Both the position numbers and the translations under genes were made by a program. The notes beneath the pieces are model-generated. The model saw nothing but the letters and a program-made list of their open reading frames with translations. It was not told where the DNA came from and made no database searches. From Flavobacteriaceae bacterium (GTDB lineage: Bacteria; Bacteroidota; Bacteroidia; Flavobacteriales; Flavobacteriaceae), in the NCBI GenBank assembly GCA_015490835.1, contig WFXA01000222.1:1-60670 (forward strand): a stretch of DNA of 60,670 bases, in the 5' to 3' direction. Shown one piece after another: positions 1-60,670 of the stretch (position 1 is the first letter of the stretch; each line of letters starts with the position of its first letter).

Positions 1-233
1 ATGCAAAAGCAACCGGCTTAGAAAACGCACAGGACATAAAAAACTATTTAGATAAGGTGTGGTATCAAGGACACAGCGATTCTTATTGGCACGGGTTACA
101 CAAAAACAAGCGAGTAAACAATTATTTTGGGTATTGGTCTTGGGAAAGTGCCGCCCTTTCCAAAATAAAAAACATAGACGATAGCAGTCTTAAAAACCAA
201 AAATACTATCCCTATGATGCCGTGCATTGGTGA
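1..233 (+). CDS. 3' end of a PoNi-like (DUF1911) polymorphic-nuclease immunity protein, 5'-truncated by the window edge
   Basis: Not in the ORF track. Frame +3 is open from base 3 to TGA at 231-233 and reads ...YLDKVWYQGHSDSYWHGLHKNKRVNNYFGYWSWESAALSKIKNIDDSSLKNQKYYPYDAVHW*. The WY...W...H...YxGYWxxExAA...IDD...YYPYD pattern is the DUF1911/PoNi C-terminal signature as I recall it. Confidence 0.8.
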   Translation, partial: AKATGLENAQDIKNYLDKVWYQGHSDSYWHGLHKNKRVNNYFGYWSWESAALSKIKNIDDSSLKNQKYYPYDAVHW

Positions 234-274
234 AATAACAAAGGATTATTAAAAAAACAAAAACTTTACAAGTC

Positions 275-1096
275 TTAATCCAACGATTTTATTTGCTTTG
301 TTTTAAACGGTGCTTTTAACTGAAACAAAAAATCCTCGTCATCTGTATGGTCTGCACTATCTAAACCGTATTGAATATCCTCAGGGTTTTCATACACAAA
401 CGTTCCGAAAATACGATCCCAAACAGATAATACGTTTCCGTAGTTGCTATCGGTCCAAGGAAGTTGGTAGTGATGATGAAACTTATGCATATTTGGCGAA
501 ACAATTGCATAGCTTAACATTTTATCAAACCACAACGGTAATTTTATGTCGGCATGATTAAAATAAGTAAAAGGCACGGTTAACATTCGGTAAAACAGAT
601 AAAACGAAATAGGCATACCCATAAGTATTACCGTAAGCAACGCAAAGGTTTCGCGTATCATAAAATCCAAAGGGTGGTGGCGCGTACCGGTTGTTACATC
701 TACGTGCTTATCGGTGTGGTGTGTGATGTGCAATCGCCACATCCATTTAACTTTATGCAATAAAAAATGCACAAAATATTGCGAAATAAAATCCAATACC
801 AAGATTGAAAGAATCAGTTTTGCCCAAGTAGGAATATCTATCAAATAAAGCAAACCGAATTGATGTTGTGCTGTAAATTGGTAAACCGAAATTAATAGCA
901 ACCCAAAAACACTGTTAACAATTAGAACCAAAACCAATAATAAAAAGTTGGTTGTGGCGTGTTTCCACTTTTTATAAGGTTTTTTATAAAACGAAAACAG
1001 GTTTTCAAGAATCCAAAAAAAAGTGATTAATCCACCTATCCATAATGCTTTGTAAAGAATGGGAAGGGTTTCAAAAAAGGATAAGAATTCTTGCAT
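275..1096 (-). CDS. Sterol desaturase / fatty acid hydroxylase family membrane protein
   Basis: Hydrophobic helices plus His boxes HFLLH, HITHH, HHPLD, FNHAD, HKFHH and SNYG motif. Confidence 0.9.
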   Translation of the reverse strand: MQEFLSFFETLPILYKALWIGGLITFFWILENLFSFYKKPYKKWKHATTNFLLLVLVLIVNSVFGLLLISVYQFTAQHQFGLLYLIDIPTWAKLILSILVLDFISQYFVHFLLHKVKWMWRLHITHHTDKHVDVTTGTRHHPLDFMIRETFALLTVILMGMPISFYLFYRMLTVPFTYFNHADIKLPLWFDKMLSYAIVSPNMHKFHHHYQLPWTDSNYGNVLSVWDRIFGTFVYENPEDIQYGLDSADHTDDEDFLFQLKAPFKTKQIKSLD

Positions 1097-1102
1097 TATA
1101 AA

Positions 1103-2728
1103 TTATTTTAATATTTTCTCATATTTTTTCGGGTCGTTTAATACCGCTACTGCCTTTACTATTTCGGGGCTGTGTGACAAGTGGTAGTTGTACATACCCT
1201 CTCTGTAAAAATAACGTTTTAATATTTCGTCGGTTAACAGGGTAACAATTTCCGGCTTTTTGTCGCGTATCATTTTATATTTGGCGTTATCTATGGTTTG
1301 CATTAACGCATTGTATGACGCCTTAATGTCTTTATCCAATTGGTCTGCTTCGGCTTTACTAAAAGCTTCTTCCAGTTTTTTCTCGGTTTCGGTGTTATAG
1401 CTGAAGTTTTTTTCTTTTAAAAACTTTTGAAAATCTTGAAAATCATCTTCAGAAAAAGTAAATGTTTGATAATCTGAAAGTTGATGTGTATAAAAATAGT
1501 TTGTCGCATAATCAAAAATTGCATAATCCTTTAACAATGCGGTGGTAATTGGGCTAAATTTAGCCGTTTCCAGTTCAATATCCGGCATAATTCCGCCTCC
1601 GTCATATACAGTTCGCCCACCTTTGGTTTTAAACTTATTAAAGTTTTTTGGGGTTACACGCACCGGATTTCCGTTTTCGTCTCTATGCCAATAATCTAAT
1701 GCTTGAATACATCTTCCGCTGGGTGTGTAATATCGAGAAATCGTAATTTTCATTTGGGTTCCGTAAGCTACTTTTTTAGGACGCTGTACCAGTCCTTTTC
1801 CAAAACTACGCGCACCAATAATTACAGCTCTGTCCAAGTCTTGTAATGCTCCTGAAACAATTTCGCTCGCAGAAGCACTTCTTCCGTTAACTAATACCGC
1901 CAAAGGAATTTCGGTGTCAACAGGCTCTTTATTGGTTTTATATACTTTGTTGTATTTTTTAATAGCCGACTTTGTAGTTACAATCACTTCACCTTTAGGC
2001 ACAAAAAGATTTACCACATTAATTGCTTCGTTTAATAACCCTCCCGGATTACCTCGAAGGTCTAAAATAATTTTTGTTGCGCCATCGGCTTTTAAGTTTT
2101 CTAAAGCATTTTTAGTTTCAACCGTTGTTTTTTTATTAAATTTTGAAAGAACAATGTATCCTATGTCGTTATTAATTAATTTGTAAAAAGGAACAGCATG
2201 AACGTCAATAGCGCCACGAGTAATGGTTGTGGTTTGTTCTTTTCCTTGTCGTAAAAAAGTAACTTCTATATCGCTTCCGGCAGCACCTTTTAACAGTTCG
2301 CCGGCATCGTTTTCAAAATCTGAAATAGCCACATCGTCTATTTTAATAATTTGGTCACCGGCTTTTAGTCCGGCTTTATCTGCCGGAAAATCTTTAAAGG
2401 GTTCAATTATAATGAGTTTGTCTTTTTTGCTGCGGACGGTTGCACCAATTCCCGTATAAACCCCCGATCTGGAAATACGCGCATCTTCTACTTGTTGTTC
2501 GTTCCAAAAAACCGTGTAAGGGTCTAAGCCTGCCAACATGTTTTTTATTGCTTTATCCATTAATTCGGCAGGATTGGTTTCGTCTACATAATTCATGTTC
2601 AGCTCTTTAAAAACCGTGGTAAAGATTTCGATTTGTTTGGCAATTTCAAAAAAATCACCTTTAAAAGAAGCGGTTGTTACTAAAACCAGTAAGGCAAAAA
2701 CCGGAATTAAAATTCGTTTTTTAATCAT
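1103..2728 (-). CDS. S41 family C-terminal processing protease (PDZ + peptidase S41)
   Basis: LDPYT, GIGA (PDZ), DLRGNPGG, SASASEIV and SFGKG motifs. Start moved from 2878 to the ATG at 2728 (MIKKRIL..., signal peptide; ATGA overlap with the upstream stop). Confidence 0.93.
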   Translation of the reverse strand: MIKKRILIPVFALLVLVTTASFKGDFFEIAKQIEIFTTVFKELNMNYVDETNPAELMDKAIKNMLAGLDPYTVFWNEQQVEDARISRSGVYTGIGATVRSKKDKLIIIEPFKDFPADKAGLKAGDQIIKIDDVAISDFENDAGELLKGAAGSDIEVTFLRQGKEQTTTITRGAIDVHAVPFYKLINNDIGYIVLSKFNKKTTVETKNALENLKADGATKIILDLRGNPGGLLNEAINVVNLFVPKGEVIVTTKSAIKKYNKVYKTNKEPVDTEIPLAVLVNGRSASASEIVSGALQDLDRAVIIGARSFGKGLVQRPKKVAYGTQMKITISRYYTPSGRCIQALDYWHRDENGNPVRVTPKNFNKFKTKGGRTVYDGGGIMPDIELETAKFSPITTALLKDYAIFDYATNYFYTHQLSDYQTFTFSEDDFQDFQKFLKEKNFSYNTETEKKLEEAFSKAEADQLDKDIKASYNALMQTIDNAKYKMIRDKKPEIVTLLTDEILKRYFYREGMYNYHLSHSPEIVKAVAVLNDPKKYEKILK

Positions 2729-3567
2729 GTTAACTTTTCTTTTTTTTTCAGAATTCTGCGAACGATAAAGATAATAATTCCTATCAAAAGGAAAAATGGC
2801 CATAGGTATAGAAGTCCTAAGAAGAAAACCGAAACACCGTTCCAACCTCCTTTTATCGAATTTTTCATTTTTTGCCAATAGGAAGTGGAAGCACTTTTTA
2901 CATCTGTAATTTTATAAAATTCGATGTTAACGGTACTAAATGAAACCCTGTTTTGTAAATAGTTTAATCGTCCTTGTTTGGCTTCAATTTCTTCTCTAAT
3001 TATTGCCAATTCTTTTTCAATTTCAAGAATTTCCGAAACATTTTTCGCTTTTTTTAACAACTCAAGGTATCGGTTTTCCAACGTTCGTTTTGCTTTTAGT
3101 CGTGCCGAAAGATCAACAAACTCTTCGGTTACATCTTGTCGCGAAATGGTTTTTTCGTCAAAATAGGTTACGTTTTTAGACAGCCCGTCTAAAAAAGGTT
3201 GAAAGTTTTTTGTAGGAATTCGAATTACCAGATTTTGTGTAAGCGAGTTATACTCTTTTCCCGAGTAATCGTTTTGAACAAGACCGTTAAGTTTTTGTGT
3301 AAGCGAAAGGACGGCTTGTCTGGTTTTGGACATATCGTTAGTCTCAAACCGAATCGTTGCGTTTTTTATAATTTTTTGCTCGGCTTCAGCAAGATTGTTT
3401 TCGTTTGTTGCATCGTCGTATTCAACAACCTCGTTTTCTGTGCCTTCATAAGAGGGCAACATTATCTCGGAATTAGCTGTTTTATCTTTAAACCCGAACG
3501 GATTTTTGTTTTCACTATTACAAGAAAAAAAGAGTACTAAAAATAATAAAAGACTAGTCTGTTTCAT
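2725..3567 (-). CDS. DUF4349-type lipoprotein
   Basis: Lipobox FFSC, KIIKNA...IRIP...DVTEEFVDLSARL coiled coil and a C-terminal TM helix. Confidence 0.85.
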   Translation of the reverse strand: MKQTSLLLFLVLFFSCNSENKNPFGFKDKTANSEIMLPSYEGTENEVVEYDDATNENNLAEAEQKIIKNATIRFETNDMSKTRQAVLSLTQKLNGLVQNDYSGKEYNSLTQNLVIRIPTKNFQPFLDGLSKNVTYFDEKTISRQDVTEEFVDLSARLKAKRTLENRYLELLKKAKNVSEILEIEKELAIIREEIEAKQGRLNYLQNRVSFSTVNIEFYKITDVKSASTSYWQKMKNSIKGGWNGVSVFFLGLLYLWPFFLLIGIIIFIVRRILKKKEKLT

Positions 3568-3919
3568 TTGTTAGTTGATTTAATAAATTTACCATTGATT
3601 TTTCTATTTCCTGATACGATAATTTTTTACTACCAAGATAGATAAATAACAGCGCAAATTTTACGCCAGAACGGTTGTTTAACAAATGTTTATGAAGTCG
3701 AAAGGCTTCTTTTAGTTGTCTTTTTATTCGGTTTCGGTCAACAGCGCGTTTAAAATTTCTTTTCGGAACCACAAAAGCCGCTTTACAGGTTTCATATTTT
3801 TCAATAGGAATATAATTTACTCTGACGGGAAATTTTTTTAGGGTTTTCCCTTCAGAAAATAACCGCTCGATAGTTTTTCTACTTTTTAGTTTTTCTTTTT
3901 TTGGGAACCGGAAATTCAT
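3554..3919 (-). CDS. rnpA: Ribonuclease P protein component
   Basis: FPKKEKLK N-terminus and the RNR motif KRAVDRNRIKRQLKEAFR. Confidence 0.96.
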   Translation of the reverse strand: MNFRFPKKEKLKSRKTIERLFSEGKTLKKFPVRVNYIPIEKYETCKAAFVVPKRNFKRAVDRNRIKRQLKEAFRLHKHLLNNRSGVKFALLFIYLGSKKLSYQEIEKSMVNLLNQLTNETD

Positions 3920-3934
3920 TGCGTAAAGATAGGA

Positions 3935-4480
3935 TTATACTTTTTGTAACGCAACAAAGGGTTTTTGAGGAAGCTCAATTGAAATAGTATCGCTTTGCAT
4001 GACAATTCCGCCTTGTAAAACCACAGCAAAAATGCCGGCTTTAAGAATTTGGTCACCATTATTATCTAGATCTAATACCGCTTGTTTTAACCCCTTTTGA
4101 AGCCTGTTAAGTTGTGAGCAAGGTTGACGTAAACCGGTAACTTGAAGCACACAATGATCACCAACCTTTAAGATGGTGTCTTTTGGCAGATTTAGTAAAT
4201 CAATATTTTTAGTTGTTATGTTTTCACCCATTTCACCCGGACTAACCATAAATCCTTTTTGGTTAAGTTCTTGGTATAGTTCATAATGAATTAAATGTAC
4301 TTGCCTAAAATTTGGTTTGTTAGGGGTTTTTGCTACATCGTAACGGTGTTTTACAGTTTTTCCTGCGTGAGCATCACCGGCTATTCCTAACCCCTGTAAA
4401 ACCTCAACTGAGGAACACGGCTTTTTTATTAGTGTGTGGGAAGGACTTTTATTAACTGATAAAACAAAGGCGGTGTTCAC
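3935..4480 (-). CDS. MOSC domain protein (YiiM-like)
   Basis: GDAHAG, RQVHLI, GEMGENITT, RQPCSQL and AGIFAVVLQGG motifs; GTG start. Confidence 0.9.
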   Translation of the reverse strand: MNTAFVLSVNKSPSHTLIKKPCSSVEVLQGLGIAGDAHAGKTVKHRYDVAKTPNKPNFRQVHLIHYELYQELNQKGFMVSPGEMGENITTKNIDLLNLPKDTILKVGDHCVLQVTGLRQPCSQLNRLQKGLKQAVLDLDNNGDQILKAGIFAVVLQGGIVMQSDTISIELPQKPFVALQKV

Positions 4481-4500
4481 GATTAGCTGTTTTGGATTAG

Positions 4501-4528
4501 TTATTTACAAACGTTAGTTTGTAAATAA
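4501..4528. promoter_or_regulatory. Perfect 12-bp inverted repeat (TTATTTACAAAC-gtta-GTTTGTAAATAA) upstream of the MOSC gene; candidate operator
   Basis: Seen directly, 20 bp upstream of the MOSC start. Too AT-rich for a typical terminator stem. Function is inferred. Confidence 0.55.
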
Positions 4529-4779
4529 TAGTATGCTGAAACGGAATGAATAACAAAATTAAAAAGGATGTAAAAACTACTTTTTTCTACTTCAAAAAAC
4601 ATTATCTTCGGAATGTTTTTTTTGATATCGATTTTGTTTTGCTAATCTGAACAAAACCGTAACTTCTTGTTAACAAAAAACCAATAACATTGTAATTTTT
4701 TCATTGCTTAAAATCGTTTCCTTAATTTTAATACAAATGTTGGTATTTAATTTTGTTTATCTATTTTGTAGCGCACCAA

Positions 4780-6420
4780 TTATTCCTTAATTATTTTTAT
4801 AGTAGCGGTGTTGCCTTCTTTCGTTTCTACGTGGGCAAAATAAACGCCTTTAGGTAATAAAAGAACAGAAACTTGATTTGTTTTTGATTCTTTAATCTTT
4901 TGTCCAAGCCGGTTATAGATATAAATATTTTGTATGGTTTGGTTTGTCCAGTTTAAGGTAATAACCGACGAAGCGGGATTTGGAAAGGCAGAGATTTTAT
5001 CGTTATAACGAATAGCTCCGGCTGAAAGGTTTTCATCATACTCAAAAGCTCCTATGTCAATATTTTGAAAAATTTCTCGGTTTGAAAACTCTTGGTGTTT
5101 TACATACTCAAGTAGTACATCATAGTCCGGTAATAGGATAGAGGGTATTGCATCTCCGTTGTTAACCAAAAGCGATTCTTCTTGAGGTATAAACTCTTGG
5201 TTATCAAAATCTTCAAACAAAGGATCTGTTCCGGTTATGTTGTTTCCCATATCGTTAACAGTACCCGAAGGCGTACAAAAACAATCTTGCCATCCTGTTT
5301 TTAACCAGTTGTGATGCAGATTAAAAATACCGGTGTCGTCAATCATCGAAAATTGACTTCCGGAGGCGGTTGTATAAATTACATTGTTAAAGACCATTGC
5401 CGTTTCGTCATTGGTAGAAAGTCTCATTAAAGTTGTGTTTCCGTTACGGGTAGAGACTACGGTATTGTTATAAAAATACAGGGTTCCTTTTCTGTAACTG
5501 CTTGTTACTCCACTGTCTCCTCCATAATGAGCAATCTGAGAATTTCTGGCACCATCCGGTTCAATTAAAATATTTCCGTAAACGTGAGTTGTAGAATAAG
5601 AAGGATGATTTGCAACTTGCGGAACATCATACGAATCTACAAGGTCTAATTGTCTGTTTCCACCTTCAATCCAGTTGTACCTAACAACCAATCCGGCAGA
5701 GCGGTCTTTAAGATTATTTCCTCCGGCATCGGTTCTTAATGGTCCAAAGCGGTTAAATTGATAAGTAATATTAATAGCCGCCGAATATACATTGTGTTCA
5801 TAATAGCTTCCTTCTATTCCGTTATCGTAAATATAATTATTCTCTATTAAAATCGTTTCTGTTTGACCGTCAAATGCTCCTATGAAAATACCGTTTCCCG
5901 AATCGTGTAAGGTGCAATTTCTAATAATAAGGTTGGTTGCTTTTTCTACATAAATGGCGGCTGCATTTGAAGCGTAAGTTTCGGTTTCTCCAATATCGTT
6001 AGTGAATTGAAAAGGAGGACGACCGGATCTAATTTCGAGGTTTTCTATGGTGATATAAGCCGGTAATCCGTCTTCCGGCACGTTAGAACCTCCAATTTTT
6101 ATTACGCCGCGAGATTCATTCCAATAGTTTACACCGCTTACTGTTACGGCACCATTACCGTCTATTACCGGTTGTTGTCCTTGTGCATTACTTACTCCTA
6201 TAATTTCTATACGGTTGTTAGCATCACCTTGCCTGTTTATCACCCATTTTTCTTTGTACGGTGTTTCTTTCCAGTGTATAAAAACACGGTCTCCCGCTTG
6301 TAATGTAGCCCAAGGAACTTCAGAAATGGTAGTCAGCGTTTGGTTTGGTCCAACGTGATAATCTACAGCCTTTACAATAGTTGAAAAGAAGAGTAAAATA
6401 AAGATAAAAAGAGGTTTCAT
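4780..6420 (-). CDS. T9SS-secreted right-handed beta-helix protein (pectate-lyase-like fold, putative polysaccharide-active enzyme)
   Basis: Signal peptide; repeated IxxNxIxxN/IRNCTLHD strands; DIGAFEY; type A CTD (FPNPAS...IYNRLGQ...GVYF...IIKE). Confidence 0.8.
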   Translation of the reverse strand: MKPLFIFILLFFSTIVKAVDYHVGPNQTLTTISEVPWATLQAGDRVFIHWKETPYKEKWVINRQGDANNRIEIIGVSNAQGQQPVIDGNGAVTVSGVNYWNESRGVIKIGGSNVPEDGLPAYITIENLEIRSGRPPFQFTNDIGETETYASNAAAIYVEKATNLIIRNCTLHDSGNGIFIGAFDGQTETILIENNYIYDNGIEGSYYEHNVYSAAINITYQFNRFGPLRTDAGGNNLKDRSAGLVVRYNWIEGGNRQLDLVDSYDVPQVANHPSYSTTHVYGNILIEPDGARNSQIAHYGGDSGVTSSYRKGTLYFYNNTVVSTRNGNTTLMRLSTNDETAMVFNNVIYTTASGSQFSMIDDTGIFNLHHNWLKTGWQDCFCTPSGTVNDMGNNITGTDPLFEDFDNQEFIPQEESLLVNNGDAIPSILLPDYDVLLEYVKHQEFSNREIFQNIDIGAFEYDENLSAGAIRYNDKISAFPNPASSVITLNWTNQTIQNIYIYNRLGQKIKESKTNQVSVLLLPKGVYFAHVETKEGNTATIKIIKE

Positions 6421-6463
6421 TGTATTTTGGTTTTAGTGAATTCTGTTTGCTTCAAGTAATTTT

Positions 6464-8413
6464 TTATTTTTTAGTTATTTTTTTAACTGCTATTTTTCCG
6501 CTTTTAGAAATAATTTTCACAAAATATACGCCAGTCGGAAGCATTGAAATATCTATCTTATTGTTTAAACTTTCTTGTAAAACTTGTCCGATTTGATTGT
6601 AGATAACAGCTTTATCTAAAATTTGGTTATTTAAACTAATGGTGAAAAAATCTGAAGTTGGATTGGGGTGAATCGTTACGTTAAAATAACTGGCAAGGTC
6701 ATTTATCGATAGTGTTGTTTCATCTCTGGGTCCGAAATGAGGTAAATCATTACCATATTCATAAGCTCCCATATCCGGTGCATCTCCCAAGTAGTTGTCG
6801 TTAATATTAGGCAGTGTAATTCCGGCATCAACAGCATCACAATCTGGGTTTAATGTCATAAATTGAAAAGGTATTGATGCGGGTGGCGGGTTAGGTACAT
6901 TAAACGTTTCAAAACAGGTATTACGGTCTATCCTTATTGCGTTCATTTCGTGCCCTGTGAGTGTTTGAAATTCTTCTATGTTTTCGAGTCTTATATTATA
7001 TCCCCATTTAAACGCATAGATAAAATTTCCCCAATCAAAGCCGTCATAATCAAAATCTGATTTCCAATTCATTGTGCCGTCAACACCATTTTCCCATATA
7101 TAACGATCTTGAACAGAAATCCAGAGATTGTTTTTTATTTCCATACTTCTTAAAAAATGAGAGCCGTAGCTTACCGGTCCGCTCCAAGCAACCAATGTGT
7201 TGTGTGCCAGTAATACTCTGTCTGTTCTATCTCTTAACTTTAAAGCATCTTCGCCGGGAGCGGCAACTTGATTATAAAGTATGTACCAAGGTGCGCCGTT
7301 CATAGGTTGAAAGCTAATACCGTTATTAAAGGTGTTTGAAATTCGGTTTTTCCATATACGTATATTATTATGCCCGTAATCACCCTCAATACCATCGTCT
7401 GTGGTGTCAAATATTTCATTGCCATAAATATCAACGTTTTTATGCGGATAAGAAATAGCGTCGCCTACTCTTGAGATGCTATTGTAAGCTATAGTGTGTC
7501 CAGATGTGTGCCATAGTTCTATCCCTTCACCAGAGAAGTTAGAGCCATTATTCGGGTCATTTGTTCCTACAATAGTATTATCTGCAATATACCAGTTTTC
7601 GCCACCGTCATTCAAATAGATACAAATTTCGCAATTTTCAAAATAGTTGTATGTAAATACGATGCCAACGGGTCCCGGAGGAGATGTTCTAACTCCGTAG
7701 GTGTTATTTGTTGTATTGTATATAAAGTTTAAGCCGTCAAACCAAATATAATCGGCTTCAATTCTAATTTGATTAAGAATCACATCTCCATCTCCAGCCG
7801 ATTTCCAGACGATATGATTGTTTTCTTCTCCCGATTTTGTAAAATAAACTTGCCCGTTTGTGCCGTAATCTCCTTCGTGTAATAAGAAAACATCACCTGC
7901 TTGTGCTATGTTTTGTGCGCTACTAATTCCTTGAAAAGGATTGTTTGCAGAGCCATCTCCTCCACCATTTCCGGGAATTACATGATAGGTGTTTCCGTTT
8001 TGAGGAAGTTGCGGGATGGGTTTTGTCGAGATTATTTCGGTACGAGTTTCAGCGCCACCATCCGGGTCTGAAAAAGTAAGTGTTACCTCATATTGGGTGT
8101 TTTCATCAAGAAATAAAATACTTCCTGCGAGCATATCATATCCTTCAAAGTCTACTCTGTAAAGCGGTAATGCGTCTAACCAAGTGGAGCTACCGTTTAT
8201 TCGGTATTGTACCAAACATTGTGCGTTATGATTTGTGTCTCCGGTGATATTCCACTCAAAACCGATAGATTTTATAGTAGAATAAGCTTCAAAAGTTCCG
8301 GTTGTGGTTTGCCCGAAAGAAAACAATGGTAAAAGTAAAATCATTATTAAGAAATCACTTTTTCTTATACCAAAAAAGTTGAGTAATCGGTATATTACAC
8401 CCAATGTCTTCAT
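6464..8413 (-). CDS. T9SS-secreted beta-helix protein with an N-terminal FN3-like domain
   Basis: SIGFEW...VQYR...TQYEVTLT (FN3-like), GDVFLLHEGDY, IAYNSI/IYGNEI/DDGIEGD/IWKNRI strands, PDMGAYE, CTD (HPNPTS...YNQIGQ...GVYFVKI). Start codon uncertain. Confidence 0.78.
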   Translation of the reverse strand: MKTLGVIYRLLNFFGIRKSDFLIMILLLPLFSFGQTTTGTFEAYSTIKSIGFEWNITGDTNHNAQCLVQYRINGSSTWLDALPLYRVDFEGYDMLAGSILFLDENTQYEVTLTFSDPDGGAETRTEIISTKPIPQLPQNGNTYHVIPGNGGGDGSANNPFQGISSAQNIAQAGDVFLLHEGDYGTNGQVYFTKSGEENNHIVWKSAGDGDVILNQIRIEADYIWFDGLNFIYNTTNNTYGVRTSPPGPVGIVFTYNYFENCEICIYLNDGGENWYIADNTIVGTNDPNNGSNFSGEGIELWHTSGHTIAYNSISRVGDAISYPHKNVDIYGNEIFDTTDDGIEGDYGHNNIRIWKNRISNTFNNGISFQPMNGAPWYILYNQVAAPGEDALKLRDRTDRVLLAHNTLVAWSGPVSYGSHFLRSMEIKNNLWISVQDRYIWENGVDGTMNWKSDFDYDGFDWGNFIYAFKWGYNIRLENIEEFQTLTGHEMNAIRIDRNTCFETFNVPNPPPASIPFQFMTLNPDCDAVDAGITLPNINDNYLGDAPDMGAYEYGNDLPHFGPRDETTLSINDLASYFNVTIHPNPTSDFFTISLNNQILDKAVIYNQIGQVLQESLNNKIDISMLPTGVYFVKIISKSGKIAVKKITKK

Positions 8414-8487
8414 AGATAGACTTTTTTATTAATATCATTTCACTTTTAGATTTTCGTTTAAAAAAAGATTAGGATATTAAGGTTATA

Positions 8488-10203
8488 TTATAATTTTATA
8501 AATTTTACTATGCTTTTATTATTTTTTTTATCAAGAATAGATATAAAATAAACACCTTGAGATAGGTTGGAAACGTTAATTTGCTCATTGCTTCTATAAG
8601 TGTTTTGTTTTAATAATTGTCCTAAGTTGTTATAAATTTTATACTCTTTAACAAATTTGTTTTCGGTGTTTATTTTTAAAACATTACTGGCCGGGTTGGG
8701 AAAAACAGATATTTTATTTTTATCAAATTCTAAAATATTAAGCACTCCGTATTCAAAAGCACCTAAGTCAAAAACACCATCTACTGCGTTACGCGGTTCA
8801 ACATTTGCATGAATTACGTACTGTTGGTTTAAAGGGAAATTGTCGGTTATTTCGGGAGGAAAATCACCCGACATATTAACGCAATCTGATGTTTCGAGCA
8901 GTTTAAAATTTTCTGTGGTTTCGTCTTCAAATCCAGGGTCTGTTCCTGTTATGGGATTGGTGTTGTAAATAATTTGAGCGGCAGACCCATATCCCAACTC
9001 TTCATATCCTTCTTGTATCCAGTTATTGGCGTAATATGTAAGAGTGCCACCGTCACGCATCATTTGTAAATTGGTAGTTCCGGATTTTCTAATTATATTG
9101 TTGTACATCGCTACCGTTCCCTCAGTTGTGGTTGGGTCATAATCATCCGTAACATCGAAGAGTCTTATATTCCACCAAGTAGTTTCGTCGCCTTCAATAT
9201 AAACGGTGTTGTTATAAAAATATAATGTTCCTCTTTTTGCTTCTACGGGAGTATTATCAAAACCAAAGTGAATAAGGTTAGAGCCAAACGGGTCGTTTTC
9301 TAAATAATTGGTGATAATGTTCCCATAGACATAAACATCATGATAGTCGGGTTCGTTCATAAAAATAGGTGCTGCATCTTCTGTTTCAACAAGGTCTAAT
9401 ATTCTGGCGGCACCTTCAATCCAGTTATAACGAATGATAGTTCCGGAAGAGCGATCTTTAATATTTGCACCGACAGAACCTGCTATCGGACTCCCAAAAT
9501 AGTTGTATTGTATGATAGTTCCGGCAGATTGTATGTAAATATTGTGTTCTGTACCGTCGCTTCCGGCGTTACCGTTTCCCCATATTTGATTGTATTCAAT
9601 AAGCGTGTTTCGAGAAATTTCTCCTTCGGTTGCACCGTTGCTGTTGGTAAATATTGCTTGCGCGTTATCGTGTATTTTACAATGCCTTATGGTTAAATCA
9701 TCAGCAACCAAAGCATGTATTGCAGAAGAAAAACTATTGTAGTTTCGTGTGTTTCCAAATTGGTCGGTAAATGTATTTGATGGTTTGGTTCCGGTAAGTT
9801 CTAAATATTCAAAAATAATGTGATGCGGATTGTAGTCGTAGTAATCGTCATCGGGACCTCTGTTTATTAAAAAAAGACCTAAGTCTTCTGTCCATTGGCT
9901 ACTAAAATAGCCTACAAATTGAGCGTTGGTTACAGCATTTTCTCCTGTAATTACGGGTAATTCTCCATTTGCATTTGGAATACCTCGAATAACCACGGGA
10001 TTCGATTGTGTTCCTTGCGCACGTATAAATATTTTTTCGGCATAAGGTGTACTTCGCCAATGTATTGAAACGGTGTCTCCCGCAGTTAAAGAAACCCAAG
10101 GTACTTCGCCGAGTTCGGTATAAGTTTGACCCGGTCCAACATGGTAATTTGTTGCGTAAGTGATAGAAGAAATTAATAATAGAACTTTAAGTATTGTTTT
10201 CAT
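8488..10203 (-). CDS. T9SS-secreted beta-helix protein, paralog of 4780..6420
   Basis: Shares many motifs with 4780..6420; CTD FPNPASN...YNNLGQ...GVYFI...KFIKL. Start moved to ATG 10203 (MKTILKVLLL signal peptide). Confidence 0.8.
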   Translation of the reverse strand: MKTILKVLLLISSITYATNYHVGPGQTYTELGEVPWVSLTAGDTVSIHWRSTPYAEKIFIRAQGTQSNPVVIRGIPNANGELPVITGENAVTNAQFVGYFSSQWTEDLGLFLINRGPDDDYYDYNPHHIIFEYLELTGTKPSNTFTDQFGNTRNYNSFSSAIHALVADDLTIRHCKIHDNAQAIFTNSNGATEGEISRNTLIEYNQIWGNGNAGSDGTEHNIYIQSAGTIIQYNYFGSPIAGSVGANIKDRSSGTIIRYNWIEGAARILDLVETEDAAPIFMNEPDYHDVYVYGNIITNYLENDPFGSNLIHFGFDNTPVEAKRGTLYFYNNTVYIEGDETTWWNIRLFDVTDDYDPTTTEGTVAMYNNIIRKSGTTNLQMMRDGGTLTYYANNWIQEGYEELGYGSAAQIIYNTNPITGTDPGFEDETTENFKLLETSDCVNMSGDFPPEITDNFPLNQQYVIHANVEPRNAVDGVFDLGAFEYGVLNILEFDKNKISVFPNPASNVLKINTENKFVKEYKIYNNLGQLLKQNTYRSNEQINVSNLSQGVYFISILDKKNNKSIVKFIKL

Positions 10204-10361
10204 AATTGTTAAAAATTTGCGTAAAAATAAGAATATTATAGACAAAATGAAAGTTTTATCGACAAACAACAGGTTTTTGGTGGGGTGAAAAAAAGTATAA
10301 GTGTTGGTTTTTTATAAGAAAAATCAATTCTATTGAATAACCAAAAAGATTCAGTCTTTAT

Positions 10362-12203
10362 TTATTCTTTAATAAATTTAATAAAAGTAGTTTTGTTTAA
10401 ACCTGAATGCAACAGTAAAAAATAAGTACCGGATGGTAGTTGTTCTATATTAATACTGTGTAAGGATACCGGTTTCTTTTTAACGATTTGTTGTCCGGAC
10501 AGGTTGAATATTTCGTAAAAAAACGCATCACTATTTAGGCTATAAATAGTTATATTGTTTTTAACAGGATTGGGAAAGAATGTGATAGGAACTGTATTAT
10601 TTTCTGAAACCGAAAGAAATTCGTCTTCAATATATAATTGTACACTGTCGGCAGTAATTGTATAATGGTCGTTTGGGGAAATGGTAATATCAATAGTTTC
10701 TTGTGGTTCTTGAATTAAATCGGGAAGTGCCGTAAAGGTATAAGTTGTTGAAGCCGCATTACTTGGTACAATTAGCGTTTTGGTAAAATAGGAATAATCC
10801 AATCTGTTTTGGGCGGTTCCGGAAACATTAAAATAAACACCCAACGGAAACGAAAAATCACTATCTGTTCTTTCTACGGTTAAGGATGCTGTATTACCAT
10901 TTCCGGTTTCATAAGCTGTATTGTTATAAGTTGAAACAGACAAATCTGCCAATGGCAAGGCATCAATGGTTTGTTGAGTAAAAGTAACGTTAACCAAAGG
11001 AGCTTCAATGTAAGAAGAAACGCCATTTGGATTATAAACAAAAAAGTTACCTGAAATATTCTCCACTTGTGAGGACCCTTCCCAATGTGTTATGTCTAAA
11101 AAATCTCTTGAAAAAAATCTGTCGTCTATATAAATATTATTAAATGAAACATTTCCTAACGGAAGTCCCGAATAGTCATATTGTTTTTGGATAAAAACGG
11201 GCATATCATAATTTCCTCCCGCAGTGCCTACATTTTTTATTACCAAGTCGTTAAACTCTAGTAAAAGTGATTCTCTTTTGTTTGAAAAGATAGCATTTCC
11301 GGGTTGGTTTTCAATAAGGCATCTGTTGAACAGAACTTGACCGGACACCGGTCCGCTTGAGTTAACGTCTATAACAACGCCTTGATTTTGGTTAGAACCT
11401 ATGTAGCAATCTTCAACGGTTACATCAACCGGCTGTGAGGTCTCATCTAACATCCATAAAGCTACCAGTACACCTCCGCCTTCGTTTCCGGTTATTCGGC
11501 ATTGTTTTATTTGTATATTGTTTAAAACATCGTAAGCCATATCGGGTTCCAAGTCTATTCCGAAGGCAGGTGGAGTGCCTTCGGTATTGGTGATTTTGCA
11601 GTGTTCAATAAGAACATTTTCGGCAGAAGTAATACTAATGCCTTGTCTGTAATTATTGTTTATTTTACAGTCTTTAATATGAATGTTGGTGCTTGGAACG
11701 GGTTGTTGCCATAAACCGCTTATTTCTATTCCGTCGCCACCACTATCTATAAGCTCAAGACCAAAAATACTGAAATTATCACAACCCGAAATTGAAATAA
11801 CATGCCGCCACTCACTGCCGTCATTTAGGTCTATATACTCTTGTTTATTCATTTTTAAAGTTGCTCCGTAACCTTGAAGCGAAATGTTTGAGCAATTAAT
11901 AAATGTAAAGAGTCCGTTGTACAAATAACCATCAAAAGCACCCGGCAAGGCTTCAACGGTAACATTTTTTTCAAAAATAACCACTTTATTATTTACAGTG
12001 TCGTCAAAAACTAAGGGTCCTGATATCCAGTTTCCGGCTTGTAAGTCTATATACAACGTATCAACATTTGCTGTGAAGGCTTGTTGTAGCGCATAGGTGT
12101 CGTCTATGCCGTTCCACCCAAAAGAAGAGGCTGTTATTGAAGTGGCAAACATCTTAAAAGTAAGAAAGCCCAATAATAATATTAATAATGAAAACCGGTA
12201 CAT
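10362..12203 (-). CDS. T9SS-secreted beta-helix protein with a Calx-beta-like domain
   Basis: DDTYALQQA start, GGDGIEI, NNYRQGISITS, GIDLEPD beta-helix motifs; LTVERT...VSGTA...DY...EPQETI (Calx-beta-like); CTD FPNPVKN...FNLSGQ...GTYFL...KFIKE. Confidence 0.78.
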   Translation of the reverse strand: MYRFSLLILLLGFLTFKMFATSITASSFGWNGIDDTYALQQAFTANVDTLYIDLQAGNWISGPLVFDDTVNNKVVIFEKNVTVEALPGAFDGYLYNGLFTFINCSNISLQGYGATLKMNKQEYIDLNDGSEWRHVISISGCDNFSIFGLELIDSGGDGIEISGLWQQPVPSTNIHIKDCKINNNYRQGISITSAENVLIEHCKITNTEGTPPAFGIDLEPDMAYDVLNNIQIKQCRITGNEGGGVLVALWMLDETSQPVDVTVEDCYIGSNQNQGVVIDVNSSGPVSGQVLFNRCLIENQPGNAIFSNKRESLLLEFNDLVIKNVGTAGGNYDMPVFIQKQYDYSGLPLGNVSFNNIYIDDRFFSRDFLDITHWEGSSQVENISGNFFVYNPNGVSSYIEAPLVNVTFTQQTIDALPLADLSVSTYNNTAYETGNGNTASLTVERTDSDFSFPLGVYFNVSGTAQNRLDYSYFTKTLIVPSNAASTTYTFTALPDLIQEPQETIDITISPNDHYTITADSVQLYIEDEFLSVSENNTVPITFFPNPVKNNITIYSLNSDAFFYEIFNLSGQQIVKKKPVSLHSINIEQLPSGTYFLLLHSGLNKTTFIKFIKE

Positions 12204-12246
12204 TTAGAATAGGTTTATGTTAAAACGAAGGTAATAAAAAAAAACA

Positions 12247-14052
12247 TTAATCAGCTTCAAAAACATTATTTTCGGGATGTACATCTGCCATTAATTGTGT
12301 AGAATCTATTAATACAGCTTTAATGTTTTTTCCGGATTTAATATCAAAAGAATAAATAGGATATGCCCAAGCCCAATCTTTTAAAACGGTTCGTTTTAGT
12401 TCAGGAAACGGATTGCTTTTTTGAAAATACATCATTTGCAACGGAATATAAAACGACTCTTTGCTTCCGTCGTCATAAATTACATACAGGTCTATGGGCA
12501 TAGGAATTAGTCCTATTCTTTCTAAGGTAATCGTGTTAGTACCATTTTCGGTTTTTACCTCTTTAATGGCGTAGTCTATTGTGTTTGTTGTTTGGGTAAA
12601 ATCGGTTAAATACCAATGTAATGAAGCACCCGAAACTTTTTCGGCGACTCTAATAAAGTCATTGGGCGTTGGGTGTTTAAATGCCCATTGTATAAAATAT
12701 CTTTTTAAGGTTTTTGAAACATTTTCTTTTCCGATAAGGTAGTTTAACTGAGCCAAAAACACTTCACCTTTGCTGTACGCACTAATACCGTAATTCATAT
12801 TTGTTGCATACCTGTCTGCGTGGGTTGATAAGGGCTGTTCTTTTCCGCTATTAGCAAGGTATGCATAATTAGCATAAGCACTTATAAAGGGGTTTTCTTT
12901 GTTTTCTTCCATTACCACATTCATCGCTATATCTGAAATATAAGAAGTAAATCCTTCGTCCATCCATTCGTGCTGACTTTCGTTTGTTGCCAATAAAAAC
13001 TGAAACCAAGAGTGTGCCAATTCGTGTGAGGTAACTCCAACCAAGCTGCTAAATTTTCTTTCGCCGGTAATGAGTGTACACATAGCGTATTCCATTCCTC
13101 CGTCTCCGCCTTGAATTACCGAATATTGTTTGTAAGGATAGTCGCCTATGGTTTTGTTAAAAAACTCCATTAATTGGGCGGTTTTGGGCTGAAGACTTTT
13201 CCAGTTTTCTATAATTTCAGGATTGTTTTTATAATAAAAATTTAGCGTTACCCCATTTGGTCCGGGATAAGTGTCGTGAATATAGTCTTTATCTGCCGCC
13301 CACGTAAAATCATGAACGCTTGGTGCTTTATAATGCCATATACGTTTTCTTTTTTTTATTTTTTTAGCCAGCCCTTTTTTGTTAGAATTTTGTAAGTAAC
13401 CTGTGCCGCCAACAATAAAATCTTTATCTATTTTAATAGTTACATCAAAATCGCCCCAAACACCATGAAATTCTCTAGCAATGTACGGATCTGCATGCCA
13501 ACCCTCGAAGTCATACTCGGCAAGTTTTGGATACCATTGGGTCATTGAGTAAGCAACACCTTCTTTGTTGTATCTTCCGCTTCTGCGTATTTGCAGAGGC
13601 ACCTGTGCATCCCACTTCATGGTAAAAAGAGTTTCGCTTCCCGGTAGTATAGGAGTATTTAATTGCACTTCCAGAATGGTTCCTTTTTCGTTATAAGAGA
13701 CATCTACTCCGTCTTGTTTAAGCGAATTAACTTTAATATAACCTATTTCTGAAGGAGAAAGTTTAGAAATTCTATCTCCCACTCTTCTATCAGGATCGAG
13801 AATGGTTTGTGAACGCACATCCATTTCGCTTCCGGGTTGAAAAGCATTAAAATACAAATGATAAAAAACTTTATATAATGTATCGGGAGAGTTATTTTTA
13901 TAAGTTAATTCTTGTTTTCCTTCATAGGTGTGATTCGTAACGTCAAAATCAATGTCCATTTTATAATTTACATATTGTTGCCAATAAGAACAATTATTTT
14001 GAGCCACAAGAGCCGAAGTTGCAAAAAGGAACAGATAGAAAAGGTTTTTCAT
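12247..14052 (-). CDS. M1 family zinc aminopeptidase
   Basis: GGMEY exopeptidase motif, HELAH...WMDEG zinc motif, AYSKG; signal peptide. Confidence 0.93.
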   Translation of the reverse strand: MKNLFYLFLFATSALVAQNNCSYWQQYVNYKMDIDFDVTNHTYEGKQELTYKNNSPDTLYKVFYHLYFNAFQPGSEMDVRSQTILDPDRRVGDRISKLSPSEIGYIKVNSLKQDGVDVSYNEKGTILEVQLNTPILPGSETLFTMKWDAQVPLQIRRSGRYNKEGVAYSMTQWYPKLAEYDFEGWHADPYIAREFHGVWGDFDVTIKIDKDFIVGGTGYLQNSNKKGLAKKIKKRKRIWHYKAPSVHDFTWAADKDYIHDTYPGPNGVTLNFYYKNNPEIIENWKSLQPKTAQLMEFFNKTIGDYPYKQYSVIQGGDGGMEYAMCTLITGERKFSSLVGVTSHELAHSWFQFLLATNESQHEWMDEGFTSYISDIAMNVVMEENKENPFISAYANYAYLANSGKEQPLSTHADRYATNMNYGISAYSKGEVFLAQLNYLIGKENVSKTLKRYFIQWAFKHPTPNDFIRVAEKVSGASLHWYLTDFTQTTNTIDYAIKEVKTENGTNTITLERIGLIPMPIDLYVIYDDGSKESFYIPLQMMYFQKSNPFPELKRTVLKDWAWAYPIYSFDIKSGKNIKAVLIDSTQLMADVHPENNVFEAD

Positions 14053-14069
14053 CGTTATAAAAAGTATAT

Positions 14070-14113
14070 AAAAACCTGTTAGAATTTGTTTAAAAACAAA
14101 AAATCTAACAGGC
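14070..14113 (-). terminator. Putative intrinsic terminator after the S8 peptidase gene
   Basis: CCTGTTAGA...TCTAACAGG stem with an inner TTTGTTT/AAACAAA pairing, followed by a T-run on the minus strand. Confidence 0.65.
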
Positions 14114-14123
14114 TTAATTATTT

Positions 14124-15794
14124 TTATTTGGTTTTACTTGCTAAAATAAGAGCGTTATAAAGATTTGCTATTTTTCCGGAAGTAGAAATATTTTGGAACG
14201 AATCTTTATTACTTGAGTCTCCACCAAGAATAACCTGAGTTTTAGGTGCCAAGCCACTATTCATAATAATGTTTTTTACTTTGGCAGCAGATAGTTTAGG
14301 AAAATAACTACGAATTACAGCAGCTAAACCGGCAACTTCGGGTGAAGCCATAGAAGTTCCTTGTAAAAAGCGATATTTGTCTTTTTGAATAGTTGACCAG
14401 ATTTTCATACCGGGCGAAAAAATATCTACACTGGTTTTTCCGTAGTTTGAAAAAGGAGCGACCATTTCGCTGCCGTATTTATAGTTTAATGCTCCAACGG
14501 TTAAAAATGTGTCACTAATTTCATCACCATTTAAAAGCTGATCGTTCGGATATACCTGTACGGTGTCAAGATTAACTCCATCATTTCCGGCAGCATTTAC
14601 AATTAACACATCGTTTTTTGCAGCGTATTTAATAGCGTCCCAAACCCACTCCGGGTGAGGTGAGAAATATTTTCCAAAACTTGTGTTAATAATTTTAGCA
14701 CCGTTGTCAACAGCATAACGTATAGCAAGAGCTATGTCTTTATCATACTCATCGCCGTCGGGAACAGCGCGGATAACCATAATTTCAACGTTTGAAGCAA
14801 CTCCGTCCATTCCTATTCCGTTATTTCTCTTTGCAGCAATGATACCGGCTACATGAGTTCCGTGCATAACGTCTTCCTCATCTTCTGTAGGTCCGTCAAC
14901 ATCGTTGTTCCCGTATTTGTTGTCTGAAAAATCATCGGGATTATCACCCAAAACGGCTCTAAAATCTTTTTTTAAATTTAAATGAGTTTCTAATTTTCCG
15001 CCGAAATAATCGATACCTTTTTGCAACTCTTCAATTACTCCCGAAATGGAGTCGCCATACAGAAGCATTTGCGAAAGCATAGCTATTTGCTGTTTTTCTG
15101 TTTCGGATGGGTTTTCGATAGCAGATAAATCCTGTGCGTTATAATCTTCTTTCCCTAACTTTTTGCTCATTGCTTCGTGAGCGGGTTTTAATTGCCCCAT
15201 TATTTGATCGAATCGCGTTTTATTAGTCAAAGCTTTTTGGTATTCTTTTTGATATTCGGCTTCTGCTTTTTTGTACCATCTAAATTCTTCAAGGTCGGTT
15301 GCACTAAAAGATGCTTCTGTTTTTCCCTCGTATTTTTTTCCGAGGGTTTTAACTATTCTGGTGTATTCAAGATTTTCGGTAACAATATCGCCTAAGAAAT
15401 TCCACCCGTGAATATCATCGATGTATCCGTTTTTATCATCATCTTTTCCGTTGCCGGGAATTTCGTCTTCATTTGTCCAGATAACATCTTTAAGATCTTC
15501 ATGTTCTATGTCAACGCCACTGTCTATAACAGCTACAATAACTTTTACGCCTTTTTTTCTGTTGTTAAGAATTTCTGAATATGCTTTATTTACACTCATT
15601 CCAGGTATGGTGTCGGCGACAAGGTCCATAGCCGGCCAATTTTTTAGTTGTGTTTCGTTTAAGTCGGTGATTTTTAACGGTTGCGTATCTATGTTTTCGA
15701 TAGGAGCAGAAATAATAGGTGCTACCGAGGTACCACAACCGGCAACGATTAATGTTGCGATTCCTGTAATAAATAAGAGTTTTAAAATTTTCAT
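14124..15794 (-). CDS. S8 subtilisin-family serine peptidase, lipoprotein
   Basis: Lipobox VAGC; catalytic triad motifs VIDSG, HGTHVAG, GTSMASP; oxyanion AAGN. Confidence 0.95.
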   Translation of the reverse strand: MKILKLLFITGIATLIVAGCGTSVAPIISAPIENIDTQPLKITDLNETQLKNWPAMDLVADTIPGMSVNKAYSEILNNRKKGVKVIVAVIDSGVDIEHEDLKDVIWTNEDEIPGNGKDDDKNGYIDDIHGWNFLGDIVTENLEYTRIVKTLGKKYEGKTEASFSATDLEEFRWYKKAEAEYQKEYQKALTNKTRFDQIMGQLKPAHEAMSKKLGKEDYNAQDLSAIENPSETEKQQIAMLSQMLLYGDSISGVIEELQKGIDYFGGKLETHLNLKKDFRAVLGDNPDDFSDNKYGNNDVDGPTEDEEDVMHGTHVAGIIAAKRNNGIGMDGVASNVEIMVIRAVPDGDEYDKDIALAIRYAVDNGAKIINTSFGKYFSPHPEWVWDAIKYAAKNDVLIVNAAGNDGVNLDTVQVYPNDQLLNGDEISDTFLTVGALNYKYGSEMVAPFSNYGKTSVDIFSPGMKIWSTIQKDKYRFLQGTSMASPEVAGLAAVIRSYFPKLSAAKVKNIIMNSGLAPKTQVILGGDSSNKDSFQNISTSGKIANLYNALILASKTK

Positions 15795-15803
15795 AATTTG
15801 AAT

Positions 15804-16661
15804 TTAAAAAAGTTCGTTAAATGTAAAAGATTGATCAAGTCTAACACCTTTTTCGGTGTGCTTTACGGTTATAATCGGGTTATGAGCATCGTGCTCGAGA
15901 AACAAATAAAAGTTGTTGTCTGCCGCAAGGGTTAAGAATTTTTCCTTTTCGGGTAATGTTAATAAAGGTCTGGTATCGTATCCCATAATGTATGGAAGCG
16001 GAAGATGTCCTGCTGTGGGTAAAAGGTCTGCCATAAAAGCGATGGTTTTGTTTTTGTACTTTATAATAGGAATCATTTGTTTTTCGGTATGACCGTCTGC
16101 AAAGAAGATGCTAAATCCCAAAGGCGAATTTTCGCTAAAGTCCGAAACCGGATTATCTACAAATCGTAATTGCCCGCTTTCTTGCATAGGAAGAATGTTT
16201 TCTTTTAAAAAAGAAGCACGCTCTCTTCGGTTTGGGTTTGTTGCCCATTTCCAGTGTCGCACATTACTCCAAAAAGCGGCGTTTTTAAAAGCAGGTTCGT
16301 AACCACTATGGTCTTTATTCCATTGAATGCTTCCGCCACAGTGATCAAAATGCAGGTGGGTTAAAAAAACATCGGTTACATCATCTTTATGAAAACCATA
16401 TTTTGCCAGTGATTTTTCTAATGTATAATCTCCCCAGCGGTAGTAATAGCTAAAAAATTTATCGCTTTGTTTGTTTCCCATTCCGGTATCGATAAGGATT
16501 AATTTATCACCGTCTTCAATCAACAAACACCTGGCAGCAATGTCAATCATATTATTAGCGTCTGCCGGGTTGGTTCTTGACCATAGTGTTTTTGGCACCA
16601 CACCAAACATAGCACCACCGTCTAACTTAAAATTTCCGGCTTCAATGGGATATAAATTCAT
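15804..16661 (-). CDS. MBL-fold metallo-hydrolase
   Basis: LDGGAMFGVVP, IDTG, THLHFDHCGG, GHT, EHD motifs. Confidence 0.93.
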   Translation of the reverse strand: MNLYPIEAGNFKLDGGAMFGVVPKTLWSRTNPADANNMIDIAARCLLIEDGDKLILIDTGMGNKQSDKFFSYYYRWGDYTLEKSLAKYGFHKDDVTDVFLTHLHFDHCGGSIQWNKDHSGYEPAFKNAAFWSNVRHWKWATNPNRRERASFLKENILPMQESGQLRFVDNPVSDFSENSPLGFSIFFADGHTEKQMIPIIKYKNKTIAFMADLLPTAGHLPLPYIMGYDTRPLLTLPEKEKFLTLAADNNFYLFLEHDAHNPIITVKHTEKGVRLDQSFTFNELF

Positions 16662-16826
16662 TTCTAAATAAAAGACTGCGCAAGTTACTAAAACTGAATA
16701 AAATTACAACAATCAATATTATTTTATTCAGATTATGCGCACTTAGCTTATGTAAAGTCTTTTAAAACTAACAAAAAATAGTATGCTCATTTAAGAATAT
16801 TTAGTATTTTAACCCAAATTTTTTAA

Positions 16827-18653
16827 ATGACAGAATTAGCAGGAATTATAATTTTAGGTATAGTAGCACAATGGATAGCTTGGCGGTTTAAAATACCGGC
16901 TATTTTACCGCTTATAATAATAGGCTTATTGGTAGGACCTCTTGCCACCGAATTTTTTACGGCAGACGGAAGCAAAATAATTGAACCGGTTTGGAATGGT
17001 AAAGAGGGGCTTTTTGCGGGAGAAACATTGTACTATTTTGTTTCATTGGCTATTAGTATTATTCTTTTTGAAGGAGGATTAACTTTAAAATTGGATGAGG
17101 TTAAAAATGTAGGTTCAGTCATTAGTAGGTTAATAACACTGGGATCTGCCATTACTTTTTTTGGAGCAGCAGTAGCCGCACATTATATTTTTGATCTTAG
17201 ATGGGATATATCCTTTTTGTTTTCGGCACTTATAATTGTTACCGGACCTACTGTTATCACACCTATCTTGAGAAATATTCCGCTAAAAAAAGATGTTTCG
17301 GCAATACTAAAATGGGAAGGAATTTTAATTGACCCGATAGGTGCTCTTGTAGCGGTATTGGTGTTTGAGTTTATTAGTATAGAGGGTGGAGGAGAGTTTA
17401 CTAAAACCGCCTTAATAGAGTTTGGAAAAATAGTTCTTTTTGGTTTTACAATAGGTTTTACAATTGCACACGGATTAAACTATGCGATGAATAAAAAATG
17501 GATTCCGCATTATTTGTTAAATGTATCGGCTCTGGCATCGGTGCTGGGAGTTTTTGTACTTTCAGATATTTTTGCTCATGAGTCCGGCTTGTTGGCTGTT
17601 GTTATTATGGGAATGGTTATGGGAAATTCCAACAGCAAACACATTAAAGACATTTTATATTTTAAAGAGTCATTAAGCGTATTGCTCATCTCAATTCTTT
17701 TTATCCTGCTTGCCGCCAATATTAATATGAAAGATATATGGTTGGTTTATAACTGGAAAACAGCCTTGCTTTTTGTTATTATAGTTTTTGCTATAAGACC
17801 GCTTGGAGTTTTCTTAAGCACTATAAAATCTCATTTAAAAATCAACGAAAAATTATTTATTAGTTGGGTCGGTCCCAGAGGAATTGTAGCAGCAGGAATA
17901 GCCTCTCTTTTCGGATTAAAATTAGCAGAAAAAGGTGTCTCGGGAGCAGAGTACATTACACCTTTGGTTTTTATGGTTGTGCTGGGAACCGTATTGTTAA
18001 ATGCAACTACCGCACGAATGTTTGCTAAAATAGCCGGTGTATTTTTAAAAAAATCTGAAGGTATTTTAATCATTGGAGCTTCTGAAGTGTCCAGAATTAT
18101 TGCAAAATATCTTCAAAATAACGGCAGGCACGTAGTCTTGATAGATAGCAACCCGGACAATATTATTAAAACAAAAGAGCTGGATATTGAGGCAATAAAT
18201 GCTAATGTATATTCAGACTCTCTGGAGGATAATATCGAGTTAAACGATATGGGCTACCTCTTAGCCCTAACAGCAAATCCGGATATAAATAAGTATGCTG
18301 TTGATAAGTTTAAAGACCAGTTTGGAGAAAATGGAGCTTACCGGTTAGTCTCTGTTGAAGAAATAACAGATAATCAAAATAACCCGAAAGACGGACTTTT
18401 TTCGCACACAGACGATTATGATTCAATTGCCAAAACAGCACACGAACACCCCAATATTTATGAAATAGAAATACAAAACAAAGAGCATTACAAAAAACTA
18501 ATAGATATTACCGAAAAAGACAAAGATATTATTCCGCTATTCCTAAAAAATGCAAATGGAGAGTTTGAAATTATCACCTCTTTTAATAAAGATATAAATA
18601 TCGAAAACGGTCGGAAATTGGTTTTACTAGGGAAACATATTCCTAAGGAATAA
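16827..18653 (+). CDS. CPA1/NhaP-type cation:proton antiporter with a C-terminal RCK/TrkA-N-like domain
   Basis: ILFEGGL, VTGPTVI, WEGILIDP, GPRGIVAA motifs, many TM helices, soluble IIGA...VLIDSN tail. Confidence 0.92.
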   Translation: MTELAGIIILGIVAQWIAWRFKIPAILPLIIIGLLVGPLATEFFTADGSKIIEPVWNGKEGLFAGETLYYFVSLAISIILFEGGLTLKLDEVKNVGSVISRLITLGSAITFFGAAVAAHYIFDLRWDISFLFSALIIVTGPTVITPILRNIPLKKDVSAILKWEGILIDPIGALVAVLVFEFISIEGGGEFTKTALIEFGKIVLFGFTIGFTIAHGLNYAMNKKWIPHYLLNVSALASVLGVFVLSDIFAHESGLLAVVIMGMVMGNSNSKHIKDILYFKESLSVLLISILFILLAANINMKDIWLVYNWKTALLFVIIVFAIRPLGVFLSTIKSHLKINEKLFISWVGPRGIVAAGIASLFGLKLAEKGVSGAEYITPLVFMVVLGTVLLNATTARMFAKIAGVFLKKSEGILIIGASEVSRIIAKYLQNNGRHVVLIDSNPDNIIKTKELDIEAINANVYSDSLEDNIELNDMGYLLALTANPDINKYAVDKFKDQFGENGAYRLVSVEEITDNQNNPKDGLFSHTDDYDSIAKTAHEHPNIYEIEIQNKEHYKKLIDITEKDKDIIPLFLKNANGEFEIITSFNKDINIENGRKLVLLGKHIPKE

Positions 18654-18672
18654 AGAAGGGGGTTTAATCAGC

Positions 18673-18993
18673 TCACCCTTTCCAGTATTGAGGTTTGGTT
18701 TCTTCAGAATGTTGATTCCAATAGTCTTGAGTTACTTTACGCCCGTCAAAAGTCTTTAATTTTCTTCCAAAAACCCAAATAGTAGGGTTAAAAACCATAT
18801 CGGTTACGGCAACGGTATAAAGTTGAAGCTCTTCTTCAGTCTTTCTTTTTTCTTCAACAATAATTACCTCAAAACCATTATGCTCTAATAATTTTTTTAA
18901 AAAGTTTTTTCGTTCTTCGGTTACGTTTTTCTCCACAAATGTGACGCGTTGATCACCAATGCTTCCAAATAAATGTTTACCTGCTAATCCCAT
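18673..18993 (-). CDS. Hypothetical 106-aa soluble protein, last gene of the kor-nuo cluster
   Basis: Same strand as nuoN and 49 bp downstream of it; no TM segment; no family recognised. Confidence 0.8.
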   Translation of the reverse strand: MGLAGKHLFGSIGDQRVTFVEKNVTEERKNFLKKLLEHNGFEVIIVEEKRKTEEELQLYTVAVTDMVFNPTIWVFGRKLKTFDGRKVTQDYWNQHSEETKPQYWKG

Positions 18994-19042
18994 AGCGCAT
19001 TAAATTACAAATTATAAATCACAAATCTTATTGGATGTTGTT

Positions 19043-20470
19043 CTACATCAAATTTTTACTTAACTCAAAAATATATTCATACAACGGACTATACAGTCCC
19101 AAGACTAAAATACTTAAAACAGTAAGCACAAGACCTATTTTCATATACAATTTACTGTTAAAATGAGGGATGGCATATTCGCTAGTTCTTAAAAACATCG
19201 CCCGCACCACCAGTAAATAATAATACAACGAGATGGTTACGTTTACTACAGCTAAGAAAACCAATAAATAATATCCTTTGCCGGCAGCCGCCGTAAAGAG
19301 AAAGAATTTACCAAAAAACCCGGCTACAGGAGGGATTCCTGCAAGTGAAAAGAGGGCTAACATCATAACCAAACTCAGTTTAGGGTTGGTGCGATAAAGA
19401 CCGTCATAGTCAGAGATATTTTCTTTTCCGGTTTGTAAGGAAATGGCTTGTACCACACCAAAAGCGGCTAAGTTTGAAAACACATAAATAAGCACAAAAT
19501 AAATTACCGTAGCTACTCCCAGTTGCTCTCCGTTGATAATTCCTAATAAAATAAAACCGGCTTGAGCGATAGATGAAAAAGCTAAGAAGCGTTTTAAATT
19601 ATTTTGCCTTAAAGCAAATAAATTCCCTATAAACATAGTAGTTAACGCTAAAATATATACCAAGTTTTCCCAAATATGCAATAACGGTCTTAAAACGGTA
19701 AAGAGTAAAATCATTAAAATAAAAACAGCCGCCCCTTTTGATATTACCGAGAGATAAGAAGCCACAGAAATAGGAGCTCCTTCATATACATCGGCAGTCC
19801 AAAAATGAAATGGAACCAATGAAATTTTAAATGCCAAACCAGAAAACACCACCACCATTCCCAAAATAGATAAATGGGATGAGGTTATTGTTTGCATAAT
19901 ATCATTAAAGTAGATAGAACCGCCGGCAATATAAAGTATGGAAATACCAAATAAGGCTACTCCAGACGCTAAGGCTGCTGAAAGAATTAGTTTTATTCCT
20001 GCTTCACTTGATTTTCTCTTAGCCGTTTCATAAGCGGCTAATGCAGCAACAGGAAGAGTAGAAAGTTCTAAACCTATAAAGAACATTAAAAAATCACCTG
20101 CAGAAACCATAAAATACATACCTAACAATGAGGAAAAGAGAAGGACAAAAAACTCAGTGCCCCGTTGATGTTCAACAATTTTTTCCTGAAGCCAATCTGC
20201 AGATTGGAGCAACAAGATAAAAACACCAATGTTTAAAACGCTCTTAAAGAAGTGTATGAGTCCGGTGGTGCGAAACATTCCTCCAAAAATACTTCCTTCT
20301 TCCATCAAGAATAATCCTACGGCTGTATGAATACCAAATAGAAAAACAGCAAAGTGAACTAGGTTGCCTTTTTTGTTTTTAGAAATAAATACCTCTACTA
20401 TTAATAATAACAGGATAATACTTAGAAGTAGTATTTCTTGACGCATTAATAAAAAACTGTTCCAATCCAT
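19043..20470 (-). CDS. nuoN: Complex I antiporter-like subunit N
   Basis: GLELS, EAGIK, FKISLVPFHFWTADVYEGAP, KRFLAFSSIAQAG, SLAGIPPVAGFFGKF. Confidence 0.95.
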   Translation of the reverse strand: MDWNSFLLMRQEILLLSIILLLLIVEVFISKNKKGNLVHFAVFLFGIHTAVGLFLMEEGSIFGGMFRTTGLIHFFKSVLNIGVFILLLQSADWLQEKIVEHQRGTEFFVLLFSSLLGMYFMVSAGDFLMFFIGLELSTLPVAALAAYETAKRKSSEAGIKLILSAALASGVALFGISILYIAGGSIYFNDIMQTITSSHLSILGMVVVFSGLAFKISLVPFHFWTADVYEGAPISVASYLSVISKGAAVFILMILLFTVLRPLLHIWENLVYILALTTMFIGNLFALRQNNLKRFLAFSSIAQAGFILLGIINGEQLGVATVIYFVLIYVFSNLAAFGVVQAISLQTGKENISDYDGLYRTNPKLSLVMMLALFSLAGIPPVAGFFGKFFLFTAAAGKGYYLLVFLAVVNVTISLYYYLLVVRAMFLRTSEYAIPHFNSKLYMKIGLVLTVLSILVLGLYSPLYEYIFELSKNLM

Positions 20471-20482
20471 TTTTTAATTTTT

Positions 20483-21970
20483 TTATATCAACCCTTTGAT
20501 AAACGGTTGTAAACTCTCTAATATCATATCGCTTAGCCATAAAGGAGCAACCCCCATTCCTATAATTGGAATAAGCAACAGCACGATTCCGGTTTTTTCA
20601 TACCAAGTTACTCGTTGAAGTGTTAGGTATTTTTTGTTTTTAACAGGACCCATCAGCATAATTCCCACTACTCGTAAAATATAAACAGCTGTCACAACAA
20701 TTACTGAAACAGAAATTACTGTGGCAATACGGTGAAAAAGATCTTCGTGTTGAAATGCTCCAACAAAAATATTCATTTCTGCAACAAACCCACTAAAACC
20801 GGGAAGACCCAATGAAGCCAATCCGACAATGACATACGTAGCCGAAATAACAGGAATTACTTTTAACAAGCCTCCTAATTCAGTGATGTCTCGAGTTCCG
20901 GTTCTTCCGTAAATCATACCAATTAATGCAAAGAAAAGAGCCGTCATCAATCCGTGTGATAACGATTGTAAAATAGCTCCGTTCCAAGCGGTTTTGTTCA
21001 GCATTAACAAAGCAAACAACACCAATCCTAAGTGACTTACCGAAGAATACGCATTGATGTATTTTAAATCTTTCTGCTTTATGGCACCAAAAGCACCATA
21101 AATAACTCCAATAGCAGCCAGAACAATAAAAAAGTTAGACCACGTTAATGCACCTTCGGGAAGTAGAAACATTGCAACTCTAAAGACACCATATCCTCCG
21201 AGCTTCATTAAAACCCCTGCGTGGAGCATAGAAACGGCTGTTGGTGCAGAAGCGTGACCGTCGGGAGACCACGTATGAAAGGGAAACAAGGCACTTAATA
21301 CGGCAAACCCTATAAACACCAATGGGAAGAAAAGTTTTTGAGCCTCAAAAGGAATGTTTACTTGTGCAATTTCTAAAATATTAAAAGTAAGCGCACCACC
21401 GTCTGTATTGGAGTTAAAATAAATACCCAAAATTCCTACCAATAACACAGCCGAAGCACCCATTAGCATTAGTGTTAATTTCATTGCCGAATATTCACGA
21501 GGACCGGTACCCCAAATTCCAATAAGAAGATACATTGGGATTACGGCTATTTCATAAAAAACAAACATCGTAAACAAATCTAATGAGATAAAGAAACCGT
21601 AAACTCCGATAGAAAGCACCAAGAGCGATATAAAAAACTCTTTGGGAAGTTCTTTCATTTTCCAAGATATGAACACACCAGCTAAAACAACGATGGAAGT
21701 AAGTAACAGTAAAGCTACTGAAATACCATCTACACCAACATTATAATGGATGTTAAAAGTTTTAAACCACACAGCATCTTTGGTAAAAACCATGATGTCT
21801 TGGTTGATTTCGCGTTCCCTAAAATAAGCAAAAACCAAATTTATAGCCATTCCTAACTGAACCAAACTACCTACCATAGAAATAATACGGGCTTGTTTTA
21901 AGCCTTTAATAAAAACCAACACCACTATAGTAATAATTGGGACAACGATAAAAAGCGTTAAAATATCCAT
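20483..21970 (-). CDS. nuoM: Complex I antiporter-like subunit M
   Basis: GVDGIS, FYEIAVIPMY, PFHTWSPDGHASAPT, MKLGGYG, AYSSVSHLG, GLPGFSGFVAE. Confidence 0.95.
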   Translation of the reverse strand: MDILTLFIVVPIITIVVLVFIKGLKQARIISMVGSLVQLGMAINLVFAYFREREINQDIMVFTKDAVWFKTFNIHYNVGVDGISVALLLLTSIVVLAGVFISWKMKELPKEFFISLLVLSIGVYGFFISLDLFTMFVFYEIAVIPMYLLIGIWGTGPREYSAMKLTLMLMGASAVLLVGILGIYFNSNTDGGALTFNILEIAQVNIPFEAQKLFFPLVFIGFAVLSALFPFHTWSPDGHASAPTAVSMLHAGVLMKLGGYGVFRVAMFLLPEGALTWSNFFIVLAAIGVIYGAFGAIKQKDLKYINAYSSVSHLGLVLFALLMLNKTAWNGAILQSLSHGLMTALFFALIGMIYGRTGTRDITELGGLLKVIPVISATYVIVGLASLGLPGFSGFVAEMNIFVGAFQHEDLFHRIATVISVSVIVVTAVYILRVVGIMLMGPVKNKKYLTLQRVTWYEKTGIVLLLIPIIGMGVAPLWLSDMILESLQPFIKGLI

Positions 21971-22019
21971 ACGTTATTTGTTTTTATTATAACCCGAAAA
22001 CATTGGGGAATATATGTCA

Positions 22020-23939
22020 TTATTCTGTCCAGAAATAAATAAAAATCATCACCAATACCACGACACCACCTACAAATGCTAGTGCATAATCTTGTAATTT
22101 ACCAGATTGTATTCCTTTTATTTTTTCCGAGGTAAATACGGTTTTATTTCCTATTTGATTCATCGTGCCATCTACTACTTTTTTATCAAAAAGAGCTACC
22201 GAAGCTGCCACACCGTTAAACAATATTTTTTTGGTAATAAAAAGGTATATTTCATCAAAATAGAATTTGTGATATGCCCATTTGTAAAACACACCAAATC
22301 GTTTTGCATAGGTGTCGGCAAGATTGTTTTCTTTCTTATAAAAAACCCAAGCTAGGACAATTCCAATTATTCCTACAGTAACAGCAATTGCCGCTAACGG
22401 ATAATTTAAATGAGCTTCAAAACCTTTTCCATCAGGAGTTACAAATTCACTGAACGGAATAAATCCTACGACCACACTTAACACACCTAAAATCATTAAC
22501 GGAACAGTCATAGACGCGGGTGATTCGTGGGGTGGATGGTCGTATTGCTTCTCTTTACCCCAAAAGATTCCGAAGTAAATTCTAAACATATAAAATGCAG
22601 TAAGCCCGGCTACAAAAACGCCTATGTAATATAGCAGTTGATTGTTTTCAAAGGCAGCAACTAATATTTCGTCTTTACTCCAAAAACCTGCGAAAGGAGG
22701 GATTCCTGCTATAGCCAAAGCAGCAATAAGGAAAGTAATATTTGTAATGGGGAGGTTTTTTCGCAATCCACCCATATCTTTTAAATAGTTGCTGTGAACG
22801 GCATGGATAACAGATCCTGCACCCAAGAACAACAAGGCTTTGAACATGGCGTGTGTAAACAAATGGAACATTGAAGCCATATAACCCACTCCTTCAAGTC
22901 CGTCATAACCGGAAACACCCAAAGCCATCATCATATAGCCCAGCTGTGACATGGTAGAGAATGCTAATACGCGTTTAATATCAGTTTGTGTAATGGCAAT
23001 TACTGCTGCAAACAGGGACGAAATCCCTCCCACATAAGCCACAATTGATAATGCAAAACCTTCTTCTACAAAATAAAACATAGGGAATAACCGAGCCACC
23101 AAATACACTCCGGCAACCACCATAGTAGCTGCATGAATTAATGCCGAAACAGGTGTAGGACCTTCCATGGCATCGGGTAGCCAAATATGAAAAGGCATCA
23201 TAGCAGATTTTCCGGCACCTCCCACAAAGATTAAGAGCAGCCCCCACGTGATGACAGAAAGACCCATAAACGAAGTAGATGCCCAATTTAAAATAGAACT
23301 TCCTTCGGGATTATTTAGCGTTTCAAAATCAAATGTTCCGGTGTAATACCCCATAATTAATATCCCGATTAAAAAGCCTAAATCGGCAAAACGGGTAACA
23401 ATAAATGCTTTTTTGGCAGCAGCAATAGCTGATGGTTTGGTGTAGTAATATCCTATTAATAAGAAAGAAGAAACACCCACAAGCTCCCAAAAAATATAAA
23501 TTTGAAATAGATTAGTAGAAAGCACCAGCCCAAACATAGAAAAGGTAAACAAACTTAAAAAAGCAAAAAACTTAGTATAACCACCATCTCCTTTCATATA
23601 TCCTCGGCTATAAATATGCACCATTAATGATATCGTTGAAACCACAACCAACATCATTACCGAGATTGCATCAATGTACAAACCCATATCAATAGATAGA
23701 GTGTCTGTAAAATTCATCCATACATGACGGTCAATAATAGGTTTATAAACACCATTTACTTTACCGGGGACAAAGAAGTATTGATAAGCGGTGTAGTAGG
23801 AGAGAACAGTCGAAACCAACAAACCAAACACACCAATATAACCGGAAACAGACGGTTTGATTCGTTTGTAATTTAATCCAAGCAGTAGAAAAACTGCTAA
23901 TGGAATGAATGGGATTAAGTAAATATAACGAATGTCCAT
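22020..23939 (-). CDS. nuoL: Complex I antiporter-like subunit L
   Basis: FWELVG, AFIVTRFAD, GKSA.MPFHIWLPDAMEGPTPVSALIHAATMV, THAMFKALLF, FWSKDEIL. Confidence 0.96.
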   Translation of the reverse strand: MDIRYIYLIPFIPLAVFLLLGLNYKRIKPSVSGYIGVFGLLVSTVLSYYTAYQYFFVPGKVNGVYKPIIDRHVWMNFTDTLSIDMGLYIDAISVMMLVVVSTISLMVHIYSRGYMKGDGGYTKFFAFLSLFTFSMFGLVLSTNLFQIYIFWELVGVSSFLLIGYYYTKPSAIAAAKKAFIVTRFADLGFLIGILIMGYYTGTFDFETLNNPEGSSILNWASTSFMGLSVITWGLLLIFVGGAGKSAMMPFHIWLPDAMEGPTPVSALIHAATMVVAGVYLVARLFPMFYFVEEGFALSIVAYVGGISSLFAAVIAITQTDIKRVLAFSTMSQLGYMMMALGVSGYDGLEGVGYMASMFHLFTHAMFKALLFLGAGSVIHAVHSNYLKDMGGLRKNLPITNITFLIAALAIAGIPPFAGFWSKDEILVAAFENNQLLYYIGVFVAGLTAFYMFRIYFGIFWGKEKQYDHPPHESPASMTVPLMILGVLSVVVGFIPFSEFVTPDGKGFEAHLNYPLAAIAVTVGIIGIVLAWVFYKKENNLADTYAKRFGVFYKWAYHKFYFDEIYLFITKKILFNGVAASVALFDKKVVDGTMNQIGNKTVFTSEKIKGIQSGKLQDYALAFVGGVVVLVMIFIYFWTE

Positions 23940-23953
23940 TTGTATATTATTTA

Positions 23954-24271
23954 TTAATATTTCATTGTTTCAGTTGCATCTACCTCTACAGAGCCTATTT
24001 GTCTGTATAGGTTTATTATTATAGCTATAGCTAAAGCAGTTTCGGCAGCAGCTACAGCAATGATAAAAATTGAAAAAATTACTCCCTGTAATGCATCGGG
24101 ATATAAGTATTTATTGATAATTACAAAATTTACTACCGAAGCATTCATAATTAATTCAACCGAAATTAATATCGAAATAAGATTCTTTCGGGTAATAAAG
24201 CCATACACACCAATAAAAAACAAAAGGGTTGTTAGGGTTAATATTTCATAAATACTTATTCCGGCAATCAT
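23954..24271 (-). CDS. nuoK: Complex I subunit K
   Basis: RKNLI...SVELI and AVAAAETA motifs; three TM helices. Confidence 0.95.
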   Translation of the reverse strand: MIAGISIYEILTLTTLLFFIGVYGFITRKNLISILISVELIMNASVVNFVIINKYLYPDALQGVIFSIFIIAVAAAETALAIAIIINLYRQIGSVEVDATETMKY

Positions 24272-24284
24272 AATTTATTATTTT

Positions 24285-24785
24285 TTATGTTTTCTTTCCT
24301 TTTGCAATTACAATAGCTCCTATCATTGCAGCTAATAACAACACCGAAATCACCTCAAACGGCAATACAAATCCTCCGTCCCCATAGCTCAATAGTTTTT
24401 CTCCAATATCGGCTGTTGAGGTTGTTTTATAATTTTCAACAACCGGAAAATCATAGGTATAAATAACTTGCAAAAACACCCCTATTCCTATAGCCGAAAC
24501 AATTGCGGCAACTATTCGTTTGTAGGTTTTAGCCAAGGTTAATTCCAATTCGATATGATGCACTAATAACACTGAAAATATCATTAAAACAATTACACCG
24601 CCTCCATAAACCGTAAGTTGAATGGCGGCTAAAAAATTGTAATCTATTAAAAAGAAAATACCGGCTATACCAACTAGTACAAACAATAAGTAAATTACAG
24701 ACCGCATCATTTTACGACTGTTTACAGCTGCAATAGCAAAAGCAATCATACTAAAAGCAAGGGTGTAAAAAATATATTTTTCCAT
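24285..24785 (-). CDS. nuoJ: Complex I subunit J
   Basis: FLAAIQLTVYGGGVIVL and LPFEVISVLLLAAMIGAI motifs. Confidence 0.95.
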   Translation of the reverse strand: MEKYIFYTLAFSMIAFAIAAVNSRKMMRSVIYLLFVLVGIAGIFFLIDYNFLAAIQLTVYGGGVIVLMIFSVLLVHHIELELTLAKTYKRIVAAIVSAIGIGVFLQVIYTYDFPVVENYKTTSTADIGEKLLSYGDGGFVLPFEVISVLLLAAMIGAIVIAKGKKT

Positions 24786-24789
24786 AATA

Positions 24790-25266
24790 TTATTCTTCTA
24801 CTCCGTCCATTAATTTGGATCCGGGTTGGTTTAGCACTTTTGTTAAATAAGACCTGTCATATACAGCGTTTTCATAATTTTGAGCCCATACAATAGCATC
24901 GGTCGGGCAGGCTTCAATACAAAGTCCACACATAGTACAAAGCCCTAAATGATAAATATGTTTGTCAATTTGTTTTTTCTTTTTTCCGGTTTCGGGGTTT
25001 ACTTTTCTGTCCCAGATAATTTCAATGCTTCCGTTAGGGCAAGCAATTTCACATTTTTGACATCCCGTACATCGATGTTCGTTATTTTCGTTATGGGGCA
25101 TCACTACTTCTCCTCTAAATCGTTCAAACATTTTTAGGGTTTCTCGATTGTCGGGGTATTGTTGGGTAATTGCTCCTTTTCTTGAATGTAAAAAAACCTT
25201 ACCGGTTACACTCATTCCGGTGAGCAATGTTTTTATTCCGTTGAATATGTTTGAAAAGTATCCCAT
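24790..25266 (-). CDS. nuoI: Complex I subunit I (2x[4Fe-4S])
   Basis: TQQYP, RFRG, CTGCQKCEIACP and CTMCGLCIEACP. Start moved to ATG 25266 (MGYFSN), just after the nuoH stop. Confidence 0.93.
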   Translation of the reverse strand: MGYFSNIFNGIKTLLTGMSVTGKVFLHSRKGAITQQYPDNRETLKMFERFRGEVVMPHNENNEHRCTGCQKCEIACPNGSIEIIWDRKVNPETGKKKKQIDKHIYHLGLCTMCGLCIEACPTDAIVWAQNYENAVYDRSYLTKVLNQPGSKLMDGVEE

Positions 25267-25271
25267 ATTTT

Positions 25272-26318
25272 TTATAACTGAATTGTAAGATTTAACCAAA
25301 CAATTAATGCCATTAATACAATATTTACTAAATTAATAGGAAGCAGGTATTTCCATTCTAACGTTAATAATTGATCTACGCGTAATCGCGGAAACGTCCA
25401 CCTAAACCACATCATTAATAAGACCAACAGCAAGGTTTTTCCTAAAAACCAAAAGACGCCCAACCAAGGGATGGATTCGGTTATCCCGAAGGGGGAAAGC
25501 CAAGCACCAAAAAAGACGGTTGTAGCAATGGCAGAGATGATGAACATATTAATAAACTCGGCTAGGAAAAAGTAAGCGAATTTCATTCCTGAATATTCAG
25601 TATGAAAACCGGCGCCCAATTCAGATTCAGCTTCTACCATATCAAACGGAGCTCTGTTTGTTTCGGCAGTTCCGGCAATCATATAAATCATAAAAGCAAT
25701 GATAGCGGGAATGTGTCCTTGAACGATAAGCCAGCCGTTTTTTTGTACTTCAACTATTTCAGATAGCTGAAGCGAACTGGTTAACAAGATCATGGTGAGT
25801 AATGATAGTCCAACAGAGAGTTCATAGCTTATGGTTTGAACACCGCTACGCATAGCACCAATGAGAGAAAATTTATTATTACTGCTCCATCCGCCTAACA
25901 AAATACCGATTACACCAATGGATGAGATGGCGATTAAAAAGAAGATACCAATATTTATATCAAAGGCTTGTAACTCTTGGGTAAACGGAAAAACAGACAA
26001 AGCCATTAATGCCGATATAATCACAAAATAGGGAGCTAAGTTGTAAAGAAATTTATCGGCTCTATCTGTACCGGTTAATTCTTTTGAAACCAATTTTAAG
26101 GCATCTGCCATAGTTTGTAAAAGCCCTTGAAATCCCACACGATTAGGACCAATACGTAATTGAAACCAAGCGGCAACACGCCTTTCCAACAGCACTAAAT
26201 ACAATCCGGCAACAGCAAAAATGGCAAGATATACCAAAGCAATTAAAACCATTTCGGTAATGCTTGTCGCTGTTTCAGACATAAAACTCAACAGCCACTG
26301 ATGAATGCTTTTTGTCAT
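25272..26318 (-). CDS. nuoH: Complex I subunit H
   Basis: LERRV..WFQLRIGPNRVG, ETNRAPFDMVEAESEL..GFHTEYSG, PRLRVDQL. Confidence 0.96.
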   Translation of the reverse strand: MTKSIHQWLLSFMSETATSITEMVLIALVYLAIFAVAGLYLVLLERRVAAWFQLRIGPNRVGFQGLLQTMADALKLVSKELTGTDRADKFLYNLAPYFVIISALMALSVFPFTQELQAFDINIGIFFLIAISSIGVIGILLGGWSSNNKFSLIGAMRSGVQTISYELSVGLSLLTMILLTSSLQLSEIVEVQKNGWLIVQGHIPAIIAFMIYMIAGTAETNRAPFDMVEAESELGAGFHTEYSGMKFAYFFLAEFINMFIISAIATTVFFGAWLSPFGITESIPWLGVFWFLGKTLLLVLLMMWFRWTFPRLRVDQLLTLEWKYLLPINLVNIVLMALIVWLNLTIQL

Positions 26319-26402
26319 ATTAGTTTATTTGTATATTAGTTAATCAGTTAATTAGACTTTTTATTCTATTGTTTTTTATATTATACTCTTCTTGCCTTAA
26401 AT

Positions 26403-27545
26403 CTATCTGTCAATATCCGGCACAACAATATCCAGTGTTGCCATAGTTGCCACTAAATCTCCTATTTTTCCTCCAACAGCAATGTGATTTAATAGCGAAA
26501 TATTTGAAAACCCAGGGGATCTAAATTTTACTCGATACGGGTTTTTTGTTCCCGTACTTACTATATAAACCCCTAATTCTCCTCTAGCGGTTTCTACTTT
26601 TTGATAATATTCTCCTTTAGGTAGTTTTATTACTGTGTTAGTCGCCACTTTGTAATCGCCTTCGGGAATATTATCTATAAGCTGCTCAATAATAGAAAGT
26701 GACTCCCACATTTCTTGAATTCGTACTTGGTATCTCGCCAAGGAGTCGCCCTCGGTTTTAAGTGCTTCATTAAAGGTTACTTTATCTAATGCACTGTAAG
26801 GATGATGCTTTCTTACATCACATGAATATCCCGAACCCCGTGCAACCGGTCCCGATGCGCCAAACGAAATAGCATCTTCTTTGCTTAATATCCCAACTCC
26901 TTTCATTCTCTTCTGAAAAATAATATTTCCGGTTAACAAGCGGTCATATTCAGGAATTTTGGTTTTAAAATGAGCAACAAACTCTTTGGTTCTTTTTACA
27001 AAGTTGGGATGAATATCCCACATTAAACCTCCCGGAATATTATAATTCATCGTAAGCCTTGCTCCACACGTTTCTTCAAAAATATCATTAATCATCTCTC
27101 GATCTCTAAATCCGTAAAAATAAGTGGTAAGTGCTCCTACATCCATTCCCATTACACCCCACCAAAGACAGTGGGATGCGATTCTTGTTAGTTCACCAAT
27201 GATGGTTCTAATTACTTTTACGCGATCAGGAACTTCTAATTGAAGTGCTTTTTCTACAGTTAAACAAACCGCCTCATTGTTAATATGGGAAGAAAGGTAG
27301 TCCATCCGGTCTGTGAGATGAACTATTTGTTGATAGCTGTTTCTTTCACACATTTTTTCAATAGAACGATGAATGTATCCCAAATCCGGCTCTACTTTTT
27401 TTATAATTTCGCCGTCAATGGTTAATAAAAGACGCAATACTCCGTGGGTAGCCGGGTGTTGAGGACCCATATTAACAAAGTATTCTTCAGATTTGAAGTT
27501 GATATTGGTGGCTGTTGGTGCTATTTTTTCGGCTTCCGTCTTCAT
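26403..27545 (-). CDS. nuoD: Complex I subunit D (quinone-binding)
   Basis: NMGPQHPATHGVLRL, GYIHRSIEK, DRMDY, ETARGELG, C-terminal DIDR; no Ni-binding CxxC pairs. Confidence 0.95.
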   Translation of the reverse strand: MKTEAEKIAPTATNINFKSEEYFVNMGPQHPATHGVLRLLLTIDGEIIKKVEPDLGYIHRSIEKMCERNSYQQIVHLTDRMDYLSSHINNEAVCLTVEKALQLEVPDRVKVIRTIIGELTRIASHCLWWGVMGMDVGALTTYFYGFRDREMINDIFEETCGARLTMNYNIPGGLMWDIHPNFVKRTKEFVAHFKTKIPEYDRLLTGNIIFQKRMKGVGILSKEDAISFGASGPVARGSGYSCDVRKHHPYSALDKVTFNEALKTEGDSLARYQVRIQEMWESLSIIEQLIDNIPEGDYKVATNTVIKLPKGEYYQKVETARGELGVYIVSTGTKNPYRVKFRSPGFSNISLLNHIAVGGKIGDLVATMATLDIVVPDIDR

Positions 27546-27573
27546 TGTTTTGTTATCTACATATAGTCGTTTG

Positions 27574-28149
27574 TTATTTTATTACCATATTTACTTCGTC
27601 AACATAATCTTTTCTTAGCGGGTATCCTTCCCATTCTTCTGTAAGAAATAAATATTTTAAATTGGGGTGATTATTAAATTTTATTCCGAAGAAATCAAAT
27701 ACTTCACGTTCGTGAAATTCAGCAGTTTTCCAGATATCACATACTGAGTCAAACACAGGATTTTCCCTGTCTTCTGTATTCACTTTAACTACTAGTTGAT
27801 GTCTGTAAACAGTAGATTCTAAGTGATAAACGACTCCTAATTCTTTTCCCCAATCCATTCCTGTTAGACAGTATAAATAATCAAATTGGGTTTTGGGATT
27901 GTTTTTTAGTTGTTTCATTAACGAATGAAGGTGCTCCGGTTTTACCAAAATGGTAAGGAATTCGGAATCCTCTTCGGTAAAAGATAATAAACTTGGATTG
28001 ATACCTTCTTTTGCAGTTATTTTTTCTACATTCTTTTCTGTTGAAAGATCTGAAGACTCTTGGTTTTCCTCAACAACTACAGAAGCGATGGTAACTTCCG
28101 GATTGGGAAACCAACTACCTATTAACTCTTGTAATTCGTTGTTGTTCAT
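27574..28149 (-). CDS. nuoC: Complex I subunit C
   Basis: LTGMDW, VVYHL, AEFHEREVFDFFGIKFNNHP, GYPLRKDY; not fused to D. Confidence 0.95.
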   Translation of the reverse strand: MNNNELQELIGSWFPNPEVTIASVVVEENQESSDLSTEKNVEKITAKEGINPSLLSFTEEDSEFLTILVKPEHLHSLMKQLKNNPKTQFDYLYCLTGMDWGKELGVVYHLESTVYRHQLVVKVNTEDRENPVFDSVCDIWKTAEFHEREVFDFFGIKFNNHPNLKYLFLTEEWEGYPLRKDYVDEVNMVIK

Positions 28150-28181
28150 AATTTAATTTTTCTTTTGTTTTCAGGTTTCTG

Positions 28182-28778
28182 TTATTTCCCTTCATCAAAA
28201 CCGTCAATAGGGTTCTTTTTATGTTTCATGTTTTCGGTTCGAATCTTTTCTTGAAGCATAAGCATTCCTTCCAGTAATGATTCCGGTCTTGGAGGACAGC
28301 CGGGCACATATACATCAACAGGAATTACGTGGTCTGCTCCTTTTACTACCGAATACGAATTGTAAAAGAAAGGACCTCCCGAAATTGCACAGGCTCCCAT
28401 GGCAATAACATATTTGGGTTCTGCCATTTGATCGTATAATCGCCGTAAAACAGGAGCCATTTTGTTTACGATGGTTCCGGCAATAATAATAAGATCTGCT
28501 TGTCTGGGAGACGGTCGAGCCACTTCAAATCCAAATCGAGAATAATCATGTCGTGACGCTCCTGTTTGCATCATTTCTATAGCACAACAACTAGTGCCAA
28601 AATAAAGTGACCAAAGTGAATTGGAACGCCCCCAGTTTATCACTTTGTCTAAGCTTGTTACAACGATGTTAGCTCCGTTTCCGGCAGGTAATACTTTTCC
28701 CGGAAAGTCATCTGGAACCGGTTGCTGAAACCCTTCGGGTTTTACTTGTGTAATAAAACTTTTTTTATTTATTCCCAT
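28182..28778 (-). CDS. nuoB: Complex I subunit B (cluster N2)
   Basis: [33 protein letters not shown]. Start likely ATG 28778, overlapping the nuoA end. Confidence 0.95.
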
Positions 28779-29119
28779 TTTAATGCTCCTTTTTTCCAAG
28801 CGTATAATAATCCTAAGCCTAAGATAAACAGAAAGATTATAATTTCTATAAAGGCAATACTCCCCACATCCTTAAACACAACTGCCCAAGGCACTAAAAA
28901 AGCAACTTCTATATCAAAGATTAAAAATAAAATAGCAAATAAATAATATCCTACCTTAAACTGAACCCATGTAGGGCCAATGGTTTTCATTCCGCTTTCA
29001 TACGGTTCACGCTTTTGCGGATTATCCGATTTATGAGAGATTAAACCGGATAAAAAATTAGCACCGGCAACCAGTACAATACCGGCAATTAAAAATACAA
29101 TGATAGCTTCTGATCCCAT
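28769..29119 (-). CDS. nuoA: Complex I subunit A
   Basis: [30 protein letters not shown]. Confidence 0.95.
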
Positions 29120-29132
29120 TCCTTAAAATTAA

Positions 29133-30146
29133 TTAATCAACAACATAGGTTTCTCCTGAAAAAAGCAAATCGTCCACTTTAGAAAAACTAGACCTTGATT
29201 TTACTTCTTCGGTTAAAGCGTCTTCTCTTTCTTCCAATGTAACGTCTTCATAGCTTCTAATAATCCCTGTTACCAGAGGATATTCCAGACGGATAAGCAT
29301 TTGGTGTAGCGTAGGGTCTTTTTCCTTGGCATCGTGTATGAGAATGTCTTCTTCGGTTATTCCGTTTTCACCTATAGTCACCACCTCTATTTTTAAATCA
29401 TTTAACACCAGCCCTTTGTCTTTTTCTTTTCCGAAAATCATAGGCTCGCCATGTTCAACAAATAATTGTTTGTCTGCTCGTACTGCTTTATCAGTAAACT
29501 GAGTAAAACAACCATCATTAAAAATCACACAATTTTGAAGCACTTCAATCAAGGAAGTTCCTTTAAATTTTTCGGCTTCAATAAATAATTGTGTCATTTC
29601 TTTAGGTGTGTTACCACCTATTCTGGCAAAAAATCTACTATGAGCTCCAATGGCTAATTCTCCTGGTTGAAATGGGGGTTGTGTATTTCCGTAAGGAGAA
29701 GATTTGGTTTTTTGCCCTACTAACGACGTGGGAGAAAATTGCCCTTTGGTGAGTCCGTAGATTTCGTTATTAAAGAGAATAATATTAAGATCTAAGTTTC
29801 TTCTAAGTACGTGAATAAAATGGTTTCCACCTATTGCCATGGCATCTCCGTCTCCCGTGATTACCCATACACTAAGGTCTGGATTTGCCAATTTTACTCC
29901 TGAAGCAATTGCGGGAGCCCGACCATGGATTCCGTGCATTCCGTAAGTGTCCATATAGTAAGGAAAACGGGAAGAACATCCTATTCCTGAAATAAACACA
30001 ACATCTTCTTTCTTTACGCCCATTTCGGGGAGTGCTTTTTGCATAGACCGTAAAATTACATAGTCATCACAGCCGGGGCACCACCTTACTTCTTGGTCGC
30101 TAACAAAGTCTTTAAAATTATATTTTTTTGCTACTGTATTTTCCAT
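29133..30146 (-). CDS. korB: 2-oxoacid:ferredoxin oxidoreductase beta subunit (TPP-binding)
   Basis: WCPGC, SGIGCSSR, HGRA, TPP motif GDGD...NNEIYGLTKGQ, QNCVIFN. Substrate specificity is not proven. Confidence 0.9.
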   Translation of the reverse strand: MENTVAKKYNFKDFVSDQEVRWCPGCDDYVILRSMQKALPEMGVKKEDVVFISGIGCSSRFPYYMDTYGMHGIHGRAPAIASGVKLANPDLSVWVITGDGDAMAIGGNHFIHVLRRNLDLNIILFNNEIYGLTKGQFSPTSLVGQKTKSSPYGNTQPPFQPGELAIGAHSRFFARIGGNTPKEMTQLFIEAEKFKGTSLIEVLQNCVIFNDGCFTQFTDKAVRADKQLFVEHGEPMIFGKEKDKGLVLNDLKIEVVTIGENGITEEDILIHDAKEKDPTLHQMLIRLEYPLVTGIIRSYEDVTLEEREDALTEEVKSRSSFSKVDDLLFSGETYVVD

Positions 30147-30148
30147 AA

Positions 30149-32005
30149 TTATTGTAAAAGGTGTTTAAATTTCTCAATCAACTCATTGTTTCCAAAAGGT
30201 AATCCTTGTACTTTATTGAATTGAACAAAGTTGTAGTTGTTGAAATTAATTTTTAATACTTTGGCAAACTGTCCGTAATTGAGTTCGCAAACAACTATTT
30301 TTTTAAATCGTTTTAATAAATCTTCTGTGTTTTTTGGAAGTGGATTTATATAATTAAAATGAGCGAATCCAACGTTGTCATATCCGGCTTCATTCATTTC
30401 TTTTACTGCTGTGTGTAGTGAGCCATAAGTGCCTCCCCAACCTATAACCAGCAAATCACCTTCTTGAGCAAATTCCGGTTCAATTTCAGGAATAAAGTTT
30501 TGAACCCGCTTTACTTTTTCGGCTCTTATTTTGACCATATACTCATGATTTTCGGGAACATAAGATACATTTCCTGTTACTTTATCTTTTTCCAAACCAC
30601 CAACCCGATGTTCTAAACCGGGAGTTCCGGGTATAGCCCAATCTCTAGCTAAGGTTTCGTCATCTCTATTATAAGGATGCCAGCTTTCATTAGCTTCTTT
30701 AATAATACGGTTCTTAATTGTTGGCATATCTTCTACGGTTTTTATTTTCCAAGGAGCTGAACCGTTGGCAATATATCCGTCTGTAAGTAAAACAACAGGA
30801 GTCATGTGTTCCAATGCTAGTTTTGCAGCAATAAAGGCGTAATCGAAACAATTAGCTGGCGTACTTGCCGCAATAACTATTACCGGACTTTCACCGTTTC
30901 TTCCGTACATAGCTTGTAACAAATCTGATTGTTCGGTTTTTGTAGGGAGTCCGGTTGAGGGTCCGCCTCGTTGAACATTTACTACTACTAAGGGTAATTC
31001 TACCATCATTGCGAGTCCCAATGCTTCTCCTTTCAGTGCCAATCCCGGACCTGAAGTTGTAGTGATTGCCAGATCACCAGCAAAAGAAGCCCCAATAGAG
31101 GAGGTTATTCCGGCGATTTCATCTTCCGCTTGAAAAGCTTTTACACCAAAATGTTTGTGCTTAACCATCTCGTGAAGAATATCGGTAGCAGGAGTAATAG
31201 GATAAGAACCTAAAAAGAGTTCTAAGCCTGATTTTTCGGCGGCAGCCAAGAACCCCCATGCCGTTGCGGTATTTCCCATGATAATACGATACGTTCCTTT
31301 AGCCATTTTAGCTGGTGAGATTGTATATGTATTTGGGATAAGTTCTAAGGTTTCTGCAAAATAATAACCGGCATTTAATACCTTTGTATTTGCTTCAATT
31401 ATTTGAGGTTTTGATTTAAACTTTTTATGAAAAAAATCAATAGTATAATCCCTAGAACGGTCATACATCCAGTAAACCATTCCGAGGGCAAACATATTTT
31501 TGCTTCGGGTGATACTTTTATTATCTAGTCCCTCAACATCTTTTAACGCCTCTTTGGTAAGTGAAGTCATAGCAACTTCAATCACACGATAATTTTCTAA
31601 AGAACCATCTTCAAGCGGATTGGTTTCGTACAACGCTTTTTCAAGATTTTTTTTGGTAAAAGCATCGGTATCAACAATAATGGTATGCCCTGGTTTAACC
31701 GCACCAATATTTGTTTTTAATCCGGCAGGATTCATAGCAACTAATAGGTCAACATTATCACCGGGAGTGCTTATCTCTACACTTCCTATATGAACTTGAA
31801 AACCGGAAACACCATATAAGCTACCTTGAGGAGCTCTAATTTCTGAAGGGTAATTAGGGAATGTCGCCACATCATTACCAAACATGGCAGAGGTGTCTGT
31901 AAATTGTGTTCCGGTTAGTTGCATTCCGTCTCCCGAATCACCTACAAACCTAATAACGACAGCATCAATTACTTCTGGCTGTTGTTTTGTTTTAGTTGAA
32001 CTCAT
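30149..32005 (-). CDS. korA: 2-oxoacid:ferredoxin oxidoreductase alpha subunit (gamma-alpha fusion)
   Basis: GDSGDGMQLTG gamma domain, YPITP, QAEDEIA, TTTSGPG, QRGGPSTGLPT. Confidence 0.9.
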   Translation of the reverse strand: MSSTKTKQQPEVIDAVVIRFVGDSGDGMQLTGTQFTDTSAMFGNDVATFPNYPSEIRAPQGSLYGVSGFQVHIGSVEISTPGDNVDLLVAMNPAGLKTNIGAVKPGHTIIVDTDAFTKKNLEKALYETNPLEDGSLENYRVIEVAMTSLTKEALKDVEGLDNKSITRSKNMFALGMVYWMYDRSRDYTIDFFHKKFKSKPQIIEANTKVLNAGYYFAETLELIPNTYTISPAKMAKGTYRIIMGNTATAWGFLAAAEKSGLELFLGSYPITPATDILHEMVKHKHFGVKAFQAEDEIAGITSSIGASFAGDLAITTTSGPGLALKGEALGLAMMVELPLVVVNVQRGGPSTGLPTKTEQSDLLQAMYGRNGESPVIVIAASTPANCFDYAFIAAKLALEHMTPVVLLTDGYIANGSAPWKIKTVEDMPTIKNRIIKEANESWHPYNRDDETLARDWAIPGTPGLEHRVGGLEKDKVTGNVSYVPENHEYMVKIRAEKVKRVQNFIPEIEPEFAQEGDLLVIGWGGTYGSLHTAVKEMNEAGYDNVGFAHFNYINPLPKNTEDLLKRFKKIVVCELNYGQFAKVLKINFNNYNFVQFNKVQGLPFGNNELIEKFKHLLQ

Positions 32006-32092
32006 AATTTTTTGAAAAATTTCTTTAAATTTAGGAAATTATTTAATATAAAAATAAAAATCCAAATGTATTTTAACAATTTCAATAAAATT

Positions 32093-32106
32093 ATGACGTT
32101 TGTCAC
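32093..32106. promoter_or_regulatory. Crp/Fnr-like palindrome TGAC-N4-GTCA in the divergent korA/ferredoxin intergenic region
   Basis: aTGACgtttGTCAc fits the TGA-N6-TCA core of Crp/Fnr-family sites and sits in an otherwise very AT-rich spacer. Confidence 0.55.
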
Positions 32107-32159
32107 TTTATTTAAAAAAATAATTTATAGTTTAGCTTATTAATTTAAAATATTTTACC

Positions 32160-32510
32160 ATGGCAATAATAATCACAGATGAGTGTATAAACTGCGACGC
32201 TTGTGTTGCTGAATGTCCTAACAATGCTATTTATGAGCCAGATCAAGAATGGTCTTATGCTGAAGGAACAGAACTTTCCGGAATGGTAACCCTTCCTAAT
32301 GGAGAAGAAGTTGATGCTGATGCAATTAACGAACCTTTTTCCGACGAGTTTTATTTTATAGTAACCGACAAGTGTACCGAATGTAAAGGATTTCATGACG
32401 AACCTCAATGTGCCTCTGTGTGTCCGGTAGATTGTTGTGTTCCTGATGAAAACCATGTGGAGACGGAAGAACAATTACTGGCTAAAAAGGCGTGGTTACA
32501 CAACGAATAA
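32160..32510 (+). CDS. 2x[4Fe-4S] ferredoxin, YfhL/Alvin-type
   Basis: CINCDACVAECP and CTECKGFHDEPQCASVCP (CxxC-x8-CxxxCP insertion); strongly D/E-rich. Confidence 0.93.
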   Translation: MAIIITDECINCDACVAECPNNAIYEPDQEWSYAEGTELSGMVTLPNGEEVDADAINEPFSDEFYFIVTDKCTECKGFHDEPQCASVCPVDCCVPDENHVETEEQLLAKKAWLHNE

Positions 32511-32551
32511 TGTAGTTATATAAAAAGGAATTATTTTTTTGTGTCAAGGCG

Positions 32552-33451
32552 GGTAATGTCCTAAACCGGCATTTTTAAAAAATGACTAAAATTAAATGTT
32601 GATTATCAACAAATTATAAAATGAATAAGTCTCTTAATGGAGCCTTGTTCTATTTCTTTGAAATATTAAAATTCGTTAGGAGCTGTAAAAACTAGGTTTC
32701 TTTACACCTTATGTCCTAAATTGGCGCTTTAAAAAACCATGAATTGTTCGAAGTGTAATTCTTCAAATTATATTAAGAAGGGTTTACGAAATAATAAACA
32801 ACGGTTTTATTGTAAAGATTGTAAAAAATATTTTCAATCAAGTTATAGTTATAAGGCTTATAAAGCAGGAATAAATTCACTATTAGTAAGTTTATTAAAA
32901 GAAGGCTGTAGTGTTAGGGGAATTTCAAGAGTATTAAAAATTTCTAAGGATACTGTTTTATCAAGAATTCTTAAAATTAGTAAACAGATTAAGAATCCAT
33001 ATTTCAATAAGTTTGGTTGTAAGTTTGAGATTGATGAAATTTGGAGCTTTATTGGAAACAAAACAAATGTTACTTGGATTACTTACGTTATAGAAAGAGA
33101 AAGCAAAAATGTCATTGATTTCTTTGTTGGCAAAAAAACAAAAAAAACAATTAGACCACTCATTCATAAAGTATTATTACTTGAACCAAATAGAATTTAT
33201 ACAGATAAATTAAATATTTACCCTTCACTTATTCCAAAAGAAATTCGTATACAATTTCAATATTGCACCAACAAAATTGAAAGAATGAATTTAACATTAC
33301 GTACACATATTAAAAGATTAAGCAGGAAAACGATTTGTTTTTCGAGAGATAAAAAATATCTTGAAGCACATTTACGCATCTACTTTTGGGGATAGTGCCT
33401 GAAAAGCTACCCCAATTTATTTTTAACTTACACACTTTTTAGGATGGTGCC
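32552..33451 (+). mobile_element. IS1-family insertion sequence (approximate ends)
   Basis: Left end GGTAATGTCCTAAA and right end (reverse complement) GGCACCATCCTAAA form an imperfect inverted repeat around the transposase. No target-site duplication seen. Confidence 0.7.
32739..33395 (+). CDS. IS1-family transposase (Zn finger, HTH and DDE in one frame)
   Basis: CSKC...RFYCKDC, GCSVRGISRVL (HTH), EIDEIWSF, IYTD, TNKIERMNLTLRTHIKRLSRKTICFSR. Confidence 0.92.
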   Translation: MNCSKCNSSNYIKKGLRNNKQRFYCKDCKKYFQSSYSYKAYKAGINSLLVSLLKEGCSVRGISRVLKISKDTVLSRILKISKQIKNPYFNKFGCKFEIDEIWSFIGNKTNVTWITYVIERESKNVIDFFVGKKTKKTIRPLIHKVLLLEPNRIYTDKLNIYPSLIPKEIRIQFQYCTNKIERMNLTLRTHIKRLSRKTICFSRDKKYLEAHLRIYFWG

Positions 33452-33716
33452 GGGCATTTACCAAAATCACTTCAAAATCGTCTTCCAAAACATTAAAAAC
33501 GGGTTTCCAGTAAACTCTTGTACTCTCCATAGCTACGTGTGTTACTTTTTGGCTTTTGCACCAATCTCTTAAATCTGTCAATGAACTTGTGTAGGCTCCA
33601 AATTCACGAGTCTCGTACTCGTTATTGCTACTACGAACTGTTGCTACTATGATGTCTTTATGTACATCTATGCCACAGCCCACTTTTATTACCTGTGTGT
33701 ATTCTATTGCTGCCAT
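33452..33716 (-). pseudogene. Truncated IS110-family transposase (N-terminal DEDD domain only)
   Basis: CGIDVHKD, VAMEST(R)VYWKPVFNVLE, LVNARH, after which the frame enters the IS1 end and stops at 33423. Confidence 0.9.
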
Positions 33717-33970
33717 AGTAGCAAAGATATTTATTGCGGTGGGTATATTTGCTTATTTATGGAATTTCAAAATAAAAAGGCTTTTATGGTTATTAGCCAC
33801 CTAAACAAAAAAAAAGATTGACTTATGCAAATTTTTTGGTAGTTTTTTTAAAAAACTGAAATTTACGGCATTACCTTACTTTAGGTAAGGTTTTTGTGAT
33901 AGAAAAGAATTAAAATTTTTAGTTCTTACACAAGTTAGTAACGGTTTATTAATGAGTTTGGATGATTTTT

Positions 33971-35173
33971 TTATTCCTCATATTCTTGATATAAAAAATG
34001 ATTGTAAGGAAACCGTTTTATGTGTATGGCTTTTACTTTATTATAAACGGTTTTTCTAAATTCCTCAAGGTTTTCTTTGTTTAATGCCGAGATAAAAACC
34101 GCATCTTGTTGCTTGTTCATCCACGTTTTTTTCCAATCTTGTAATGTGTTATGGGCTGTTGTTTTTTGGGTAACCAAATCGTCTTCATCTATGGTTTCGG
34201 GCGTATAGGCATCTATTTTATTAAACACCATTAAAACCGGTTTACCGGCAGCATTTATATCGTCTAAAATGGCATTTACAGATTCTATATGATGCTCAAA
34301 AGAAGGGTGCGAAATAGCAACAACATGAAGCAATAAATCGGCTTCCCGAACTTCGTCCAACGTACTTTTAAAAGACTCTACCAATTGAGTGGGAAGCTTG
34401 CGTATAAAACCTACCGTATCGGTTAACAAGAAAGGTAAATTTCCTATCACTACTTTTCGTACGGTGGTATCTAAGGTGGCAAATAGTTTGTTTTCGGCAA
34501 AGACTTTAGACTTACTAATGGCATTCATTAAGGTAGATTTTCCCACATTGGTATAACCCACTAAAGCAACACGTACCAAAGCACCCCGGTTGCCGCGTTG
34601 TACAGCCATCTGTTTGTCTATGGTAGCCAGTTTCTTTTTTAATAACGAAATTCTATCGCGTACAATACGGCGGTCGGTTTCAATTTCGGTTTCACCCGGT
34701 CCGCGCATTCCTATACCTCCACGTTGCCGCTCTAGGTGCGTCCACAATCCGGTAAGTCGGGGTAGTAAATATTGGTATTGTGCCAGTTCTACTTGAGTGC
34801 GAGCATAGCTGGTTTTAGCTCGTTGTGCAAAAATATCGAGAATAAGATTGGTTCGGTCTATGATTTTTACTTGTAAAATACGTTCGATATTTTTTTGCTG
34901 TGCCGGACTTAATTCGTCATCAAAAATAGCTACCGAAACATCGTTTTCTTCAATGTAAACTCTAATTTCTTCAATTTTTCCGGTTCCAATAAACGTTTTT
35001 GGATTGGGGATATCCATTTTCTGAACAAACCGTTTTAACACTTCGGCTCCTGCGGTATGAGCAAGAAATTCCAACTCGTCCAGATATTCTTTAGATTTAA
35101 CAGCGTCTTGTTTTTGAGTAATTATTCCTACTAAAATCGCTTTTTCGTATGCTATGTTGTTTTTTTCTATCAT
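33971..35173 (-). CDS. hflX: Ribosome-splitting GTPase HflX
   Basis: GGIGMRGPGETEIETDRR, G1 GYTNVGKST, LFATLDTT, DTVGFI, NKID. Confidence 0.97.
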   Translation of the reverse strand: MIEKNNIAYEKAILVGIITQKQDAVKSKEYLDELEFLAHTAGAEVLKRFVQKMDIPNPKTFIGTGKIEEIRVYIEENDVSVAIFDDELSPAQQKNIERILQVKIIDRTNLILDIFAQRAKTSYARTQVELAQYQYLLPRLTGLWTHLERQRGGIGMRGPGETEIETDRRIVRDRISLLKKKLATIDKQMAVQRGNRGALVRVALVGYTNVGKSTLMNAISKSKVFAENKLFATLDTTVRKVVIGNLPFLLTDTVGFIRKLPTQLVESFKSTLDEVREADLLLHVVAISHPSFEHHIESVNAILDDINAAGKPVLMVFNKIDAYTPETIDEDDLVTQKTTAHNTLQDWKKTWMNKQQDAVFISALNKENLEEFRKTVYNKVKAIHIKRFPYNHFLYQEYEE

Positions 35174-35185
35174 AATTTACATCTG

Positions 35186-35193
35186 CAAAGGTA
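35186..35193 (-). promoter_or_regulatory. Bacteroidota -7 promoter element (TACCTTTG) for hflX
   Basis: Exact TAnnTTTG match 12 bp upstream of the start. Confidence 0.6.
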
Positions 35194-35282
35194 AGAATAA
35201 GAAGTGAGTTTAAAAGTACTATTATTTTGTAGTCAATTCTGTTAGTAATACGTTATATTTGTTTTGAATTATATAGTTAAAA

Positions 35283-36248
35283 ATGTACACTTCAAAAGAG
35301 TTTAATTACTTCACATTTGCGTTTTACAACCTTGAAAATTTATTTGATACGGTAAATAATCCCAACACATTGGATGATGATTTTACACCCGAATCTGATA
35401 AAGAATGGAATCAAGAAAAGTATGCCAATAAACTACAAAAACTCGCCCGGGTTATTTCTCAAATCGGTTTTGAGGAAATTAATCATCCTCCGGTTTTAAT
35501 TGGGGTAGCCGAAGTAGAAAACAAAAAAGTTTTGGAAGATTTAACAAATACCGGTTTTTTAAAAGATAAAGATTACGGTTTTGTACATTTTAATTCCCCC
35601 GATGAACGCGGTATCGATACCGCACTATTATACCGAAAAAAATACAGTAGCGTTTTAGAAAGTAAAACCTTTGAACTTCTGGTAAATAACACAGAGGGCG
35701 AAAGAGATTATACTCGAGATGTTTTATATGTAAAACTCTGCCTTCAAAAACAAACGGTACACCTTTTAGTAAATCATTGGCCCTCACGGCGAGATGGCGC
35801 CGAAAAAACTTCGTATAAAAGAGAAACAGCCGCACGTAAAAATATCGAGATTATTTCTGCTATACTAAATGAAGATTCACAAGCAAAAATTGTGGTCATG
35901 GGCGATTTTAATGACGACCCAAAAAGTAAAAGCATACAACTACTCAGTAACGATTTGTTGTACAACCCAATGGAACTACTTTTAACCAAATACGAAGGAA
36001 GTTTAAATTACCGTGGCGAGTGGAATTTATTTGACCAAATTATGGTTTCTACTAATTTTTTACAACAACATGGTAACGTCTTCCGGTTTGAAGAAGCTAA
36101 AATTTTTGATAAAAAATTGGTTCAAGAATATTCCGGAAAGTACAAAGGAAATCCTTATAGAACCTATGTAGGAAATAAATATTTAGGTGGTTATAGCGAT
36201 CATTTTCCGGTATATGGTATTTTTTCGATAAAAAAAGATGAACAATAA
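35283..36248 (+). CDS. Endonuclease/exonuclease/phosphatase family protein
   Basis: FYNLENLFD, AEVEN, DERGID, NHWPSRR, MGDFND, FDQI, GYSDHFPV. Confidence 0.92.
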   Translation: MYTSKEFNYFTFAFYNLENLFDTVNNPNTLDDDFTPESDKEWNQEKYANKLQKLARVISQIGFEEINHPPVLIGVAEVENKKVLEDLTNTGFLKDKDYGFVHFNSPDERGIDTALLYRKKYSSVLESKTFELLVNNTEGERDYTRDVLYVKLCLQKQTVHLLVNHWPSRRDGAEKTSYKRETAARKNIEIISAILNEDSQAKIVVMGDFNDDPKSKSIQLLSNDLLYNPMELLLTKYEGSLNYRGEWNLFDQIMVSTNFLQQHGNVFRFEEAKIFDKKLVQEYSGKYKGNPYRTYVGNKYLGGYSDHFPVYGIFSIKKDEQ

Positions 36249-36597
36249 GCCCGCAACTCTTACCGAAATCTTTTTGCAGAGCAAGAAAGAAACACTTTAC
36301 AAGCAACTGTTATTACAATTAAATAAAGATTTTGCAAGAGCAGGGATAGACGTTGTTTTACAGCCAAACCTAGCTACTAATGATTTAACAAAACAGCTTG
36401 TTAGGATAATAGATAAAACCATTCATCATGATTTTTCAACATTTTTAAATCTATTGTATGCCATTGATGTTTCTGAAGAAAAAATAAGACAACTTATTAC
36501 CAAAGACACAACCCTTTACATTGAAAAAGTGACCTACCTAATTGTATTTAGGCAGTGGCAAAAAGTATGGATGCGAAACAGGTATCGCACAAACTAA
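36238..36597 (+). CDS. Hypothetical protein, conserved-looking
   Basis: Overlaps the upstream stop; QLNKDF...LLYAIDVSE...RQWQKVW pattern of a small Bacteroidota family, from memory. Confidence 0.75.
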   Translation: MNNKPATLTEIFLQSKKETLYKQLLLQLNKDFARAGIDVVLQPNLATNDLTKQLVRIIDKTIHHDFSTFLNLLYAIDVSEEKIRQLITKDTTLYIEKVTYLIVFRQWQKVWMRNRYRTN

Positions 36598-36610
36598 TGC
36601 TTTTTTAACA

Positions 36611-37141
36611 TTAAAAATAAACCCTCACAAAGGGCAAGAAAGCACTTGCGTAAATGCTTTTGTTTTTATCATACAACACATCATATCGCATTCCAAAAGT
36701 AACACCTCCGGATCGATAACCAGCTCCCAAAAACAACGCCGGATATAAATAATTATCGTTAGCCAGACCTAAATTGGTTTCATATTTTCGGTTAACATTA
36801 AGTGCTTCAAACTCGGCAGAAAGTTGCAACGCATCAATAACATTAAAAAGCGAAATAATACTTCCGCCAAGTATGGTAGAACTGTACACGTTTTTTTGTT
36901 TGTTATAAGTGCCGTTTAATCCCAACCCAACCGAAATTTTTTTGTTTACATCATAAACAGCGCTCGGTGCCAACGTCCCGCTAAAAAATCCGTCGCCAAA
37001 ACTAAGCCCTATACCACCACCAAACCGTACATGCGACCAAAAGTTAGATTTTTGTTTTTCTTGCGATAGAATAGTTGAAGAAAAAACACCCATAAAAAAT
37101 AACACAAGAACAATCCTTGTTTTTAAAAAAGAAGTTTTCAT
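36611..37141 (-). CDS. Putative outer-membrane beta-barrel protein
   Basis: Signal peptide, alternating amphipathic strands (FGGGIGLSFG, LFLGAGY) and C-terminal Phe (VRVYF). Confidence 0.7.
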   Translation of the reverse strand: MKTSFLKTRIVLVLFFMGVFSSTILSQEKQKSNFWSHVRFGGGIGLSFGDGFFSGTLAPSAVYDVNKKISVGLGLNGTYNKQKNVYSSTILGGSIISLFNVIDALQLSAEFEALNVNRKYETNLGLANDNYLYPALFLGAGYRSGGVTFGMRYDVLYDKNKSIYASAFLPFVRVYF

Positions 37142-37208
37142 TTACTTGAAAATTTGTTTTACAGTGCTAAATATACAAAACAAATCTCATCGGTTTATAG
37201 ATTTATTG

Positions 37209-37216
37209 TATTTTTG
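37209..37216 (+). promoter_or_regulatory. Bacteroidota -7 promoter element (TATTTTTG) for sucAB
   Basis: TAnnTTTG match 39 bp upstream of the sucA start. Confidence 0.55.
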
Positions 37217-37255
37217 CAACGTTTTATTTAACAAATAGTACTTAGTTTCCGATTT

Positions 37256-39994
37256 ATGGATAAATATTCGTTTCTCAATGCCGTACACCCGGAGTATCTG
37301 GCAGAATTGTATGATAAATACCTTACCTATCCGGATAGTATAGAACCCAGCTGGAGAGCCTTTTTTCAAGGATTTGATTTTGGTATTGAAAACGGCACAC
37401 TAGAAGAATTAGGCATTTCTCAACAAATCCCCGAACGCGTAACCAAAGAGTTTAAAGTAATTAAACTTATTGACGGCTACCGTACTAGAGGGCACTTATT
37501 TACAAAAACCAATCCGGTGCGTGACCGAAGAAAGTACACGCCAACCTTGGATATCGAAAATTTTGGGTTAACCAAAGAAGACTTGCCACTAAAATTTAAA
37601 GCCGGAGAAATTATAGGTATTGGAGAAGCTCCCTTGAAAAAAATAATTTCTCACCTAGAGCGCATTTATTGTGATTCTATTGGGGTTGAATATATGTACA
37701 TCAGACAACCGGAGGTAATTGATTGGATTCAAAATAGATTAAATATAAACGATAATCACCCTCGATTTACTCCCGAACAAAAAATTCACCTCCTCAATAA
37801 ACTAACAGAAGCTGTTGCGTTTGAAAACTTTCTTCACACCAAATATGTTGGGCAAAAGCGTTTTTCACTCGAAGGAGGAGAAAGTTTTATTCCGGCACTG
37901 GATGCGCTTATTGAAAAAGCGGCAAGAAAAGGTGTAAAAGAGTTTGTGATGGGTATGGCACACCGTGGTCGTCTAAGTACTTTAACCAATATTTTTGGGA
38001 AAAGAGCGATGGATATCTTTAGCGAATTTGACGGGAAAGACTATGCCCAAGATATTTTTGATGGAGATGTAAAATATCACTTAGGCTGGACATCAAATCG
38101 CACTACCGATAACAGAAACGACATTCAACTCAACATTGCTCCCAATCCTTCCCATCTAGAAGCCGTAGGTGCTGTGGTAGAGGGAATTAGCAGGGCTAAA
38201 CAAGACAGAAAATACCAACCGGACGCCAAAAAAGTGCTTCCTATTGTTGTGCATGGTGATGCCGCTATTGCAGGGCAAGGTGTCGTTTACGAAGTAATAC
38301 AAATGGCTCAATTAGACGGTTATAAAACCGGAGGAACCATTCATATTGTGATTAATAATCAAATAGGCTTTACTACAAATTACCTAGATGGCAGATCCTC
38401 TACTTATTGCACAGATGTAGGAAAGGTAACTCTCTCTCCGGTACTTCACGTTAATGCCGATGATGTTGAAGCAGTCGTACACGCTATGTTTTTTGCATTG
38501 GATTTTAGAATGGAATTTGGAAAAGATGTATTTATTGATTTATTAGGCTACCGAAAATATGGTCATAACGAAGGAGATGAACCACGCTTTACCCAACCCA
38601 AACTCTACAAAGCAATTGCAAAACATCCTAATCCCCGTGACATCTATGCCGAAAAACTGATTAAAGAAGGTATTATTGATAAGAAACTTGTCAAACAGTT
38701 GGAAGAAAAATACAAGAACAAACTGGAAGAAAATCTCGAAGATTCCCGCAAACAATCCAATACCGTCATTACCGAAATAATGAAAGACGAGTGGGAAGGG
38801 TTTCAGTTTGGCAATAAAGAAGATATGCTTCAAGAAATAGACACTTCTTTTGATATAAAAGAATTGGATAAAATAGCTGAAGCAATAACTCAACTTCCAC
38901 AAGACAAGAAATTCCTTAGAAAAATTGTTCGCCTTATTGAAGCACGTAAAAAAATGTATTTTGAAACCAACGCATTAGACTGGGCAATGGGTGAAATGCT
39001 AGCTTACGGCACACTTCTCAAAGAAGGATTTGATGTAAGAATTAGCGGACAAGATGTAGAACGAGGAACTTTTTCGCATCGCCACGCCGTTATTAAAGCA
39101 GAAGAAAGCGAAGAAGAAATCATTTTGCTTAATAAACTAAAAAATCAAAAAGGGAAATTTTATATTTATAACTCGTTGCTGTCTGAATATGGAGTCGTTG
39201 GGTTTGAATATGGGTACGCAATGGCAAGCCCCAAAACCCTCACTATTTGGGAAGCGCAATTTGGAGATTTTAGCAACGGAGCACAAATCATGCTCGATCA
39301 ATACATTTCTGCAGCAGAAGACAAATGGAAATTGCAAAACGGTCTGGTTATGCTTCTTCCTCACGGGTACGAAGGTCAAGGAGCCGAACATTCTTCGGCT
39401 CGTATCGAACGTTACCTTCAACTTTGCGCCAGAGATAATATGTTTGTTGCCAATTGTAGCACACCGGCAAATATGTACCATATTTTACGCCGTCAAATGA
39501 AAGTAAATTACCGTAAACCGCTTATTGTTTTTACACCAAAAAGCTTGCTACGACACCCCAAAGTTGTTTCTTCAAAAGAAGAGTTTGCCAACGGCAGTTT
39601 TAAAATGCTTATGGATGATAATACCATCAAACCCGAAAAAGTAAAATCATTAGTATTTGTTTCGGGAAAATTTTATTACGATTTACTCGAAAAAAGACTA
39701 GAACTCAAACGAAATGATGTTGCATTGGTACGTTTAGAACAACTATTCCCTTTGCCAAAAGATCAAATTAGAGCACTAATTGCCAAATACAAAAATGCAA
39801 ACGATGTGGTTTGGGCGCAAGAAGAACCCAGAAATATGGGAGCTTATTCACATTTATTATTGCACTTAGAAGAAGCAAAAAACTTTAGAGTATGTAGCAG
39901 AAGATTGTATTCTGCTCCTGCATCCGGAAGTGCGTTACGCTCAAAAAGAAGACACGACAAAGTAATAGAAAGTGTATTTAATAAACCAACATAA
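37256..39994 (+). CDS. sucA: 2-oxoglutarate dehydrogenase E1
   Basis: [66 protein letters not shown]. Confidence 0.98.
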
Positions 39995-40019
39995 ATCAAA
40001 GAAAAGAAAATATAACGAT

Positions 40020-41231
40020 ATGACTTTAGAAATGAAAGTTCCCTCACCGGGAGAGTCCATCACCGAAGTAGAAATAGCACAATGGCTGGTAGAAGATGGC
40101 GATTGGGTAGAAAAAGACCAACCCATTGCCGAAGTAGATAGCGACAAAGCTACGCTTGAATTACCGGCTGAAGAAAGCGGTGTTATTACACTTAAAGCAG
40201 AAGAAGGTGACGTGGTTGCTGTGGGTGACGTAGTTTGTCTTATCGACACCGAAGCAAAAAAACCCGAAAGTGTTTTAACAAAAGAAACGACTAAACTCGA
40301 TTCTGAAAACCCAAAACAAGAAGCACCCAAACAAGAATCGGAAAAACAAAATTATGCAACCGGAACTCCATCGCCTGCCGCACGAAAAATTATTGAAGAA
40401 AAAAAATTAGACGTTTCTCAAATAAAAGGAACCGGTAAAGACGGTAGAATCACTAAAGCAGATGCGCTTAATGCAACGCCTTCTATGGGAACCCCCGGAA
40501 CAGGAAAACGAACTTCTACTCGCAAAAAACTATCTATGCTACGACGTAAAGTAGCCGAAAGATTGGTAGCTGCCAAAAACCAAACAGCCATGCTTACCAC
40601 GTTTAACGAGGTAAATATGCAACCCATTTTTGATATTAGAAAACAATACAAAGAAACCTTTAAAGAAAAACACGGTGTTAGTCTTGGCTTTATGTCATTT
40701 TTCACAAAAGCTGTGGTAAGAGCATTAGACTTATATCCCGATGTTAACTCGATGATAGACGGCGATTATAAAATAACCTACGACTTTAAAGATATTTCTA
40801 TTGCAGTTTCTGGACCCAAAGGATTAATGGTACCGGTAATTAGAAACGCAGAAAATCTAAGTTTTAGAGGCGTAGAAAGCGAAGTAAAGCGTTTGGCAGT
40901 ACGTGCAAGAGACGGACAGATTACGGTAGATGAAATGACCGGCGGAACCTTTACCATTTCTAATGGAGGCGTTTTTGGTAGTATGCTATCCACTCCTATT
41001 ATCAATCCCCCGCAAAGTGGTATTCTCGGAATGCATAATATTGTGGAGCGTCCTGTGGCAATAAACGGAAAAGTTGAAATTAAACCCATTATGTATGTCG
41101 CTTTGTCTTATGACCACCGAATTATCGACGGGCGTGAATCTGTTGGATTTCTTGTAGCTGTAAAAGAAGCTCTTGAAAATCCGGTAGAATTATTAATGAA
41201 CGGCGATATTAAAAAAGCCTTAGAACTCTAA
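40020..41231 (+). CDS. sucB: Dihydrolipoamide succinyltransferase E2
   Basis: Lipoyl motif DSDKA, E3-binding [10 protein letters not shown], catalytic DHRIIDG. Start moved to ATG 40020. Confidence 0.97.
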
Positions 41232-41250
41232 GAGATTTTTTTGAAAACTA

Positions 41251-41290
41251 AATTTGATTTCAATTTTTAATTGATAATTGAAAACAAATT
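41251..41290 (+). terminator. AT-rich inverted repeat after sucB; possible terminator
   Basis: AATTTGATTTCAATT...AATTGAAAACAAATT, 15 bp with one mismatch; weak stem and no clear T tail. Confidence 0.35.
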
Positions 41291-41311
41291 CGTTCTAAAA
41301 ACTTTTGTTAA

Positions 41312-42286
41312 ATGAAACGAATCGTAACCGTCGATGATTTCTTAGATGCCTATTTAAAAAGCAAGCAAAGAGGGTTGCGTTTTTTAGTATCAAAATTTAC
41401 GTTTTCAAAAAAAAACAGAACGGTAAGCGCATTTAATGAAACCGCCCATTTAAGTTCAAATTGGTGGACTATTCCTTATGTTACGCAACGCTGGAACCGC
41501 CTAATAACCGGTGACAAATCAATTGATTACCGAAATTTTTTGGTTCAAGAAGTTTTAAAAAACAAAAAAGACGTAAAACTACTTTCACTTGGCACAGGAA
41601 CGTGTAGCAACGAAATTGCATTAGCAAAAAATAAAGTGTTTGGTAACATAACCTGTGTTGACCTTACCCAATATAGGCTTTCGCAAGCAAAAAAAAATGC
41701 TGCTAATGAAGGATTAAACAACCTAACGTTTATTTGTTCGGATATAGAAAATTATTCATTTCCCGAAAACCATTTTGATGTTGTCTTATTTAATTCTTCT
41801 TTACACCATTTTAAGAATGTTGACCAATTACTATCAACAAAAATCAATAAATGCCTAAAAGATTCAGGATTACTCGTTGTTAATGAATATGTAGGACCTA
41901 CCAGACTACAATTTCCAAAAAATCAGTTAAAAGAAATTAATCGGGCACTTAAAATAATTCCTAAAAAATATAGGCAGCGATATAAAACAACGCTTACAAA
42001 AAATTTCTTTACCGGACCCGGATTGCTGAGAATGATACTAGCAGACCCTTCAGAATGTATTGATTCAAGTAGTATCTTGCCTGCAATTCACACACATTTT
42101 AAAACGGTGATAGAGAAACCGTATGGAGGAAATATAATTATGAATGTTTTAAAAGATATTTCTCATCATTTTATTGAACTTAACGACGAAAAAAAGGCAA
42201 TTCTCGACGAACTTTTCCGTTTTGAAGACAATTATTTAAAAAATAATGACTCGGATTTTGTTTTTGGCGTTTATAAAAAACAGTAA
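41312..42286 (+). CDS. Class I SAM-dependent methyltransferase
   Basis: LLSLGTGTC motif I, CVD, FDVVLFNSSLHH, GLLVVNEYVGP. Confidence 0.88.
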   Translation: MKRIVTVDDFLDAYLKSKQRGLRFLVSKFTFSKKNRTVSAFNETAHLSSNWWTIPYVTQRWNRLITGDKSIDYRNFLVQEVLKNKKDVKLLSLGTGTCSNEIALAKNKVFGNITCVDLTQYRLSQAKKNAANEGLNNLTFICSDIENYSFPENHFDVVLFNSSLHHFKNVDQLLSTKINKCLKDSGLLVVNEYVGPTRLQFPKNQLKEINRALKIIPKKYRQRYKTTLTKNFFTGPGLLRMILADPSECIDSSSILPAIHTHFKTVIEKPYGGNIIMNVLKDISHHFIELNDEKKAILDELFRFEDNYLKNNDSDFVFGVYKKQ

Positions 42287-42377
42287 TATCAAAAGGAATT
42301 ATTTTTTTTCTGTATCTTACAAACACCTAAAATAATAAAAGGGTTCTCTCGTGTAAGCTAATTACCGGTTTAAATTT

Positions 42378-43175
42378 ATGAAGCAAAAACACCCTAACGT
42401 ATCGGCAAAAAAACACCTTGGTCAACATTTTTTAAAGGATAAAAATATTGCCCGAAAAATAGCAAACACCTTAACCTTAAGCTCCTATAAAAATGTTTTG
42501 GAAATAGGTCCCGGAATGGGCGTGCTTACTCAATTTATTTTGGAAAAAAACTTAAATGTTTCAGTAATGGAAATCGATACCGAATCGGTTGTCTATTTAG
42601 AAACACATTTTAACCCCTCCTTGCTTCAAATTATTCCTGCCGATTTTTTAAAATACAATTTAGATTTGGTTTTTCCCAACCAACCTTTTGCCATAACCGG
42701 TAACTTTCCGTATAACATTTCTACACAAATTGTTTTTAAAACATTAGAAAATCGACATCGAATCCCTGAGTTTACCGGTATGTTTCAAAAAGAAGTCGCT
42801 CAGCGTATTTGCCAAAAAGAAGGAAGTAAAACCTACGGAATTTTATCGGTTTTAACCCAAGCATTTTACAAGGCAGAATATCTTTTTACGGTGCCTCCTA
42901 CGGTTTTTAATCCGCCGCCAAAAGTAGATAGCGGAGTTATTAGGCTGCAACGAAAAGAGGATTTTTTTCTTCCGTGTGATGAAAAATTATTTTTTAAGGT
43001 AGTAAAAACCGCTTTTGGTCAACGAAGAAAAACACTTAGAAATAGTTTAAAAACTTTCAATCTTCCCGATAAATTAAAAGAAGATAGTATCTTTGGGCTT
43101 CGTCCCGAACAACTATCGGTCGAGCAGTTTATTAATTTGACCAAAAAAATTGAAAACCAATGCAGTTTCAATTAA
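42378..43175 (+). CDS. rsmA: 16S rRNA A1518/A1519 dimethyltransferase (KsgA)
   Basis: [46 protein letters not shown]. Confidence 0.97.
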
Positions 43176-44515
43176 CAAAAGATTTTTTACAACAGGTTGA
43201 AGAGCTCATTTCTAAAAAAGACGGAAGAGGGTTAAAAAACCTTTTGCATGACCTTCACTTCGCCGATATTGCCGAAATACTTGAAGATTTAAAACCCGAT
43301 GATGCAACGTATTTAATAAAATTATTAGAAAGCGATATTACTTCCGAAGCATTAATGGAAGTAGATGAAGATGTTAGGGAAAAGATTTTTGAAAAACTTT
43401 CGCCCAAAGAAATTGCCAAAGAAATTGAAGAAATGGACACCGATGACGCTGCCGACGTAGTAGCCGAACTCGATGAACATATTCAAAAAGAGGTAATTAA
43501 GAAAATTGAAGACAAAGACCATGTAGAAGATATTGTCGAGCTACTTAATTATCCCGAAGATTCTGCAGGTAGTTTTATGGCAAAAGAACTGGTAAAAGTA
43601 AAAGATACTTGGACGGTTGCCGGATGCGTTAGAGAAATGCGAAGACAAGCAAAAAATGTTACCCGCGTACACTCGGTTTATGTAGTAGATAAAGACGAAA
43701 AACTTTTGGGAAGACTCTCGCTTAAAGACCTTTTAACAGCCGACGAAAAAGCCAAAATAAAAGATATTTACATCCCAAAAGTAGATTACGTAACGGTTTA
43801 TACAGATATTGAAGAAGTAGCTCGTATTATGCAAAAATACGATTTGGGAGCCATCCCCGTAGTAGATGAAAATGGCGTATTAGTTGGGCGTATTACCATA
43901 GACGATATTGTAGATTATATTAAAGAAGAAGCCGAAAAAGATTACCAACTTGCTGCCGGTATTACCGATGACGTAGAAGCCGATGATACTATCTGGGAAC
44001 TCATGCGTGCTCGTTTACCTTGGTTATTTCTTGGACTGTTAGGAAGTTTATGCAGCGTGTATATTTTAAAAAGTTTTGGTAACGGAGGAGCACTTTCTGC
44101 CTACCCGCAACTATTTTTCTTTACCCCATTAATTGCTGCGGTTGCCGGAAATGTAGGCGTTCAATCCAGTGCCATCATTGTACAAGGTTTGGCAAACGGA
44201 ACCGTAAGAGGTAGTGTAATAAAACGATTGTTAAAAGAAGTAGGGCTTAACTTAGTTAACGGGCTGTTTTTAGGTTCTATTGTCTTGCTGTTTAATATCT
44301 CTTTAGGGTATGCTATTCTGGTAAGTCTCTCCATCGCAATTTCTATGCTTGCTGTTATTATAATTGCCTCGTTAATAGGTACTTTTGTTCCGTTATTTCT
44401 CGAAAAAAAAGGGATAGACCCTGCCATTGCAACAGGACCTTTTATTACTACCAGTAACGATATTCTGGGAGTGTTAATTTTCTTTACTATCGCACAGTTA
44501 ATTTTAGGATTTTGA
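43160..44515 (+). CDS. mgtE: Magnesium transporter MgtE
   Basis: N-domain, CBS pair, [31 protein letters not shown]. Confidence 0.96.
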
Positions 44516-44907
44516 AAAACAATACCTTTATTCAAAAAATAACCGTTCAACCCAAACATATTGATGATTTAGATCACGTAAACAATCTAATCTATTTACA
44601 ATGGTGTCTAGATGCTGCTAAAGCTCATTGGATTAGTAAAACTACTCCCGAACAACGACAAAAACATGTTTGGGTTGTCTTAGAACACATCATTTCATAT
44701 AAATCTCCTGCATTTTTAGGACAGAAACTAACGCTAAAAACTTGGGTGCAAAAATGCGAAAGGGTTAAAAGTTTTCGCAACTACCAAATTAGTAATGCTA
44801 AAACCAACAAACTACTGATAGAAGCCCAAACTATTTGGTGTTTGTTACATACTGAAAGTAAAAAACCCGCTAAAATTACCAAAGAAATTCGTAACTTGTT
44901 TAACTAA
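44512..44907 (+). CDS. Acyl-CoA thioesterase (4HBT/hotdog fold)
   Basis: HIDDLDHVNNLIYLQW motif; TTG start overlapping the mgtE stop. Confidence 0.88.
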   Translation: MKNNTFIQKITVQPKHIDDLDHVNNLIYLQWCLDAAKAHWISKTTPEQRQKHVWVVLEHIISYKSPAFLGQKLTLKTWVQKCERVKSFRNYQISNAKTNKLLIEAQTIWCLLHTESKKPAKITKEIRNLFN

Positions 44908-44918
44908 ATCAAGTAGTT

Positions 44919-45857
44919 GTGAAAATCCTTCATCTCGATAAAAACCATCCTATAATGCTTCAACAATTAGCGGAAGCCGGGTTTTTTAATGATGAAAATT
45001 ACACCGCTTCAAAATCAGAAATCGAGAAAATCATTTCAAAGTATGACGGCATTGTGATTCGTAGCAGGTTTAAAATCGACAAATCCTTTATTGATAATGC
45101 CAAAAACCTAAAGTTTATTGCTCGTGTAGGTGCCGGACTGGAAAGCATTGATACAGAATATGCAAAACAAAAAGGAATTTACCTAATTTCTGCTCCCGAA
45201 GGAAACCGTAATGCCGTAGGCGAACACACCTTAGGAATGATACTTTCTTTGTTTAACAAACTCAATAAAGCCGATAAGGAGGTTAAACAAGGGCTTTGGA
45301 AACGGGAAGATAACAGAGGAATAGAACTAGATGGTAAAACTGTAGGAATAATAGGCTATGGTAATATGGGAAAAGCATTTGCTAAAAAGCTACAAGGATT
45401 TGATACGAAAGTAATTTGCTATGATATAAAAGAAAATATAGGCGATAAAAACGCAAAGCAAGTATCGTTACGCGAGTTGCAAGCACAAACAGATGTACTA
45501 AGTTTGCACACACCTTGGACACCGCTTACGCATAAAATGGTAAACAAGGCGTTTATTGATGCTTTTTTAAAACCCTTTTGGTTGTTTAACACCGGTAGAG
45601 GAAAAAGTGTGGTTACAAAAGATCTGGTAGAAGCCCTTAAAAACGGAAAAATTTTAGGAGCCGGATTAGATGTAATGGAATACGAAAAAAGCTCGTTTGA
45701 ATCGCTTTTTTCTTCGAAACTACCCAAAGAATTTTCAGAATTGCTACAATTTAATAATGTTTTATTAACACCACACGTTGCAGGATGGACGGTTGAAAGC
45801 AAACAAAAATTAGCACAAGTAATAGCAACAAAAATCATTAAAAATTTCAAGTCTTGA
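44919..45857 (+). CDS. D-2-hydroxyacid dehydrogenase (SerA-like)
   Basis: ARVGAG, GIIGYGNMG, NTGRG, GLDVMEYE, LTPHVAG. Confidence 0.9.
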   Translation: MKILHLDKNHPIMLQQLAEAGFFNDENYTASKSEIEKIISKYDGIVIRSRFKIDKSFIDNAKNLKFIARVGAGLESIDTEYAKQKGIYLISAPEGNRNAVGEHTLGMILSLFNKLNKADKEVKQGLWKREDNRGIELDGKTVGIIGYGNMGKAFAKKLQGFDTKVICYDIKENIGDKNAKQVSLRELQAQTDVLSLHTPWTPLTHKMVNKAFIDAFLKPFWLFNTGRGKSVVTKDLVEALKNGKILGAGLDVMEYEKSSFESLFSSKLPKEFSELLQFNNVLLTPHVAGWTVESKQKLAQVIATKIIKNFKS

Positions 45858-46050
45858 AAAAACGAATACCCGGAATAGAAGAGCTTTTTTTTAAAATCAT
45901 TGCTGGATAAATAGTAGAGTTTGATTATGGTAAGTTTGCTTGGATAATAGACCCCGAAGGAAATAAAATTGAACTTTGGGAACCAATAGATAGTGCATTT
46001 TTATAATTTTTACTAATTTTACAGAATCAACATATAAAATTATTACAACC

Positions 46051-46395
46051 ATGAGTGACGAAAACAACAACAATAACCCAAAAGAAACCGTTGAAAATCT
46101 TAAAGAAGAAGCAAAAAGTACGGTTAACGAAATAAAAGAAGGTTGGAACGAAGTAACCAACAGCGGCGAAAATAAAAAAGTCCTAGCCGGAATTTTAGGA
46201 ATATTATTAGGTGGATTTGGAATTCATAAGTTTTATCTAGGTTATAACAAAGAAGGGCTTATTCAATTAGTTTTAACCTTTATAACTTGTGGAGCGGCAA
46301 GTATTGTAGGCTTAATAGAAGGTATTATCTATCTTACAAAAAGCGATGATGAGTTTTATCAAACGTATCAAGTAGGTAAAAAACCTTGGTTCTAA
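46051..46395 (+). CDS. TM2 domain membrane protein
   Basis: LAGILGILLGGFGIHKFYLG...GLIEGIIYL. Confidence 0.9.
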   Translation: MSDENNNNNPKETVENLKEEAKSTVNEIKEGWNEVTNSGENKKVLAGILGILLGGFGIHKFYLGYNKEGLIQLVLTFITCGAASIVGLIEGIIYLTKSDDEFYQTYQVGKKPWF

Positions 46396-46417
46396 AATTC
46401 AATTCAAATTTATTTTC

Positions 46418-46456
46418 AAAAAAACCTTTGACAAAAACTAATGTCAAAGGTTTTTT
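46418..46456. terminator. Bidirectional intrinsic terminator between the convergent TM2 and gcdH genes
   Basis: AAAAAAACCTTTGACA-loop-TGTCAAAGGTTTTTT, with A and T tails on both sides. Confidence 0.85.
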
Positions 46457-46479
46457 AGTTTATTAAGATTACTTATACT

Positions 46480-47658
46480 TTATTTAAAAGCATTGAGTCC
46501 GGTAATATCGAATCCGGTAATAAGCAAATGAATATCGTGTGTGCCTTCATAGGTAATAACACTTTCCAAATTCATAGCGTGTCGCATAATAGGATACTCT
46601 CCGGTAATTCCCATACCTCCAAGCATTTGACGGGCTTGGTGGGCAATATTTAATGCCATTTCTACATTATTTCTTTTTGCCATAGAAATTTGAGCAGAGG
46701 TAGCTTTGCCTTCATTTCGTAGCACTCCCAAACGCCAAGTTAATAACTGGGCTTTGGTAATTTCGGTAATCATCTCGGCAAGTTTCTTTTGTTGAAGCTG
46801 AAAACCACCAATGGGTTTTCCAAACTGAATACGCTCTTTACTGTAACGCAAAGCCGTGTCGTAACAATCCATTGCAGCACCAATGGCTCCCCAAGCAATA
46901 CCGTATCGAGCAGAATCCAAGCAACCCAAAGGTGCGCCAAGTCCCGATTTATTAGGTAAAAGGTTCTCTTTAGGTACTTTTACATTATCAAATATTAACT
47001 CGCCGGTTGCAGATGCTCGTAACGACCATTTATTGTGTGTTTCGGGAGTAGAGAAACCTTCCATTCCACGTTCAACAATTAATCCCCAAATTCTACCTTC
47101 TTCGTTTTTAGCCCAAACCACAGCAACATCGGCAAAGGGAGCGTTGCTTATCCACATTTTGGCTCCATTAAGTAAATAATGGTCGCCCATGTCTTTAAAA
47201 TTGGTAACCATTCCTCCCGGATTAGAACCATAATCGGGTTCGGTAAGACCAAAACATCCTATGTATTCGCCACTGGCTAATTTGGGCAAGTATTTTTTAC
47301 GTTGTTCTTCGTTACCGTATTTCCAAATGGGATACATAACCAAAGAAGATTGTACACTTGCCGTACTTCGTACTCCGCTATCACCACGTTCAATTTCTTG
47401 CATTATTAAACCGTAGGAAATTTGGTCAAGACCTGCACCACCGTATTCAACGGGTATGTAAGGACCAAAAGCACCAATTTCTGCCAATCCTTTTACAATT
47501 TGTTTAGGAAATTCGGCACGTTGAGCATATTCTTCAATAATGGGAGAAACTTCTCGTTTTACCCATTCTCGGGCAGCATCGCGCACTAATTTATGTTCTT
47601 CGGTGAGTAGCTCATCTACATTATAATAATCGGGAGCTTCAAATAAGTCGGGTTTCAT
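46480..47658 (-). CDS. gcdH: Glutaryl-CoA dehydrogenase-type acyl-CoA dehydrogenase
   Basis: SVQSSLVM, GCFGLTEPDYGSNP, KMWISNAP, ARYGIAWGA, TYEGTHDIH. Confidence 0.88.
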   Translation of the reverse strand: MKPDLFEAPDYYNVDELLTEEHKLVRDAAREWVKREVSPIIEEYAQRAEFPKQIVKGLAEIGAFGPYIPVEYGGAGLDQISYGLIMQEIERGDSGVRSTASVQSSLVMYPIWKYGNEEQRKKYLPKLASGEYIGCFGLTEPDYGSNPGGMVTNFKDMGDHYLLNGAKMWISNAPFADVAVVWAKNEEGRIWGLIVERGMEGFSTPETHNKWSLRASATGELIFDNVKVPKENLLPNKSGLGAPLGCLDSARYGIAWGAIGAAMDCYDTALRYSKERIQFGKPIGGFQLQQKKLAEMITEITKAQLLTWRLGVLRNEGKATSAQISMAKRNNVEMALNIAHQARQMLGGMGITGEYPIMRHAMNLESVITYEGTHDIHLLITGFDITGLNAFK

Positions 47659-47704
47659 AAAATTTAATTTAGACTACAAATGTAAAAATCGAAATGGGAT
47701 TGTC

Positions 47705-48421
47705 CTACATTTTTAGGTAAAAATCGGCAACTAGCTTTTTATATTCATCGGTGTATTTATGCCTTTCTATTTCTATCGTTACTATTTCAGTTTCAGGTGT
47801 CTTTTCTTGAAAAGAAAATTGAAGCAACGAACGTTTAACAGACGATTTAGGACTTCCTTTTACGTGGCATTTTCGGTTTATATACAATTGATATGAAGAG
47901 GCAATTTGTATAAATTTTTCTTCTTCAGCATAAGGGATAATCGTGCTAAAGCTTCCTTTTTTATCCAACAACTTTGCAACGCTATACAACAAGTGGCTAA
48001 AGGGCAGTGCTTCTTGAAAACGAGCCGTTTTTCGAGCCTGATTTTCAGGTTTGTATGCATCAGAATAAAATGGGGGATTAGAAACAATAAGGTCATAAGA
48101 CGCTTCATCCCATTCTTGTGCAAACTCAATGAGAGATGCATGGTAACAGAATAATCTATCGTTCCAAGGAGAGTTTTCAAAATTTTCTACACATTGTTCA
48201 TAGGCATTGTTATCAATCTCAACCGCATCAATGAGTTGGGCTTGGCTGCGTTGTGCCATCTGAAGTGCAATTATGCCGGTTCCGGCTCCAATATCTAAGA
48301 TAGTATTAGGTTTGTTTTTTAAGGATGTCCAAGCACCTAACAAAACACCATCGGTACCAATTTTCATGGCGCAGCGATCTTGATTAACGGTAAATTGTTT
48401 AAATTGAAAAGATTTTGCCAT
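47705..48421 (-). CDS. tRNA1(Val) adenine(37)-N6 methyltransferase (YfiC-type)
   Basis: FQFKQF...AMKIGTDGVLLGAW, LDIGAGTG, SNPPF. Confidence 0.92.
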   Translation of the reverse strand: MAKSFQFKQFTVNQDRCAMKIGTDGVLLGAWTSLKNKPNTILDIGAGTGIIALQMAQRSQAQLIDAVEIDNNAYEQCVENFENSPWNDRLFCYHASLIEFAQEWDEASYDLIVSNPPFYSDAYKPENQARKTARFQEALPFSHLLYSVAKLLDKKGSFSTIIPYAEEEKFIQIASSYQLYINRKCHVKGSPKSSVKRSLLQFSFQEKTPETEIVTIEIERHKYTDEYKKLVADFYLKM

Positions 48422-48437
48422 AATCTTGGAAATAGAA

Positions 48438-48962
48438 TTAAAGATATAATTCTATTAATCCTTCTGGAGTATCTAACAGAATGGTTTTATTTTTTCTATC
48501 TACTTCCTTTATAAAATCATCTAAGATAGGAATTAATACTTGCGTCCCGTTGTTATCAATTTCAAAAAGGGCTTGAGCAGTACTATCGTTTACTCCGGAA
48601 ATGGTTCCCACTTCTCCAAAACGGGAATCGATTACGGTAAACCCAATAATTTCGTGGTAATAAAATTGATTTCCGGTGAGCTTGGGTAGTAATTCTAACG
48701 GAAGGTATAAATGGGCTCCCAATAGGGTGTCTGCATCCTCATCTGTAGAAACATCTTCAAACTTAACACGAAGCAGTGTGGATTTATGAAGAACACTTTT
48801 TTCAATAAAAAATGGAATCAACTTTTTGTTTATTTCAACAAAAACCGATTCCATTCCTTCGTAAATTTCAGGGGCGTCTGTATCTAATTTGATGAGTAGT
48901 TCCCCTTTAAAACTATATTTTTTCACCACTTTGCCCAAGTAGAAACAATTCTCCTTTTGCAT
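48438..48962 (-). CDS. rimM: 16S rRNA processing factor RimM
   Basis: LGKV...GEL, FYYHEIIG, VLIP, PEGLIELY; follows rpsP. Start moved to ATG 48962. Confidence 0.95.
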   Translation of the reverse strand: MQKENCFYLGKVVKKYSFKGELLIKLDTDAPEIYEGMESVFVEINKKLIPFFIEKSVLHKSTLLRVKFEDVSTDEDADTLLGAHLYLPLELLPKLTGNQFYYHEIIGFTVIDSRFGEVGTISGVNDSTAQALFEIDNNGTQVLIPILDDFIKEVDRKNKTILLDTPEGLIELYL

Positions 48963-48972
48963 GGTGATTTTT

Positions 48973-49482
48973 TTATTCTTCTTCTTTAGTAGCTTCTTCA
49001 GCTTTGGCTTCAGTAGTTTCTTCAACTACTTCTTCCGGAGTTGCTTCGGCGATACGTGCATCATTAATTGCTTTTTCGGCTTCTAATGCTTTTGCGTCTA
49101 TAGCTGCTTGAGTGTCATTTAATTTTGTGCGTTTTGCATTAATTGCTTTTTCTTTTTCGGCAACCCAAGCTTGAAATTTTTCTTCGGCCTGTTCTTCGGT
49201 TAACGCACCTTTTTTAACACCTCCTTTTAAGTGTTTTTTAAGCAATACTCCTTTGTAGGAAAGAATGGCTCTGGCAGTATCTGAAGGCTGTGCACCATTT
49301 TCTAACCAAGTTACTGTACCATCAACATTAATGTTAATTTCGGCAGGATTTACGTTAGGATTATAGGTTCCTAATTTTTCAAGAAATTTTCCGTCTCTTT
49401 TTGAGCGAGCATCGGCTGCTACAATCCAATAAAATGGTTTTCCTTTTTTTCCGTGTCTTTGTAATCTAATTCTAACAGGCAT
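48973..49482 (-). CDS. rpsP: 30S ribosomal protein S16 with C-terminal extension
   Basis: VRIRLQRHGKKGKPFYWIVAADARSKRDGKFLEKLGTYNP, GAQPSDT. Confidence 0.98.
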   Translation of the reverse strand: MPVRIRLQRHGKKGKPFYWIVAADARSKRDGKFLEKLGTYNPNVNPAEININVDGTVTWLENGAQPSDTARAILSYKGVLLKKHLKGGVKKGALTEEQAEEKFQAWVAEKEKAINAKRTKLNDTQAAIDAKALEAEKAINDARIAEATPEEVVEETTEAKAEEATKEEE

Positions 49483-49497
49483 AATTTAATTAATTTT

Positions 49498-49514
49498 TGA
49501 GGTACCCGACCTCA
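49498..49514 (-). promoter_or_regulatory. Hairpin in the rpsP 5' UTR; candidate S16 autoregulatory leader
   Basis: mRNA UGAGGU-CGGGU-ACCUCA, a GC-rich 6-bp stem in an AT-rich leader between the -7 element and the start codon. Confidence 0.55.
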
Positions 49515-49536
49515 GGTTTATAATTTTTTGAGCTGG

Positions 49537-49544
49537 CAAAGATA
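49537..49544 (-). promoter_or_regulatory. Bacteroidota -7 promoter element (TATCTTTG) for rpsP-rimM
   Basis: Exact TAnnTTTG match upstream of rpsP. Confidence 0.65.
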
Positions 49545-49622
49545 CCATATTTTTGAACTAATGCTCAATAGTTTGGTATTTTTTTTTACATTTGTCGCTA
49601 ACCTATTTGTGATTTTACCATT

Positions 49623-50423
49623 ATGAGAAAGATTTTCCCCATTTTGTTTCTTTTTATTTCTGTTTTTTATGCGTGCGATAATGTTGAAACGAATACAGCA
49701 TCATTACAAGCCAATATCGACGATTATTTTTATAAAGCCGATGCAACTATTGCTACTAAGCACCAAGATAACAGCTATACAATAATAGGAACTTCGAACG
49801 ACCAAAAGTTTACCTTACATATAACAAATCCTCAAGCAAATGAGTATCCGGTTGGTGGAGGTTCAGATAATTGGGCTTCTTATGAAGATGAAAACGGAAA
49901 TGTATATTCTACCATTCCTGACGGAGAAGGTGCCATTACCGTAACCTCTTGGGACACCAGTTTTAAAACCTTAACAGGAAATTTTAATCTTACACTTATT
50001 TTGCCCGGAATAGACACGCTTACGGTTTCTCAAGGATTGTTTTATGAAGTTCCTTATGGTTTTGGGGTAGATCCCTCTATTCCTGTAAATGCGGGAACCG
50101 TGATTGGGAAAATAGATGGCGTTTCCTTTTCTCCGGTAACAGTAAGTGCTACAGACACCGGTAATAACATTGCTATTGTTGCAGCAGGAGCAACTTATAC
50201 CATAACATTAACATTACCTAATGATATATTAGAAGGAACCTACTCAATTCCTTCAAACGGAATAACGGCAACACTTTCGGATGGAAATTTTTCCGAAACA
50301 GCAACAAGCGGCGTTACAGTTGTAGTAGAAAATGACACTTCGTTTAAACTAATTAAAGGTACTTTTTCGTTTACTACCGAGAATCATGAGGTTACATTCG
50401 GACAGTTTAATGTAGGATATTAA
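49623..50423 (+). CDS. Hypothetical lipoprotein with two similar beta-rich domains (DUF6252-like)
   Basis: Lipobox FYAC; two repeats ending in G.ITV..WDTSFKTLTGNFNL and G.TVV..NDTSFKLIKGTFSF. Confidence 0.7.
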   Translation: MRKIFPILFLFISVFYACDNVETNTASLQANIDDYFYKADATIATKHQDNSYTIIGTSNDQKFTLHITNPQANEYPVGGGSDNWASYEDENGNVYSTIPDGEGAITVTSWDTSFKTLTGNFNLTLILPGIDTLTVSQGLFYEVPYGFGVDPSIPVNAGTVIGKIDGVSFSPVTVSATDTGNNIAIVAAGATYTITLTLPNDILEGTYSIPSNGITATLSDGNFSETATSGVTVVVENDTSFKLIKGTFSFTTENHEVTFGQFNVGY

Positions 50424-50429
50424 TTGCTA

Positions 50430-50984
50430 TTATTTCTCAATTCTTCCTTCATTTTGTTTTACAAATACACTCCATCCAGTGTAATTTTTTCCCGTTGAAA
50501 TTTTACCGCTATTGTAAAAATGACAAACTGCAGCGGCAAGACCATCGGTACTATCTAAGTTTTTAGGAAGAGTTTTTAAGTCTAATAAACTCTGCAACAT
50601 TTTAGCAACTTGTTCTTTGCTGGCATTTCCGTTTCCGGTTATTGCCATTTTAATTTTTTTTGGCGAATATTCGGTGATTGGTATTTGACGCGACAAACCC
50701 GCAGCCATTGCAACACCTTGTGCACGACCTAACTTTAACATAGATTGTACGTTTTTACCAAAAAAAGGTGCTTCGATGGCAATTTCGTCAGGATGATGCG
50801 AATCGATAAGTTGAACGGTTCGCTCAAAAATGTATTTCAATCGCACATAATGATCGTCGTATTTTGATAATTGAAGTTCGTTAAGCAATAAGAGTTCCAT
50901 TTTTTTTCTCACTACTTTAATAAGTCCAAAACCCATAATAGTTGTACCCGGATCAATTCCTAAAATAATTTTTTCGGTATTCAT
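50430..50984 (-). CDS. ruvC: Holliday junction resolvase RuvC
   Basis: [39 protein letters not shown]. Start moved to ATG 50984. Confidence 0.96.
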
Positions 50985-51021
50985 AATGCCTTCCGCCTTA
51001 AGTTCGTTATTTTCGCTTTTT

Positions 51022-51975
51022 ATGAAAAAAACACCAGACAAAGTTAGACAATATTTGTGGGTAGTAGTAAAAATTATTATTTTATGTGCTACCGGTTGGT
51101 TTGTTTATCATAAAATTGTAGGTAGTTCGGTATCATTAAAAAATGTGCTTTTTTTAATTAAGAAACCCTATTCTCAAATCATTATTTGGTTGGTTGTTTT
51201 GTTGTTTTTTACCTCTTTAAATTGGTTTTTTGAAATTTTAAAATGGAAAATACTCGTACAAACAGTAAAGCCCATTTCTTTTTCTGAAGCTGCCAAACAA
51301 AGCCTTTATGCTCTTACGGTATCACTAGCCACACCCAATCGAATTGGCGAATACGGAGCCAAAGCATTTTTTTTTAAGTATGAAAAAAGAAAAGAAGTGT
51401 TGTTGTTAACCTTTTTTTCCGGTATCTCACAAATGATGATAACGGTTTTTTTTGGAATTATAGGAGTGATTATTATGAGTCAAAAATTCATGCTTATTAT
51501 TAATAGAAATCATCTGTTTTGGTTTTTTTTAATCTTATTTCTTCTCATAATTTTTTCATTTATTTTTAGAAAAAAGCAACTCCTTTTTAAAGGACTCTCT
51601 GTAAAAGTAGTTTTTAATAAAGTTAACTCTTTTTCTAAAGCAATATGGATAAAGACCATTGGTTATTCGTTTTTAAGATACATTATTTTTAGCTGTATGT
51701 TTTATATTGTATTACGGTTTTACCATGTTCCGCTTTCTTTTTTAGAAGCAATGCCTATTATTTTTACCACCTACCTATTGGTGTCTGTTATTCCTTCTTT
51801 TTTTATATTAGACGTCGTAGTAAGAGGTGGTGTGGCAATTTTTTTGTTTGGTTTAGCCGGCATTCCGGAAACCGAAGTAGCTGTTGCCGTATTAACTATG
51901 TGGATTTTTAATTTTGTTCTTCCGGCAATACTAGGAGGTTATTTCATGTTTAGCTACCAACCTTTAAAAAAATGA
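51022..51975 (+). CDS. Lysylphosphatidylglycerol synthase TM-domain / flippase-like membrane protein
   Basis: [21 protein letters not shown], many TM helices; upstream of a GT2 gene. Start likely 51022. Confidence 0.82.
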
Positions 51976-53090
51976 TACTAATTGGAGTTCTATTATTGGT
52001 AAGTTATGTTTCTGCTTTGTTGTGGTTGTTAACCGGATATAATAAAGTTTCTCAATATGGTTTAAAATCGAATAAACCCAAGACTGCATTTAGTATAATT
52101 ATTCCGTTTAGAAATGAAGCCGAAAATCTTCCGGATTTGTTAAACGCTCTTTCTAATATTAATTATCATAGTGCGTTATTTGAAGTTATTTTTATAGACG
52201 ACGATAGCCAAGATCTTTCAGCAAACATTATTGAAGACTATAAATCTTCCTTTAAATTTTCCATTTTAAAAAACAAAAGAATTTCCGGTTCACCTAAAAA
52301 AGATGCTATTACATTAGGTGTAAAAAATGCAAAACACGACTGGATACTTACCACCGATGCCGATTGTACCTTACCAAAAAATTGGCTCCTAGCCTACAAT
52401 GATTTTATTGTTGAACACCAGCCCGTTTTTATTTCGGGAGGCGTACGATTTAATAAAAATAAAAACTTTCTTAATGCTTTTCAACAATGGGATACTTGTA
52501 GTTTACAAACCACAACCGTTGGTGCTTTTGGATTGCAAAAACCTATTTTATGTAACGGGGCTAATTTGGGTTATAAAAAAGAAGCCTTTACTATGGTAAA
52601 CGGTTTTATGGGAAATGAGCATATAGCAAGTGGCGATGATATTTTTTTGTTGGAAAAAATAAAAAAGAACTATCCTAAGCAGGTGTTTTTTGTAAAATCT
52701 ATAGATACGGTGGTTACAACAAAACCGGTTTTAACTTGGACGGCTTTGATTAATCAACGAGTGCGCTGGGCTTCTAAAACGTCTGCGCAAAAAAGTAGTT
52801 TTGCAAAATGGTTGGGAATCTTACTTTTTTTTGTTAATTTTTATGTTCCATCCGGTATTATATATTGTTTTTTAAAACCTGATTTTAGTTGGTTTTTTCT
52901 TTGTTTTATGGTTGTTAAGCTATTTATAGATTATATTTACATACAGAAAAGTTGTTTGTTTTTAAGGATGAAACCTTCCGGTTTGTCCTTCTTTGGTTCG
53001 TTTGTTATTTACCCCTTTATTACAATTTATATAATTTTTAAAAGTATGGAGAAAAAGTATGTGTGGAAAGGAAGAACGTATTCTTATTAA
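51972..53090 (+). CDS. Glycosyltransferase family 2
   Basis: IIIPFRNEA, DDDSQD, TTDADC, SGDD, QRVRW motifs. Confidence 0.93.
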   Translation: MILIGVLLLVSYVSALLWLLTGYNKVSQYGLKSNKPKTAFSIIIPFRNEAENLPDLLNALSNINYHSALFEVIFIDDDSQDLSANIIEDYKSSFKFSILKNKRISGSPKKDAITLGVKNAKHDWILTTDADCTLPKNWLLAYNDFIVEHQPVFISGGVRFNKNKNFLNAFQQWDTCSLQTTTVGAFGLQKPILCNGANLGYKKEAFTMVNGFMGNEHIASGDDIFLLEKIKKNYPKQVFFVKSIDTVVTTKPVLTWTALINQRVRWASKTSAQKSSFAKWLGILLFFVNFYVPSGIIYCFLKPDFSWFFLCFMVVKLFIDYIYIQKSCLFLRMKPSGLSFFGSFVIYPFITIYIIFKSMEKKYVWKGRTYSY

Positions 53091-53659
53091 CAAGTTAAAA
53101 AATTGGTAATAAGTTTTTTTCCGTATTGTGTTAAAACAGATTCGGGATGAAATTGAACGCCATATACGCGATGGGTTTTATGTGAAATAGACATAATATT
53201 TCCTTCTTCATCGGTAGAAGTTATGTAAAAATCTTTTGGAAGTTTTTTAGAGTTTACCACCCAACTATGGTATCTTCCTACTTTAAAAGAGTTGGGTAGG
53301 TTAGTAAAGAGAGGATCTTCGGGTTGAAGGATAGATACCGGTGTTGCAATTCCGTGATAGACGCAAGACAAATTGGTGAGCGAACCTCCATAAGCTTCAG
53401 AAATTGCTTGCATCCCCAGACAAACACCTAATATTTTTTTGGTAGGTGCATATTGTTTAATGAGTGGGAGTAAAATACCGGAATCCTTAGGCAATCCCGG
53501 TCCGGGAGAAAGAATAATGGTGTTGTACGGTGCAACTTCTTGAAGTTCTATTTCATCGTTTCTAAACACATCGACATGATAATCACCCACCGCTTCGATA
53601 TAATGTACCAAGTTATATGTGAATGAATCATAATTATCTATTAGCAATACTTTTTTCAT
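53087..53659 (-). CDS. Class I glutamine amidotransferase, anthranilate/aminodeoxychorismate synthase component II (TrpG/PabA)
   Basis: IDNYDSFTYNL, SPGPG, GVCLG, RYHS, QFHPES. Confidence 0.94.
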   Translation of the reverse strand: MKKVLLIDNYDSFTYNLVHYIEAVGDYHVDVFRNDEIELQEVAPYNTIILSPGPGLPKDSGILLPLIKQYAPTKKILGVCLGMQAISEAYGGSLTNLSCVYHGIATPVSILQPEDPLFTNLPNSFKVGRYHSWVVNSKKLPKDFYITSTDEEGNIMSISHKTHRVYGVQFHPESVLTQYGKKLITNFLTC

Positions 53660-53872
53660 TCAACTAATTTTTAAGTCAAATATCACTCTTTTTTAGGATT
53701 TTTTTACATCTTCTTAACTAAACTTTTTCTTATCGTTGAAAAAACAAGAACCATTAAGGCATTAAGGTTTTTAAGATTTGTATTTCCTTAACTATCTTTA
53801 ACTTCTTGCCGGTGAAAAAACAATCTAAAAAATATTTTTTATCTTTAGCCAACTCTAAATCTACTTACTATT

Positions 53873-54751
53873 ATGAAACTCAAATTCATCCTATTCTCAA
53901 TCTCATTATGGCTTGTATCGGCTTTTTCTGTTATTACAGCACAAGAACAACATACCATTAACGGAAAAACCTACACTCTTAAAACACAACATCAAGGTGC
54001 TTTAACACTTTTATGGACAACACAAGATGGTAATTATCTGTATTTTATAAAAAAAGGTGATACCTATTACCCGTTAACCAACACTAAATCCGACGGAACT
54101 TATAAAGAAGAATACAAAGAAACATTGCGTTTGCTTACTTCGGGAAGTAATTTATCTACAGATAAAGTAAAGTTAACACTATCGAGTTTGTCTCAATTTG
54201 TAAGTAACTATAATCATTTACAAACAGGCGATTCACAGTCGGTTTCTTCCCAATTAGAACTAAGGTTAGGTGCCTTTGCAGGTGTTTCTAATGCCGTTTT
54301 TACTTCCAATCCTACTAACCAAATTCTTCCTCTTCTCGGAGCAGAGCTGGAATTAATCGAAAACATTAAACTAAAAAGGCACAGTATGGTGTTGCAATTC
54401 CGGCAAAGTTTTGAAAGTGGCGATTACCAATATAACGCATCGCAATTATCATTAAACTACCGGTTTAAGTTTATAAAAAAAGAAAAATTAGATGCCTATA
54501 TCAATACACGTTTTGCCACTTTTACGACATCTTCGGCTATAATAAATATTGTTAATCCGGACGATTCGGTTTCAACAATTAAAAAAACGGGAAGTGATTT
54601 TCAAGCAGTAGCACTTTTTGGTTTGGGCATAGATTACGCACTGGGCAACGGTTTTCTTACTTTTGGTTACAATGATATTACAGGTTTGGGAGTGGATAGT
54701 AATGGCGAGTTTCCCATAGATTTTACAATAGGATATAAATTTAATTTGTAA
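53873..54751 (+). CDS. Hypothetical outer-membrane protein (soluble N-domain + beta-barrel)
   Basis: Signal peptide, amphipathic strands, C-terminal GYKFNL. Confidence 0.65.
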   Translation: MKLKFILFSISLWLVSAFSVITAQEQHTINGKTYTLKTQHQGALTLLWTTQDGNYLYFIKKGDTYYPLTNTKSDGTYKEEYKETLRLLTSGSNLSTDKVKLTLSSLSQFVSNYNHLQTGDSQSVSSQLELRLGAFAGVSNAVFTSNPTNQILPLLGAELELIENIKLKRHSMVLQFRQSFESGDYQYNASQLSLNYRFKFIKKEKLDAYINTRFATFTTSSAIINIVNPDDSVSTIKKTGSDFQAVALFGLGIDYALGNGFLTFGYNDITGLGVDSNGEFPIDFTIGYKFNL

Positions 54752-55235
54752 CAATAACAATAGGTAATATAAAACCGGTATTTACCGGAACGCCACGTTT
54801 ATACGCCGGCGCAACGGGTTGAAGCGAATCGATACTTTGGTAAATTAATCGCTCAATTTTTGGTAGTTGTGCTTTCGTTAAACTATCTATTTCCAGTTGG
54901 TTAATTTCTAATTTTGCTTTTTTTGAAACGGTAATATGCATTTTAATCGTATCGTTAATCGTTGCATTGACAGGTTTTTTTTCGGAAGCAATAACCCGAT
55001 AAATGGTTGTGGTTAATGTTTGTACAAAACACGATTTTAGTTTTTCCTTTTCCGAAAGATTTTCACACGTTTTAAAAACAGGATACGTGTCTACCTCGTT
55101 CCAGTTAATGCTTTTTAACTCTTCTTCTAAAAAGATTTCCGATGGTATTTTTTTTGTTTCAAAATACGTACACGATTGAAGCAAAAAAAGAAATGCTATT
55201 GTTGCTATGGAATTAGAATACTTCCACACAATCAT
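54741..55235 (-). CDS. Hypothetical lipoprotein with a TonB-C-terminal-like domain
   Basis: Lipobox LQSC; VDTYPVF..C...CF and PAYKRGVPV...FILPI motifs. Confidence 0.65.
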   Translation of the reverse strand: MIVWKYSNSIATIAFLFLLQSCTYFETKKIPSEIFLEEELKSINWNEVDTYPVFKTCENLSEKEKLKSCFVQTLTTTIYRVIASEKKPVNATINDTIKMHITVSKKAKLEINQLEIDSLTKAQLPKIERLIYQSIDSLQPVAPAYKRGVPVNTGFILPIVIVTN

Positions 55236-55760
55236 TTAATTAGATTTTTTAAACTCGCTTAAAAAGCTGTCCCAATCTTGTTTTTTATACAAATCATCTG
55301 ATAGATATACAAGTATGGGCAGTAAGTCTTCGGCTTTTTTATATCCTCTAAAAATCTGTAAAATGTCCAGATTTTCATCTAAAACAGTTAATGTGGGATA
55401 GCTGTGTCGTCCTTTTTGAAATCCGGACGAAAGTTGGTGGTAACCGCGTCTTCCGGTAGGCACAAATTTAAATTCCACACCTCGATAGGTTATGGTATTT
55501 TTGTTCTCTCCGTCCAGTTTTACACAATAATAATTTTTGTTGAGGTAATCAACAATTTTCGGGTCTTTAAATGTAGTAGCGTCCAGACGTTTACACCAAC
55601 CACACCAGTCGGTATAAATATCGATTAACACTTTTCTATGTTCTTGTTTTTGAGCAGCTTCTAAATCTTGAATTTGTATCCAATTTATTTCTTGTGCAAA
55701 CAGCAAACAAACAGGAGAAACTAACAAAAGCCAAATACTTATTAAAACAGTTTTTTTCAT
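55236..55760 (-). CDS. Exported thioredoxin-fold protein
   Basis: Signal peptide, DIYTDWCGWCKRLD, SYPT. Confidence 0.9.
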   Translation of the reverse strand: MKKTVLISIWLLLVSPVCLLFAQEINWIQIQDLEAAQKQEHRKVLIDIYTDWCGWCKRLDATTFKDPKIVDYLNKNYYCVKLDGENKNTITYRGVEFKFVPTGRRGYHQLSSGFQKGRHSYPTLTVLDENLDILQIFRGYKKAEDLLPILVYLSDDLYKKQDWDSFLSEFKKSN

Positions 55761-55795
55761 AAACCAAAAGTAGTGAAACTTAGGCGAATAAAAAA

Positions 55796-56983
55796 TTAGT
55801 TTTTCTCAGTATCCAAAAAATGTAGTTCTTTTTTTATATCACGTATTCTTTGTTTTACCAAACGGCTATACTTTCCGTTTTCAGAATATTTTTTAATATA
55901 GCCATTATAATATTGCAACACCGTTTTCTTATCTTTAAAAAAATTGTCTGCCGCAACAGCTTGACAGTAAATAGCTTCCTCGTTTCGGGAATTTAAAATT
56001 AGCAATTTTTTATAAATTTCCAATTGCTTTTTGTATTGTTTTTGAGCATTATATAAATCGGCAAGACGTATATAATCATTTTCCAAAAAAGGAATGTTTA
56101 GTGCAACAGAAGTATTAAATGCTTCTTCGGCTTTATCGTAATAATGCAAGGCACGATAACAAATTCCCAGATTGTGATGGTAATTCGGGTTTTCGCTATT
56201 ATGGTTTTTTATCAAAATAAGATATTGCTCGATGGCATTTTCATAATCCGAAACTTTCATATAAGTCTTTGCTAAATTAGCATACACAATTTCATTTTTT
56301 TTCCCTAAAGCAATTAGTTTTTTATAAACCTCTTTTGCCTTATGGTACTCTTTGTTGTAATATAATAAGGAAGCCTTTAAGGTTAAAAAACGTGTGCTTA
56401 AACTATCGTTATAAAGTCCGGTATTTATGTATTTTTCAGCTTGATTAAATAGTTTTTTTTGAATTAGTAACACAGCTGTTTTATAAGCCGAATGTATCAT
56501 ACTACTATCTATAAAGTAGGCTCTTTTATAGAGCGATAACGCCACCGTATCTTTTTGCTTTTCTTTTGCCAAAGCCAAATTGTAAACGTAATTGGCGTTT
56601 TTCGGCTGTTTCTTTACCAATTCTAAAAATACACTGTCTGCTTTTTTATATTGAGCGGATTTTATCAATAATTTTCCGTATCGATAAGCCGTTGAAAGTG
56701 AATTTTTAGAGGTTTTTAATGCTGCTTTATAGTATTTTAAAGCCTCTTTATTATTCCCCGAAGATTCATAACACATAGCAAGTTTATATAAAACAGTGGC
56801 GTTTTCGGGAAGGTTTTTGTAAAGAGAAATAGCTTGAGAATAAGTACCTAAGGCAAAAAGACTGTCTGCTTTTTTGAGTTGTCTGTTACTACTAATCCTG
56901 TCTGAAACTACAACTTGCGCCTCAGACAGGATAGAAATAAACAATGCTAAGATTAATAATTTATTCTTGAACATCAAAAACAA
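55796..56983 (-). CDS. Exported tetratricopeptide repeat protein
   Basis: Signal peptide and repeated helical LA..Y...G...A..YY units. Start may be slightly downstream (MFKNK). Confidence 0.85.
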   Translation of the reverse strand: MFLMFKNKLLILALFISILSEAQVVVSDRISSNRQLKKADSLFALGTYSQAISLYKNLPENATVLYKLAMCYESSGNNKEALKYYKAALKTSKNSLSTAYRYGKLLIKSAQYKKADSVFLELVKKQPKNANYVYNLALAKEKQKDTVALSLYKRAYFIDSSMIHSAYKTAVLLIQKKLFNQAEKYINTGLYNDSLSTRFLTLKASLLYYNKEYHKAKEVYKKLIALGKKNEIVYANLAKTYMKVSDYENAIEQYLILIKNHNSENPNYHHNLGICYRALHYYDKAEEAFNTSVALNIPFLENDYIRLADLYNAQKQYKKQLEIYKKLLILNSRNEEAIYCQAVAADNFFKDKKTVLQYYNGYIKKYSENGKYSRLVKQRIRDIKKELHFLDTEKN

Positions 56984-58373
56984 TAGGTAAAGAATATACC
57001 ACCGCTACTTTTTTTCCGGCATTTTCGCCCGGTTTCATTTTGGGTAAGGACTTAACGATAGCAACAGCATGTGCTGCCAAATCAGGATGTGGTGCGCGTG
57101 CTTTTGCGTTTGTTATATTTCCTTCTTTATCTATTTTAAAAAGTACCGTAATACGTTGTTTTCCGGTTACATTCAATCGCTTAGCAAGAGAAACATCAAA
57201 TTTTTCATTAACTAAATTTCTAAGTTTTTCAGAAAAACAACTTTTTATTTCTTGGTTATTTCCCGAACAACCGGGATAAACAGGAGCTTTTTCAATAGCT
57301 GAAAAAGGAACTTCGTTTTTATTAAAAGGAGTTGGCGGCAATGGAGGAGTTGGAGGCGTTACGTTTTTAAGTAACGATAGGAGTTGTTTCCTGTCTTCTT
57401 CAGAAATTGTTCCGTTTTCTAAAGCCACTTTTAATTCGGCTATCTTGTCCGATACACTGTCGGTTTCCGGCTTACTCTCTTGTGTACAAGAGGCGTAAAA
57501 AAGCATCATTCCCAACATTGGGATAATTAGTAAATACTTGAGTTTGTTCGATTTTTGATTTGATTTTTGTAACATAATGATTCGTTTTTTTGTTATTCCT
57601 TCAAAAAAGAAATAACGGATTAATAAATGACCTGTTTTTTCAGGTAGGTTAAAAAATGTATTGATAAATGAAATTTCGGAAGTTTGAAATGCTTGCGAAA
57701 GTAAGCTTTGATAATAAGATTGTTTTCCTGTTTTTCTAATAACAAAATAATCTGCAACGTATTCGTGTAGGGTTTTTACTTCTTTTTGAAAAAAATACAA
57801 CAACGGATTAAACCAAAAAACCACCCGAAGCATTTCAAAAAACAATAAGTCCCAACCATGTTTTTGGTTTTTATGTACCAGTTCATGGTATAAAACGGTT
57901 TGCTTTTCGGTTTCGGAAAGTGCATTGCCTATAAAAATAGCATTTAAAAAAGTAAACGAATCTTTTGTTTTAGGTTGTACATAAACACGTACACTTTCTA
58001 TTGTTGTTAAAACGCTTTTCTTTTTTATTTGATTGATTTTATACAATTTACTTATAAACATAACAAGGCTAAGTAGCGAGCCAAACACCCAAATGATTGA
58101 TAAAACTAATGTTGAAAAAACCAGATTTGTTTTTTCTACTTCCGGTGCAGTACTACTTTGAAGTATCATTTCAGGTAGCGTAAAAACGGAAACTGCCTGA
58201 GTTTGAACAGGCAAGCCCTGAATTTCTATAAAAGGCATTACCATACTAACTGCTGGAGCTAATAGTAAATAAATACGATTAGCGGTAAATCCGGTTTCTT
58301 TTCTAAAAAAAAGAAAGTATCCTGCCATAAAAAGAAACTGAAACAGAATAACTTCAAATAAGTATTGTGTCAT
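56961..58373 (-). CDS. M56 (BlaR1/MecR1-type) membrane metallopeptidase with a C-terminal TonB-C domain
   Basis: NRIYLL, HELVH, FWFNP, HEYVAD, KKRIIML; Pro-rich linker; APVYPGC...FKIDKEGNI...PG...V.YSLPIVF. Confidence 0.9.
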   Translation of the reverse strand: MTQYLFEVILFQFLFMAGYFLFFRKETGFTANRIYLLLAPAVSMVMPFIEIQGLPVQTQAVSVFTLPEMILQSSTAPEVEKTNLVFSTLVLSIIWVFGSLLSLVMFISKLYKINQIKKKSVLTTIESVRVYVQPKTKDSFTFLNAIFIGNALSETEKQTVLYHELVHKNQKHGWDLLFFEMLRVVFWFNPLLYFFQKEVKTLHEYVADYFVIRKTGKQSYYQSLLSQAFQTSEISFINTFFNLPEKTGHLLIRYFFFEGITKKRIIMLQKSNQKSNKLKYLLIIPMLGMMLFYASCTQESKPETDSVSDKIAELKVALENGTISEEDRKQLLSLLKNVTPPTPPLPPTPFNKNEVPFSAIEKAPVYPGCSGNNQEIKSCFSEKLRNLVNEKFDVSLAKRLNVTGKQRITVLFKIDKEGNITNAKARAPHPDLAAHAVAIVKSLPKMKPGENAGKKVAVVYSLPIVFDVQE

Positions 58374-58735
58374 AACTTTTTGTTTTTGTTTATTTCTTGT
58401 AAAATGGTTTCCAGTTCTTGTATGGAAATATCATTTTTGTTTAAAAAAAATGAAACCATGCTTTTAAATGAACCTTTAAAATAGCCATCTTTTAATTTTT
58501 GTAACGATTGATAACTATACTCTTCTTTGCTCAATAAAGGAAAATAAATATGTCCTCTTCCTTGTTTTTTATAACCTACAAAACCTTTGCTTTCTAATAT
58601 CCTAACAATAGTAGATACCGTATTGTATGCAGGCTTGGGAAGGGGCAACTGCTCTATAATGGTAGCAACATTGGCTTGTTCTAGCTCCCATAATTGAAGC
58701 ATAATATCTTCTTCTGCTTTGGTTAGTTGTTTCAT
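58370..58735 (-). CDS. BlaI/MecI/CopY family transcriptional repressor
   Basis: LTKAEEDIM..LW, AYNTVSTIVRILESKGFV, YFKGSFKSMVSFF. Confidence 0.95.
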   Translation of the reverse strand: MKQLTKAEEDIMLQLWELEQANVATIIEQLPLPKPAYNTVSTIVRILESKGFVGYKKQGRGHIYFPLLSKEEYSYQSLQKLKDGYFKGSFKSMVSFFLNKNDISIQELETILQEINKNKKL

Positions 58736-58827
58736 TTATTTATGTTTTGTTTATTAGTCTTCACCGATTTATAATAAATTTGAAATATTTTCTTAAAAAA
58801 ATGTTTCCGGCTTTGTTTAAGAGAATA

Positions 58828-58868
58828 CAAATATAACTAAATTTTTAGTTTAAACTAATCTTTTAGTT
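58828..58868 (-). promoter_or_regulatory. BlaI-operon promoter: -7 element TATATTTG plus two tandem AACTAA-N4-TTAGTT palindromes
   Basis: Palindromes at 58835-58850 and 58853-58868; the -7 element at 58828-58835 (minus strand) abuts the first one. Confidence 0.75.
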
Positions 58869-58915
58869 AAAAATTTGTAACTTTTTTTATTTTTACAGAC
58901 AGATAGTGTGATATT

Positions 58916-59416
58916 ATGGATATATTTTTTCTTATTCTCGGGTTTTTATTAATGCTTTTAGGCATTGTAGGAAGTATTTTACCGGTATTACCCGGAACAC
59001 CTATAAGTTGGTTAGGGTTATTAATGCTTTATTTAGCTCCTTCTATTAAACCGGATTGGTGGTTTTTAGGAATTACTTTAGTAATTGCCGTTTTTATTTA
59101 TGTGATGGATTATATAGTTCCTGCAATAGGCACAAAAAAGTTTGGTGGTAGTAAAGCCGGTGTATGGGGTGCTGTCTTAGGTTTAGTTGTCGGTCTTTTG
59201 GCTCCTATTCCTTTTGGTATTATTATCGGTCCCTTTATTGGGGCGTTAATGGGCGAATTGTTAGTTGCTAAAAAAGATGGCTATCAGGCTTTTAAAGCAG
59301 CTTTTGGTTCATTCATCGGGTTTTTGGCTTCAACTTTTATGAAGTTAATGGCAACACTAATTTATTTAATCCTCTTTATCGTTAAAGTTTGGGAATATAA
59401 AGATGTATGGTTTTAA
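58916..59416 (+). CDS. DUF456 family membrane protein
   Basis: GSILPVLPG, GTKKFGGSKAG, GIIIGPFIGA..GE. Confidence 0.88.
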   Translation: MDIFFLILGFLLMLLGIVGSILPVLPGTPISWLGLLMLYLAPSIKPDWWFLGITLVIAVFIYVMDYIVPAIGTKKFGGSKAGVWGAVLGLVVGLLAPIPFGIIIGPFIGALMGELLVAKKDGYQAFKAAFGSFIGFLASTFMKLMATLIYLILFIVKVWEYKDVWF

Positions 59417-59965
59417 TTAAAGCCATTGTGTTAGTTCTTCAATAGGTCTTCGGTCCCAATCTTCCGGAAATTCGTCGGTATGTCCCATAAAGAAAAAACC
59501 CAAGCACACTTCTGTTTCTTCCAACTTAAAAAAATCATTTAGTTTGTTGGCGAAAGGGGGTGTCCCCCAGTAAGCTCCAATACCTTTTTCGGTAGCAAGT
59601 AACCACATATTTTGTACCGCCATAGCGACTGCTGCTTGCTCTTCCCATAAGGCTACACTTTCGTCGCGTTTCATACAAACGGCTATTACAGCACCCGATT
59701 TTACCGGCTTTTCTTTTATTTTTTTATACTTAATTTTTGAAAACTTAGGTGCAAATGCTTTATATGCTTCAGAGAGGGCTTCACTAAAAACTTTTTTTGA
59801 AGTTTCGCTGTGCATAACCTTAAATCGCCATGGTTGTGTTTTTTTATGAGTTGGGGCATAATTTGCCGCTTCTAAAATCTCATAAATATCTTCTCTAGAT
59901 ATTGGAGTGTCGTTGTATTGTGGAGGATACACCGATCGCCGGTTTTTAATAACTTTTAAAATCAT
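59417..59965 (-). CDS. Nitroreductase family protein (YdjA-like)
   Basis: IKNRRSV, AANYAPTHKKTQPWRF, AVAMAVQNMWL. Confidence 0.92.
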   Translation of the reverse strand: MILKVIKNRRSVYPPQYNDTPISREDIYEILEAANYAPTHKKTQPWRFKVMHSETSKKVFSEALSEAYKAFAPKFSKIKYKKIKEKPVKSGAVIAVCMKRDESVALWEEQAAVAMAVQNMWLLATEKGIGAYWGTPPFANKLNDFFKLEETEVCLGFFFMGHTDEFPEDWDRRPIEELTQWL

Positions 59966-60039
59966 ACCTGAATTGTTTTTAGTGAAGCAAAACTACCATA
60001 AAAATAAAAAATGCTTTGTAACAAAAATAACAAACTCGT

Positions 60040-60615
60040 TTATCCATTTTCTGATAGTAAAAGTTTTTCAATTACTTTAGGAAAATAGTTGTACTCAAGT
60101 GTGTGTATTTTTTGCGCAATACTTTCAGGAGTGTCCTTTTTTGAAACAAGGATGCTTTTTTGAAAAATAATAGCTCCTTTATCATAATCTTCATTTACAT
60201 AATGAATGGTAATGCCTGTTTCTTTTTCATGATTATCAATTACAGCTTGGTGTACACGCATACCATACATTCCTTTTCCACCGTATTTAGGAAGAAGTGC
60301 CGGATGAATGTTAATAATTCTGTTTGGAAATTGCCGTATAATAGTTTCCGGAAACTTCAATAAAAATCCCGCTAACACAATAATATCCGGATTTTCATTC
60401 TGTAAAATCCTTAAAACTTTATTAGAACCTTGTAATTCTTCTTTGGTAAAACATACCGAAGGAATATTTAGTTTCTTAGCTCTATCTAATACGTAAGCGT
60501 TTTTCTTGTTAGAAAGAATCATTGAGACCCTAGCATTTGAGTTACTATTAAAATATGTTGCTATGTTTTGAGCATTGGTTCCACTACCCGATGCAAAAAT
60601 AACGATACGTTTCAT
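60040..60615 (-). CDS. purN: Phosphoribosylglycinamide formyltransferase
   Basis: FASGSGTN, LAGFL, INIHPALLPKYGG, GITIHYV..YDKG. Confidence 0.97.
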   Translation of the reverse strand: MKRIVIFASGSGTNAQNIATYFNSNSNARVSMILSNKKNAYVLDRAKKLNIPSVCFTKEELQGSNKVLRILQNENPDIIVLAGFLLKFPETIIRQFPNRIINIHPALLPKYGGKGMYGMRVHQAVIDNHEKETGITIHYVNEDYDKGAIIFQKSILVSKKDTPESIAQKIHTLEYNYFPKVIEKLLLSENG

Positions 60616-60670
60616 AGAAGTAATTTGTTTTGTTTATTGGTATTCGCTTGCAAGGTATAAAATACAAATA

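Follow-up and report, generated by a model that had tools for sequence, protein, structure and literature searches.

A conserved gene block joining a 2-oxoacid:ferredoxin oxidoreductase, a ferredoxin and a headless complex I in a Flavobacteriaceae bacterium, a candidate low-oxygen respiratory module

The window analyzed here is the whole 60,670-nucleotide stretch of contig WFXA01000222.1 from a Flavobacteriaceae bacterium (assembly GCA_015490835.1). An ORF check and profile matches placed all 15 ORFs of the block at the positions, and in the families, given in the original prediction, which had described korA-korB-nuoA-B-C-D-H-I-J-K-L-M-N-orf106 on one strand and a divergent 2[4Fe-4S] ferredoxin. 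On the minus strand, korA (30149..32005; 618 aa) encodes the alpha subunit of a 2-oxoacid:ferredoxin oxidoreductase (TIGR03710, 645 against a cut-off of 482.75) and korB (29133..30146; 337 aa) its beta subunit, with a GIGCSSR motif (TIGR02177, 243 bits, slightly below the cut-off of 261.9). They are followed by nuoA (28769..29119; PF00507), nuoB (28182..28778; PF01058, and TIGR01957 over its cut-off), with the tandem cysteines of cluster N2, nuoC (27574..28149; PF00329), unfused to nuoD, and nuoD itself (26403..27545; PF00346, and NF004739 over its cut-off), which has the GPQHP and RxDY motifs and lacks the CxxC nickel ligands. Next come nuoH (25272..26318; PF00146), with the acidic residues of the E-channel retained, nuoI (24790..25266), with the lysine run GKKKK between two 4Fe-4S motifs, nuoJ (24285..24785; PF00499) and nuoK (23954..24271; PF00420), whose E39 and E77 correspond to E. 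coli E36 and E72. The last genes of the strand are nuoL (22020..23939; NF005141 over its cut-off), with 8/8 tested pump residues retained, nuoM (20483..21970; TIGR01972 over its cut-off), nuoN (19043..20470; TIGR01770 over its cut-off), which retains E135, K215, K245 and K388, and orf106 (18673..18993), encoding a conserved soluble alpha/beta protein without cysteine. On the plus strand, fdx (32160..32510) encodes a YfhL-type 2[4Fe-4S] ferredoxin (NF033683, 95 against a cut-off of 86 bits).

The minus-strand gaps, counted from the ATG starts of nuoB (28778) and nuoI (25266), are 2 bp for korA/korB and 13 bp for korB/nuoA, the same values as originally reported, followed by -10 (nuoA/B), 32 (B/C), 28 (C/D), 84 (D/H), 5 (H/I), 4 (I/J), 13 (J/K), 14 (K/L), 49 (L/M), 12 (M/N) and 49 bp (N/orf106). 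The 84-bp spacer, across which nuoD had been seen to lead to nuoH without nuoEFG, is AT-rich and contains no gene. A pseudogene reading of the block was dropped, as the reading frames are open and the motifs intact. Scans for sigma-70 promoters and terminators gave nothing exceeding shuffles.

The arrangement fdx<>korA-korB-nuoA recurs in 10/10 Flavobacteriaceae loci with the same NuoD type, which represent 10 of the 12 genomes with this type. A wider survey of the synteny, as proposed with the original prediction, found the kor-nuo linkage conserved: among 80 loci, korB lies within 600 bp upstream of nuoA in 52 of the 61 that were testable, and a divergent fdx is present in 47/47 testable loci. 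Many of the linked loci come from cultured Flavobacteriaceae. These counts are not independent, because kin share synteny; the recurrence of the layout is not due to chance. At the level of the phylum, korAB is adjacent to nuo in 9 of 19 genomes, which span four families and group together as a single clade (support 0.999) in a tree of NuoB+D+H. The other 10, all from one family (f19), have the same enzyme, carry korAB elsewhere and encode a separate NuoEFG cluster, so that the term "self-contained" used for the module at first was too strong. Further against this term, korAB stands alone, without nuo, in 2 of 31 Flavobacteriaceae lacking this NuoD, the KorA orthologue being missing from the remaining 29. 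Conversely, a KorA orthologue was found in 23/23 orf106-bearing genomes tested, and nuo-orf106 occurs without adjacent kor in two loci. An apparent KorB-NuoA fusion in one related locus proved to be an artefact of unread bases.

A palindromic box, ATGAC-N4-GTCAC, is located in the korA/fdx spacer (32093..32106, without strand) and represents a candidate site for a regulator of the Crp/Fnr family; it was not picked up in the original prediction. The pattern RTGAY-N4-RTCAY was found in 39 of 47 fdx/korA spacers and is missing from the other 8; in a smaller set it was present in 14/16. When this spacer was shuffled 20000 times, only 5 of the shuffles contained it. With a relaxed pattern, the box also precedes the pyruvate:ferredoxin oxidoreductase (PFOR) gene in 10/11 spacers. 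In this genome the same box lies upstream of ccoNO (cbb3 oxidase) and norC (NO reductase), and the regions outside long ORFs hold 12 sites, where shuffles gave 3.4 +/- 1.9. Genome-wide, the box exceeds its reversed control only modestly: the counts are 25 and 17 here, and 55-107 and 43-61 in five relatives. Next to cco, a gene encodes a Crp/Fnr protein that has N-terminal cysteines and scores 105 against the Fnr cut-off of 228. That fdx/korA and the genes for the cbb3 oxidase and NO reductase have this box in common points to a low-oxygen Crp/Fnr regulon, with the boxes as candidate sites. Since kor, the ferredoxin, the headless complex I and orf106 are joined in one conserved block, the pump is likely to be ferredoxin-fed under low oxygen. 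In our view, the headless complex I of the block probably works at low oxygen as a ferredoxin:menaquinone oxidoreductase, with 2-oxoglutarate oxidation by KorAB as the source of its electrons.

KorAB, with domains PF02775, PF01855 and PF01558 (PF02775 in KorB), is by its TPP and Fe-S motifs a two-subunit 2-oxoacid:ferredoxin oxidoreductase, and KorA is the sole POR_N match in the genome. The best solved relative of KorA is 6N2N_A. KorA T271 and R346 and KorB R60, the latter within the GIGCSSR motif, align with 6N2N T227, R303 and R63, which we take to be 2-oxoglutarate-binding residues, and the substrate of KorAB is probably 2-oxoglutarate. The fdx product is acidic (27 D/E vs 4 K/R) and has a second copy, 72% identical, on another contig (C230); a crude motif scan of the genome detected two ferredoxins and no flavodoxin. 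PFOR is the usual neighbor of the block in relatives. Here its place is occupied by an IS1-family transposase (32739..33395, plus strand; PF03400), followed by an IS110-family transposase fragment (33423..33716, minus strand; PF01548), and similarity to the genome G004 stops at 32517. PFOR was deleted here and KorAB was left, a loss that had gone unmentioned in the original prediction.

The same genes could also work in the reverse direction, with an ion gradient driving electrons from menaquinol to ferredoxin for reductive carboxylation by KorAB (and by PFOR in relatives) or for ferredoxin-dependent biosynthesis. We regard this as unlikely, given that electrons would have to be raised by about 0.35-0.4 V, a steep step, to get from quinol to ferredoxin, that the carriers are, by their record titles, heterotrophic Flavobacteriaceae, several of which also encode Rnf, and that a box in common with cbb3 oxidase and NO reductase is in keeping with low-oxygen energy conservation. 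The oxidative step is nevertheless already covered in this genome, because NAD-linked SucAB is encoded 4.7 kb from the block and further E1 dehydrogenases are present; no Rnf was found in it for making reduced ferredoxin, since the one NQR2/RnfD match is NqrB. The enzyme of structure 6N2N, the Magnetococcus marinus 2-oxoglutarate:ferredoxin oxidoreductase, is moreover described in the available text of PMC11304471 as acting in the reductive direction.

The Fe-S and quinone-site motifs of the complex are intact (the NuoD motifs without NiFe CxxC, the tandem cysteines of NuoB and the two 4Fe-4S motifs of NuoI). The lysine run of NuoI was observed in nearly all headless loci and is missing from L018 (a 14-subunit locus), E. 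coli and Thermus. In NuoM, Leu225 occupies the position of E. coli Lys234, the TM7 lysine; a loss of this lysine had not been noted in the original prediction. The position is L, I or F in 33/33 Bacteroidia headless NuoM sequences and K in 13/13 other loci and in E. coli, so that the pair TM5-Glu/TM7-Lys is replaced. In what looks like compensation, exactly one basic residue was gained in each of these NuoM sequences: His250 (new, in TM8, as here) in 22 and Lys146 in 11. The other tested charged residues of NuoL, M, N, K, H, A and J are retained, with two exceptions: NuoN H305 is replaced by Gln, and NuoM D258 is a poorly conserved position. In E. coli, activity is abolished when the K234 equivalent is lost (PMC5061711, in the part available), so pumping here may be reduced or different. 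It could even be supposed that coupling was lost with the altered NuoM and that the membrane arm is mainly a cation/H+ antiporter or a weakly coupled ferredoxin sink. The replacement of K234 in every sequence of the clade agrees with this, as do E. coli HycC, likewise Leu at this position and doubtful in pumping (same portion of PMC5061711), and an antiport role raised for the headless enzyme of Prevotella in the accessible part of PMC6560451. We find this quite improbable in view of the otherwise retained charged residues, the compensation-like gain and the intact electron-transfer motifs. The clade-wide absence of the lysine, with two alternative replacements, offers a natural test of the coupling between redox chemistry and pumping in complex I.

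The complete headless set, NuoA, B, C, D, H, I, J, K, L, M and N, is present at the locus. A whole-genome search for nuoEFG, the first check suggested with the original prediction, revealed no true NuoEFG in the operon or in the rest of the genome (94% complete, 276 contigs; profile searches and tblastn), and tblastn with E. coli NuoE gave no match in the genome. The sole PF01512 match is a 551-aa protein on contig C6, a fusion of NuoE- and NuoF-like domains that scores below the NuoF cut-offs. The sole PF10588 match, a 911-aa protein on contig C199 of the formate dehydrogenase alpha subunit type with NuoG-type Fe-S domains, scores 798.7 against the formate dehydrogenase cut-off of 666.25 and below the NuoG cut-off. 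In relatives, the orthologues of the two adjoin each other, with fdhD, and these only NuoF- and NuoG-like proteins of the genome look like parts of an NAD-linked formate dehydrogenase. Among carriers, G149 and G276, both 100% complete, have the module without any PF01512 match, which gives genomic support to the ferredoxin-fed reading. It is very unlikely that such a formate dehydrogenase front (or the true NuoEFG of families f19 and f59) docks on the complex as a borrowed N-module, to give an NADH or formate:quinone oxidoreductase with kor as a merely co-regulated neighbor: although the diaphorase parts could dock and 21/23 orf106-bearing genomes have some PF01512 match, two complete carriers have none, the matches elsewhere are RnfC, formate dehydrogenase- or hydrogenase-type diaphorases or part of a separate E-F-G cluster (which a second nuoD adjoins in 6/10 f19 genomes; in both f59 genomes, n=2, a NuoF that stands alone exceeds the cut-off), and 14-subunit-type E, F or G lies beside 0/80 loci. 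A hydrogenase reading was also dropped, because NuoD has no CxxC pairs and a NiFe hydrogenase with its own small subunit is encoded on another contig.

The gene orf106, with 1318 relatives, follows nuoN in 19/19 phylum hits and in 62/69 testable loci. Its predicted model has a pLDDT of 86. No Pfam or NCBIfam family was common to more than 4 of 110 members, a PDB sequence search gave no match, ESM Atlas returned just unnamed Bacteroidota clusters and a profile comparison with NuoC was negative. In fold searches, the best Foldseek E was 0.16 and the best VIA-align Z 6.1, to unrelated small alpha/beta domains. Two longer forms resemble read-through or chimeric calls and not fusions with Nuo subunits, and two long hits were discarded as repeat proteins. 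From its gene position, the product is likely either bound to the headless enzyme as a twelfth, accessory subunit or involved in its assembly. As gut Bacteroidales enzymes have the lysine run and no orf106, it is not needed in every headless enzyme. More tentatively, the complex might be a distinct 12-subunit enzyme of oxygen-respiring Bacteroidota, with the orf106 product as a ferredoxin-docking subunit in place of the NADH head and a NuoM with a relocated His or Lys instead of the lysine regarded as essential for coupling in complex I. If so, nature would have supplied a mutant on which models of complex I pumping can be tested, and the enzyme would be induced together with KorAB to bypass the NADH step of the TCA cycle at low oxygen.

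For the ferredoxin:menaquinone oxidoreductase put forward in the original prediction, the missing NuoEFG, the conserved linkage and the upstream palindrome common to fdx, korAB and PFOR speak in favor, and the activity itself stays a predicted one. In such a system, the one box observed would let a presumed Crp/Fnr-type regulator activate both korAB-nuo and the divergent fdx. KorAB would convert 2-oxoglutarate, its probable substrate, and CoA to succinyl-CoA, CO2 and reduced ferredoxin, bypassing NAD-linked SucAB. The lysine run of NuoI could then serve as the docking site of the acidic ferredoxin, whose electrons would move via N6a/N6b/N2 to menaquinone, while the membrane arm, with its substituted NuoM, would pump ions. 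Quinol would be used by alternative complex III and then by cbb3 oxidase or NO reductase, and Na+-NQR would take care of NADH; genes for MenF, Na+-NQR, ACIII, aa3, cbb3 and cNOR are present in the genome. Supposedly aerobic marine flavobacteria would thus gain a ferredoxin-based low-oxygen route. What donates electrons to 11-subunit complex I is posed as an open question in PMC3144371 (portion available), where no partner protein was found. Because donor enzyme, carrier and pump are linked here and have a common box in cultured strains, the oxygen-tolerant carriers including Lutibacter maritimus DSM 24450 and Salinimicrobium xinjiangense DSM 19287, this question is directly testable.

Ferredoxin input to the headless Bacteroidota enzyme was already suggested in the accessible portions of PMC11405475 and PMC3362086, and the idea is therefore less new than the "little-described" of the original prediction held. 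Our literature search, which covered few subscription journals, found no measured ferredoxin input to this enzyme; nor did it find orf106, a kor-nuo linkage in Flavobacteriaceae or a Bacteroidota NuoM without the lysine described. Automatic annotation calls the enzyme an ordinary NADH dehydrogenase, as in the available text of the L. profundi genome paper (PMC5219744). KorAB resembles M. marinus 6N2N in its two-subunit type and aligned Thr/Arg/Arg residues, and differs in that reductive CO2 fixation is the role there, whereas an oxidative role is predicted for KorAB. Like cyanobacterial and chloroplast NDH-1, a ferredoxin:plastoquinone oxidoreductase with NdhS, NdhO and other small soluble extra subunits (PMC6358722, as far as available), the enzyme has 11 core subunits, a proposed ferredoxin donor and, in the orf106 product, a candidate small soluble extra subunit; the ferredoxin is photosystem-reduced there and NdhD retains the TM7 lysine. 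In the searches run, whose best scores were low, orf106 matched NdhM, N, O, S, V, Nqo15 or FpoO neither in sequence nor in fold. The complex I of Campylobacter and Helicobacter retains NuoG and uses flavodoxin, whereas here E, F and G are all gone and a 2[4Fe-4S] ferredoxin is linked. Those microaerophiles have a complex I, of 12 subunits, fed by 2-oxoacid oxidoreductases in place of NADH (available parts of PMC4453560 and PMC3144371), the kind of input predicted here. The NDH-1 of Chlorobi and Ignavibacterium, for which the accessible part of PMC3362086 suggests ferredoxin input, has the same 11 genes, no N-module and the NuoI lysine run. A separate clade (L076-L089), which by the tree and kinship labels appears to be of this type, differs in retaining the NuoM lysine (12/12), and no orf106 or adjacent kor was seen in it. 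Also close is the headless 10/11-gene NDH-1 of the gut Bacteroidales Prevotella, Bacteroides and Phocaeicola, which lacks NuoEFG, has ferredoxin proposed as its donor and leaves NADH to Na+-NQR (PMC6560451 and PMC11405475, in the parts available). It falls in the same large tree clade (support 0.977), and the fused-CD loci examined of this type have also lost the NuoM lysine. In contrast, NuoCD is fused there, with orf106 in 0/6 testable and adjacent kor in 0/7 fused-CD loci, whereas the oxygen-respiring Flavobacteriaceae studied here have unfused NuoC and NuoD, an orf106 after nuoN, and korAB and fdx linked to the enzyme.

The 15 genes of the original prediction were borne out in position and in family by the ORF positions and family matches. 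On the minus strand, korA-korB-nuoABCDHIJKLMN-orf106 is arranged with intergenic gaps of -10 to 84 bp; korA and korB are 2 bp apart, and 13 bp separate korB from nuoA. The ferredoxin gene fdx is divergent from korA across a spacer of 154 bp. The proposed survey of this synteny across Bacteroidota was performed, and the layout recurs. In a set of 80 loci found with NuoL, which overlaps the set of relatives' genomes and in which loci truncated at a contig end were not counted, korB lies upstream of nuoA, at a distance of up to 600 bp, in 52 of the 61 testable loci (seven of the nine exceptions have a fused NuoCD), fdx is divergent in 47/47, and a 14-subunit-type E, F or G was found in none of the 80. 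The order fdx<>korA-korB-nuoA was observed in all 10 Flavobacteriaceae loci fetched, which represent 10 of the 12 candidates with this NuoD type, and PFOR (pyruvate:ferredoxin oxidoreductase) lies beyond fdx in seven of them. Among 400 sampled phylum genomes, 19 carry orf106; their korAB genes are head to tail with nuoA in seven, divergent in two and elsewhere in ten (family f19). The kor-linked enzymes form one clade in the tree. KorA was absent from 29 of 31 Flavobacteriaceae without this NuoD, and korAB was alone in the other two; because kin are not independent, these and the other linkage counts are to be read as patterns, not as statistics.

Several local variations of the block were also noted. 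A 6.8 kb insert separates nuoH and nuoI at locus L073, and inserts of 400-1000 bp are found between nuo genes at L024, L014 and L110. A CPA1-type cation/H+ antiporter with a TrkA-N domain (window 16827-18653) is convergent with orf106 at a distance of 19 bp, and a similar antiporter lies beside the operon in several same-genus loci. An rnf cluster adjoins the nuo-orf106 operon at two loci. At L103 it lies downstream of the operon; in Mariniflexile aquimaris (L171) it is divergent from nuoA, and the operon there has no neighbouring kor genes.

The gene after nuoN, orf106, has 1318 relatives, with named homologues from Flavobacteriaceae, and the family search assigned it to no Pfam or NCBIfam family. 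It directly follows nuoN in 19/19 phylum hits and in 62 of the 69 testable loci of the 80-locus set, six of the seven exceptions having a fused NuoCD. Moreover, when the 400 sampled genomes are ranked by NuoD hit, the top 19 are exactly those with orf106, and the ones ranked next lack it. From this constant place and co-occurrence, orf106 is evidently a dedicated partner gene of this type of headless enzyme, and its product is a candidate subunit or assembly factor. The predicted model (pLDDT 86) consists of a tail and a small alpha/beta domain, with neither Cys nor membrane helix, and no match stood out in a fold search with it. In the homologues of families f19 and f59 (L029-L040), the middle loop is lengthened by 15-30 inserted residues rich in Pro and Ala.

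On the donor side, the genome of the window encodes no POR_N protein other than KorAB. PFOR has been deleted there: it is present after fdx in the nearest relative, likeness to which breaks off at 32517, 7 bp past the fdx stop codon, where remnants of IS1 and IS110 lie (window 32517-33716), and of PFOR itself just the last 27 codons are left, mid-contig at C62:2154-2234. KorA T271 and R346 and KorB R60 align with T227, R303 and R63 of PDB 6N2N, which we take to bind 2-oxoglutarate; the beta position of R60 is Lys in the Sulfolobus enzymes and Arg here. The fdx product has 27 acidic versus 4 basic residues. A lysine run between the cluster motifs of NuoI, the surface that docks ferredoxin in cyanobacterial NDH-1, was found in 46 of the 50 headless loci scored, whereas it is absent from the 14-subunit locus L018, E. 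coli and Thermus. A second ferredoxin, 72% identical (C230:13878-14228, L098), has an acyl-CoA-reductase-like gene and serC/serA-like genes as neighbours and is probably a housekeeping copy. The sucAB genes for the NAD-linked 2-oxoglutarate dehydrogenase (window 37256-41231) are 4.7 kb from fdx; at one Aquimarina locus (L110), sucAB directly follows orf106 in convergent orientation.

The block likely encodes a low-oxygen ferredoxin:menaquinone route fed by 2-oxoglutarate oxidation. Under low oxygen, KorAB would likely oxidise 2-oxoglutarate and reduce the ferredoxin, which would likely dock on NuoI, and electrons would reach menaquinone (MenF is present) with ion pumping. The quinol would then be oxidised via alternative complex III and either the cbb3 oxidase or the NO reductase, the genes for all of which are present. 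The drop to menaquinone is larger from ferredoxin than from NADH, which would explain why a KorAB path is kept beside SucAB and Na+-NQR. Reverse electron flow through the same enzyme is an unlikely alternative to this forward route. A polysulfide-reductase-like molybdoenzyme cluster (C265:1-4357) and a NiFe hydrogenase (C137:11458-14606) add to the signs of a low-oxygen lifestyle.

Antiport or weak coupling in place of pumping appears less likely still. By E. coli numbering, every charged position tested in NuoL, K, H, A, J and N is conserved apart from H305 of NuoN, which is Gln. NuoM keeps E144, K265 and E407 and has Leu at K234, a position occupied by L, I or F in 33/33 Bacteroidia headless NuoM, in contrast to K in 13 other loci, E. 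coli and three solved structures. A single basic residue has been gained in every one of these 33, either a TM8 His (22) or a Lys six residues past the TM5 Glu (11), and L or I plus His was observed in 64/64 readable NuoM, of 74 with a match in the 80-locus set. The excerpts of PMC5061711 and PMC13073174 describe K234 as essential in E. coli and Leu at this position in HycC. We read the new residue as a putative compensation for the loss of K234, the alternative being reduced or altered pumping. Further clade-specific changes are charge gains at NuoM (20483-21970) E111 and R433, NuoN (19043-20470) R10 and R288, NuoH (25272-26318) E321 and NuoL D204, and losses at NuoM 304, NuoN 254 and NuoA 57.

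The whole-genome search for nuoEFG in this assembly (94% complete, 276 contigs) agreed with the predicted lack of an NADH head: no true NuoEFG was found, and the single NuoF-family and NuoG-Fe-S matches are formate-dehydrogenase-linked proteins, namely a 551-aa NuoEF fusion below the NuoF cut-offs and a formate dehydrogenase alpha subunit above its own. In tblastn, E. coli NuoE had no match, and NuoF and NuoG matched only these two proteins, whose orthologues are side by side with fdhD in relatives. The two genes, which encode the subunits of an NAD-linked formate dehydrogenase, are split here between two contigs (C6:181-1836 and C199:5600-8335) and have unrelated genes around them, unlike in relatives, where fdhD-EF-fdhA are kept together. 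Na+-NQR can oxidise NADH in this genome's bearer. A borrowed N-module is the least probable reading. G149 and G276, both 100% complete and among 23 module carriers, have no NuoF-family match, but a head may be shared in f19 (separate E-F-G cluster in 10 genomes, with a second nuoD beside it in six) and f59 (stand-alone NuoF in two).

A candidate regulatory palindrome, ATGAC-N4-GTCAC, is located at 32093 in the korA/fdx spacer. Its general form RTGAY-N4-RTCAY, which we take to resemble the Fnr box TTGAT-N4-ATCAA, was found in 14/16 korA/fdx spacers and in 39/47 of the 80-locus set, and appeared in 5 of 20000 shuffles of the window's spacer. A relaxed form precedes PFOR in 10/11 spacers, and the strict box precedes korA in both f27 genomes; no box was found near the f59 operons, and one was near only 1/9 f19 operons. 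The genome has 25 sites, 12 of them outside long ORFs versus 3.4 +/- 1.9 expected, including those before ccoNO, norC and genes for a universal stress protein, cytochrome c and peroxiredoxin; the genome-wide excess over the reversed pattern is modest. A Crp/Fnr protein with N-terminal cysteines, scoring below the Fnr cut-off, is encoded beside the cco cluster. Two same-genus loci (L182 and L183, in G011 and G018) keep korAB, one with fdx, with no nuo genes and no box near korA. Elsewhere in the window, a row of several long secreted-looking proteins (4780-12203), two with near-identical starts (YHVGP.QT), has a peptidase and a subtilase downstream of it.

The block is real, conserved and testable. 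Franke and Deppenmeier 2018 is cited by papers on the headless Bacteroidota enzyme. The description of a little-described system holds in part: our literature search turned up no description of the linkage to kor, of orf106 or of the altered NuoM, although subscription journals and supplements may hold one, and the ferredoxin donor of the headless enzyme is already proposed in excerpts of PMC6560451, PMC11405475 and PMC3362086. The central ferredoxin idea is not new; the added interest lies in orf106 as a twelfth gene, in the box that is shared and in the rewired NuoM. As for known systems, the excerpts available state that no partner protein was found for 11-subunit enzymes (PMC3144371), list the L. 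profundi enzyme as an NADH dehydrogenase (PMC5219744), note flavodoxin input in Campylobacter (PMC4453560), and place ferredoxin entry into cyanobacterial NDH-1 at NdhS and cluster N6a (PMC6358722).
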